NCBI RefSeq assembly: GCF_964355755.1
Contig: NC_092676.1
Location: forward strand, 17,998,871-18,062,870
Direction: 5' to 3'
Source of the DNA: Antedon mediterranea
Taxonomy: Eukaryota; Animalia; Echinodermata
Length of the DNA: 64,000 nt
Below the pieces are notes generated by a model. That model had not been told where the DNA came from. It saw only the letters and a list, made by a program, of their open reading frames with translations, and made no database searches. Made by a program: the position numbers and the translations under genes. This document shows positions 1 through 64,000 of the stretch, one piece after another (the first letter of the stretch is position 1; each line of letters opens with the position of its first letter).

Positions 1-46
1 AAATATATCAGCTGGTAAATTACTAATTTGGTTGTTTTCCAAAAAT
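1..46 (-). CDS. LRR exon (truncated by window edge), FLENNQISNLPADIF
   Basis: Acceptor tttttgcag; same framework as the other 72-nt exons. Confidence 0.8.
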
Positions 47-3000
47 CTGCAAAAATAAAAATGAACAACATTTAAAGTGAAGTTTGACTATTTTATATTT
101 TACCCATGGTTTCACTATTTTGTTTTCTTTATTTTTTTTTAACATAATTTTTTATCCAACTTTTAAAATTTATGTATGATCTTGTTTAGAGAAAGTATAT
201 AAAAAGAAAGTTGAAAAATTAATGTTTTTATTTAATATGATTAACTTAAATTAATCATTTCACAATAATTTTACAAATGTTATAATAAATTGCAATTATT
301 GCTATTCATCATCATCACAAACAGGGCACTTAAGACTTCTCCAATCAGAGAGATTATTAGCCAAAGTGTACATAGACTTATTTATTTTTTCTTTTTGCAT
401 CATTTTCTATAATTTTTATCCATGTGGTTCTAGGTTGTTCTCTTCTGTCATTGATTCAGATAGAGCTCCTTGTGCTGGGATATCATAGTCTAGACTAAGA
501 AGGTGTCCACACCATGTCAAGCGTCTTCTCTTTATAACTCTGTTCCATTTTTCCTCATTTGTGCTGTTATATAAATCTATATTTGTTATTATATTAGACC
601 ATCTGGAATAATTAATGTTTAAGTTAAATGCCTTCAGTTGATTATGTTGCTATCAACTATGATTAATGAATTAAGAGTATAACACAATACGTACAAAACA
701 TACTTACAATCTTTGCAAATTGTTCAATCCATCAAATATATCAGCTGGTAAATTACTAATTTGGTTGCCCCACAAAGATCTGCAAAAATAAAAAATGAAC
801 AACATTTACAAGTGAAGTTTGACTACTTTATATTTTACCCATGGTTTCACTATTTTGTTATATTTAGTTTATTTTAACATAATTTAATAAGCAAAAGTAC
901 ATATAAGGGCACTATACTGTATTTCATTAGTGATACATATATCAATCATATTGATTGAATTATTAGTGTCTATGATTCATGCACCTTTCTGACCGTTGAT
1001 CATTCACTAGAGCACTGTTAATATGTCCATTAATACAACATCTGTATCATTTTTTTTAAAGCCAACACATTAAAAATATTTCATTTATGTAAAAATAATG
1101 TTTCAAATTTATAGCTTTTGTTTAATAATAACACAATAAGTACAAAACATACTTACAAGTCTTGCAAATTGTTCAATCCATCAAATATATCAGCTGGTAA
1201 ATTTCGAATTTCATTACCATTCAACCATCTGAAAAAAAATTAAAAATTAACCACATTTAAAAGTGAAATTTGTCTATTTTATCACCCATGCTTTTACTAA
1301 ATTTGTTTTCCTTCGTTTATTTTAACATATTTTTTAAGGCAAATTTGTATGATAATTTACGTATGATAATTTTGTTCAGTTCTTTTTGTTATTATATTAG
1401 GCCATCTGGAAAGATTAATGTTTAAGTTAAATGCCTTCAGTTGATTATGTTGCTATCAACTATGATTAATGAATTGTGAGTAATAATAATGCAATAAGTA
1501 CAAAACATATACTTACAAGACTTGCAAATTGTTCAATCCATCAAATATATCAGCTGGTAAATTACTAATTTGGTTGTCGTACAAATATCTGCAAAAATAA
1601 TATAGAACATTTAAAAGTGAAGTTTGTATACTTTATACTACCTATGGTTTCACTATTTTGATTTCTTTAGTTTATTTTAACATAATTTTGTATCCAACTT
1701 TTAAAATTTATGTTTGATCTTGTTTAGGGAAAGTATATAAAAAGAAAGTTGAAAAATTAATGTTTTTATTTAATATGATTAACTTAAATTAATCATTTCA
1801 CAATAATTTTACAAATGTTATAATAAATTGCAATTATTGCTATTCATCATCATCACAAACAGAGCACTTAAGATTTCTCCAATCAGAGAGATTATTAGCC
1901 AAAGTGTAAATAGACTTATTAGGTGATCATTTAGAATAAAATGATCACCTATTGTTATTGTACAAAATCTTTATTGTTATTATTATTCTTCTTTCTGTAC
2001 ACTTTTTGTTCGTCAAATATCACAAAAAGTTGAATAGCAATGATCACAAAAATTTCACAATGTCTTTCAAATATTTTAACTTAGCCATAATAAGCTTTTC
2101 AGCGTGATCACTCATCCGTTGCGTCACGTATACGCCATTTTGTGAAATCACATTATCAATCATATATCCATAATTTATTATCACATATTTATGAAATTCA
2201 CTACACGTAAACTTCAGGTCAAGGGTAAAAATATTAGCAAGTAAAAATGCGCGCGCACGTAGGGTCATGCGTGTGGAATCGCGCAGTAAAAATTTAAAAA
2301 GCTCAAAATTACGTTTTAATCAATTTAGAGCATGAATTAGGCCATTTGCGTGTTTCAAAAAATGACTGCGCAAAAAAAATATTTTGCGCGCGCGATACAT
2401 ACAAAGCGTAAAAATTGCAGTTTTTTTATACAAATCGCGTTCTACTCACCATCCTTAGTACATTCACCTAATTTGAGTAAGTTCCGACTGAAAATAACGC
2501 TATACGAGCAGGTTAAAAATAACAAAATGCGCAAATTAATTGCATCAAAGTGCTGAAAATGGTGAAAAATAAGGCCTTTTTAAAATGAATATAACTCTTC
2601 AGAATGGCAGGTGACCCCCAATTTTTTTAACTTATTCGGGAAGCCATTGGGTTGTAGATACATATTCATGTACACATTAGACGTACAAAATGGTATGACG
2701 TCATCAAATGGCCACTTCAATTTAAAAATTAGTAATTTTAATCTTTTTGTGTGGGTTATCACATTCAATAGACCGCATCTCCGTTATTTGAGCCCGATTT
2801 TCGCCGAAATTTTAGTATGTGCTTGCTCAATTAATTATCTTTCTCAAGGGTTGTCAACATTTTTATTTTGATGACGTCATCATGTGTAAAAACTTTAATA
2901 ACCAAGGTCGTGTAATTTCAGCTACACCATACATTTGAATATGTTATAGCTCTTCAGAATTAAAGGTGACCTTGAAGATTATAATTTATTATGAAAGCTG

Positions 3001-6000
3001 ATTAAATGTAGATATGAATTCATATAAAAATTAAGCCTATCGGATGTTGTGATGTTATCATATGGCCAGTTGAAGTTAAAACGTTGTTTTTAAATTTCTT
3101 TAGTCAAAGTTATACAAATTTCAAAGAGCGCGCATTGCGCTTCTACGTGTCAAATTATCTTCCAATCCTTATATTTATTTGCTCAATTCATTATCTTTCG
3201 AAATTGTCATCTTCGAGTTTATTTTGATAATTCCATCATACCAAAAAATTTGAACATGATGTGGGTCCCGTAATTTCACCTATGCTACACTGTATATAGA
3301 TATACAGTATATACTGTACATATTGTATATGACACATAATAGGCACAACTCCGCACTATAAGCGTATAACAGGATGGTATACATCAACATTTTCCTATTG
3401 TATGTTAACGTACGTGCATGTTTAAAAAATATTAATGTAAGTAAAGCGATAAAAATGATCACCTATAATTCGTCAAAGTGACGAATTAAATTCTAGTTTG
3501 TTTTTTCTTTTTGCATCATTTTCTATAATAATTTTTATCCATGTGGTTCTAGGTTGTTCTCTTCTGTCATTGATTCTGATAGAGCTCCTTGTGCTGGGAT
3601 ATCATAGTCTAGACAAAGAAGGTGTCCACACCATGTCAAGCGTCTTCTCTTTATAACTCTGTTCCATTTTTCCTCATTTGTGCTGTTATATAAATCTATA
3701 TTTGTTATTATATTAGACCATCTGGAATAATTAATGTTTAAGATAAATGCCTTCAGTTGATTATGTTGCTATCAACTATGATTAATGAATTGTGAGTAAT
3801 AATAATGCAATAAAGTACAAAACATACTTACAACCATAGCAAATTGTTCAATCCATCAAATATATCAGCTGGTAAATTACTAATTTGGTTATTATCCAAA
3901 GCTCTGCAAAAATAAAAAATGAACAACATTTAAAAGTGAAGTTTTACTACTTTATATGCTACCCATGGTTTCACTATTTTGATTTCTTAAGTATATTTTA
4001 ACATAATTTTTTATCCAACTTTTGGAATTTATGTATGATTATTTTGTTCAGGGTAAACTTAACATTGCAAGTTGAAACAGAATTCAGATCTTATAAAAGA
4101 GCACTGTGAATATGTCCATTAAATACAATAATTTGTTTCATTGTGGTTAAAATCAACACATCAAATATATTTGATTTATATGAAAATAATGTTGAAAAAT
4201 TAATGTTTTTTTGTTTAATATGATTAACTTAAATTAATCATTTCAAAATAATTTTACAAATGTTATAATAAATTGCAATTATTGCTATTTATCATCATCA
4301 CGAACACTGAACGTCATCTGACATAGTGCACTTTTAAGTCTTAAAAGACTTCTACAATCAGAGAGATTATTGGCCAAAGTGTGCATGGAATTATTTATTT
4401 TTTCTTTTCTATCATTTTTTATAATTTTTATCCATGTGGTTCTAGGTTGTTCTCTTCTGTCATTGATTCTGATAGAGCTCCTTGTGCTGGGATATCATAG
4501 TCTAGATAAAGAAAGTGTCCACACCATGTCAAGCGTCTTCTCTTTATAACTCTGTTCCATTTTTCCTCATTTGTGCTGTTATATAAATCTATATTTGTTA
4601 TTATATTAGGCCATTTGGAATAATTAATGTTTAAGTTAAATGCCTTCAGTTGATTATGTTGCTATTATTATCTATGATTAATGAATTGTGAGTAATAATA
4701 ATGCAATAAGTACAAAACATACTTACAAGACTTGTAAATTGTTCAATCCATCAAATATATCAGCTGGTAAATTACTAATTTGGTTGTCATGCAAATATCT
4801 GCAAAAACAAAAAATGAACAACATTTAAAATTGAAGTTTGACTACTTTATATTTTACCCATAGTTTCACTATTTTGTTTCTTTAGTTTTTTTAAACATAA
4901 TTTTGTATCCAACTTTTAAAATGTATGTATGATCTTGTTTAGGGAAAGTATATAAAAATAAAGTTGAAAAATTAATATTTTTATTTAATATGATTAACTT
5001 AAATTAATCATTTCACAATAATTTTACAAATGTTATAATAAATTGCAATTATTGATATTTATCATCATCATCACGTACACTGAACGCCATGTGACATAGT
5101 GCACTTTTAAGTCTTAAAAGACTTCTCCAATCAGAGAGATTATTAGCCAAAGTGTACATAGACTTATTTATTTTTTCTTTTTGCATCATTTTCTATAATT
5201 TTTATCCATGTGGTTCTAGGTTGTTCTCTTTTGTCATTGATTCAGATAGAGCTCCTTGTGCTGGGATATCATAGTCTAGACAAAGAAGTTATAACTCTGT
5301 TCCATGTTTCCTCATGTGTGCTGTTATATAAATCTATATTTGTTATTATATTAGGCCATTTGGAATAATTAATGTTCAAGTTAAATAACTTCAGTTGATT
5401 ATGTTCCTATTAACTATGATTAATGAATTGTGAGTAATAATAATGCAATAAGTACAAAACATACTTACAAGTCTAGCAAAGTGTTCAATCCATGAAATAT
5501 ACCAGCTGGTAAATCACTAATTTGGTTGTCATAAAGATATCTGCAAAACCAAAATAAACAACATTTAAAAGTGAAGTTTTACTACTTTATACTACCCATA
5601 GTTTCACTATTTTGTTTTCTTTAGTTTATTTTAACATAATTTTTTATCCAACTTTTGGAATTTATGTATGATCTTGTTTAGGGAAAGTATATAAAAATAA
5701 AGTTGAAAAATTAATATTTTTATTTAATATGATTAACTTAAATTAATCATTTCACAATAATTTTACAAATGTTATAATAAATTGCAATTATTGATATTTA
5801 TCATCATCATCACGTACACTGAACGCCATGTGACATAGTGCACTTAAGACTTCTTCAATCTGAGAGATTATTGGCCAAAGTGTACATAGACTTATTTGTT
5901 CTATAATTTTTATCCATGTGGTTTTAGGTCGTGTTTTGACTTTTCTCATTGATTCAGATAGAGTTCATTGCGCCGGGATATCATAGTCTAGACAAAGAAA

Positions 6001-9000
6001 GTGTCCACACCATGTCTAGCGTCTTCTCTTTATAACTCTGTTCCATTTTTCCTCATTTGTGCTGTTATATAAATCTATATTTGTTATTATATTAGGCCAT
6101 CTGGAATGATTAATGTTTAAGTTAAATGCCTTCAGTTGATTATGTTGCTATTAACTATGATTAATGAATTGTGAGTAATAATAATGCAATATGTACAAAA
6201 CATACTTACAAGTATTGCAAATTGTTCAATCCATGAAATATATCAGCTGGTAAATTACTAATTTGGTTATTATCCAACCATCTGCAAAAACAAAAAATGA
6301 ACAACATTTAAAATTGAAGTTTGTCTACTTTATATGCTACCCATAGTTTCACTATTTTGTTTCTTTAGTTTATTTTAACATACTTTTCTATCCAACTTTT
6401 AAAATTTATGTATGATCTTGTTTATAAAAGAAAGTTGAAGAATTAATGTTTTTATTTAATATGATTAACTTAAATTAATCATTTCATAATTATTTTACAA
6501 ATGTTATAATAAATTGCAATTATTGCTATTCATCATCATCACAAACACTGAACGTCATGTGACATAGTGCACTTAAGATTTCTTCAATCAGAGAGATTAT
6601 TGGCCAAAGTGTACATAGACTTATTTGTTCTATAATTTTTATCCATGTGGTTTTAGGTCGTGTCTTGACTTTTCTCATTGATTCAGATAGAGTTCATTGC
6701 GCTGGGATATCATAGTCTAGACAAAGAAGGTGTCCACACCATGTCAAGCGTCTTCTCTTTATAACTCTGTTCCATTTTTCCTCATTTGTGCTGTTATATA
6801 AATCTATATTTGTTATTATATTAGGCCATTTGGAATAATTAATGTTTAATTCCTTCAGTTGATAATGTTGCTATCAACTATGATTAATGAATTGTGAGTA
6901 ATAATAATGCAATAAGTACAAAACATACTTACAAGACTTGCAAATTGTTCAATCCATCAAATATATCAGCTGGTAAATTACTAATTTGGTTGTCATGCAA
7001 ATATCTGCAAAAACAAAAATAAACAACATTTAAAAGTGAAGTTTGACTACTTTATATTTTACCCATAGTTTCACTATTTTGTTATCTTTAGTTTATTTTA
7101 ACATAATTTAATAAGCAAAAGTACATATAAGGGCACTATACTGTATTATATTAGGCCATTTGGAATAATTAATGTTTAAGTTAAATGCCTTCAGTTGATT
7201 ATGTTGCTATCAACTTTGATTAATAAATTGTGAGTAATAATAATGCAATAAGTACAAAACATACTTACAAGACTTGCAAATTGTTCAATCCATGAAATAT
7301 ATCAGCTGGTAAATTACTAATTTGGTAGAACGACAAAGCTCTGCAAAAATAAAAAATGAACAACATTTAAAAGTGAAGTTTGACTACTTTATATTACCCA
7401 TAGTTTCACTATTTTGATTTCTTAAGTATATTTTAACATAATTTTGTATCCAACTTTTGGAATTTATGTATGATCTTGTTTAGGGTAAACTTAACATTGC
7501 GAGTTGAAACAGAATTCATATCTTATAAAAGAGAGCACTGTGAATATGTCCATTAAATACAATAATTTGTTTCATTGTGGTTAAAATCAACACATCAAAA
7601 ATATTTGATTTATATGAAAATAATGTTGAAAAATTAATGTTTTTGTTTAATTTGATTAACTTAAATTAATCATTTCACATTATTTTACAAATGTTATAAT
7701 AAATTCCAATTATGCTATTAATCATCATCACGAACACTGAACGTCATGTGACATAGTGCACTTAAGATTTCTTCAATCAGAGAGATTATTGGCCAAAGTG
7801 TACATAGACTTATTTGTTCTATAATTTTTATCCATGTGGTTTTAGGTCGTGTCTTGACTTTTCTAATTGATTCAGATAGAGCTCCTTGTGCTGGGATATC
7901 ATAGTCTAGACAAAGAAGGTGTCCACACCATGTCAAGCGTCTTCTCTTTATAACTCTGTTCCATTTTTCCTCATTTGTGCTGTTATATAAATCTATATTT
8001 GTTATTATATTAGGCCATTTGGAATAATTAATGTTTAAGTTAAATGCCTTCAGTTGATTATGTTGCTATCAACTATGATTAATGAATTGTGAGTAATAAT
8101 AATGCAATATGTACAAAACATACTTACAACCATAGCAAATTGTTCAATCCATCAAATATATCAGCTGGTAAATTACTAAATTGGTTGTCACCCAAAACTC
8201 TGCAAAAATAAAAAATGAACAACATTTAAAAGTGAAGTTTGTCTACTTTATATGCTACCCATGGTTTCACTATTTTGTTTTCTTAAGTATATTTTAACAT
8301 AATTTTTTATCCAACTTTTGGAATTTATGTATAATTATTTTGTTCAGGGAACTTAACATTGCAAGTTGAAACAGAATTCATATCTTATAAAAGAGAGCAC
8401 TGTGAATATGTCCATTAAATACAATAATTTGTTTCATTGTGGTTAAAATCAACACATCAAAAATATTTGATTTATATGAAAATAATGTTGAAAAATTAAT
8501 GTTTTTTGTTTAATATGATTAACTTAAATTAATCATTTCAAAATAATTTTACAAATGTTATAATAAATTGCAATTATTGCTATTTATCATCATCATCACG
8601 TACACTGAACGTCATGTGACATAGTGCACTTTTAAGTCTTAAAAGACTTCTCCAATCAGACAGATTATTAGCCAAAGTGTACATAGACTTATTTATTTTT
8701 TCTTTTTGCATCATTTTCTATAATTTTTATCCATGTGGTTCTAGGTTGTTCTCTTCTGTCATTGATTCAGATAGAGCTCCTTGTGCTGGGATATCATAGT
8801 CTAGACAAAGAAAGTGTCCACACCATGTCTAGCGTCTTCTCTTAATCACTCTGTTCCATTTTTCCTCATTTGTGCTGTTATATAAATCTATATTTGTTAT
8901 TATATTAGGCCATCTGGAATGATTAATGTTTAAGTTAAATGCCTTCAGTTGATTATGTTGCTATCAACTATGATTAATGAATTGTGAGTAATAATAATGC

Positions 9001-12000
9001 AATATGTACAAAACATACTTACAACCATAGCAAATTCTTCAATCCATCAAATATATCAGCTGGTAAATTACTAAATTGGTTGTCACCCAAAACTCTGCAA
9101 AAATAAAAAATGAACAACATTTAAAAGTGAAGTTTGTCTACTTTATATGCTACCCATGGTTTCACTATTTTGTTTTCTTAAGTATATTTTAACATAATTT
9201 TTTATCCAACTTTTGGAATTTATGTATAATTATTTTGTTCAGGGAACTTAACATTGCAAGTTGAAACAGAATTCATATCTTATAAAAGAGAGCACTGTGA
9301 ATATGTCCATTAAATACAATAATTTGTTTCATTGTGGTTAAAATCAACACATCAAAAATATTTGATTTTATATGAAAATAATGTTGAAAAATTAATGTTT
9401 TTTGTTTAATATGATTAACTTAAATTAATCATTTCAAAATAATTTTACAAATGTTATAATAAATTGCAATTATTGCTATTTATCATCATCATCACGTACA
9501 CTGAACGTCATGTGACATAGTGCACTTTTAAGTCTTAAAAGACTTCTCCAATCAGACAGATTATTAGCCAAAGTGTACATAGACTTATTTATTTTTTCTT
9601 TTTGCATCATTTTCTATAATTTTTATCCATGTGGTTCTAGGTTGTTCTCTTCTGTCATTGATTCAGATAGAGCTCCTTGTGCTGGGATATCATAGTCTAG
9701 ACAAAGAAAGTGTCCACACCATGTCTAGCGTCTTCTCTTAATCACTCTGTTCCATTTTTCCTCATTTGTGCTGTTATATAAATCTATATTTGTTATTATA
9801 TTAGGCCATCTGGAATGATTAATGTTTAAGTTAAATGCCTTCAGTTGATTATGTTGCTATTAACTATGATTAATGAATTGTGAGTAGTAATTTTTTTTTT
9901 TTTCTTTTCTTTTCTTTATTAAAAACAAACCAATTGGCAGCAAATCTGCTGAATTGCATGGTAAGGGACAATATACATTCAAAAGACAAGTAAAGTAATA
10001 GTCATCATCTATATATAAATTTACGTAAGGGCAAAATTCGGTAAATCGCGCCTTACTTCTAGAATTTTTACTCGATGGTATATAAAGTTGGTTCGTACTT
10101 TCGGTACTGATTTTAACCACCTGATGTAACCCTGTTTACTAATTAAATTAAGTTAGATAATTAGTTATTGACGATTAAAACGAATTTAGGTTCAACGATT
10201 TGCCCCAAATAGGGGTGTTTTCCGATCGTGGTATACACTGTCTAATGGATGTCCATCTTGAAAAATACCCGCCACAAAAATGCGAGGAGGCTTCGCATTT
10301 TCCTATCTCCTCCTACGATAATTGTTTTTAATAGCTGAAAACCGGTTGAACAGTTCGAGTACAGCATCATAATGTTGAAGACAGGCCGATTTTCTTTAAA
10401 AAATACTATTTTGATACATTTAATATACGTTTTTACAAATGTATTGATTTGTGATGAATGGAACATTCCAAATTATTTGGTTTAACCATACAGGTATAGA
10501 TTTAGATTTATGGGCCCCCTTGGAGAATAAACATAAATAGTATTACAATGCTGTACCAGGGAGTTCCCTGGCTGTACAATACTGTTAAGGTATTTTAATG
10601 GTTAAAACCACTTTTGATCGCAATTTGAATCGCAAATTTCTTACTGTGAGTGTTGGTACTGTTAGATGTAATATAAAAATATATACAAATAAACTTTATT
10701 ACTGTGAGTGTGGGTAGGCCCTACTGTTAGATTATAAACATATAATATACAAATAAACATTCCAAATTATTTGGTTTAACCATAGAGGTATAGATTTAGA
10801 TTTATGGGCCCCCTTGGAGAATAAACATAAATAGTATTGCAATGCTGTACAATACTGTTAAGGTATTAACCACTTTTGATCGCAATTTGAATCGCAAATT
10901 TCTTACTGTGAGTGTTGGTACTGTTAGATGTAATATAAAAATATATACAAATAAACTTTATTACTGTGAGTGTGGGTAGGCCCTACTGTTAGATTATAAA
11001 CATATAATATACAAATAAATAAACGTTATTACTGACAGTTGCTTCTCAACGTTTGTATTAATTAATAATTTAAAAATATATAAACGTCGTAGTGGTGTAT
11101 CGTTACATGTACTTTACTATTTCAATCGACTATGACAGTGAGAGTTTTAACAAAGTACCGTATTAAATCGTAAATGTTTTACTGTATTTAGTGGTATATT
11201 ATTTATAGGCCTATAAAACATTAAAAACAATATTTCGTTACTGAGTGGATAAGAATATATTTTAAAATGTTTCCTCTTTGTACCTATCCTCTTCCCCCAT
11301 CCCTCAACCCTTAATGTTACATACAAAACACAAATTGGGTTTGTTTAAATGAGTCCAAATAAAAAAATTTGACTCATTTTGTTTCTCTCTCGGAAGTAAT
11401 TCCCAGGGTGCTAATTTTGGTTGACTACATAAATCATTGTGTATATTTATTCGTTTCTGTAAACGACAATGTATTATAGTCTTGCGGTACGTACATTTGA
11501 AATCTCCATTTTTTTCTCGCTGGAAATACTGTGTATTCGAGAACCATCTGTGGGCACGACCTAGATGGTACGCGAGCGAAGCGAGCGTGCCATCTAGTTA
11601 AACAAAATTATCACAATTACAAAATATATGTAAATTTAAACATAAAGTATAAAAAATATAGTCATATTGCAAGGATATAGTATACATTATTACTTAATTA
11701 CAGTATAAAAATATAATCTTAAATTTAAGTTGCAGTATTTACTTTGATTTCTTAATTAAGGTTTACATCAGTCGACTTCAGACAATTAAATAATTACAAT
11801 TATACATTTACAAAAACATTAAATTCAAAATTAAATGAGAATTAAAAATAAATTGAGTCAAATTCAAGAAATTTCTACTAGGCCTATATGTCAAATTGAT
11901 TAATATTTGGTTACATTATACATTTATTTTCTTTTATTATTTAATCAATACTGTTGAGGCAGCGAGTGAGAAACGGGATTGCACTGTTTCCATATCTATT

Positions 12001-15000
12001 TGTCTTATTTTTGGGGACCTGGTATGTATTACTTTTCCGTAAGGCCATATTATGCGTACTCATATTTCTCGGAAACCACTCAGCATATCTATACGCATTA
12101 GCACATTTCTTTGCAAATTCAATGCATAGTTGGTAACGTCTCTCAGTCATAGTATGGAGTCCCAACTGCTTCAGTGACTCCGTGTATGATACGTAATCCG
12201 CACCAACGATAATGCGGCATGCTCTCTTTTGGATTCGCTCCAATTGGCAGGTCTGTTCCTTGGTTATACTGCTATGCCAAACCGGGACAGCGTACTCACT
12301 TATTGGGCGAACATAACACGTATACACGGAGATCAAATCTTCAGTCGGGACACCAAACCGTTTGAGACGTGATAGCATGTATAGTCGTCGACTACTTTTA
12401 CTAATAATATCGTTAAGGTGGGACTGCCAGCCAAGATTGGACTGGACAGTCAGGCCCAGAAGCCTGGTCTCAGACACCGCCTCAAGCTCCACCCCAGCGA
12501 TTTGAAGGTGAGGAGGGTTAGGCGGTTCCTTCATAAAACAAACCTGCATAACCTTGCACTTACTGGGGTTGAGCTCGAGACGGTTGTCCGTTGCCCAAGC
12601 ATCCAGATCCTGAACATCCACTCCAATCTGGCTGGGTTGATTTGCGGGACGAACTTCTACAAGGCTGAGGTCATCAACATACTTAAAGCTTTTAGCCAGA
12701 GACTCCTCAGAGGCATTATTGATAACAACCATGAAGAGATGTAAGGAAGTTTGTTATCCATGGCAGTAACTCGCTTCTGACACCAAGCTCGAAGAGTCTC
12801 TGAATAGCTAAAGTATGATCGATACAGTCAAACGCCTTGGAGAAGTCCGTCACAATAAGGGTGCCAACATTCTTACCCTTGTCTGTACCTTTAAAAAACA
12901 AATCAAGTATTTCAATAAGACAATGGGCAGTGGATGATCCTTTTATGCCACCATATTGGTTACGATCAATTTCTTTACCTATATCTTCCATAACCCAGTT
13001 GGAAACAAATCCTTCGCAAGAATCGATGTCAAAGATATTGGTCTTAATTTAGAGATTGAGGCAGGGGTAGTCTTTGGGATAGGGGAAATTGTGGCATCCT
13101 TCCACATTTTAGGAACAATTCCCTCTTTTAGAGATGAGTTAAATAAGTCACAAACGGGAACAGTGTCGATTCGACGGGCCTGACATGGAGAAATTGAATT
13201 GAAAATTACGGAACAATATTCAAGGTGAGGACGTATAATAGATTTGTATAAAGATAAAAGTGCCCTGCCGTCGTTCATAAACCTACAATTTCTCCATATT
13301 AAGCCCATCATTCTATTAGCTTTTGACAACACATGATTAATATGTGAACAAAAATTTAATTTACTATCAATAAAAATACCTAAATCTTTCCATACATAAA
13401 CCATCTCAAGATCATGTCCATTCAAATTATAATTGAAGAGCACAGGCCTTTTTTTAAGTGTTATAGATAAATATTTGCATTTATTAGCATTCAGTTTTAT
13501 CCCCCACTTCTCCGTCCATTCCACGAGACCATCCAGATCCTCCTGAAGTGAAAAAGCATCCTGTGGAGTGGTAATCACTTTGAACAATTTCAGATCGTCA
13601 GCAAATGAAAGAGACTCGGAATGATAAAATTTTAAAGGAAGATCGTTGATAAATAAATTAAACAAAAGCGGGCCCAGGATCGAGCCCTGCGGAACGCCCG
13701 ATAACACAGGGAGCCAATCAGATGTCTCTCCCCCAATGACAACACGCTGTTGTCTATTAGTTAAATAGCTTTTAAACCAACTTAAAAGTGAACCGGATAA
13801 ACCAAATTTTGAAAGTTTAAAAATAAGCAAATCATGGGAAACGGAATCAAAAGCCTTAGAGAAATCAGTGTAAATCACATCGCACTGCTTCTTGCTGTTA
13901 ATTGCATCGTATGATGTAGCAAGAAGCAGTGCAAGGTTGGTTTGACATGATCTCCCAGAGACAAAACCATGCTGCCTAGGACTTAAAGCATTAGCAACAT
14001 GTGATGACAAACCATCATGCACAATGCGCTCAAAAATCTTAGACATAGTAAGCAATAACGAAATAGGACGATAGTTACAGATTAGTTTTTTGGGACCACT
14101 CTTGTGAATTGGGACAATATTAGCGTGTTTCCAAGATGAAGGAAAAACCCCAGAACTGTTGGCATTTATAGCTTCTGCTATTGCTTTGTTATCATCCGGT
14201 TGGACCCCTGGGACAGTAATAAGGGCTCGCTGTTGGCATTTGTTTGTTATTAGTTGAATACCTTTGTGCCAGCCAGACGGGTCACTTGACTTAAGATTTT
14301 GAATGCGATCTCTGTAATGGAATTTCTTTGCCTGATCTATGAGTCGTATAACTTTGTTGCGCAAGAAACGCCAGAGAAACATCTTTTTCTCGGCAAAAGC
14401 AATCTGTCGTTTTCTAATTAAGTCTTTTTCTCAGTAGAGATCCATGGTTTGTCCTGAGAATGATGTTTAATTAATTTAGTAGGGAAGTGATTGTCAATTG
14501 CATCCTGAACAGTAGTGTAAAATGCATCAGCCTTATCAGATGTAGAGGATGCATCAAGAACTTCATACCAAGGATGATTGGTTATCCATCTTCCAAACTC
14601 ATAAATACAATGTTTACGTAATGGCCTAACTAATCGTTTAATTTGTTTACCCGTTTTACTACAACCGATTGGTGGCAGGTAGATGGTATTATGATCGCTT
14701 CTTCCAATCGGAGAGCATACAATAGGCTTCTTATAATAGTTCTTTAAATTAGTAATTACCAAATCTAATATGGCATCACCCCGAGTAGGCTGGTCTATAA
14801 TCTGCTTCAACGAGTGAGCTCTACACGTACGTACGTAGGACGTACTCGAAGCCATATGCATTCCAATTCATCTGGGACAATGATGTTATTTAATGTACTT
14901 ACAGGTAGGCTGTCCTTGACATAAACGGCCACTCCACCCCACGCTTTCCACTTCTCTTTGTAGTAAAAACATTAAACCCGCTTACTGCTATATAGTCATT

Positions 15001-18000
15001 ATCAACCTTATCTGATTGGCAGGTTTCGGTAATAACAGCGATATCGGTGGTACTGACATCAGTTTGTTTCAATAATATTTCAAGTTTTTCCAATAAAGAT
15101 TGGGCATTAGTAAGGAACACACCTGGAAGAAACTTAGCAGTGAATTTTGCTGTTAATTGTGCAGGTAAAACGTATGCGAGTACAGGCGGTGGGCGAATAT
15201 GACAGATGGATGGAACTGCTGGTCTGTTTCTAAAAATTACCTGTATCGGGCGTTTGATTTTCCGACCACCCCGTCTACCTCTACGAAATGCGGTTTTAAG
15301 TATACCAAGATCATCAAGCTTGTGCTTTATACTAGATGAAAGTTTAGCACCCTTAAGTGCAAGTGACTTCAACGTCTTAGCATCGTATACATACCGCGTT
15401 CGAGTGTAGGGCAGCTTCACAAGTGTAGAAAACAATAGTCTCATACATTCAGCTATGTACCACCTGTTGATTCCGTTCGCTACGTACCACCACTGGTGTA
15501 GAGCGTTGGGCCTAGGCAATTCTGTATCACTCATGTTGATAAATTTGTTACAAAAATCGTGCAAATGTCTACAGGTCTTGTCGAAAATCAGTAATAATAA
15601 ACTGCATTCATAATACATACGGTCACGGAAAAATATCACTTGGAATTCAACAAAAACTGAACAAAATAACAAGACAAGAAAAGTGTGACTGCTACCAAGC
15701 GCCACCAGATACCACAATACTGTATGTACAAAACATACTTACAAGTATTGCAAATTGTTCAATCCATGAAATATAGCAGCTGGTAAATTACTAATTTGAT
15801 TTCTCAAAATATCATATATGTTACTATAACTCGTGTTCCGCACGGTCTTTTTCTGCCTTAATATGTGGTTATATACTTTGCATGGACAAGTATAATAACA
15901 ACGCACTTTAATAAAAGTACTTTGACAAATTATTAAAATGAAAACAAATTGTATCACGAATAAAATTCGGAACTAACTGTATTTACGGCCATTGGTTTGT
16001 TATACACTATCCCTTCACTTTAAAATATATGTAGCTGTGCTGTGTAAATTAGATGATGCACGCAACAAAAGTATAAAAATGCCAAACTATATCATTAATA
16101 TGTATTATGTATATGTATATGTATATAATATGTATTAATTATTTGATATGTAGAGATAAAAAAAAAGTGGACAAAAATCAAATGAAAAACACATTGCTGC
16201 ACAAACACGAATTGTTAAGTTTATTGGGCAGACATCTCGGTCCTAACGGGACACAGGGAGCCTACAGTTATTCCTGCAAGCTTACTCAATAAAACTCAGC
16301 TATCGGGATTTCACTCGAAAAATGTCTTATCAAATCTCCCTATGTAATTTTATAATACTATTCCCCACAATATATTCTGATTCTTTATGGCGTATATTTA
16401 ATTTGATCTTTATTAATTTGCAGTATAATTCCTATTATTTAACTACTGTACCTTCACACACGTGTGGTATGTTTTAAAATAAACAAAAAACTGAAATGGC
16501 TATGATTAATGGCCAATTTTTTTTTCGTCTTCCAAAGGGACACTGTATTGATTGATGGAAAGTGCCTGTTTCCAGTCACCTTTAGGGTCAAATCTATTAT
16601 TTTAACTGCTCCCTTGTGTATAAAAGAGAGAAAATATTTGAAACTAAGGTGAACTTATCTTAAACCCGGAAATTACTTTGACCGGGAAGAATTGAAATTG
16701 AGAGGAAAATCCAATGTTGAAATCATAAATGTTGTTAAAAAACTCTTTATAATATCTTCCTAAGATATAAATATGGAACAATAGCGTCGGCGTGCACACT
16801 AATGTTATCAAATCTACGTTTCGCGGTACATCTCGGATAGATAAGGTAGGTATCCAAGGCGGAGATTTGTACCGAAGTTTTTGCATTGTGCTCGCCTACG
16901 TCAGAATTAACCATAATTTATATATAGATAATAACGATTTACACACGTGGGCTTACGCTTTTTTTGCTTACATAAAAAAAAAATGTTAGCCTAGCGTTGC
17001 ATGCTCCAAGCATGGAGGTCTATTTGTTACATCCAGTGATTTGTAAAAGTCGGAGGCTGGATGGCAATCTATAGTGTTATCGCAGTTCAAGAATTGATTC
17101 TCCATGGAGAGGGAACCAACATGATGGCGGCTACAATCGACCAATCAGATATGCCCTACGCAGTACGCACTACGCCTGTGTTAGTTTAGTTTAGTTATAA
17201 TGGGAAAGTTTAGGCGAGTGCCTTTTTAACCCCATATCAACTACATTGTGTCGATGCGATTCTTGAAGGTGTTAGTGGTCTCAGAATTAACAACGTCAGC
17301 TGGTAAACTGTTCCAATGGTTTATTACTCGTTGCGAGAAGGTATGTCTTCTACAGTTCAATCCTTTATGGAAAATAGGCTTGAAAAATCTCAGGTGATGT
17401 CCTCGAGTAATTCTGCTAATATTACTTCTCATCTGGAAAAAGTCATCCTTGAGCCTATCTGCATGAGAACGATGCGCAACGCGCGTTAAGCACATGAACG
17501 CGAACGCATTCTATATGATCCCCGTCAAAGGTCAAAATTAGGAGTTTATTGACAGTTTTATGATTTTTATTACATTAGAACAAATACAAACAAATACTTT
17601 GCGAGTAATTTGAGACCACAATTATCACTTTTTGACCAGTGGTTGATGAGATATTCATATGGCCAATTTCTTGACCAGTGGTCAGAAAAGAGTTTCTGTC
17701 CACTTTTGGCAACAAATTACCCATTAGAGTGAATAGAAATATGGGTCTTCTGAGTAGTTTGGCACAAAAATATTCCAATACACCCAGTAGTTACCAAGTT
17801 ACGCACAGTCCTGACTTTGACCATATTGACCTTTTGGCCCCTGTACTGACCAAGCATTCCAATTTTTTTTCGGCCAACAGCAAAAAATTGATTTGTATAG
17901 ATATAAGGAAGCAAAAAAACATTGTTAACATACTTTGCTAGAGGGTGCACGTAAACCCTTTCTGGCTCTCCAACTAAATATATTACCAATGGCATTTAAC

Positions 18001-21000
18001 CGATTATTAAAATTTTGTAGTAAATTACTCTCATACTATTTTTAATTGGTTTATTTATTTTTTTGGCAGAAAGAGAGGCCAACAACACTGTATTGCATTG
18101 TCAGCTGGTATGATATAGCTTATTACTTTATTGGTCTTAAAATCAAAGAGGCAATCAATAACTTTTCAAGATTGGATTCGAGACAATTACAGTTTCTTGA
18201 AAAGGAAAATATACTACTTACTGCAAATAGAAAAACAAATTATGCAGTTCAGGGCTATTGTTAGGATAGATAAATATGAACTTCTTAGAGTGTTAAAATA
18301 TAGAAAATTAAAATGTTCAAATAATAACCTCAGTTGACAGTTTACCATTTTACTTTTAACAAAGTGAATCACCTGGCTTATATTTTAGGTCACATCTAAG
18401 AACTCTGATACTTCATGCAAAACAACACATACAAACCGAGTGAAAACATTCTGTTGTTTTAGAGAAAAAAAATTATTGTTATAACACACTATAATAGGTA
18501 AATTTAAACTTACATCCATTGAAGACTTGATAAATTATTATCCTTAAAGATATTTAAAACCCTCTCATCATACCCTTGCAGCCACCTATGAAATAATAAA
18601 ATAAAACAATTTGTCAAAAACTAAACAAATTTATTATTGTCTTGAAGACTGATCATGATGATGGGACTGATATATCAGTTCCATCATTACAATTATGGAC
18701 AATTTAATATTGGTGGTATAATACATACAAGAACAATTGAAAACTATCTTTGGGCATCTTCTTATTAACTATTTATCATTTGGGAAAGTTAAATGTTGAT
18801 TTTATTTCACATACTTTTTCCAATGATAATGAAATATGAGAGGGTAAAAACTTACCTGTATAATTAGTGTTCGCTGTAAATTCAGTTTACTTATTAACTA
18901 CACATACTTTAACTAACAACAGGACGCTGAGCTTGACTTGCCAACATATGCTATCATAACGAACGTGTATTGAAATGATGTCAACCTTCATTTTGACAAT
19001 GTTGACATTAAAATGCATAATAAAATCAGATGATGTTTATACTCACTTTATTGTTATGTTTCACCAAAAGCTGCCTCTTATATACATACCTTAATGTACA
19101 CATTTATTAATTTATATTGAAAGTGGGAAGGGTTTTGTATATTAAAGCAAGGCTATCAATAAGTGTGCGGATTATGGATGGTACCGTTTTGGTACCCACA
19201 GATCAGTCAAGCGTATACGGGGTGGAGACTTGTTTCGAAACTAGAGTTACCCTGCCTTTGATCTGGTCGAGCTCAGCGTCCTGTTGTTAGATTGCCTTGC
19301 ACATACACATGTTAGTAAGAGAATATTTTGGCTTTAGTGAGAAATATGATAGAAATGTATTTTTCTGGAAATAATTCAATATTTTCTGATATTACATAAC
19401 ATCAGATAATTATCAGATATTATTCTATAATTCTTTAATTTGTATTTATATTGGAAACACAACTAGTAATTATTTTAATATTAAGCCTATATTATATGAT
19501 TTGAGAAATTGTAGGAAAGAAACTTGCTGTTGGTGAATTAGCAATACTGAAGGAAACTAGCAGTAAGAAGACATTGAACATCTTAGGTAGAATAGCCAAG
19601 GTGGTAAATTAATGTATATTATAAAGACATCAAAAGTGTCAAAAAAGAACCCTGAGTTGAATAGAACAATCAGGCTTTCAACTCATGAACATTTTCAATA
19701 AAACTATAAAACATTCACAACACATTATATTCTTAACTAAATTTTGATTAATTAATCTGTCACTTAAATGTTGAATCGATGTGCATGTTGTAAAGTACTA
19801 GACATCTATTAGAGGCCTAAATACTTTAAACTGTGTTATGTATCTATAAACCTGTTGTAAAGTACTAGACATCTATTAGAGGCTAAAATACTTTCAACTG
19901 TGTTCTGTTTCTATAAACCTGTTGCAAAGTACTAGACATCTATTAGAGACAAGAGTGAGTGAGTGGCCGAGCGGTTAAGATAGTGGAACCGTAATCATGT
20001 AGCCATAACATCGGCAGGGGTTCGAGGCTCACTCACTCCATGGTTCTGGTGGTAGAACGAGTCTTCTCGGATAAGGACTATAAACCGTAGGTCCAGTGTA
20101 CACAACTTGCTCGTGTGCACTTTAAAGAACCTAGTACATCTTTCGAGATGAGTAGGGGGTTACCCCGGTGTATTAGTACATCACAGCCACTGATCACCAA
20201 CTGGGCCCTCTGGGAGATCAGTCTTTGACTGAAGAGGTTACCCAGTATAAAGATAAAACAAACAAACAAACAAAAATACTTTGAACTGTGTTATGTTTCT
20301 ACAAACCTGTTGCAAAGTACTAGACATCTATTAGAGGCCTAAATACTTTAAACTGTGTTATGTATCTATAAACCTGTTGTAAAGTACTAGACACCTATTA
20401 GAGGCCTAAATACTTTAAACTGTGTTATGTTTCTATAAACCTGTTGCAAAGTACTAGACATCTATTAGAGGCTAAAATACTTTGAACTGGGTTATGTATC
20501 TATAAACCTGTTGTAAAGTACTAGACATCTATTAGAGGCTAAAATACTTTGATCTGTGTTATGTTTCTATAAACCTGTTGCAAAGTACTAGACATCTATT
20601 AGAGGCTAAAATACTTTAAACTGTGTTATGTATCTATAAACCTGTTGTAAAGTACTAGACATCTATTAGAGGCCTAAATACTTTAAACTGTGTTATGTTT
20701 CTATAAACCTGTTGTAAAGTACTAGACATCTATTAGAGGCCTAAATACTTTGAGCTGTGTTCTGTTTCTATAAACCTGTTGCAAAGTACTAGACATCTAT
20801 TAGAGGCTAAAATACTTTGAACTGTGTTCTGTTTCTATAAACCTGTTACAAAGTACTAGACATCTATTAGAGGCTAAATACTTTGAACTGTGTTCTGTTT
20901 CTATAAACCTATTGCAAAGTACTAGACATCTATTAGAGGCTAAAATACTTTGAACTGTGTTGTTTCTATAAACCTATTGCAAAGTACTAGACATCTATTA

Positions 21001-22586
21001 GAGGCTAAAATACTTTGAACTGTGTTCTGTTTCTATAAACCTATTGCAAAGTACTAGACATCTATTAGAGGCTAAAATACTTTGAACTGTGTTCTGTTTC
21101 TATAAACCTGTTGTAAAGTACTAGACATCTATTAGAGGCTAAAATACTTTGAACTGTGTTCTGTTTCTATAAACCTATTGCAAAGTACTAGACACCTATT
21201 AGAGGCCTAAATACTTTGAACTGTGTTCTGTTTCTATAAACCTATTGCAAAGTACTAGACATCTATTAGAGGCTAAAATACTTTGAACTGTGTTCTGTTT
21301 CTATAAACCTGTTGTAAAGTACTAGACATCTATTAGAGGCTAAAATACTTTGAACTGTGTTCTGTTTCTATAAACCTATTGCAAAGTACTAGACATCAAT
21401 TAGAGGCTAAAATACTTTGAACTGTGTTCTGTTTCTATAAACCAAAGTGATTAAAGCACTTGACACAACCAACAATCAAGCACACAAAATTCACTAAATA
21501 TTAAACTATTTCAAAAGATTGATTGTAAAATTTACTTTTTTTAAATTTAATTTATGAATGTTAGTACTAGGAGTGTCAAGAATCATTAACATTGTATACT
21601 TACATGCATTCTAAAGGCTTATACTTATTCATCTTAATGATCAATGCTGCTATGTCACTCCATGGCACTGTTTTCTTCACACACTTGATGTCAAAATACA
21701 AATTGTATTGATCCTCTATACCATAACATATGCAATCAATTGGACATTCTGTGGTTAAAACATAAATGTTAGATAAATATTTAAAAAAAATAGAACTTTA
21801 CATAAGCATAGGGATGGTATTGTCCTGATTATGATAGATACGCCCTCCACAAGATGTGTATTTATTTTCATCTTTCTGGTTTTGTACCTTCTTCTTTCTA
21901 ATTTTTTTTTTATATATATATTGTTTGAATTGATGGAAGCCAAAGTGAACCATGTTATATATCAAGTAACACAAGTAGACACTTAAGATATTAGATGGAG
22001 AAATGTCAATTGAGATGTTAATAACATTCTTGCATTAACAATGCTATTTTTATCTAAAAGACATTCTGATCACATGATTGGCCATAGAAACAGAAATTTA
22101 GCACAAAAAAAACAAAAAGAAATCGTCATACAGTAGATAATCAGACACAACACAACAGAAAAAAAATCATTTGAATATATCATTACATTTTAAATACATA
22201 TTTTTTTATTTTTGCTATGTTTTATTTATTCAGTTGAACATTCCATACCTTACCTTATACTGCATGCCAGTATAAAGGAAGTGTAGGTTAAACAGTAGTG
22301 TAAGTTGGAGACAGCATAACAAAAACAGAGTTGGATCATTAGATACCAGTTCAGGGATTTAAGAGTAAATATCAGTCATTAAATTGTATTAGAAGTTAGT
22401 AATAGAACCACGAAAGAAATCAGTCAATACTAAATACGAGCATTAAGCAAGTATAAGGTTCATTAAACTTACTGATTTCACAATGAAGACCAACATATTT
22501 ATCAGGACAAACACATGTATTATTTGACATGTGACATGTACCTCCATTCTGACATGGATTGCTGTTACACATAGTATCTTCAGTTC
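1..22586 (-). CDS. LRR-GPCR paralogue A (partial, spliced): EGF exon + LRRNT exon + at least 14 LRR exons; 7TM exon expected left of the window
   Basis: Chain of GT-AG exons with compatible phases (EGF 1-1, LRRNT 1-2, LRRs 2-2) that translates without stops. Paralogy to copy B, which ends in a 7TM exon, comes from near-identical flanking sequence. First (signal peptide) exon not identified. Confidence 0.8.
708..779 (-). CDS. 72-nt LRR exon, SLWGNQISNLPADIFDGLNNLQRL
   Basis: tgcag acceptor, gtaagt donor, phase 2-2, 24-aa typical LRR. Confidence 0.88.
1157..1228 (-). CDS. 72-nt LRR exon, WLNGNEIRNLPADIFDGLNNLQDL
   Basis: ttcag acceptor, gtaagt donor, phase 2-2. Confidence 0.88.
1517..1588 (-). 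CDS. 72-nt LRR exon, YLYDNQISNLPADIFDGLNNLQVL
   Basis: tgcag acceptor, gtaagt donor, phase 2-2. Confidence 0.88.
1919..3497 (+). mobile_element. Non-autonomous Helentron-like (HINE/DINE-type) rolling-circle element
   Basis: Interrupts the intron repeat unit at a T-rich site with no TSD. Subterminal inverted repeat AGGTGATCATT (1921) / AATGATCACCT (~3454), with a second inverted copy at ~1941. 3' hairpin AATTCGTCA-aag-TGACGAATT, then CTAG. Confidence 0.7.
3832..3903 (-). CDS. 72-nt LRR exon, ALDNNQISNLPADIFDGLNNLLWL
   Basis: tgcag acceptor, gtaagt donor, phase 2-2. Confidence 0.88.
4727..4798 (-). CDS. 72-nt LRR exon, YLHDNQISNLPADIFDGLNNLQVL
   Basis: tgcag acceptor, gtaagt donor, phase 2-2. 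Confidence 0.88.
5469..5540 (-). CDS. 72-nt LRR exon, YLYDNQISDLPAGIFHGLNTLLDL
   Basis: tgcag acceptor, gtaagt donor, phase 2-2. Confidence 0.88.
6210..6281 (-). CDS. 72-nt LRR exon, WLDNNQISNLPADIFHGLNNLQYL
   Basis: tgcag acceptor, gtaagt donor, phase 2-2. Confidence 0.88.
6933..7004 (-). CDS. 72-nt LRR exon, YLHDNQISNLPADIFDGLNNLQVL
   Basis: tgcag acceptor, gtaagt donor, phase 2-2. Confidence 0.88.
7269..7340 (-). CDS. 72-nt LRR exon, ALSFYQISNLPADIFHGLNNLQVL (conserved Asn replaced by Tyr)
   Basis: tgcag acceptor, gtaagt donor, phase 2-2. Confidence 0.82.
7718..8030 (-). mobile_element. RTE-clade LINE 3' remnant forming part of the intronic repeat unit (representative copy; present in most array introns)
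   Basis: Minus-strand translation ...NIITNIDLYNSTNEEKWNRVIKRRRLTWCGHLL...PAQGAL...RPKTTWIKII followed by a (GAT)n tail; matches the RRL.W.GH...RP..TW C-terminus of RTE ORF2. Confidence 0.7.
8128..8199 (-). CDS. 72-nt LRR exon, VLGDNQFSNLPADIFDGLNNLLWL
   Basis: tgcag acceptor, gtaagt donor, phase 2-2. Confidence 0.88.
9023..9094 (-). CDS. 72-nt LRR exon, VLGDNQFSNLPADIFDGLKNLLWL
   Basis: Near-perfect 895-bp tandem duplicate of the 8128 unit; splice sites intact. Confidence 0.88.
10008..11597 (+). mobile_element. Non-autonomous Helitron inserted in the LINE 3' UTR
   Basis: 5' TC, 3' hairpin GATGGTACGC...GCGTGCCATC and CTAG end, A|T target. Empty site TCATCA|TTAAAC is visible in the duplicate at ~57916. 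Confidence 0.88.
13165..14160 (-). mobile_element. Internal RT fragment of a second CR1-type LINE family fused in frame within the host LINE
   Basis: ORF 12979-14382 contains a full RT core (WKHANIVPIHK, DFSKAFD, GVPQGSILGP, FADD) and then restarts the host RT N-terminus (WKDATISPIPK...LRPISL). Confidence 0.8.
15743..15823 (-). CDS. 81-nt LRR exon, NIYDILRNQISNLPAAIFHGLNNLQYL
   Basis: gtaagt donor is clear; acceptor (ttatag) is inferred, keeps phase 2-2 and gives LQWINIY... after the 18514 exon. Confidence 0.65.
17241..17460 (-). mobile_element. CR1-type LINE 3' fragment
   Basis: TRGH...RRHTFSQRVINHWNSLP...FKNRID, typical CR1 ORF2 C-terminus. Confidence 0.75.
18514..18585 (-). CDS. 72-nt divergent first LRR exon, WLQGYDERVLNIFKDNNLSSLQW
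   Basis: ttcatag acceptor, gtaagt donor, exactly 72 nt, phase 2-2, open. Confidence 0.72.
18913..19290. mobile_element. MITE-like element with ~21-bp terminal inverted repeats
   Basis: CTAACAACAGGACGCTGAGCT ... AGCTCAGCGTCCTGTTGTTAG. Confidence 0.6.
19785..21443. repeat. 67-bp minisatellite (~20 copies) interrupted by a SINE
   Basis: Unit aaacctgttgtaaagtactagacatctattagaggctaaaatactttgaactgtgttctgtttctat, head-to-tail with no spacers. Confidence 0.95.
19953..20272 (+). mobile_element. tRNA-derived SINE
   Basis: Pol III A box TGGCCGAGCGG, B box GGTTCGAGGC, unrelated body, (AAAC)n tail; splits one minisatellite unit. Confidence 0.85.
21604..21748 (-). CDS. LRRNT (N-terminal cysteine cap) exon, CPIDCICYGIEDQYNLYFDIKCVKKTVPWSDIAALIIKMNKYKPLEC
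   Basis: ccacag acceptor, gtaagt donor, 145 nt, phase 1-2, CPxxCxC...C motif. Confidence 0.8.
22473..22586 (-). CDS. EGF-like domain exon, TEDTMCNSNPCQNGGTCHMSNNTCVCPDKYVGLHCEI
   Basis: ttgttag acceptor, gtaagt donor, 114 nt, phase 1-1, six-Cys EGF pattern. Confidence 0.88.
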
Positions 22587-24608
22587 CTAACAAAATAAAA
22601 CAAACTGTTAAAGTGAGAATTACACACACCATCTTTGATTATAATATTTCTATATACCACAGCCTATAGGCCTACTTTACTATGTACAGTATATTCTAGT
22701 CAACTTAATAGACTTTTTCTTTGAACTCCATCTAAAAGAGGCAATTTCATTTTAATACATAAAAAAAGAAAGTATGGTAATTGAGTCTAAATTGCAAGTA
22801 GGCCTACTTAAGTGATAACTTTGTCAAAGTGTAGATACTCAGAATGAATGAAAAATAAATTATGAAAAAACCCAAAAGAACTTTACATACTTTATTTAAA
22901 GGTAATCAATATTACAGTAAATTGTACAATTCATTTTCCAAATAACAAAATAAAATGCTATAAAATAATAAACATAATTGATTGAAGACTAAAGTTTTAA
23001 GGGGTTATTCACCAATTAGAAATCTTTTTACCACTTATTTACGGTAGTCCAGTAAAAATTGTGAATTTACTACATAACAAGTAACTACTACATAACAAGT
23101 AACGACTACATAATAGACATGCATGTTATTGCTTAAACATAGTTATGGGACTTACAGATAATATGGTCAAACAAAACCTGCTAACCACAAACTTTTATCT
23201 GTATAAATAACATCTTCCAATTTAAATTTCAAAGAAAACAATTTTGTTACAAAACTTTTGTAAAGAATATAAACAACACAAAAAAAAACATTTAAAAAAT
23301 TTGTTCTCAAACAGTCAATTAATCCTACTGCTGCTACACAATCAAAATAAATGAATCATACCATTTGTGGAACAACTACACAATTTGAATCCAACAAAAA
23401 TTATAATGCACTGCAAGGTAAACATTTTATCAAAATCCTTAAACTCGCAATAGAAATCCAGCACAAATCGTAATAGAAATCGTAACAGAAATCCTGCACA
23501 ACTCGTAATAAAAATTCTGTACAAATCCTGACAGAAATCCTGCACAAATCGTAATAGAAATCCCACACAAATCGTAATAGAACCTTTAACTCAATCATTT
23601 GGTTTAATGCGAGATTCATTATTGGAAAAGATACTTCATCAATTTTTAATAGTAAACTTCTTTTTAAAAATTTATATAAATCACTCCACCAGACCATTTG
23701 TTCTTAATAAACAGGATATGATGATCTTGGTGGATGTCAGAATATCTTCATCAATATGATATTTGTTTATTAATTCATTTTAACTTTTTCTCCATTTTAG
23801 TAACAAAACTATAGGTTTAAAAAAAAGATCTTTTATAGTAGAACAAAATAATAATTTATCTTTAAAATCAAATACTGTTAAATACTACAGTAGTTGTGTA
23901 TTTAGAAGTCCAGACGCATGCCTCGCAAAATCAAGAAGAAATTCACTACAAGTGACCAAAATTTTATTGCCCTCTCAATTTCTTGGATATGGCAGCCAAA
24001 ATGATCAAATATCTAGAGACTTTACTGTTTATTAAACAACTAATGCCAAACATTGTTAAAAAAGTGGTTTGGGATTTATTGAAATACTCTTGATGTTTTA
24101 AACAAATTTAAAAGGTGTTCATCTCTTCTGACTGCATATTTAAACCAAATAAGATACAGTAGTCTTGCTAATTCAGTAATATCACTGAAACTGTGACAAA
24201 AACGCAACAAACATCAATCATATTAATGAGGTGACCAAAACAAACCTTCCAACTCTGGATATCAAGAGGTTTTATGAAACTATACAGGGCGCTATAATAA
24301 TACATCAAGTCACGGAGATGACTCAAAATATCGGGAGACTATTGGGGAGTTGGGACGTCAAGAATTTTTCATTTTCTATGGATGGAAACTTTACAATTAG
24401 TATTCCTGAAATGGTGCTCTCCTTCCTGGCTATTACTGTAGTCCCCAGTAAAAGGAAATGTCACGACAAATATGGTCCTGGGCCAAAATCGGTTCGGACC
24501 GATTTTGGTGTGACAGGAATATAAACCCAAACCTTCACAAACAGTAACTGTTTATAGTCACGGTAAATCAAGGTAAATCTAGGAACAGAGCAACTCCACC
24601 CACAATAC

Positions 24609-26649
24609 AGAGTGTTGACAAAGTGCGAGGCAGCGAGGCATGCCAAATATTTGTGCGAGGCATCATTTTATCATTTCCAAAAGTGCGAGGCATGCGAGGC
24701 ATATAGTTTACAATTTCAAAAAGGTGCGAGGCATATCTTAACGTGCTATTATGCTATATTGTAGTCATAATAATCAATTATTTATATTTGTATAATAGGC
24801 CTAGCGTATCTAAATAGATTCGTGTATACACTCAACGTGTTTATTGTTATGTATCGATTGTTTTTTTTCATTCAAGTCATATCGTGTCAAATTTTACTTT
24901 TACAAAAGTGCCCGAACTGTTCAAAAGTTGTGCATCCGTAATTCGGTATGCGCCATATTTAAAAAATCTGAACGACGGTCTTCAACTTTCAATAAACAAT
25001 TGTTATAGCGACACTTATCATCAAATGACTGCCATGTTTGTTGGCATTTGGAGCGTGTTCACTTTACAATTAATTTAACATGTCTCTCGAACATAGCAGA
25101 GTGAAAATAATATTTTGTCACACCCCCGCGCCTCGATCCAGTAGACCAAGTGAGAGATGGAAAATTCCTCTTTACTATTTAGTAAGTAGCGGCGGAGTGA
25201 TTCTGCCCCGAGAGGATTTGGCCTTGTGGCGATTCCCCTCCTATATAGCACGTGGTTTCAGCAGCAACGCACAGACTTCTCTCTAAGCGGCGTGCCAAAG
25301 ACATTTTTGACATTCCATTCTTTAGGAAGTCAACACGTGTACCTCTCTCGCAAATAGCGATGGCCAGGACAAGTTCAATAACTGGCGGTGAATAAAAGGT
25401 AACTGATATGCCAATCAAATAAAATAATGCCGCAAAGAAAACATTTGCGAGAGAATTCTGAAGCGCGTGTGAAAAAAACTTACGTCCGACAATCGTAATA
25501 CTAGGCTTAAAATTAAACTTTAGCTAATATGCTTAGCCCTAACCCAGAGGCCTATGCAGAAAATAATTTAATCAATATTTATATAATAATAATTGGTGTA
25601 ATATTTTAATAATGATACGCTATTCCTGTTTTAGTAGGCTAGGTATATTACGATTTTTATTTATTGTTGTCCATGTACGTACTAATAAACCTGGCGCTAT
25701 AGTTTCCTTTGCTTGTATTTTTACTCCAAATTTGATAACTAGCTTTATCGTGTGAATACCACACCTTAGAAGTATACCTCATGAGTACTGTACTGTACTT
25801 TAATGAAAGAATCACATAAAAAGTAACAAATAAATCCTTAAATTAATGATTTTACAGGCGTGTTCCTCCCACAATTTTTGCGAATTTCACGCATGTTCAA
25901 TATTTTTGTTTCTACAATAATAGAGGACTAAAACTCAGTGAAATCCGTCAATTTCTCATGCATTTATTGGTGAAAAACACGTTTTATTCCAATATATTTG
26001 TTAATATGTCAATAAAAATACTGTAATAATGTTACCACTGATACTGTTCTGTTTTCAAAGAATAATAATCGATCCTAAATCAACATCACTACCTAGCCTA
26101 GACCTAGGACATCCTACTAAGGATTATGATGAATTGTTTTATGTTATTCTTTAAAAGGTTAACGAAACCGTGCACAGCATCAACAGTAACATTTTTCCTT
26201 ACTGACCGACAAAATCTTCACCAAATAATGCGTTAAATATATAGATTACACAGAGTTTTTAGCCCTCTAATTATTTTTGCTCTTTTGGCGTTTCATAGAA
26301 ACCAAAATATTGAACATTGAGTGTGCGAACTTCGCGAACCGTATGCGAGAAAAACGTCTGTAAAATCACAAATTTAACGGATTTATTCTTCATTAAAGTA
26401 GGCCTACTAATTCTATGGTGTGGTATTCAGGATAAAGCATGGTTAACATATTTCGAGTTAAAATACAAGGAAGGTGCAAAAAGGGAACAAGCCTACTAGC
26501 GGGCCTAGGCTACTTTAATTTTGTTGATTTCCTGCCTCGCAATTTTGAGAAATGATAAAATGGTGCCTCGCATTTTTTGATGATGGTAAAACGATGCCTC
26601 GCATAAATTTGTGACTTGCCGCACTTGCCTCGCTCTTTGTTACTACCCC
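24609..26649. mobile_element. Non-autonomous TIR DNA transposon (hAT/P-like structure)
   Basis: Imperfect TIRs (...ACAAAGTGCGAGGCA / TGCCTCGCTCTTTGT...), multiple inverted subterminal GCGAGGCA motifs, flanking direct repeat (CCC)ACAATAC; exact ends ambiguous by a few bases. Confidence 0.6.
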
Positions 26650-26976
26650 ACAATACATTACCACTCACTGCAAGATTTGATACAGGAAACACAAGAAAAA
26701 TGATGAGATATTTTGACTATGTTGCAATCTTTGGCAGTGTCCACATCAGACTAATTCACAAGTTTACTTTTTATGTGATACTCCTACTTTAAAGTACTTA
26801 TGAGGCCTAATTCTAAGGTGTGGTATTCAGGATAAAGTCAAAATACTTACAAGGCAGGTGCGAAAGGGAACAAGACTATTGCAGGCCTAGTGCCCACATA
26901 AATAAATAGGCCTACACCAGAAATTTTTTTATTAAAATATATAAAACACAACCAATTTCAAACGTCTAATAAAGGC

Positions 26977-27200
26977 ATAGGCCCTCTACCTTTTGCCTAG
27001 GCCTGTGCTTAGGCTTATGCCTAGCTAGGCATAGTAGTAGAGGCCTAACCAGGTAGGTAGGGCCTAGGCTATGGGAATAATCCGGGCCTATAGGATAGGC
27101 CTATCCTACCTATATAGCTAGCCTTAGGCTTGGGCCTAGGCTAGCTAGGCATATTAATAAGCCAAAGCACAGGCCTAGGCAAAAAAGTGGAGGGCCTATA
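26977..27200. repeat. ~220-bp hairpin/MITE rich in GGCCTAG motifs
   Basis: TAGGCCCTCTACCTTTTGCCTAGGCCTGTGCTT ... AAGCACAGGCCTAGGCAAAAAAGTGGAGGGCCTA inverted arms. Confidence 0.5.
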
Positions 27201-29254
27201 TACATTTATACCAGAGTACCTGAACTTACAAGGAGATTTACTATACTTAAATAATTCTTAAAGGTTTTAAAGATACTGTATAAACTTTAAAGATATTTTC
27301 AAGATCTTCCACGTGTTATTCATGATCTTCAAAACATTAAAATATCGCCCTCAACTTTTAATGTGGAGTAAACTTTTAATGGTCTTTTACTGTTACATCA
27401 TCATCAGAACCCCCTCTCAGTTAAATAGATTTTAGAAAAAGACACATTTTAAATGATTAGTAGCCTCCCCCCCCTCCCAAAAAATACAAAAATGGCTGCA
27501 TGTTTATATTTTTACCAGGTTCTGGTTATTAATAAGAACGAGCCTATGTACTGTCTATAGTTAAATAGCAAATAATTAAACAGGCGTTACAACAGTAATT
27601 ATTAATTAGATTTAGATTGATATTATTTGTTATATGAAAACAAAATGTTCACTTTCTGGACTCCATCATGTTTTAATTTTACATGTTTTAAGTGCATCCA
27701 TGATAGTAAAATGACAAAAACAGAAAACGTAATGAAAGACTAGTCATAATTACATTACCATTTTAAATCTCAAGCACAATCAAGAATAACAAGAGTGGCT
27801 CAGATAAAAGTCTCCGTCTGGAATTGATGGTCTGGAAAAAGGCCGCAGTTTGTCGGTGATTTTGATGTTTCAATTGGCTTTAGAATAAGATTACACTTTT
27901 CATAAAGGGAATGATTGGTAGAAGTTACCATACCGCACATCATCGGATCATATGACCTTTACTCCATCACCCAGCTCAACCATTTGAAAAATGACATGCT
28001 TGTTAATCACCATAGCAGCAATCTCTTGGGACCAAAATGTTAAAATTGTCTCAACAGGCATGTTTTTTTAGATCAACCTCTTGATTTCTCATCACCTTAT
28101 TTCAGCTGGAATCCTCCTCCAAATGATTCCAACGTTTGGTAGTTATAAACAACTTTACAAACTGGAAATGATAAGAAGTTTGAAATCCAAAAGTTTTAAG
28201 TATGTATGTGTTTAAGATTCATACATTCCATCTTCTCATATCTGCTACGTTATTCCTGATATAATATGGAATGACTTTGTTTAGTTCTTAACAGTTCGTG
28301 TATTGTAGGGGGTGTCTAGAAAACTAAGATATCTTGGGTCTTACTTTTTCTTAGACAGTTCTTAGTTTTCTAGACACCCTATTTTAGGGGCCATCATGAG
28401 ACAAACTTTTGCTTCTAATGAGAAGGTACCAGTTATTATTATTCACTAAATAAATATGGAATAAATAATTAATCCACTTTTACTATTCAGATTATTGGCA
28501 TGAAAGAAACTGTAAATTAACCAAACGCTCTAAAACCTACCAACACTCAGTGTGTGTTTACCTGTATGTTTGCCTATACTTTCCTGAATAGTAACATTGT
28601 AGGTTTGATAATTTTCTAGTCAATTGATTATTGTGAAAATTAACCTGTTATATCATTCAAAGGTTGTAGATATAATTATATTGCTGAATTTAATATTATG
28701 TTTTTAATAATTGATACTGTAATGGGATACAAAAAACACCAATCATAATAAACATGCAGAAATTCTATGTTTAGTGAGTAGGTGGCAAGTAATATTAATA
28801 ATTGGTAGACGTGACGAAATAGAGAAATCTCCAAGAAATGTTAATTGTTTTGTAACTTGGCAATAGTGATGCAGTTTCCCTGAAATAATAAAACTATGAG
28901 TTGAATTGAATCTGTTAATAAATTATCTGTAGTAATTCATTGATAATAGTTTAAGATGATGGGCTGTTAAATTGCAAAATCGCAGAGTATGGACACCCAC
29001 CTCTTTTTCTACCTTTTGATTAAAAAAAACATTTTACAAAAACCCCGACATCATTGCCTACTCTCTGGCTCTCTGGCTCTCTGTCTGAGATAGAATGTCC
29101 ATCCGTCCGTCCCTTTCGTTAGCCTGTTAGTTGGCCACTGTGTATGCTTTCATTAATCATTTTGCTGTGATCGATTCGATGCATGTAATGTCCCAACTAA
29201 ATGTATTTTATTGGCAAAATCTTTAATTAAAACAATCATCTAAACCTCACTATC

Positions 29255-30498
29255 ATTTAAATCATCAGTGGAGGCTGTAAATTGCGGAGTGCCTCAAGGG
29301 TCGGTTTTAGGACCACTACTATTTTTAATTTATGTAAATGATCTTTCTAGATCAACTGACACTCTGAAAGTCATATTCTTTGCTGATGATACTACGATTT
29401 TGTTTTCTCATTCTGATATCAATGTCTTATATAACACCGTCAACACTGAACTAAATAAAATGACTGACTGGTTCATCTCAAATAAGCTTATTGTTAATGT
29501 ACAGAAAACTAATTACATTTTATTTCGTACTCAACAAAGACAAATTGATTTCTCTAATCTTAATATTTACATTAACAATAATATTATTGAACGTAAACCC
29601 GAAGTTCTATTCCTCGGAGTTTATCTACATGAATACTTGAGATGGACCAGTCATCAAGCGTATGTATCTAAAAAGATATCTAAAGTAATTGGCATCCTTT
29701 GTAAATTAAGACACTTTTTTCCACAACATATCTTACTCTTGTTATATAACACCCTTATACAACCTCATCTTCTTTATTGCAACATTATTTGGGCAGCCGA
29801 CTACCCATCAAATTTAGAAAAACTTAATAAACAAATTAAACGTGCTGCCCGTATTATTACTTTCTCTCACTATCTCGCTCCTTCCCAACCTTTACTTAAA
29901 AAACTCAATATTCTTAGTCTACATGATCTATTTACAACATAAATTGCTTCCTTTATTTTTCAATTCTTTAATACCAAACTCCCTGTTACAATGTCTAATC
30001 TATTAAGTCATCATACAAAATCACACAAGTACTATTTACGTATCGACAATAAATTTCAGCATCTTGATGTACCTCCTTTTAGACTGAAAATTTCCGAATA
30101 TTTTGTTTCTGTTTCAGGACCGCGAATCTGGAATGATCTTGATGATAAACTAAAGCATTTTAAATCTCTTTATACTTTTCGTAAAAATTTTAAAAAATAT
30201 CTTATTTCTTTATACTAATTTTAATATTATTATGATTGTAGTACACTGAAAGTATCTATTTTTATTTCATCGTTTTTTGTTTTTATTTATTATTTTATGT
30301 AGTAAATCGTATTAGTTTAAATGTATGTGTATTGTTTCTGGGGTCTTTCTCGAGACAAGAAACTTGTTTTCTTCTAGAGAAGACCCCAAATGATGGCTTA
30401 TTACTATGTTTTCATTTATGTACACACCTATAATTATATTATACTGTATAATGCCATTGTTGAATAAATAAATGTTTTTTGAACTTTGAACTTGAACT
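29255..30498 (+). mobile_element. 5'-truncated CR1/L2/Crack-type LINE (RT C-terminal half)
   Basis: GVPQGSVLGPLLFLIYVND, FADD, GPRIWNDL; internal stop at ~29940; AATAAA and (TTGAAC)n tail. Confidence 0.85.
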
Positions 30499-30540
30499 AT
30501 TAACATGGTATGAATCGGTACATATATTGCACTTCCTATC

Positions 30541-30693
30541 TTAAGCTCTGTCTACACTATCAAACTTTATGTGAAAAAAATGTGATGTGCCCAAATATGG
30601 TAGTGATATGCCCAAATATGGTAGTGATATGACACCATCCTGTCCATATATGGACAGTGGGCACATCACATTGTTTGTTGCATAAAGTTTGAT
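30541..30693. repeat. Short palindromic MITE-like repeat (one end truncated)
   Basis: ATCAAACTTTATG...AATGTGATGTGCCCA inverted with TGGGCACATCACATT...CATAAAGTTTGAT. Confidence 0.5.
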
Positions 30694-31139
30694 GAAATAA
30701 ATCAAAACTCCCCAGCGGCCACCATAGGAATTCCCAATCCTAAAGTTATTCCCAAGCTTCTTACACTTTGATGTTTATTTTTCTTTTAATGAAAATTGTT
30801 TTATATCTAATAATTACAAGAAACTTTATCAATCACAAATTGTTTTATTTCAAAGCCTGTGTTAACACACAATCAAATGTAATCTGAGTAAGGTAGGTTT
30901 ATAAGTACATTTAATGATCTAATAGGTACACCTGTCGATAGCGATTCATGCGGATCTCATCAATCATAAAACACGAATTTATTTGAATTTAAACATTATC
31001 AATTTACTCAATAATAAGTATAGACTGCATAAACACCATTGAAAAGTGCCACTGTCGGACATATTCCAAAACAGCAACATGTCATAGTAAATCAATAGTG
31101 TAGGCCTATATAAATCGCCCAACAATCAGTACAATACAG

Positions 31140-31197
31140 TATATATATAATATATATATATAATATATATATATATTATATATATATATATATATAA
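31140..31197. repeat. (TA)n microsatellite
   Basis: Imperfect TA run. Confidence 0.9.
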
Positions 31198-31816
31198 TTG
31201 GAATCTGCCGCAACACAGTATACATTGTGTTTATGAACACATTTTGTAATCTGAAATGGTAATTATAAAAACCATAGAGGTGAAATATATATATATTTTT
31301 ATTTAATTATTTTTTAACGAATCAAACAAATTGCTAAAATGACAATTCAAAATTGTCGTAGTCCACACCGATCGTACTTATTGGATCCTTACGCTAAGCA
31401 TAAATCAAGATATGTATAAATCATCAATAACCTGGAATCCGAGTATAGTAAGTAAACGATCAAAAAGCACCTTATAGTCGAGCTCGGCACCTACTCTAAT
31501 AACTCTACGTATTTTTTCGCTAATAGTCTATACGCATGCTATAGCAAGTTATACTCATTTTTAGTGCATGTTCAACTGAACACATGTTATAAATGTATTG
31601 CCTGGGAAATTAACATTAGAAATCAAATACATTTCAATTCGTTATACTTTGATCAAATATTCAAACTAGAATGTTAATTTGACTCGACGAAGACAAATCT
31701 TATTTAATCATTTACAGTAAGAATTAATAGAGATAGAAAATAGAATAAAAAAAAGTGTACACAACATCAAACAAGAGTCTGCATATAAAGTAAATGATCA
31801 AATGAGCATCTCGTTG

Positions 31817-33465
31817 AATAAGAGGTGAACCAATATATTTGGCTAACCGTGCTCAACTGATGTATGCACATAATAAGCGGTGCACCAATACATTTGGCTA
31901 ACTGTGCTCAACTGATGTATGTACATAATAAGCGGTGCACCAATACATTTGGCTAACCGTGCTCAACTGATGTATGTACATAATAAGCGATGCACCAATA
32001 CACTTGGCTAACCGTGCTCAACTGATGTATGTACATAATAAGTGGTGCACCAATACATTTGGCTAACTGTGCTCAACTGATGTATGTACATAATAAGCGG
32101 TGCACCAATACATTTGGCTAACTGTGCTCAACTGATGTATGTACATAATAAGCGGTGCACCAATACATTTGGCTAACCGTGCTCAACTGATGTATGTACA
32201 TAATAAGTGGTGCACCAATACATGTGGCTAACTGTGCTTAACTGATGTATGCACATAATAAGCGGTGAACTAATACATTTGGCTAACCGTGCTCAACTGA
32301 TGTATGCACATAATAAGCGGTGAACCAATACATTTGGCTAACCGTGCTCAACTGATGTATGCACATAATAAGCGGTGAACCAATACATTTGGCTAACCAT
32401 GCTCAACTGATGTATGCACATAACAAGCGGTGAACCAATACATTTGGCTAACTGTGCTCAACTGATGTATGCACATAATAAGCGGTGCACCAATACATTT
32501 GGCTAACTGTGCTCAACTGATGTATGCACATAATAAGCGGTGCACCAATACATTTGGCTAACTGTGCTCAACTGATGTATGTACATAATAAGCGGTGCAC
32601 CAATACATTTGGCTAACTGTGCTTAACTGATGTATGTACATAATAAGCGGTGCACCAATACATTTGGCTAACTGTGCTCAACTGATGTATGTACATAATA
32701 AGCGGTGCACCAATACACTTGGCTAACCGTGCTTAACCGATGTATGTACATAATAAGCGGTGCACCAATACATTTGGCTAACTGTGCTTAACTGATGTAT
32801 GTACATAATAAGCGGTGCACCAATACATTTGGCTAACTGTGCTCAACTGATGTATGTACATAATAAGCGGTGCACCAATACATGTGGCTAACCGTGCTCA
32901 ACTGATGTATGTACATAATAAGCGGTGAACCAATACATTTGGCTAACCGTGCTCAACTGATGTATGTACATAATAAGCGGTGAACCAATACATTTGGCTA
33001 ACCGTGCTCAACTGATGTATGCACATAATAAGCGGTGCACCAATACATTTGGCTAACTGTGCTTAACTGATGTATGCACATAATAAGCGGTGCACCAATA
33101 CATTTGGCTAACCGTGCTTAACCGCTGTATGTACATAATAAGCGGTGAACCAATACATGTGGCTAACTGTGCTTAACTGATGTATGTACATAATAAGCGG
33201 TGAACCAATACATTTGGCTAACTGTGCTTAACTGATGTATGTACATAATAAGCGGTGCACCAATACATGTGGCTAACTGTGCTTAACTGATGTATGTACA
33301 TAATAAGCGGTGAACCAATACACTTGGCTAACCATGCTTAACCGATGTATGTACATAATAAGCGGTGAACCAATACATTTGGCTAACTGTGCTTAACTGA
33401 TGTATGTACATAATAAGCGGTGCACCAATACATTTAGCTAACTGTGCTTAACTGATGTATGTACA
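31817..33465. repeat. 55-bp minisatellite (~30 copies)
   Basis: Unit ccaatacatttggctaaccgtgctcaactgatgtatgtacataataagcggtgca, head-to-tail. Confidence 0.95.
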
Positions 33466-35009
33466 TGTCGTCGTTCGGGTTCTATTCTACTTATGTCTTG
33501 TCAGGACGCACACACCAGAAGTAACGACGATACAATAAAAAGATTGGTTGCAATTTGGTATTCTTTATTTGTGAATATCCGTACTCAAGGTGAAGAACAC
33601 AACAGCAATGAAATGAAAATACAAAAAAACAAAACCCCTAAAAAACAATTAGAGAAATTCTTTAACAAAAAGTATAAAAGTTGACAATACATTATCTATC
33701 TCAACTATATAAATATCTCAAAACAAACAACAAGTTCTTAACATTTCTTTATATCGCATTAAGAATATTTCTGATAAAATCATTAACTAGGCCTCAATCA
33801 GTAGCATTGTACCCATAAAAATACATGATATCAACAATCTAGCACTTGGCCATTCCGACTTACCCAACTAGAGATAAACTATCTTAAATCCTCAACTCAA
33901 GAAAATGACGGTAATCCTCCAATTTTGTGGTCAAATCTCACTTGTGCAAAACACTAAAAACAATAATCAATATAAGCCACAATAGTATAAACTAACCAAC
34001 CTAATTATCTATTACTCTTCTATACTACTTATAACTAGCTCAAAACTCTAAAATATTCATTTAAAATCTGACGCTAGATCCACATGGGCGCAGCCATCTT
34101 GAATCTTTGTTTACAACTATAGCGCCACCAATCATAAAATAAATCTTAATCAACTACAGCATGACGCCCTCATCGGTCAAAAACTAGTTTACAAATCCAC
34201 CATTTTATCGATAAAACTCATGTTCCGTGAACATAATCCTCGCAACATAATAAATACTCATAATCCAATAATTAGACTCTTCCCTCAATAATATAATTAC
34301 TTATAGGTCAATCACTGACACACAACTAGTCTGAGAAACAATATCTCCAATGTAATTATTAACTCAATTTGTACCACTCTATGACTGATTTGACAGCGAG
34401 GTACACTAGCTGATTCTGTTGGCACAAAGCGAACATTTCCAACATAACTCGGTTGCGAATAACATTCATTCGAGCCTAGCCTAAAGTTACTTAATATATC
34501 GTGCAAACTACTTTTATCATCTACTGTAACCAACGTACCTTAGAACAAAATAATATCAATCTAAAATTTGAAATTTAACAGGTTTAATCAATCAGATGCA
34601 TAAAGATAAATAACGGATGTTATTAACCTCAATCTCAGTTATCGGCGCTCCAAAAACATCCCTCTCGCAGTCGCGGTAACAGCCTCATTACACCGAACCA
34701 TCATCAAAAATTATTACTCCTATAATCGTTTTCTTAATTCTCACTATTGCATTCAAAGTTTGTAATGTAAAGTATAACAAAATTGTATTAATGTATAAAT
34801 CGTAATTTAACAACCAAGCTCTAAAATTGAACATCGTCAAATAACACTTAATTTGATGAACTATATTATTACACTGTTCTAGTTAGTTTGAATGAATTCA
34901 GTCTACGACAAACCATCCTGACTCAGAACATTCGCCCCGAATGTGAATTTACAAAATAAAATAACATATAAAAAAAAATCTACAATATAATTAATACTAT
35001 AATCCACCA

Positions 35010-36353
35010 TTACTTCTCGAAAACAGATCTAGGCCACTGACCCGGATTACTGTGTGTCCCTTTATTTACACGTACTGAGCGCCTCACTGGATCAATCTCT
35101 TGTTCCACCACTCTATCCGGCATCTCTGGAATCTCAATTTGTAGAAGAAAATCTTCTTCCTCATCTGAAGAATCATTACAATCATTTTCTTCATCTACCT
35201 CTGGTCGCAATGGCATCTTATTCTCTTCATCTACCTCTGGTCGCAATGGCATTGGCCACTCTTCCAATATTTCATCACGAGGATCCTGTATAATCAATTT
35301 GCGGTTTACTGTCTTTACTTTACCACCTAATGCTGGTCGGATTTTGTACACGTCTTCCTCTCTATTTACATCCTCTATGATATATGGCTCCCTATGATAA
35401 CGGTCAACCAGCTTGTGTCTCCCAGTAAAAGCTGTTTGCTTCAGCAATACCTGTTCACCAACTTTAAACGGTTTCGACTTTACCACCCTGTCATCATGTA
35501 ACCGTTTATCACTCTCTCTCGTCATTTTGATTTTCCTCTCGGCAATCTCTGCCGCTTTCTGCAAGGCATCTGCCTGACGCTGCACATAATCATTCTCCCA
35601 ATCTTGATGTGTTTTGTGAATTAGTTGATCCAAAGGAATAGTAGGTTGTCGCCCATACATAAGCTTATATGGTGCTACATTGGTGGCTCGATGGGGTGTT
35701 GAAATATAGAATACCAATTGAATGCTTAAGAGAGCAAGCAAAACCGTCAACAACAACAATGTATCTCCCATTACTTTCCTCATCCAGATGAATGAATAAT
35801 CTCGATTCACAGCACTCAGCTCTTCTATAGGTTCAACATGCGATCCAACATCATACCCCTTCGTAGTTACTCCTTCTTCAACAGCAACTTCTCCTATCAT
35901 CACTCCCAAACAACCATTGATTTGTTCAACAACTATTTCGTCCGCAAGTTTGACATCCACAGCTGTTCCTAAAATGGTCCCAGCATCAACAACTACTTCT
36001 TGATCACTTTCGTTTGCTACTGCTAATTGACAAACAGATCTTTCCTGATGAGAAAAACCATCTAATACCCTTACTGGTCCTTTCATGCTCGACTCCACCA
36101 AGATGCTTCCAACTTCAGAGTGTTTCGATATCACACATTCCACTTGTCGCACTGTCAGAGGAGGGAAAACTTCTTGATTATTTGTCCTCACATTAGACTC
36201 CTTCTCTTCCGATTTTAAGACGTCACTTACCAGGTCCCAGGCTTCGTTCTTGTTTTTATTACCCTGACATAAGACAGCTCTTAATGCATTACAACCAAGA
36301 ATAATCGGGAAATCAACTCTGCGTTTACTCATAACATGGTCTTCCACAACCAA
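35010..36353 (-). pseudogene. Deleted pol: protease C-terminus joined to integrase C-terminus
   Basis: PIILGCNAL (PR end); STPHRATNVAPYKLMYGRQP and EPYII (IN C-terminal/GPY-F-like); no YxDD. Confidence 0.75.
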
Positions 36354-37682
36354 AAAACCCTACATCAGCAGTTGTGTCAAACAGTGAAATAGTCGTCTTC
36401 AAGTACCCAACAATCGGAATAGTCATCCCAGTTACTCCAACTACTTTCATAGCAACATCGCCTCCTAGGACTCCAAGGGTAGGCCGAAGTACTTCTTGGT
36501 AACAACTCAGAGGAATAAGACTGGTCTCAGCTCCAGTATCCAAGATACACCCTAATTCTCTCCCACCAATAATTAACTTTGCCGTCGGACTGTCTGCTAT
36601 CAGTAAGCTTCTTAAAACATCATTATCTGCCAACTGTGAAGAATGTGATACTATCCCAACACCAGGTGTCACTACCGTAGATGCCGTTGTTGCCGCTTCT
36701 GATGGTTGTGGTGCAGGAAGTTCTATACTGTCTACTTGGTTTCTCTGTGGGCAATCCTTCTGCATATGGCCAGGGTTCCCACATTTGTGACACTTCGTTG
36801 GACATCTACAATCTCTTTTCACATGCCCTTTCCTCCCACAGTTGTAACAAGTCTCTTCTCTCCTTTCACTTCTACCACCTTTTAAAGTCTTCACTACTCC
36901 CACCATATCTTGGACCATTTCCTTCAACTGATTGAGTTCCCCTTGTAACTTTAAAATGTGGTCTTCTCCTTGCACTCTAGCCACAGATACTGGTTGAACT
37001 TCCGAAACCTCTCTTACTCTTGCGTTTACAGACTGAACACTTTGGTCTTGGAATAGTTCCATCACTTCTTCTCTCATAACTAAAAACGATTTGTCTTTAC
37101 TCGCAATTATAATCCTCCTCAACTCCCTCTGAATACTCTTATCCCGAACTCCTGTCACCAATCTTTCTTTTAAAGTGCTATCTTTTAGCTTTGTCAGCGC
37201 CTCTTTCTCTTCTCCACTAGCAGCTGCTTCCATCCGATCATACAGTCTGATTAGGGTACCACTAAAATCTGCGAGTGTTTCTCCCTCCAATTGTTCTCTC
37301 TCATGCAGCTTTGTACTCAAAGACTGTACACGCTCACCTGGTCCAAACCTCAGTTTTAGAATCTTAATAATCTCGGCACTATCTTCTTTTACACCCGCCT
37401 CCCGACAAAGGATCTCTTCCTTAGCTGCTCCAGTCAGGTGTGTTAACAGAGCTTGGGCCTTATCACGTCCCGTTAATTTATAGAATGTTGAATACTCCTC
37501 AAATTCAATTATCCATTCATGCAAGGACAGGTCACCAGGATTCAATGGTTGCCCTTTGAACTTACTTAATTTTATTGCTGGCATCGTTCTAGCGGAAGAA
37601 AGGTTCTGGAACGCACCAGTCAAGGCAGCCACCATTTCTGCAATACCAGCAGGAGCTGCATCACCACCTTCAGCATTTGCCA
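36325..37682 (-). CDS. gag: Gag (two CCHC zinc knuckles) + aspartic protease N-part
   Basis: CYNCGRKGHVKRDC, CHKCGNPGHMQKDC, ILDTGAE; probable start MANAEGG. Confidence 0.85.
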
Positions 37683-37859
37683 TCTCAATATAATTTGGGT
37701 TACAGAAATATATAAATAATAAATGCAATACAAATCTCAATAAATCCTGATTAGTACATCAATTTATGCATTTCACAAAACTATCTAAAATAATACCGTT
37801 AACTCATTAATCACTAAGTTGAGGGTTTTCCACTTGATCTTCAATCTTGAGTTGCAATC

Positions 37860-37877
37860 ATCCCACTTCTGACACCA
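37860..37877 (-). promoter_or_regulatory. Primer binding site (tRNA-Leu type)
   Basis: TGGTGTCAGAAGTGGGAT, 2 nt downstream of the 5' LTR. Confidence 0.8.
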
Positions 37878-38399
37878 TTTGTCGTCGTTCGGGTTCTATT
37901 CTACTTATGTCTTGTCAGGACGCACACACCAGAAGTAACGACGATACAATAAAAAGATTGGTTGCAATTTGGTATTCTTTATTTGTGAATATCCGTACTC
38001 AAGGTGAAGAACACAACAGCAATGAAATGAAAATACAAAAAAACAAAACCCCTAAAAAACAATTAGAGAAATTCTTTAACAAAAAGTATAAAAGTTGACA
38101 ATACATTATCTATCTCAACTATATAAATATCTCAAAACAAACAACAAGTTCTTAACATTTCTTTATATCGCATTAAGAATATTTCTGATAAAATCATTAA
38201 CTAGGCCTCAATCAGTAGCATTGTACCCATAAAAATACATGATATCAACAATCTAGCACTTGGCCATTCCGACTTACCCAACTAGAGATAAACTATCTTA
38301 AATCCTCAACTCAAGAAAATGACGGTAATCCTCCAATTTTGTGGTCAAATCTCACTTGTGCAAAACACTAAAAACAATAATCAATATAAGCCACAATAG

Positions 38400-39271
38400 T
38401 AGCGACTAGCAAAACCGCTAGAGGGCAGCAGACATCTTTAGGGAATAGACAAGTGTGACCCTTAACCTGTTAAAAAGGGGTCAACTTGCGCATGAATTTA
38501 CGAACTCTGATTGGCTATTCAGAAAAAACGAATGACTGTACGATCTTTTCCGGAAAATTCCGATGAAAAATTTGAAATTCCTTTGCCCACATGTCTTCGC
38601 GATGACATTTTATTTTGGGCTCGAAATGTTAGTAAAATCAGAAAAAATCGAAAACATGCCTAATATTTTGGGATTTTGCTTATATATTTTAGATATATTT
38701 ATATTTTAACAGTGTACGCCTTTGGTTTTACATAAATATCACCTATATTGGATCACAAAAGGTTTTTAATCACCTGATGCTAGGTGAGTAAGCAATTCTA
38801 GGCCGCGAAGTGCCTGATGACGTCATCACACAGCCTGGCTGAGGTGGGGGTATTCCTCCGGGACATTCGCGCAGTCCGGGGAGAGGGTAAACATAAAATA
38901 AGTACTTTTTATCTTATTTTTGTGATTTTGACACAATTTCCAAACAAAATGTGGTATTATGCAAATATATATTTGTCACCATCAACTTTCTAATTAAAAA
39001 TATGTTCATAAAATGTATTTATATGTGTTTTAGTAGTATTTTCACCCAGTGACTATTTGTGTACAAGGTCACAAACGCGGGGTGGGGATTCCTATGTAAA
39101 CAAAGGATAGTGATGGTGCCAAATTTTTACACCTTATTTTATTCATAACTTTCGAAATACTCAATCAATTTTGTTGATTTAAAGTTTAAAATGCTTACGA
39201 TTATATACTCTTTCAAACTGAACACTATTCAAATGCAGAAAGATAAATTGAAAAATATATGCCAGTCCCTA
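38400..39271. mobile_element. Non-autonomous TIR DNA transposon (hAT-like ends) nested in the 5' LTR
   Basis: TAGCGACTAGCA...TGCCAGTCCCTA; TSD ACAATAG; empty site visible in the other LTR at ~33980. Confidence 0.85.
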
Positions 39272-40749
39272 ACAATAGTATAAACTAACCAACCTAATTA
39301 TCTATTACTCTTCTATACTACTTATAACTAGCTCAAAACTCTAAAATATTCATTTAAAATCTGACGCTAGATCCACATGGGCGCAGCCATCTTGAATCTT
39401 TGTTTACAACTATAGCGCCACCAATCATAAAATAAATCTTAATCAACTACAGCATGACGCCCTCATCGGTCAAAAACTAGTTTACAAATCCACCATTTTA
39501 TCGATAAAACTCATGTTCCGTGAACATAATCCTCGCAACATAATAAATACTCATAATCCAATAATTAGACTCTTCCCTCAATAATATAATTACTTATAGG
39601 TCAATCACTGACACACAACTAGTCTGAGAAACAATATCTCCAATGTAATTATTAACTCAATTTGTACCACTCTATGACTGATTTGACAGCGAGGTACACT
39701 AGCTGATTCTGTTGGCACAAAGCGAACATTTCCAACATAACTCGGTTGCGAATAACATTCATTCGAGCCTAGCCTAAAGTTACTTAATATATCGTGCAAA
39801 CTACTTTTATCATCTACTGTAACCAACGTACCTTAGAACAAAATAATATCAATCTAAAATTTGAAATTTAACAGGTTTAATCAATCAGATGCATAAAGAT
39901 AAATAACGGATGTTATTAACCTCAATCTCAGTTATCGGCGCTCCAAAAACATCCCTCTCGCAGTCGCGGTAACAGCCTCATTACACCGAACCATCATCAA
40001 AAATTATTACTCCTATAATCGTTTTCTTAATTCTCACTATTGCATTCAAAGTTTGTAATGTAAAGTATAACAAAATTGTATTAATGTATAAATCGTAATT
40101 TAACAACCAAGCTCTAAAATTGAACATCGTCAAATAACACTTAATTTGATGAACTATATTATTACACTGTTCTAGTTAGTTTGAATGAATTCAGTCTACG
40201 ACATACATAATACATGTAGCAGTTAAAAACAAAGAGTGTATACAGGCCTACAAATGTGAACACATATTGTAAATATTACCTGACTAACATTCAAAAACCA
40301 AATTTGTTTTAACTGAAATATTTCAATTAAGACTGCTTAGCATCATCAAAAGCTCTGCAATCAAACACGCGCATGTACGTTGCACTTATTTAATAATTAC
40401 AGCAAACATAATAACAACAAAAAATATATATTAAAAGGTAGTGTATAACGGTTGCGATCCGAGTTGGTTCTAAACTGCCTCGGTCCAAAGTCAAGTTTAG
40501 GGGCGACTTAAACGGCTACCATATAAACTATAGTAAAATATTGCACTCATTAACATTTTTATCACACATGTTTTTTTACAAGAAATATTCAATTGTTCTG
40601 TATGTAAGTGATGGACAATACAATAAATAACAATATAGCCACATAATGCCTATATAGCTTCAATATACCGAGTATCACAAACATTACAATTAAGATATAC
40701 AATTTATTTTAACGAGTGCAAAAAATAGTAGGTACATTAATTATAAGTA

Positions 40750-41952
40750 CTAGATGGTACGCTCGCGTACCATCTAGGTCGTGCCCACAGATGGTTCTCG
40801 AATACACAGTAATTTCAGCGTTAAAAAACTGGCGATTTCAAATGTACAATAATGCAGGACAATAATACATGTCATTTACAGGAACGATTAAATAGACACG
40901 ATGATTTATGTACTCAACTAAAATTAGCACACTGGGAATTACTTCCGAAAGAGAAAGTTGTCACAAAATGAGACAAATTGTTTAAGTAAAATTTAAACAA
41001 ACTTAATTTGTGTTTTGTATGTAACATTATGGTTGAGAGATAGGGAAGAGGATGGGTGCAAAGAGGAACAATTTTTAAATATATTCTTTATTTTGTAACG
41101 AAATATTAATTAACATGTTTTACAAATAATATACCACTAAACACAGTAAAACATTGCGATGTAATACTTTGTTGAAACTATCACCGTCGTAGTCGATTGA
41201 AATAGTACAGTACATGTAACGATACACTACGACGTATGTTTATATATAATGTTAAACAATTTGTGAAAACCACCTCTATTCAGGTCAAATCATAAATTCG
41301 ATTTAATCGGTAATAAATATTAAATTACGGCGACTGAAAACGCTAGCTCATTATCCGTTTAAAAAAAATTATATCCAACCTCTGCAGCACAGATTGAAAA
41401 AAAAAATGGATCGAATTTCTGTTATGAGTATACAGTACTTTCCTTTACGACGTCTGAGGGAATAGACACTTGTGGAACGACACAGAGATTGGAATGTTCC
41501 ATTCATCACAAATCAATACATTTGTATAAACGTATATTAAATCTATCAAAATAGTATTTTTTAAAGAAAATCGGCCTGTCTTCAACATTATGATACTGTA
41601 CTCGAGCTGTTCAACCAGTTTTCAGCTATTAAAAACAATTATCGTAGGAGGAGATAGGAAAATGCGAAGCCTCCTCGTATTTTTGTGGCGGGTATTTTTC
41701 AAGATGGACATCCATTAGACAGTGTATACCACGATCGGAAAACACCCCTATCTGGGGCAAATCGTTGAACCTAAATTCGTTTTAATCGTCAATAACTAAT
41801 TATCTAACTTAATTTAATTAGTAAACCGGGTTACATCAGGTGGTTAAAATCAGTACCGAAAGTACGAACCAACTTTACATACCATCGACTAAAAATTCTA
41901 AAAGTAAGGCGCGATTTACCGAATTTTGCCCTTATGTAAATTTATATATAGA
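40750..41952 (-). mobile_element. Non-autonomous Helitron (same family as 10008 and 46286), reverse orientation
   Basis: Reverse complement starts TCTATATATAAATTTAC and ends with hairpin + CTAG. Confidence 0.88.
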
Positions 41953-42627
41953 AGTGAAAACAATAAAATAAATAACAATGATAGGTATTTGTAACAATCT
42001 ATATTTATAAATTTAAATCAAGATATAATCATTAAACGATAACAAGACAGTAGGTTAAATAGGTAAATTATGTAGAATTGATTTGAATACAAACATCACA
42101 AAATATGATTTTAACAATGCTTCAAGCGATGTTAAAATCATATTAAACAAATGTATTAATAAAGTAAATATTTTTTTTTTCAATATTTTTCTATTATAAT
42201 AAACATATTGACATTATAATTACAATCAAGAGCAACAGTAATATATTCTATATATACAGTGTAAAATAAATAATCTATAAATTATTAAATATTATATTCT
42301 ATATGTCAAATAATTAATCTATACATTTCTAAATTTAAGAATTGGATAACATAACATTTAAGAGTGAAAATGAATACATTGAAATGAATTCATTTACAGT
42401 ATAATCCTTCATAACATTGTCATAATATAAATATATATAAAATACATTAAATCTAATTATATGCATGGAACAACTGTGGTAATTAAAACAAATGTATTAA
42501 TTATTAAAGTGCAATAATAAGAATAACCAAACATTTGTTAAACTTTGGAATGAGTGCATTGGCACTCAATCTGTGAAAGTCAGTGCATCAAAACATCAAG
42601 ATATTTAAATACACATGATATATACTG

Positions 42628-42790
42628 GAGAGTGATGGTGTAATGGTAATATCGGACTAGCATGTGATAGGCATGGGTTCGAGGTTATCTGTACCATACT
42701 AATTGCATCCTTAGGCAAGATGCTTTACTCTCATTGCCTAATCTGGTATGCGCTGCACTGCTGGCTGCCATGGGTCCGTGGAGGGCCTAA
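42628..42790 (+). mobile_element. Degenerate tRNA-derived SINE fragment
   Basis: A-box-like TGGTGTAATGG, B-box-like GGTTCGAG, then CCTTAGGCAAG motif. Confidence 0.45.
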
Positions 42791-43084
42791 TCCGAATTTC
42801 CTCACTGAGGACAAATATTAATACAAAATACAAAAAAAATACAAATATCACAACAAATTTACAATAAAATACAGCAACAATACCAAACAGCCACAAGAAT
42901 ACATTTCCTGAAAAGTACAACTCAACCCTAAAAGTTATATGCAGGTTGAAATAGTACTTTTGGCTGACTTTAACAATAAACAGATCAAATGCAAGGAACA
43001 ATGCAATTCTTAAACAGAATGCAGATAGAAAGTACAAGATACTATACAACTATAAATTTATAACCTCGATCCACTGACAAAGCC

Positions 43085-44069
43085 TTAACGGTTTGTTTTT
43101 TCGCTTGAACACGTATATATGATCGTGTACAGATACGGATTAACTGCTGAGTTGATCGGTAAAATGAAGGTTGCTGCCCAAACATATATTTCTGCAGGGA
43201 TATCCCAATGTTTAGTTTCCGAGCAAATTCCCATTAAAATTATGGGAAACCAGCAACAAAAATCTGTACCAATTATAAACACTAGCTTCCGTGCAATTCG
43301 CAACTGTTCTTCAAGGCTTTTCCTTCTATTAACAGTCGCTGATGATCTTTTCACAGAAAAAAATATTGTGAGATAACTAACGACCATGACCAAGAAACCA
43401 AAACCGTTAAACGCAATGAAGATAGCAGTGGCATACTCCCAGCCTGGTAAATGACTTCGAGTTAGCGGTAACGGAAGGCAGACACTCTGTTTACCATAGT
43501 AGTTCTCTCCAAAGTAAGGCAGGTCGATGAAGCTCAACCTGTTTGCAGCTACCGGTAAGAAACTGATAGCAGCAATAACAACCCAAGCAATGACGATGAC
43601 TATTTTGCATGTTTTACGACTGAGACGTCTAGTGTTAAAAGGACTAACAATGTTTACAGCCCGGTCGACGCTCATAACCATCAACGTAAACACCGAGCAT
43701 TCACTGGAAAGAGTAGAAATAGCACCTGCAAAACTGCAAGTGAAACTACTTTTCCAATATTCTAGAACTTCCGAGTATCTACCTCTATAGTGAATATCAG
43801 CCCCTGCAATAATTAGCAGATACATTGCCATAAGTAGATCAGAGATGGCAAGACTGGAGATCAGCATGGAATCAACAGTTTTATCTTTATTGCAACACCT
43901 TGATATGAGAACAAGTGCATTGCCAATAATGGAGGAAACACCAATTACGAGCATCAACACCCGAAGCGATTTCCTTTTTAGTAAATCTTGGCATGATGCG
44001 AAAGCATCAGTGGGTTCACAGATCTCAATGTCACCAACAACACAACACAAATGGAAAAAATCTGAATAG
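43085..44069 (-). CDS. Terminal exon: short hinge + rhodopsin-class 7TM domain (RXFP/GRL101-like LGR)
   Basis: ttcag acceptor; YSDFFHLCC...ASCQDLL hinge, GN (TM1), SLAISD (TM2), SVDR (TM3), CLPL (ECL2), TDFCCWFP (TM6), PINSAVNPYLY (TM7). Confidence 0.93.
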
Positions 44070-47000
44070 CTGAATGAAAAGAAATAGGATAGTTATATAT
44101 TCATTACTGATAATTGTAAAGTGTAAATAGCTAATTGCTAATTTCAAAAAGTGTAAATAGCTAATTTAAACAAATTTAATATTAGCAATTTTTTTCTTGC
44201 CAGCATGTATTTATTATATGGAATTCGTTTTTGATCTGGAATACAACTTTTCCCCTTTTCAGCAGTACAGTTGGGGTCAACATTTTCTATCATAACTCTT
44301 TATCATTACAGGCCTATTACATTATTTTACCGGCTTTTTCACTGAGATTGAGAATTTCACATGTATGAATTCTTTTGATAACTTGTTAACAACTTGTTAC
44401 ATTTGAAAATAAAGTGTATCTGTGAAATTTGTACTAAATGGCATTTAAATACAAAAATCAAAGGGGAACAACAGCTCCCATCACACCACCCTACATACAG
44501 CCATTTGCATTCATAATGTCAAATAAATTTACTTACAACTGTGTTAAATTTACCAACTCTTTAAAAGTCTTGTCTTCATAATCTTTCAAGTTGTTGTATG
44601 TTAGGTTTCTGTAGGATAATAAATTCAGAATGATCATATTCATTTAATAATAACTTTAAATTCACATGTCATGAGGAAACTTTCTGAATGATTGAAATCA
44701 AAACTGTACTGGGTTTGGTTTACTTAGCATTCCTGCTCCCAAAAGTCATCCATTCATAGAAGCACTGATGAAGAAAGTTTATCCATGGTGGCCATAGAAT
44801 GGTCCTGAAACATACTTTGGCTTTAGTTGATAGAAGTTTGAAACATTTTATTAGAAATAGAGTATATGTAAAGTTATAAACTTTGTGGCAATGACAATGT
44901 TTACAAAAAGCTGAATGTGCATTAGAGGCAAGAATACAAGCAGGTGTCTTACAATACAGATTATGAACTTACAGAATTAAAAGTGATGAAGCAAATGGAG
45001 AAAATGCACCATCCTCTATGTTAGTTATAGAGTTGTTCTGTAACTGACTGTTAACAAATTAACAACAAAAATTATGATCCTAAATATAGTTATTTCAGGA
45101 CTGAAGATGATCAACTGCAATTGCCTTTATTGGTATTTACTGCTCTGTCACAGTACTATTTTATTCAATGTAATCAACTAAAGTACATGTTTTAAAGATA
45201 CAGTATACTGTCCAATTTACTATTAATCTTTGTTAAATATGCCGTTCTAATGTCACATAATAGTAATCATCAGTCAACAAATTTAAAAATAAATAACAAT
45301 TATTACTATCAACTATGATTAATGAATTAAGAGTATAACACAATACGTACAAAACATACTTACAATATTTGCAAATTGTTCAATCCATCAAATATACCAG
45401 CTGGTAAATTACTAATTTGGTTATTATCCAAAAATCTGAAACAAAATGAACAACATTTAAAGTGAAGTTTGACTATTTTATATTTTACCCATGGTTTCAC
45501 TTTGTTATCTTTAGTTTATTTTAACATAATTTAATAAGCAAAAGTACATATAAGGGCACTATACTGTATTTCATTAGTGATACTATATCAATCATATTGA
45601 TTGAATTATTAGTGTCTATGATTCATGCACCTTTCTGACCGTTGATCATTCACTAGAGCACTGTTAATATGTCCATTAATACAACATCTGTATCATTTTT
45701 TTTAAAGCCAACACATTAAAAATATTTCATTTATGTAAAAATAATGTTTCAAATTTTTAGTTTTTGTTTAATAATAACCCAATAAGTACAAAACAAACTT
45801 ACAAGTCTTGCAAATTGTTCAATCCATCAAATATATCAGCTGGTAAATTTCGAATTTCATTACCATTTAACCATCTAAAAAAAATAAAAAGTTTAAAAGT
45901 GAAATTTGTCTATTTTATCACCCATGCTTTTACTAAATTTGTTTTCCTTCGTTTATTTTAACATACTTTTTAAGGCACATTTGTATGATAATTTATGTAT
46001 GATAATTTTGTTCAGTTCTTTTTGTTATTATATTAGGCCATCTGGAATGATTAATGTTTAAGTTAAATGCCTTCAGTTGATTATGTTGCTATTAACTATG
46101 ATTAATGAATTGTGAGTAATAATAATGCAATAAGTACAAAACATACTTACAATCTTTGCAAATTGTTCAATCCATGAAATATATCAGCTGGTAAATTACT
46201 AATTTCATTACCACTCAACAATCTGAAAAAAATTAAAAATTTACCACATTTAAAAGTGAAATTTGTCTATTTTATCACCCATGCTTCTATATATAAATTT
46301 ACGTAAGGGCAAAATTCGGTAAATCGCGCGTTATTTCTAGAATGTTTACTCGATGGTATATAAAGTTGGTTCGTACTTTCGGTACTGATTTTAACCACCT
46401 GATGTAACCCTGTTTACTAATTAAATTTAGTTCGATAATTAGTTATTGACGATTAAAACGAATTTAGGTTCAACGATTTGCCCCAAATTGGGGTGTTTTT
46501 CGATCGTAGTATACACTGTCTAATGGATGTCCATCTTGAAAAATACCCGCAGACGATAATACGAGGATGCTTCGCATTTTCCTATCTCCTCTTACGATAA
46601 TTGTTTTTAATGGCTGAAAACCGGTTGAACAGCTCGAGTACAGCATCATAATGTTGAAGACAGGCCGATTTTCTTTAAAAAATACTATTTTGATAGATTT
46701 AATATACGTTTATACAAATGTATTGATTTGCGATGAATGGAACATTCCAATCTCTGTTCCACAAGTGTCTATTCCCTCAGGTGTCGTAAAGGCAAGTCCT
46801 GTATACTCATAACAGAAATTCGATCCATTTTTTTTTCAATCTGTGCTGCAGAGGTTGGATATAAATTTTTTTTAAACGGATAATGAGCTAGCGTTTTCAC
46901 TTGCCATATATTATGTACAAATCGTTATTATTGCAGTTAAACCACGAACATTATCACCCTTCCCTCACTGGCATGAGTAGCGTTGTAAAACCAGTAGAGG

Positions 47001-50000
47001 ATAGGCCTAAGGTACATCACATGGCCTAAACGCAGAACAACGTTGGTGGGTAGGGTAGGAACCCCGGTAGGAACCAACTTAACTATGAATTGGCTCTAAG
47101 AAACAATTGAAAACCATTAGGCCTACTAATTAAGTTGAGTTGGATAATTTAATATTTATTGACGATTAAATCGAATTTATGATTTTCCCCGAATAGAGGT
47201 GGTTTTCACAAATTGTTTTACATTATATAAACATATACACGTCGTAGTGATGTATCGTTACATGTACTGTACTATTTCAATCCACTAGGACGGTGATAGT
47301 TTCAACAAAGTATTACATCGCAATGTTTTACTGTGTTTAGTGGTATATTATTTGTAAAACATGAAAACAATAATAATAATAATAACTGGTACTTGATATA
47401 GCGCATTATGCTGAAAGCCTCAATGCGCTTTACAAAGACAGAAAAATTTAGAAAATTACAAATTAAAAAGGTGGGTTTTGAGGAGAGATTTGAAGACACT
47501 GGTGGAAGTAGCCTGACGGATTTCAATAGGCAACGCATTCCATAGAGAAACGAATGCCGAAGAAAATGAACGATTTCCATAAAACTTAGTGGAAGGATGA
47601 AATATATGGGCAAGAAGAGACTCAGATCTAGATCTCAGAGACCGCTTAGGAACATAAGGTTGAATAAGTTCAATTAATATTTCGTTACTAATTGGATAAA
47701 GAATAAATTAAAAAATTGTTCCTCTTTGCACCCATCTTCTTCCCCATCCCTCAACCCGAATGTTACATACAAAACACAAATTAAGTTTGTTTAAATTTGA
47801 CTTAAACAATTGGTCTCATTTTGTGACAAGTTTCTTTTTCGGAAGTAATTCCCAGGGTGCTAATTTTAGTTGAGTACATAAATCACAGTGTCTATTTATT
47901 CGTTCCTGTAAACGACATGTATTATTGTCCTGCGGTACGTACATTTGAAATCGCCAGTTTTTTAACGCTGAAATTATTATGTATTGGAGAACCATCTGTG
48001 GGCACGACCTAGATGGTACGCGAGCGAAGCGAGCGTACCATCTAGTTTACTAAATTTGTTTTCCTTCGTTTATTTTAACATACTTTTTAAGGCAAATTTG
48101 TATGATAATTTATGTATGATAATTTTGTTCAGTTCTTTTTGTTATTATATTAGGCCATCTGGAATGATTAATGTTTAAGTTAAATGCCTTCAGTTGATTA
48201 TGTTGCTATAAACTTTGATTAATGAATTGTTAGTAATAATAATGCAATATGTACAAAACATACTTACAACCATAGCAAATTGTTCAATCCATGAAATATA
48301 TCAGCTGGTAAATCACTAATTTGGTTGTCATGCAAATGTCTGCAAAAACAAAAATAAACAACATTTAAAAGTGAAGTTTGACTACTTTATACTACCCATA
48401 GTTTCACTATTTTGTTTTCTTTAGTTTATTTTAACATAATTTTTTATCCAACTTTTAGAATTTATGTATGATTATTTTTGTTCAGTGAAAACTTGTAACA
48501 TTGAAAGCTGAAACAGAATTCAGATCTTACAAAAAGAGCACTGTGAATATGTCTATTAAATACAACAATTTGTTTCATTTTGGTTAAAATCAACATATCA
48601 AATATATTTGATTTATATGAAAATAATGTTGAAAAATTAATGTTTTTGTTTAATTTGATTAACTTAAATTAATCATTTCACAATTATTTTACAAATGTTA
48701 TAATAAATTCCAATTATGCTATTCATCATCATCATGAACACTGAACGTCATGTTACATAGTGCACTTAAAATTTCTCCAATCAGAGAGATTATTGGCCAA
48801 AGTGTACATAGACTTATTTGTTCTATAATTTTTATCCATGTGGTTTTAGGTCGTGTCTTGACTTTTCTAATTGATTCAGATAGAGTTCATTGCACTGGGA
48901 TATCGTAGTCTAGATGAAGAAAGTGTCCACACCATGTCAAGCGTCTTCTCTTTATAACTCTGTTCCATTTTTCTTCATTTGTGCTGTTATATAAATCTAT
49001 ATTTGTTATTATATTAGACCATCTGGAATGATTAATGTTTAAGTTAAATGCCTTCAGTTGATTATGTTGCTATTAACTATGATTAATGAATTGTGAGTAA
49101 TAATAATGCAATATGTACAAAACATACTTACAAGTATTGCAAATTGTTCAATCCATGAAATATATCAGCTGGTAAATTACTAATTTGGTTATTATCCAAC
49201 CATCTGCAAAAACAAAAAACATTTAAAAGTGAAGTTTGACTACTTTATACTACCCATAGTTTCACTATTTTGTTTCTTTAGTTTATTTTAACATACTTTT
49301 GTATCCAACTTTTAAAATTTATGTATGATCTTGTTTATAAAAGAAAGTTGAAGAATTAATGTTTTTATTTAATATGATTAACTTAAATTAATCATTTCAT
49401 AATTATTTTACAAATGTTATAATAAATTGCAATTATTGCTATTCATCATCATCACAAACACTGAACGTCATGTGACATAGTGCACTTAAGATTTCTTCAA
49501 TCAGAGAGATTATTGGCCAAAGTGTACATAGACTTATTTGTTCTATAATTTTTATCCATGTGGTTTTAGGTCGTGTCTTGACTTTTCTCATTGATTCAGA
49601 TAGAGTTCATTGCGCTGGGATATCAGAGTCTAGACTAAGAAAGTGTCCACACCATGTCAAGCGTCTTCTCTTTATAACTCTGTTCCATTTTTCCTCATTT
49701 GTGCTGTTATATAAATCTATATTTGTTATTATATTAGACCATCTGGAATAATTAATGTTAAGTTAAATGCCTTCAGTTGATTATGTTGCTATCAACTATG
49801 ATTAATGAATTGTGAGTAATAATAATGCAATATGTACAAAACATACTTACAACCATAGCAAATTGTTCAATCCATCAAATATATCAGCTGGTAAATTACT
49901 AAATTGGTTGTCACTCAAAACTCTGCAAAAATAAAAAATGAACAACATTTAAAAGTGAAGTTTGTCTACTTTATATGCTACCCATGGTTTCACTATTTTG

Positions 50001-53000
50001 TTTTCGTAAGTATATTTTAACATAATTTTTTATCCAACTTTTGGAATTTATGTATAATTATTTTGTTCAGGGAACTTAACATTGCAAGTTGAAACAGAAT
50101 TCATATCTTATAAAAGAGAGCACTGTGAATATGTCCATTAAATACAATAATTTGTTTCATTGTGGTTAAAATCAACACATCAAAAATATTTGATTTATAT
50201 GAAAATAATGTTGAAAAATTAATGTTTTTTGTTTAATATGATTAACTTAAATTAATCATTTCAAAATAATTTTACAAATGTTATAATAAATTGCAATTAT
50301 TGCTATTTATCATCATCATCATCACGTACCCTGAACGTCATGTGACATAGTGCACTTTTAAGTCTTAAAAGACTTCTCCAATCAGAGAGATTATTAGCCA
50401 AAGTGTACAAAGACTTATTTATTTTTTCTTTTTGCATCATTTTCTATAATTTTTATCCATGTGGTTTTAGGTTGTTCTCTTCTGTCATTGATTCAGATAG
50501 AGCTCCTTGTGCTGGGATATCATAGTCTAGACAAAGAAGGTGTCCACACCATGTCAAGCGTCTTCTCTTTATAACTCTGTTCCATTTTTCCACATGTGTG
50601 CTGTTATATAAATCTATATTTGTTATTATATTAGACCATCTGGAATAATTAATGTTTAAGATAAATGCCTTCAGTTGATTATGTTGCTATCAACTATGAT
50701 TAATGAATTGTGAGCAATAATAATGCAATATGTACAAAACATACTTACAATTCTAGCAAATTGTTCAATCCATGAAATATATCAGCTGGTAAATCACTAA
50801 TTTGGTTGTCATGCAAATATCTGCAAAAACAAAAATAAACAACATTTAAAAGTGAAGTTTGACTACTTTATACTACCCATAGTTTCACTATTTTATATTC
50901 TTTAGTTTATTTTAACATAATTTTTTATCCAACTTTTAGAATTTATGTATGATTATTTTTGTTCAGTGAAAACTTGTAACATTGAAAGCTGAAACAGAAT
51001 TCAGATCTTACAAAAAGAGCACTGTGAATATGTCTATTAAATACAACAATTTGTTTCATTTTGGTTAAAATCAACATATCAAATATATTTGATTTATATG
51101 AAAATAATGTTGAAAAATTAATGTTTTTGTTTAATTTGATTAACTTAAATTAATCATTTCACAATTATTTTACAAATGTTATAATAAATTGCAATTATTG
51201 CTATTCATCATCATCACAAACACTGAACGTCATGTGACATAGTGCACTTAAGATTTCTTCAATCAGAGAGATTATTGGCCAAAGTGTACATAGACTTATT
51301 TGTTCTATAATTTTTATCCATGTGGTTTTAGGTCGTGTCTTGACTTTTCTAATTGATTCAGATAGAGTTCATTGCGCTGGGATATCGTAGTCTAGATGAA
51401 GAAAGTGTCCACACCATGTCAAGCGTCTTCTCTTTATAACTCTGTTCCATTTTTCTTCATTTGTGCTGTTATATAAATCTATATTTGTTATTATATTAGA
51501 CCATCTGGAATGATTAATGTTTAAGTTAAATGCCTTCAGTTGATTATGTTGCTATTAACTATGATTAATGAATTGTGAGTAATAATAATGCAATATGTAC
51601 AAAACATACTTACAAGTATTGCAAATTGTTCAATCCATGAAATATATCAGCTGGTAAATTACTAATTTGGTTATTATCCAACCATCTGCAAAAACAAAAA
51701 ACATTTAAAAGTGAAGTTTGACTACTTTATACTACCCATAGTTTCACTATTTTGTTTCTTTAGTTTATTTTAACATACTTTTGTATCCAACTTTTAAAAT
51801 TTATGTATGATCTTGTTTATAAAAGAAAGTTGAAGAATTAATGTTTTTATTTAATATGATTAACTTAAATTAATCATTTCATAATTATTTTACAAATGTT
51901 ATAATAAATTGCAATTATTGCTATTCATCATCATCACAAACACTGAACGTCATGTGACATAGTGCACTTAAGATTTCTTCAATCAGAGAGATTATTGGCC
52001 AAAGTGTACATAGACTTATTTGTTCTATAATTTTTATCCATGTGGTTTTAGGTCGTGTCTTGACTTTTCTCATTGATTCAGATAGAGTTCATTGCGCTGG
52101 GATATCAGAGTCTAGACTAAGAAAGTGTCCACACCATGTCAAGCGTCTTCTCTTTATAACTCTGTTCCATTTTTCCTCATTTGTGCTGTTATATAAATCT
52201 ATATTTGTTATTATATTAGACCATCTGGAATAATTAATGTTTAAGTTAAATGCCTTCAGTTGATTATGTTGCTATCAACTATGATTAATGAATTGTGAGT
52301 AATAATAATGCAATATGTACAAAACATACTTACAACCATAGCAAATTGTTCAATCCATCAAATATATCAGCTGGTAAATTACTAAATTGGTTGTCACCCA
52401 AAACTCTGCAAAAATAAAAAATGAACAACATTTAAAAGTGAAGTTTGTCTACTTTATATGCTACCCATGGTTTCACTATTTTGTTTTCGTAAGTATATTT
52501 TAACATAATTTTTTATCCAACTTTTGGAATTTATGTATAATTATTTTGTTCAGGGAACTTAACATTGCAAGTTGAAACAGAATTCATATCTTATAAAAGA
52601 GAGCACTGTGAATATGTCCATTAAATACAATAATTTGTTTCATTGTGGTTAAAATCAACACATCAAAAATATTTGATTTATATGAAAATAATGTTGAAAA
52701 ATTAATGTTTTTTGTTTAATATGATTAACTTAAATTAATCATTTCAAAATAATTTTACAAATGTTATAATAAATTGCAATTATTGCTATTTATCATCATC
52801 ATCATCACGTACACTGAACGTCATGTGACATAGTGCACTTTTAAGTCTTAAAAGACTTCTCCAATCAGAGAGATTATTAGCCAAAGTGTACATAGACTTA
52901 TTTATTTTTTCTTTTTGCATCATTTTCTATAATTTTTATCCATGTGGTTTTAGGTTGTTCTCTTCTGTCATTGATTCAGATAGAGCTCCTTGTGCTGGGA

Positions 53001-56000
53001 TATCATAGTCTAGACAAAGAAGGTGTCCACACCATGTCAAGCGTCTTCTCTTTATAACTCTGTTCCATTTTTCCACATGTGTGCTGTTATATAAATCTAT
53101 ATTTGTTATTATATTAGACCATCTGGAATAATTAATGTTTAAGATAAATGCCTTCAGTTGATTATGTTGCTATCAACTATGATTAATGAATTGTGAGTAA
53201 TAATAATGCAATATGTACAAAACATACTTACAATTCTAGCAAATTGTTCAATCCATGAAATATATCAGCTGGTAAATTACTAATTTGGTTGCCCCACAAA
53301 GATCTGCAAAAATAAAAAATGAACAACATTTAAAAGTGAAGTTTGTCTACTTTATATGCTACCCATGGTTTCACTATTTTGTTTTCTTTAGTTTATTTTA
53401 ACATAATTTTGTATCCAGAAAGTATATAAAAAGTTGAAAAATTAATGTTTTTATTTAATATGATTAACTTAAATTAATCATTTCAAAACAATTTTACAAA
53501 TGTTATAATAAATTGCAATTATTGCTATTTATCATCATCATCACGTACACTGAACGTCATGTGACATAGTGCGCTTTTAAGTCTTAAAAGACTTCTCCAA
53601 TCAGAGAGATTATTAGCCGAAGTGTACATAGACTTATTTATTTTTTCTTTTTGCATCATTTTCTATAATTTTTATCCATGTGGTTCTAGGTTGTTCTCTT
53701 CTGTCATTGATTCAGATAGAGTTCATTGTGCTGGGATATCATAGTCTAGACAAAGAAGGTGTCCACACCATGTCTAGCGTCTTCTCTTTATAACTCTGTT
53801 CCATTTTTCCTCATTTGTGCTGTTATATAAATCTATATTTGTTATTATATTAGGCCATCTGGAATAATTAATGTTTAAGTTAAATGCCTTCAGTTGATTA
53901 TGTTGCTATTAACTATGATTAATGAATTGTGAGTAATAATAATGCAATAAGTACAAAACATACCGTATTTTCCGGAGTATAGGTCGACCCCAAGTATAAG
54001 TCGACCCCCAACTTTGACCTAGAATATCGTTGATTTTGGTATGACCTGAATATAAGTCGACCCCCAAAATCGGCTAATAACACAACTTACTTTAAAGTTC
54101 AAAGAAGGCTAGAAATGTATGAAATGTGGTTGTTTGTTATACAATTATTAAAGTGTAGGCCTAATCAATATCGGACGGACGTAATCACAACGGCTTCGCC
54201 GCCGTCTTCGCCAGCCTATAATAAATGACAGCGATGTAGCGTTACAGTACTTGCCATCAGCGATGTTTTTTCGCGTCACTCGAATAAATTAAAACGAGTT
54301 TTTCGTTAGGAGGCTTATTAAATTGTACAGGCGAGTAGTTGTAAATCGCGTTATCTGTAAATGTACACGCGCCGGACTGAGGAGAATTTATTTATGAATA
54401 GACATGCGCAGTAATTGTAATTACGAACAAACAAACAAACTGCGCATGTGTATAGATGAAAATATCGCGCAATAACAAACATGCTGCATGGACATTCCAA
54501 CATCGTGTAGTTCGTTTGTGGTGTGTGTTACGATGTTTTCGCGTGTGAATACGAAGCATATGAAACACAAACGAAAACTATTTATTCTTAATTATTTTAA
54601 TAAAAGCGTAATATAAACATCAACATTAATCTGTGTTATATATTAATAGTACTTGTACCACCAGTACTTGTTGGAGTTGTATTATTTTGTACAATGTAGG
54701 TATTATTAAATTGAAAACTCCTGTGAGTGATTGATGATAGGCCACTGACCTTGCTAGGCCTTGACAGCTGACGGCTTTTGAACGAATTTTTTCGGCTTGA
54801 TTTTTTTCAAAAATCGCATGGTCGGAGTATAAGTCGACCCCCCGATTTTGCAATTAAAATTTTCCCACAAAGTCTCGACCTATACTCCGGAAAATACGGT
54901 ACTTACAATCCTTGCAAATTGTTCAATCCATCAAAAACACCAGCTGGTAAATTACTAATTTGGTTGTCATGCAAATATCTGTAAAAACAAAAAATGAACT
55001 GTATATTTAAAAGTGATGTCTGTCTAGTTTATGTTACCCATGGTTTCACTATTTTGTTTTTTTTTTAGTTTAACATAATTTTTATGCCAAACTTTTATGA
55101 TAATTTATGTATGATCTTGTTCAGTGAAAACTTTTAACATTGCAAGTTGAAATAGAATTCATACCTTACAAAAGAGAGCACTGTGAATATGTCAATTAAA
55201 TACAACAATCTGTCTCATTTTGGTTAAAATCAACACATTAAATTTTTGATTTATGAAAATAATGTTGCAAATTTAATTTTTTTGTAATATGATTAATATT
55301 ACTTACATAGACGATTCACAATTATTTTGTAAATGTTACAATAAATTTCAATTATTATTTTCAACTATGATTAATGAATTGTTAGTAATAATAATACAAT
55401 ATGTACAAAACATACTTACAATCTTTGCAAATTGTTCAATCCATGAAATATATCAGCTGGTAAATTACTAATTTGGTTGTTATCCAACCATCTGAAACAA
55501 AAATAAACAACATTTAAAAGTCAAGTGTGTCTACTTTATATGCTACCCATGGTTTCACGATTTTGTTTTCTTTAGTTTATTTTAACATCATTTTTTATCC
55601 AACTTTTAGAATTTATGTATGATTATTTTGTTCAGTGAAAACTTGTAACATTGAAAGCTGAAACAGAATTCATATCTTACAAAAAGAGCACTGTTACAAC
55701 CGCTAATGTAGAAAACGCCAGCTAATGTCGAAACAACCGTTAATGTAGAACAATCCACCGCTTATGTAGTAAAACCTCCAGCTAATGTAGAAATACCAAC
55801 AGCTTATGTAGTAAATAAAAATCAACACCAGCTAAAGTAGAAACAGTCAACAGCTTATGTAGTAACGAAAATTGCCTCCCAGCTTATGTAGTTACTATCG
55901 CCAGCTAATGTAGAAAATGTTATATATTTTACAAAAATGTCTAATTCATGTGCAAATGCATCGATCTTTACTTAGCTATCAGTCTTTCCACCTCTCGTAA

Positions 56001-59000
56001 GCAACCAACTTTCTAAAATGACCACACATCGTAATAAGCTACCATCTCTGTTAAGGGACCGCTTCTCATAATCGACCACGTCTCGTAAGGGATCACCTCC
56101 TCTCGTAAGGGACCGCTTCTCATAATCGACCACCTTTCGTAAGCGACCACACCTCTCGTAAACGACCACCTCTTTTAAGGGACCACGACCTCTTTCTCCC
56201 TATTAACGGACCGCTTCTCATAATCGACTATCTCCCGTAACAACGACCTCTGGTAAGTGACCACCTCTATTGAACGTCCACCGTTTCTATTAAGGGACCG
56301 CTTCTTATAATCGACCGCCTCTCGTAAGTGATCACCGCCTCTCATAAGGAACCGCTTTTCATAATCGACCACCTCTCGTAAGCGACCACCTCTTTTAACG
56401 ACCACACCTCTCGTAAGTGACCACTTCTTTTAAGGGACCACGACCTCTTTATCTCTATTAAATATTCAATGATGAGAAGCGGTCCCTTAACAGAGACAGT
56501 GGTCGTTCAATAGAGGTGGTCACTTTCGAGAGGTCATTGTGATGGGAGATGGTCGATTATGAGAAGCAGTCCCTTAATAGAGGTGGTGGTCCTTTAAAGT
56601 AGGTCGTCACTTACGAGAGGTGGGGTCGTTAAGAGAGGTGGTCCTTTAAAAGAGTCGTCACTGACGATTATGAGAAGCGGTCCTTTAATAGAGAGAAAGA
56701 GGTCGTGGTCCCATAAAAGAGGTGGTCACTTATGAGAGGTGTGGTCCTTAAGAAAGGTGGTCGTTTACGAGAGGTGGTCGATTATGGGAAGTGGTCCCTT
56801 ATGAGAGGAGGTGATCCCTTACGAGACGTGGTCGATTATGAGAAGCGGTCCCTTAACAGAGATGGTTGCTTACGATGTGTGGTCGTTTTAGAAAGTTGGT
56901 TGCTTACGAGAGGTGGAAAGACTGATAGCTAAGTAAAGATCGATGCATTTGCACATGATTTAGACATTTTTGTAAAATATATAACATTTTCTACATTAGC
57001 TGGCGATAGTAACAACATAAGCTGGGAGGCAATTTTCGTTACTACATAAGCTGTTGACTGTTTCTACATTAGCTGGTGTTGATTTTTATTTACTACATAA
57101 GCTGTTGGTATTTCTACATTAGCTGGAGGTTTTACTACATAAGCGGTGGATTGTTCTACATTAACGGTTGTTTCGACATTAGCTGGCGTTTTCTACATTA
57201 GCGGTTGTAACAAGCACTGTGATTATGTCCATTAAATACAACAATCTGTCTCATTTTGGTTAGTAACCAACGACTTAAATATATTTGATTTATATGAAAA
57301 TAATGTTGAAAAATTAATGTTTTTATTTAATATGATTAACTTAAATTATTCATTTCACAATTATTTTACAAATGTTATAATAAATTGCAATTATTGCTAT
57401 TTATCATCATCATCACGTACACTGAACGTCATGTGACATAGTGCACTTTTAAGTCTTAAAAGACTTCTCCAATCAGAGAGATTATTGGCCAAAGTGTGCA
57501 TGGAATAATTTATTTTTTCTTTTCTATCATTTTTATCCATGTGGTTCTAGGTTGTTCTCTTCTGTCATTGATTCTGATAGAACTCCTTGTGCTGGGATAT
57601 CAGAGTCTAGACAAAGAAGGTGTCCACACCATGTCTAGCGTCTTCTCTTTATAACTCTGTTCCATTTTTCCTCATTTGTGCTGTTATATAAATCTATATT
57701 TGTTATTATATTAGGCCATCTGGAATGATTAATGTTTAAGTTAAATGCCTTCAGTTGATTATGTTGCTATCAACTTTGATTAATGAATTGTGAGTAGTAA
57801 TTTTTTTTTTTTCTTTTCTTTTCTTTATTAAAAACAAACCAATTGGCAGCAAATCTGCTGAATTGCATGGTAAGGGACAATATACATTCAAAAGACAAGT
57901 AAAGTAATAGTCATCATTAAACAAAATTATCACAATTACAAAATATATGTAAATTTAAACATAAAGTATAAAAAATATAGTCATATTGCAAGGATATAGT
58001 ATACATTATTACTTAATTACAGTATAAAAATATAATCTTAAATTTAAGTTGCAGTATTTACTTTGATTTCTTAATTAAGGTTTACATCAGTCGACTTCAG
58101 ACAATTAAATAATTACAATTATACATTTACAAAAACATTAAATTCAAAATTAAATGAGAATTAAAAATAAATTGAGTCAAATTCAAGAAATTTCTACTAG
58201 GCCTATATGTCAAATTGATTAATATTTGGTTACATTATACATTTATTTTCTTTTATTATTTAATCAATACTGTTGAGGCAGCGAGTGAGAAACGGGATTG
58301 CACTGTTTCCATATCTATTTGTCTTATTTTTGGGGACCTGGTATGTATTACTTTTCCGTAAGGCCATATTATGCGTACTCATATTTCTCGGAAACCACTC
58401 AGCATATCTATACGCATTAGCACATTTCTTTGCAAATTCAATGCATAGTTGGTAACGTCTCTCAGTCATAGTATGGAGTCCCAACTGCTTCAGTGACTCC
58501 GTGTATGATACGTAATCCGCACCAACGATAATGCGGCATGCTCTCTTTTGGATTCGCTCCAATTGGCAGGTCTGTTCCTTGGTTATACTGCTATGCCAAA
58601 CCGGGACAGCGTACTCACTTATTGGGCGAACATAACACGTATACACGGAGATCAAATCTTCAGTCGGGACACCAAACCGTTTGAGACGTGATAGCATGTA
58701 TAGTCGTCGACTACTTTTACTAATAATATCGTTAAGGTGGGACTGCCAGCCAAGATTGGACTGGACAGTCAGGCCCAGAAGCCTGGTCTCAGACACCGCC
58801 TCAAGCTCCACCCCAGCGATTTGAAGGTGAGGAGGGTTAGGCGGTTCCTTCATAAAACAAACCTGCATAACCTTGCACTTACTGGGGTTGAGCTCGAGAC
58901 GGTTGTCCGTTGCCCAAGCATCCAGATCCTGAACATCCACTCCAATCTGGCTGGGTTGATTTGCGGGACGAACTTCTACAAGGCTGAGGTCATCAACATA

Positions 59001-62000
59001 CTTAAAGCTTTTAGCCAGAGACTCCTCAGAGGCATTATTGATAACAACCATGAAGATTATGGGGCCTAGCTTGGTGCCTTGTGGGACTCCACAAGAAAGC
59101 GTCTCCCACCGTGACAAGGCAGACTGGTATTGCACTCGTTGGCGACGAGATGTAAGGAAGTTTGTTATCCATGGCAGTAACTCGCTTCTGACACCAAGCT
59201 CGAAGAGTCTCTGAATAGCTAAAGTATGATCGATACAGTCAAACGCCTTGGAGAAGTCCGTCACAATAAGGGTGCCAACATTCTTACCCTTGTCTGTACC
59301 TTTAAAAAACAAATCAAGTATTTCAATAAGACAATGGGCAGTGGATGATCCTTTTATGCCACCATATTGGTTACGATCAATTTCTTTACCTATATCTTCC
59401 ATAACCCAGTTGGAAACAAATCCTTCGCAAGAATCGATGTCAAAGATATTGGTCTTAATTTAGAGATTGAGGCAGGGGTAGTCTTTGGGATAGGGGAAAT
59501 TGTGGCATCCTTCCACATTTTAGGAACAATTCCCTCTTTTAGAGATGAGTTAAATAAGTCACAAATGGGAACAGTGTCGATTCGACGGGCCTGACATGGA
59601 GAAATTGAATTGAAAATTACGGAACAATATTCAAGGTGAGGACGTATAATAGATTTGTATAAAGATAAAAGTGCCCTGCCGTCGTTCATAAACCTACAAT
59701 TTCTCCATATTAAGCCCATCATTCTATTAGCTTTTGACAACACATGATTAATATGTGAACAAAAATTTAATTTACTATCAATAAAAATACCTAAATCTTT
59801 CCATACATAAACCATCTCAAGATCATGTCCATTCAAATTATAATTGAAGAGCACAGGCCTTTTTTTAAGTGTTATAGATAAATATTTGCATTTATTAGCA
59901 TTCAGTTTTATCCCCCACTTCTCCGTCCATTCCACGAGACCATCCAGATCCTCCTGAAGTGAAAAAGCATCCTGTGGAGTGGTAATCACTTTGAACAATT
60001 TCAGATCGTCAGCAAATGAAAGAGACTCGGAATGATAAAATTTTAAAGGAAGATCGTTGATAAATAAATTAAACAAAAGCGGGCCCAGGATCGAGCCCTG
60101 CGGAACGCCCGATAACACAGGGAGCCAATCAGATGTCTCTCCCCCAATGACAACACGCTGTTGTCTATTAGTTAAATAGCTTTTAAACCAACTTAAAAGT
60201 GAACCGGATAAACCAAATTTTGAAAGTTTAAAAATAAGCAAATCATGGGAAACGGAATCAAAAGCCTTAGAGAAATCAGTGTAAATCACATCGCACTGCT
60301 TCTTGCTGTTAATTGCATCGTATGATGTAGCAAGAAGCAGTGCGAGGTTGGTTTGACATGATCTCCCAGAGACAAAACCATGCTGCCTAGGACTTAAAGC
60401 ATTAGCAACATGTGATGACAAACCATCATGCACAATGCGCTCAAAAATCTTAGACATAGTAAGCAATAACGAAATAGGACGATAGTTACAGATTAGTTTT
60501 TTGGGACCACTCTTGTGAATTGGGACAATATTAGCGTGTTTCCAAGATGAAGGAAAAACCCCAGAACTGTTGGCATTTATAGCTTCTGCTATTGCTTTGT
60601 TATCATCCGGTTGGACCCCTGGGACAGTAATAAGGGCTCGCTGTTGGCATTTGTTTGTTATTAGTTGAATACCTTTGTGCCAGCCAGACGGGTCACTTGA
60701 CTTAAGATTTTGAATGCAATCTCTGTAATGGAATTTCTTTGCCTGATCTATGAGTCGTATAACTTTGTTGCGCAAGAAACGCCAGAGAAACATCTTTTTC
60801 TCGGCAAAAGCAATCTGTCGTTTTCTAATTAAGTCTTTTTCTCAGTAGAGATCCATGGTTTGTCCTGAGAATGATGTTTAATTAATTTAGTAGGGAAGTG
60901 ATTGTCAATTGCATCCTGAACGGTAGTGTAAAATGCATCAGCCTTATCAGATGTAGAGGATGCATCAAGAACTTCATACCAAGGATGATTGGTTATCCAT
61001 CTTCCAAACTCATAAATACAATGTTTACGTAATGGCCTAACTAATCGTTTAATTTGTTTACCCGTTTTACTACAACCGATTGGTGGCAGGTAGATGGTAT
61101 TATGATCGCTTCTTCCAATCGGAGAGCATACAATAGGCTTCTTATAATAGTTCTTTAAATTAGTAATTACCAAATCTAATATGGCATCACCCCGAGTAGG
61201 CTGGTCTATAATCTGCTTCAACGAGTGAGCTCTACACGTACGTACGTAGGACGTACTCGAAGCCATATGCATTCCAATTCATCTGGGACAATGATGTTAT
61301 TTAATGTACTTACAGGTAGGCTGTCCTTGACATAAACGGCCACTCCACCCCACGCTTTCCACTTCTCTTTGTAGTAAAAACATTAAACCCGCTTACTGCT
61401 ATATAGTCATTATCAACCTTATCTGATTGCCAGGTTTCGGTAATAACAGCGATATCGGTGGTACTGACATCAGTTTGTTTCAATAATATTTCAAGTTTTT
61501 CGGGTTTTTTCAATAAAGATCGGGCATTAGTAAGGAACACACCTGGAAGAAACTTAGCAGTGAATTTTGCTGTTAATTGTGCAGGTAAAACGTATGCGAG
61601 TACAGGCGGTGGGCGAATATGACAGATGGATGGAACTGCTGGTCTGTTTCTAAAAATTACCTGTATCGGGCGTTTGATTTTCCGACCACCCCGTCTACCT
61701 CTACGAAATGCGGTTTTAAGTATACCAAGATCATCAAGCTTGTGCTTTATACTAGATGAAAGTTTAGCACCCTTAAGTGCAAGTGACTTCAACGTCTTAG
61801 CATTGTATACATACCGCGTTCGAGTGTAGGGCAGCTTCACAAGTGTAGAAAACAATAGTCTCATACATTCAGCTATGTACCACCTGTTGATTGCGTTCGC
61901 TACGTACCACCACTGGTGTAGAGCGTTGGGCCTAGGCAATTCTGTATCACTCATGTTGATAAATTTGTTACAAAAATCGTGCAAATGTCTACAGGTCTTG

Positions 62001-62243
62001 TCGAAAATCAGTAATAATAAACTGCATTCATAATACATACGGTCACGGAAAAATATCACTTGGAATTCAACAAAAACTGAACAAAATAACAAGACAAGAA
62101 AAGTGTGACTGCTACCAAGCGCCACCAGATACCACAATACTGTATGTACAAAACATACTTACAAGTATTGCAAATTGTTCAATCCATGAAATATAGCAGC
62201 TGGTAAATTACTAATTTGATTTCTCAAAATATCATATATGTTA
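43085..62243 (-). CDS. LRR-GPCR paralogue B (partial, spliced): at least 15 LRR exons + hinge/7TM exon; LGR type-C / GRL101-like receptor
   Basis: All exons phase 2-2 and splice in frame into the terminal 7TM exon; N-terminal exons expected right of the window. Confidence 0.85.
44537..44608 (-). CDS. 72-nt unique last LRR exon, NLTYNNLKDYEDKTFKELVNLTQ
   Basis: ctacag acceptor, gtaagt donor, phase 2-2. Confidence 0.85.
44973..45047 (-). CDS. 75-nt unique LRR exon, QLQNNSITNIEDGAFSPFASSLLIL
   Basis: aacag acceptor, gtaagt donor, phase 2-2. Confidence 0.82.
45364..45435 (-). CDS. 72-nt LRR exon, FLDNNQISNLPAGIFDGLNNLQIL
   Basis: ttcag acceptor, gtaagt donor, phase 2-2. Confidence 0.88.
45803..45874 (-). 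CDS. 72-nt LRR exon, WLNGNEIRNLPADIFDGLNNLQDL
   Basis: tttag acceptor, gtaagt donor; counterpart of the 1157 exon. Confidence 0.88.
46151..46222 (-). CDS. 72-nt LRR exon, LLSGNEISNLPADIFHGLNNLQRL
   Basis: ttcag acceptor, gtaagt donor, phase 2-2. Confidence 0.88.
46286..48045 (+). mobile_element. Non-autonomous Helitron in an array-B intron
   Basis: TC start, GATGGTACGC...GCGTACCATC hairpin, CTAG end; splits intron motif catgct|tttact. Confidence 0.88.
47367..47672 (-). mobile_element. L2/CR1-type LINE 3' end nested in the Helitron
   Basis: Minus strand TGTAAAGCGCATTGAG...AATGCGCTATATCAAG...(TTA)n tail; absent from the other Helitron copies. Confidence 0.65.
48268..48339 (-). CDS. 72-nt LRR exon, HLHDNQISDLPADIFHGLNNLLWL
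   Basis: tgcag acceptor, gtaagt donor, phase 2-2. Confidence 0.88.
49132..49203 (-). CDS. 72-nt LRR exon, WLDNNQISNLPADIFHGLNNLQYL
   Basis: tgcag acceptor, gtaagt donor, phase 2-2. Confidence 0.88.
49851..49922 (-). CDS. 72-nt LRR exon, VLSDNQFSNLPADIFDGLNNLLWL
   Basis: tgcag acceptor, gtaagt donor, phase 2-2. Confidence 0.88.
50749..50820 (-). CDS. 72-nt LRR exon, YLHDNQISDLPADIFHGLNNLLEL
   Basis: tgcag acceptor, gtaagt donor, phase 2-2. Confidence 0.88.
51614..51685 (-). CDS. 72-nt LRR exon, WLDNNQISNLPADIFHGLNNLQYL
   Basis: tgcag acceptor, gtaagt donor, phase 2-2. Confidence 0.88.
52334..52405 (-). CDS. 72-nt LRR exon, VLGDNQFSNLPADIFDGLNNLLWL
   Basis: tgcag acceptor, gtaagt donor, phase 2-2. 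Confidence 0.88.
53232..53303 (-). CDS. 72-nt LRR exon, SLWGNQISNLPADIFHGLNNLLEL
   Basis: tgcag acceptor, gtaagt donor, phase 2-2. Confidence 0.88.
53963..54899. mobile_element. Tc1/mariner-superfamily MITE
   Basis: 25-bp perfect TIR CCGTATTTTCCGGAGTATAGGTCGA, TA TSD, subterminal TATAAGTCGACCCC repeats. Confidence 0.88.
54907..54978 (-). CDS. 72-nt LRR exon, YLHDNQISNLPAGVFDGLNNLQGL
   Basis: tacag acceptor; gtaagta donor preserved next to the MITE. Confidence 0.85.
55420..55491 (-). CDS. 72-nt LRR exon, WLDNNQISNLPADIFHGLNNLQRL
   Basis: ttcag acceptor, gtaagt donor, phase 2-2. Confidence 0.88.
55692..57212. mobile_element. Foldback-type non-autonomous DNA transposon (TGT...ACA ends, 5-bp TSD)
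   Basis: TSD AGCAC (55687-55691 / 57213-57217); >400-bp near-perfect inverted arms built of GCTAATGTAG and GACCACCTCTC subrepeats; whole element roughly palindromic about ~56460. Confidence 0.85.
57801..62135 (-). mobile_element. CR1/L2-group LINE, copy B (same insertion as 9891-15715, duplicated with the gene)
   Basis: Identical junctions; open RT ORF 58260-59402; same foreign RT insert at ~59576-60571; lacks the Helitron. Confidence 0.9.
62163..62243 (-). CDS. 81-nt LRR exon, NIYDILRNQISNLPAAIFHGLNNLQYL (copy B)
   Basis: Identical to 15743-15823; acceptor inferred. Confidence 0.65.
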
Positions 62244-63696
62244 CTATAACTCGTGTTCTGCACGGTCTTTTTCTGCCTTAATATGTGGTTTTATACTTTG
62301 CATGGACAAGTATAATAACAACGCACTTTAATAAAAGTACTTTGACAAATTATTAAAATGAAAACAAATTGTATCACGAATAAAATTCGGAACTAACTGT
62401 ATTTACGGCCATTGGTTTGTTATACACTATCCCTTCACTTTAAAATATATGTAGCTGTGCTGTGTAAATTAGATGATGCTGTGTAAATTAGATGATGCGC
62501 GCAAACACACAACGAAAGTATTAAAATGCCAAACTATATCATTAATATGTATTATGTATATGTATATGTATATAATATGTATTAATTATTTGATATGTAG
62601 AGATAAAAAAAAAGTGGACAAAAATCAAATGAAAAACACATTGCTGCACAAACACGAATTGTTAAGTTTATTGGGCAGACATCTCGGTCCTAACGGGACA
62701 CAGGAAGATAGCCTACAGTTATTCCTGCAAGCTTACTCAATAAAACTCAGCTATCGGGATTTCACTCGAAAAATGTCTTATCAAATCTCCCTATGTAATT
62801 TTATAATACAATTCCCCACAATATATTCTGATTCTTTATGGCGTATATTTAATTTGATCTTTATTAATTTGCAGTATAATTCCTATTATTTAACTACTGT
62901 ACCTTCACACACGTGTGGTATGTTTTAAAATAAACAAAAAACTGAAATGGCTATGATTAATGGCCAATTTTTTTTTCTTCTTCCAAAGGGACACTGTATT
63001 GATTGATGGAAAGTGCCTGTTTCCAGTCACCTTTAGGGTCAAATCTATTATTTTAACGGCTCCCTTGTGTATAAAAGAGAGAAAATATTTGAAACTAAGG
63101 TGAACTTATCTTAAACCCGGAAATTACTTTGACCGGGAAGAATTGAAATTGAGAGGAAAATCCAATGTTGAAATCATAAATGTTGTTAAAAAACTCTTTA
63201 TAATATCTTCCTAAGATATAAATATGGAACAATAGCGTCGGCGTGCACACTAATGTTATCAAATCTACGTTTCGCGGTACATCTCGGATAGATAAGGTAG
63301 GTATCCAAGGCGGAGATTTGTACCAAAGTTTTTGCATTGTGCTCGCCTACGTCAGAATTAACCATAATTTATATATAGATAATAACGATTTACACACGTG
63401 GGCTTACGCTTTTTTTGCTTACATAAAAAAAAAATGTTAGCCTAGCGTTGCATGCTCCAAGCATGGAGGTCTATTTGTTACATCCAGTGATTTGTAAAAG
63501 TCGGAGGCTGGATGGCAATCTATAGTGTTATCGCAGTTCAAGAATTGATTCTCCATGGAGAGGGAACCAACATGATGGCGGCTACAATCGACCAATCAGA
63601 TATGCCCTACGCAGTACGCACTACGCCTGTGTTAGTTTAGTTTAGTTTAGTTATAATGGGAAAGTTTAGGCGAGTGCCTTTTTAACCCCATATCAA

Positions 63697-63916
63697 CTAC
63701 ATTGTGTCGATGCGATTCTTGAAGGTGTTAGTGGTCTCAGAATTAACAACGTCAGCTGGTAAACTGTTCCAATGGTTTATTACTCGTTGCGAGAAGGTAT
63801 GTCTTCTACAGTTCAATCCTTTATGGAAAATAGGCTTGAAAAATCTCAGGTGATGTCCTCGAGTAATTCTGCTAATATTACTTCTCATCTGGAAAAAGTC
63901 ATCCTTGAGCCTATCT
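63697..63916 (-). mobile_element. CR1-type LINE 3' fragment (duplicate of 17241)
   Basis: Identical translation TRGH...WNSLP. Confidence 0.75.
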
Positions 63917-64000
63917 GCATGAGAACGATGCGCAACGCGCGTTAAGCACATGAACGCGAACGCATTCTATATGATCCTCGTCAAAGGTCAAAATTAGGAG

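Follow-up and report, generated by a model that had tools for sequence, protein, structure and literature searches.

The window, i.e. the whole 64,000-nucleotide stretch of Antedon mediterranea DNA that was analysed, harbours on its minus strand a gene (gene B) whose reading frame runs continuously from 12 intact 72-nt leucine-rich repeat (LRR) array exons (45364-55491), through two older LRR exons, to a single exon encoding a seven-transmembrane (7TM) domain (Table 1). A second, tandem copy of the gene (copy A) occupies positions 1-22600, with a shared block that is 98.7-99.8% identical to gene B at an offset of about 46.4 kb, and its 7TM would fall beyond the window; the two may represent alleles that the assembly placed side by side. 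Over the whole window 23 array exons are complete, all of which have AG/GT ends, are free of stops and share one phase, 20 being distinct as DNA and 18 as protein. Besides these, one array exon is cut at the window edge and two lack an acceptor. An earlier note on this DNA had described about 24 amplified exons, a count that pools both copies: 43085-62243 contains 12 complete exons and one acceptor-less exon, and the other 11 and 2 belong to copy A. The 13 exon starts and nine exon ends that it listed are all present in the window.

The young exons of gene B include a recent three-exon duplication with a period of 2.48 kb and 98.5% identity. Mobile elements are also found within the array introns, among them a terminal-inverted-repeat element, possibly mariner-like, inserted 7 nt behind a splice donor that has stayed intact. 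With regard to the 5' exons predicted in copy A, no joint was found in the runs compared with 15650-20200, which is not evidence against their splicing. A hydrophobic stretch before the predicted EGF exon could be a signal peptide or merely a polypyrimidine tract. An apparent 18-nt micro-exon near 18870 was rejected, as it has a stop in the required phase.

Table 1. Exons and mobile elements of the two gene copies, in window coordinates
Feature	Coordinates	Strand	Basis or remark
Copy A, 11 complete array exons and one cut at the edge (1-46)	1..9094	-	708, 1157, 1517, 3832, 4727, 5469, 6210, 6933, 7269, 8128, 9023
Copy A, array exon copy without acceptor	15743..15801	-	counterpart of 62163-62221; adjoins high-copy repeat DNA from 15802
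Copy A, predicted first LRR exon, 72 nt	18514..18585	-	array phase
Copy A, predicted cysteine-rich LRR N-cap exon	21604..21748	-	phases fit
Copy A, predicted EGF exon	22473..22586	-	phases fit; Pfam EGF_2 E 4e-5, above cut-off
Gene B, hinge, 7TM and short tail, single exon, open to stop	43085..44069	-	Pfam 7tm_1 match; joint 44069/44537 in X5
Gene B, last LRR exon, 72 nt, divergent	44537..44608	-	both sides spliced in X5 contig 9
Gene B, 75-nt LRR exon	44973..45047	-	X5 joints and paralog comparison; same kind in Antedon paralogs
Gene B, three array exons, older intron types	45364..46222	-	array-to-array joints in X5
Gene B, array exon F.DN/QI	45364-45435	-	
Gene B, array exon W.NG/QD	45803-45874	-	
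Gene B, array exon L.SG/QR	46151-46222	-	
Gene B, seven young array exons	48268..53303	-	48268-48339, 49132-49203, 49851-49922, 50749-50820, 51614-51685, 52334-52405, 53232-53303
Terminal-inverted-repeat element	53963..54899	.	between TA dinucleotides
Gene B, two most 5' intact array exons	54907..55491	-	54907-54978 Y.HD/QG; 55420-55491 W.DN/QR
Inverted-repeat (foldback-like) insertion in array intron	55692..57212	.	outside blocks common to copy A
LINE-type retroelement remains, intronic	57800..62140	-	common to both copies; RVT_1 match on copy A counterpart 12982-14430
Gene B, array exon copy without normal acceptor, likely skipped	62163..62221	-	

Splicing and receptor class

Spliced joints between array exons, between LRR exons and between an LRR exon and the hinge/7TM exon were found in run X5, one study that is taken as RNA by its spliced joints alone and in which some contigs are unspliced. 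The sides of three of the array joints measure only 25-27 nt, and the X5 joints are not present in three other runs. X5 departs from gene B at 16 sites across the 7TM exon and 3' flank, and it carries the exon starts Y.DN and Y.QD, which lie outside the 23 complete exons of the window. The array is spliced in a close allele or paralog of gene B, and the absence of spliced transcripts, which the earlier note had named as grounds for refutation, is contradicted by this probable RNA run. The array is indeed spliced in frame to the 7TM exon, as had been claimed, yet not by a direct junction, with the 75-nt and the divergent 72-nt LRR exons intervening.

The exons share a phase, so any of them is skippable, and in X5 contig 9 a QR-ending exon is joined directly to the 75-nt exon, where gene B has a QI exon. 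Both would suit a library of cassettes that lets one animal make many receptors by alternative splicing or somatic rearrangement, in the manner of lamprey VLR or Dscam, and brown-algal ROCO arrays are described as alternatively spliced in the accessible text of one study (PMC11378527). Contig 9 and gene B, however, have different 7TM exon sequences, so that another allele or paralog explains the joint equally well. In the germ line the gene is already whole and its splice sites are ordinary, with nothing suggesting rearrangement signals; we regard such a library as very improbable.

The 7TM exon matches the rhodopsin-type family 7tm_1 (PF00001, E 1.9e-31), and its best solved relative by sequence is RXFP1 (E 1e-46), with FSHR, LHCGR and TSHR also among the best; the structure model of the relative P0113 matches TSHR, FSHR and LGR4. 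The X5 joints and the solved relatives indicate an LRR ectodomain connected via a cysteine hinge to the 7TM, the architecture of an LGR. The placement in an LGR phylogeny that the earlier note had proposed was carried out as a quick tree, which left out 57 of the 229 fetched proteins as well as P0029 and whose deep nodes are open. Here, the 7TM is nested in an 18-row crinoid clade of the GRL101 lineage (SH-aLRT 100) with four LDLa-bearing receptors and at least ten Antedon paralogs; the insect relaxin-type receptors form a separate clade. A tblastn search with LDLa-bearing relatives and a motif search found no LDLa in the window, outside which the 5' end of gene B lies, and neither the LDLa motif nor PF00057 was found in any of ten Antedon clade members, many of whose models are 5'-incomplete. 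Neither the multiple N-terminal LDLa repeats of GRL101 nor the single LDLa of RXFP/type C1 receptors was thus found, and of the label 'LGR/GRL101-like' given earlier the first part stands on the 7TM, hinge and LRRs, whereas the second is limited to the 7TM lineage. The gene is a spliced class A LRR-GPCR of the relaxin-receptor/GRL101 lineage.

Variation on the predicted binding face

The variation among array exons is located at the concave-face positions, as previously claimed. At positions 1 and 2 of the concave codons pi reaches 0.52, with 1.9 minimum changes per column, compared with 0.061 and 0.27 in 191 intron columns (ratio 7.1, p 9e-10). These columns come from 17 of the 23 units, those at 54907, 45803, 1157, 55420, 45364 and 46151 having been left out because non-homologous insertions had inflated the intron comparison. 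The result holds for deeper intron sequence: in the 102 of 253 pairs whose introns were aligned by BLAST, the concave positions exceed the introns in 94 of the 102 (0.49 against 0.058), and the values for gene B alone are 0.51 against 0.061. The framework, described earlier as near-invariant even at synonymous sites, has a third-position pi of 0.02, below the intron value of about 0.06, and the leucines interleaved with the variable codons are constant in residue throughout. The substitutions are not, for the most part, multi-nucleotide: that appearance is mostly an effect of pairwise reading, with 25 of 28 links between concave-codon alleles being single-base steps.

In a codon model, of a tree-based type whose assumptions are violated by recombination, the non-synonymous rate of the concave codons is 8.4 times the intron rate (LRT 70), with individual excesses of 9.5-fold for codon 1, 12-fold for codon 3, 5.8-fold for codon 4 and 20-fold for codon 23; for codon 22 the excess is non-significant on the all-sites tree. 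The tree-free minimum amounts to 26 amino-acid-changing and 5 silent steps in the concave codons, and to 7 and 1 in nine other non-core codons. Furthermore, 24 extra amino-acid states fall in the five concave codons that had been defined beforehand, a number reached by only 0.03% of the 33,649 possible five-codon sets. Synonymous change within the concave codons is raised too (3.2 times the intron rate), so that the per-codon dN/dS check, strong when made against introns and framework, is only borderline within the variable codons, where the two trees give the non-synonymous excess p values of 0.065 and 0.008, respectively, and pairwise pN/pS is 0.53/0.43.

Among the 115 concave residues, W, Y, F and H together account for 33, and D and E for 22. 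In the model of P0113, a stand-in for the spliced protein of the window, the variable positions form, or come directly after, the repeat strands. A homogenised framework with a variable concave face was seen in 2 of 82 7TM-type relatives with at least four regular repeats, both of them Antedon members of the clade.

The excess over introns is likely to reflect selection that keeps the binding face diverse. It could otherwise be supposed that exposed codons are unconstrained and that the mechanics of mutation or conversion near exon ends raise divergence, since both ends of the exon carry variable codons, synonymous change in these is raised and the absence of stops alone is weak evidence (chance 0.18). 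This is largely refuted, and we consider it improbable. Loss of constraint cannot produce a rate 7-8 fold above that of the introns, and conservation persists at the splice sites next to the variable codons, at the leucine codons between them and in the flanking bases of the introns. The 15-column intron window with the most variation shows 14 changes against 25, and only 4 CpG occur across the 23 exons. Variability is not spread evenly over exon and intron, the other outcome that would have told against the original reading.

Exon turnover and proposed explanation

Among the array exons a given start occurs with more than one end, and a given end with more than one start, and four-gamete incompatibilities are frequent. 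The beta-strand spans the exon junction, being made of the end of one exon and the start of the next, and therefore exon reordering or a crossover in the conserved core yields new strands while the frame is kept. The 10 junction-spanning strands of copy A are all different from one another, and gene B has 10 distinct ones out of 11. Exon order differs between the two copies, which are about 1% apart, and three gene B exons are identical to copy A exons in a different order, pointing to exchange and reordering between loci as in ROCO-type arrays, albeit from two copies only, possibly alleles.

We consider it probable that germ-line events expanded the array, made its exons uniform and changed their order, and that selection keeps the residues of the predicted binding face diverse for a changing outside ligand. 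Same-phase one-repeat LRR exons would have expanded by unequal crossover, which together with gene conversion would homogenise and reshuffle them, and selection would maintain diversity at the predicted face. The ligand may be protein-sized and non-self or environmental (a microbial, parasite, conspecific or chemical cue), with signalling presumably via the hinge and 7TM, as in other LGRs.

Selection could also be real and serve an endogenous or conspecific ligand, with the surface rebuilt after one exon type swept the array, or with paralogs tuned to insulin-like peptides, pheromones or gamete signals. Peptide hormones are the ligands of the closest relatives that have been characterised, and IGF is put forward by Veenstra as the ligand of GRL101 in the accessible part of PMC8286064. 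GRL101-like genes are elevated in the sensory tentacles of starfish (PMC6267866), and in a snail GRL101-like is reported as tentacle-specific (PMC13403566). However, exon orders differ in copies about 1% apart and new variants come from another individual or paralog, which is not how convergence towards a single solution would look; three insulin-related peptides of crinoids are each encoded by a single gene (same part of PMC8286064), against the ten or more clade receptors of Antedon; and the LDLa repeats, proposed as IGF-tail binders, were not found. We regard an endogenous ligand as rather unlikely, and a changing outside ligand as the preferred reading.

A broader and more tentative proposal is that crinoids turned a hormone-receptor lineage into a family of receptors for variable recognition. 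These LGRs would lack LDLa and be spread over many chromosomes, and their one-repeat exons would be reshuffled in germ-line DNA, and perhaps also through splicing, so that every gene and allele gains its own new binding surface with a direct link to G-protein signalling. LGRs have been known as conserved receptors for hormones, and the orphan GRL101 has been described as a single-copy gene in echinoderms. An LRR array that is young, spliced and fast-turning and has a selected binding face would suggest that the GRL101 lineage is re-usable for variable recognition, in the least-studied echinoderm class, and offers a concrete family, sites and alleles for testing what invertebrate 'GRL101-like' expansions recognise. 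If this is true, VLRs and plant R genes would have a counterpart among class A GPCRs in the recognition-receptor family; the mechanism as such, with selection acting on shuffled LRR exons, is not new, being known in brown algae and in other LRR receptors.

Comparison with known systems

Vertebrate RXFP1/2 and glycoprotein-hormone receptors share with the Antedon receptor an LRR ectodomain, hinge and 7TM. Their genes have introns inside each LRR strand, and their repeats are old and divergent, with a binding face for a fixed hormone, whereas the Antedon framework is uniform and its face variable. Lamprey VLRs also consist of 24-residue LRR modules with a variable concave face, and are assembled somatically from cassettes into an incomplete gene, without a 7TM. 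They are mentioned in one of the brown-algal ROCO papers (PMC3341825).

The Antedon receptor has the 7TM and short cysteine hinge of the GRL101/type C2 LGRs, and differs from them, as far as the accessible parts of PMC8286064 and PMC4079206 describe them, in its predicted EGF and LRR cap, in that LDLa, the hallmark of true GRL101, was not found, and in having about 15 LRRs instead of the six of Lymnaea GRL101. The Antedon clade is multi-gene, in contrast to the one GRL101 ortholog per species given by Veenstra in that part of PMC8286064, the supplements of which may list further crinoid LGRs. No report of shuffled, face-variable LRR exons was found in the literature for this receptor class; a Biomphalaria paper has GRL101 only in expression tables (PMC13619432), and no LRR-GPCR expansion was found in the available text of a placozoan immunity paper (PMC6321704). 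Octopus adhesion-GPCR group 3, a lineage-specific expansion with LRRs and signs of positive selection, is class B/adhesion rather than class A, and the study describing it found no selected sites (PMC6408891).

The closest published system is the LRR-ROCO exon arrays of Ectocarpus and other brown algae, for which the accessible parts of two papers (PMC3341825, PMC11378527) describe 24-residue LRRs each encoded by its own 72-nt exon, shuffling of these exons, concave-face residues under positive selection and a proposed role in recognition. The Antedon array likewise has one same-phase 72-nt exon per LRR (23/23) and an excess of amino-acid change on the concave face, borderline in within-codon dN/dS. 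In contrast to these algal cytoplasmic ROC-COR GTPases, the Antedon array splices to a 7TM and belongs to an animal cell-surface class A GPCR, and it is very young, being homogenised down to silent sites and introns.

Array architecture and splicing

The hypervariable LRR exon array is a genuine feature, mostly as an earlier note on this DNA had described it. A scan of the window for AG-72 nt-GT units located 23 complete array exons, each of 72 nt and encoding one 24-residue LRR, all on the minus strand in identical phase and with no stops, in addition to one truncated at the window edge and two copies lacking an acceptor. Twenty of the 23 have distinct DNA sequences. Every exon start and end listed in the note was recovered, and its figure of about 24 exons holds for the window, but only 12 complete exons belong to gene B, the LRR-GPCR gene, the remainder being part of a second tandem gene copy (copy A). 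In gene B the array lies upstream of a 75-nt LRR exon, a 72-nt LRR exon and the hinge-7TM exon.

Features located in the window
Feature	Position	Strand	Basis
Hinge-7TM exon of gene B, open	43085-44069	minus	
72-nt LRR exon of gene B, next to hinge-7TM exon	44537-44608	minus	
75-nt LRR exon of gene B, between array and 72-nt LRR exon	44973-45047	minus	
Array exons of gene B, 12 complete	45364-55491	minus	AG-72 nt-GT scan
A.SF-Y exon of copy A	7269-7340		
Repeat element, ~460-630 bp, three copies	10008-10471, 41489-41954, 46284-46912		
True satellites (67-bp and 55-bp units)	20273-21443, 19786-19948, 31817-33466		
LINE fragment, reverse-transcriptase-like	29244-30215	plus	inspection
Ty3/gypsy-like LTR retroelement	33466-40203	minus	

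Recent multi-exon duplications are found within the array, and exon order is unlike between the two close copies. Segments 11591-17544 and 57912-64000, a block holding a LINE and an acceptor-less array exon, are 98.7-99.8% identical. The 5' end of gene B, outside the window, is likely as displayed by copy A, where exons of compatible phase are predicted for an EGF domain, a cysteine-rich LRR cap and the first LRR; aligning runs to 15650-20200 revealed no splice joints for these exons.

Four sequencing runs were aligned to 43000-46300 for splice joints, X5 being assigned as RNA by guess. One X5 contig of 1453 nt contains the joints 44069/44537 and 44608/44973, with canonical ends and a shorter side of 72 nt, and extends past the 44973 exon into an array exon, while array-to-array joints appear in three shorter X5 contigs (sides of only 25-27 nt). 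The X5 joints are absent from X1, X6 and X8 over this interval. Relative to gene B the contig carries 16 differences across the 7TM exon and 3' flank and therefore represents an allele or paralog; two exon starts at the X5 joints, Y.DN and Y.QD, do not occur among the 23 complete exons. In-frame splicing of LRR exons onto the 7TM, as previously proposed, is thus seen in a probable RNA run.

With regard to other features, the A.SF-Y exon has tyrosine at the conserved LRR asparagine, which may distort that repeat, and two of the three copies of the repeat element lie within array introns. The 67-bp satellite (17.5 copies) is inside a predicted intron of copy A, and both the 55-bp satellite (30 copies) and the LINE fragment lie between the gene copies. 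The retroelement, with zinc knuckle, PNMA-like and protease matches, has terminal repeat pieces of 522 and 932 nt that are 100% identical, one of them split by an insertion, and is therefore very recent.

Variation and probable selection at the concave face

LRR repeat strands line the concave binding face. The exon junction falls within the second leucine of the LxxLxLxxN register, which leaves exposed codons 22 and 23 together with codons 1, 3 and 4 of the following exon. In the aligned AlphaFold model of an Antedon relative, P0113 (mean pLDDT 82), the strands run from codon 23 across the junction leucine to codon 1. Between-exon amino-acid identity rises from 0.25 at the five concave positions through 0.83 at the remaining nine non-core sites to 0.95 in the core, which agrees with the location of variation first noticed. 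Counted without a tree, the concave codons require a minimum of 26 non-synonymous and 5 synonymous steps, compared with 10 and 7 for the remaining 18 codons. Since 25 of the 28 links among concave-codon variants are single-base, the changes previously read as multi-nucleotide substitutions are mostly accumulated point change. Codon 16, on the non-concave side, shows a D/H dimorphism (13:10) across the array exons, common to both copies, with a rate raised solely on the intron tree.

Variability is not spread evenly over exons and introns, as it would have been under the neutral drift that the earlier note had set against its own reading: among the 23 units, the 17 that have homologous flanks show a pi of 0.52 at concave codon positions 1+2, 0.061 in introns and 0.02 at framework third positions (concave-to-intron rate ratio 7.1, p 9e-10). 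Deeper intron sequence gives 0.49 vs 0.058 over 102 of the 253 pairs; for gene B by itself the values are 0.51 vs 0.061 (19 pairs). In a codon model scaled to the intron rate, concave non-synonymous change runs at 8.4-fold that rate on the all-sites tree (LRT 70) and, with the intron tree, at 21-fold. Codons 1, 3, 4 and 23 are elevated on both trees, and codon 22 on the intron tree only. The proposed dN/dS check is borderline inside the concave codons: synonymous change there is likewise raised 3-5 fold, which renders classical dN/dS less decisive, and the p value of the within-codon test is 0.065 on one tree and 0.008 on the other. Linked silent changes are expected with old variants shielded from homogenisation and are compatible with selection.

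Recombination among array exons is evident from identical starts paired with unlike ends and from four-gamete failures in most region pairs; tree-based rates are therefore inflated, and the argument rests on the tree-free figures. Unequal crossover and conversion may homogenise and reorder the units, and because every strand spans an exon junction, reordering would make new strands (10 of 11 junction-spanning strands are distinct in gene B, 10 of 10 in copy A). New surface residues would then be kept by selection, and the ligand would be an external, variable one. A real rival is a ligand of endogenous or pheromonal origin, given reports of GRL101-like genes in sensory tentacles (PMC6267866; PMC13403566).

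Family placement and known systems

The best 7TM matches are Anneissia and Antedon proteins labelled GRL101-like, pointing to a crinoid as the most likely source of the DNA. In a quick tree of 58 rows, the window 7TM groups with 10 Antedon proteins encoded on 7 separate contigs (SH-aLRT 100), nested in a crinoid clade that also contains four LDLa-bearing receptors; neither the window nor these 10 members yielded an LDLa, 5' ends being incomplete. Of the 7TM-type relatives, 82 carry four or more regular repeats, and among these only the Antedon paralogs P0004 and P0007 of this clade have a homogenised framework (0.60-0.64 vs a median of 0.15), each with its own consensus, which implies separate amplification per lineage. 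The annotated C-terminus of P0007 is fused to LINE-derived sequence resembling the LINE in the window, a probable gene-model artefact. Long LRR-7TM proteins with up to ~30 LRRs and no LDLa number in the dozens (P0013-P0107), and the six in the tree cluster with brittle-star and sea-star proteins, which suggests more echinoderm expansions of the same lineage, with older repeats.

Veenstra (PMC8286064) reports a single GRL101 ortholog in each ambulacrarian species. The literature searched, with thin coverage of subscription papers, contained no account of an LGR with a hypervariable LRR exon array, nor of a crinoid expansion of GRL101-lineage receptors. Within that literature the receptor class is new for a diversification pattern already known: PMC3341825 and PMC11378527 describe the same LRR exon array architecture in brown-algal ROCO genes.
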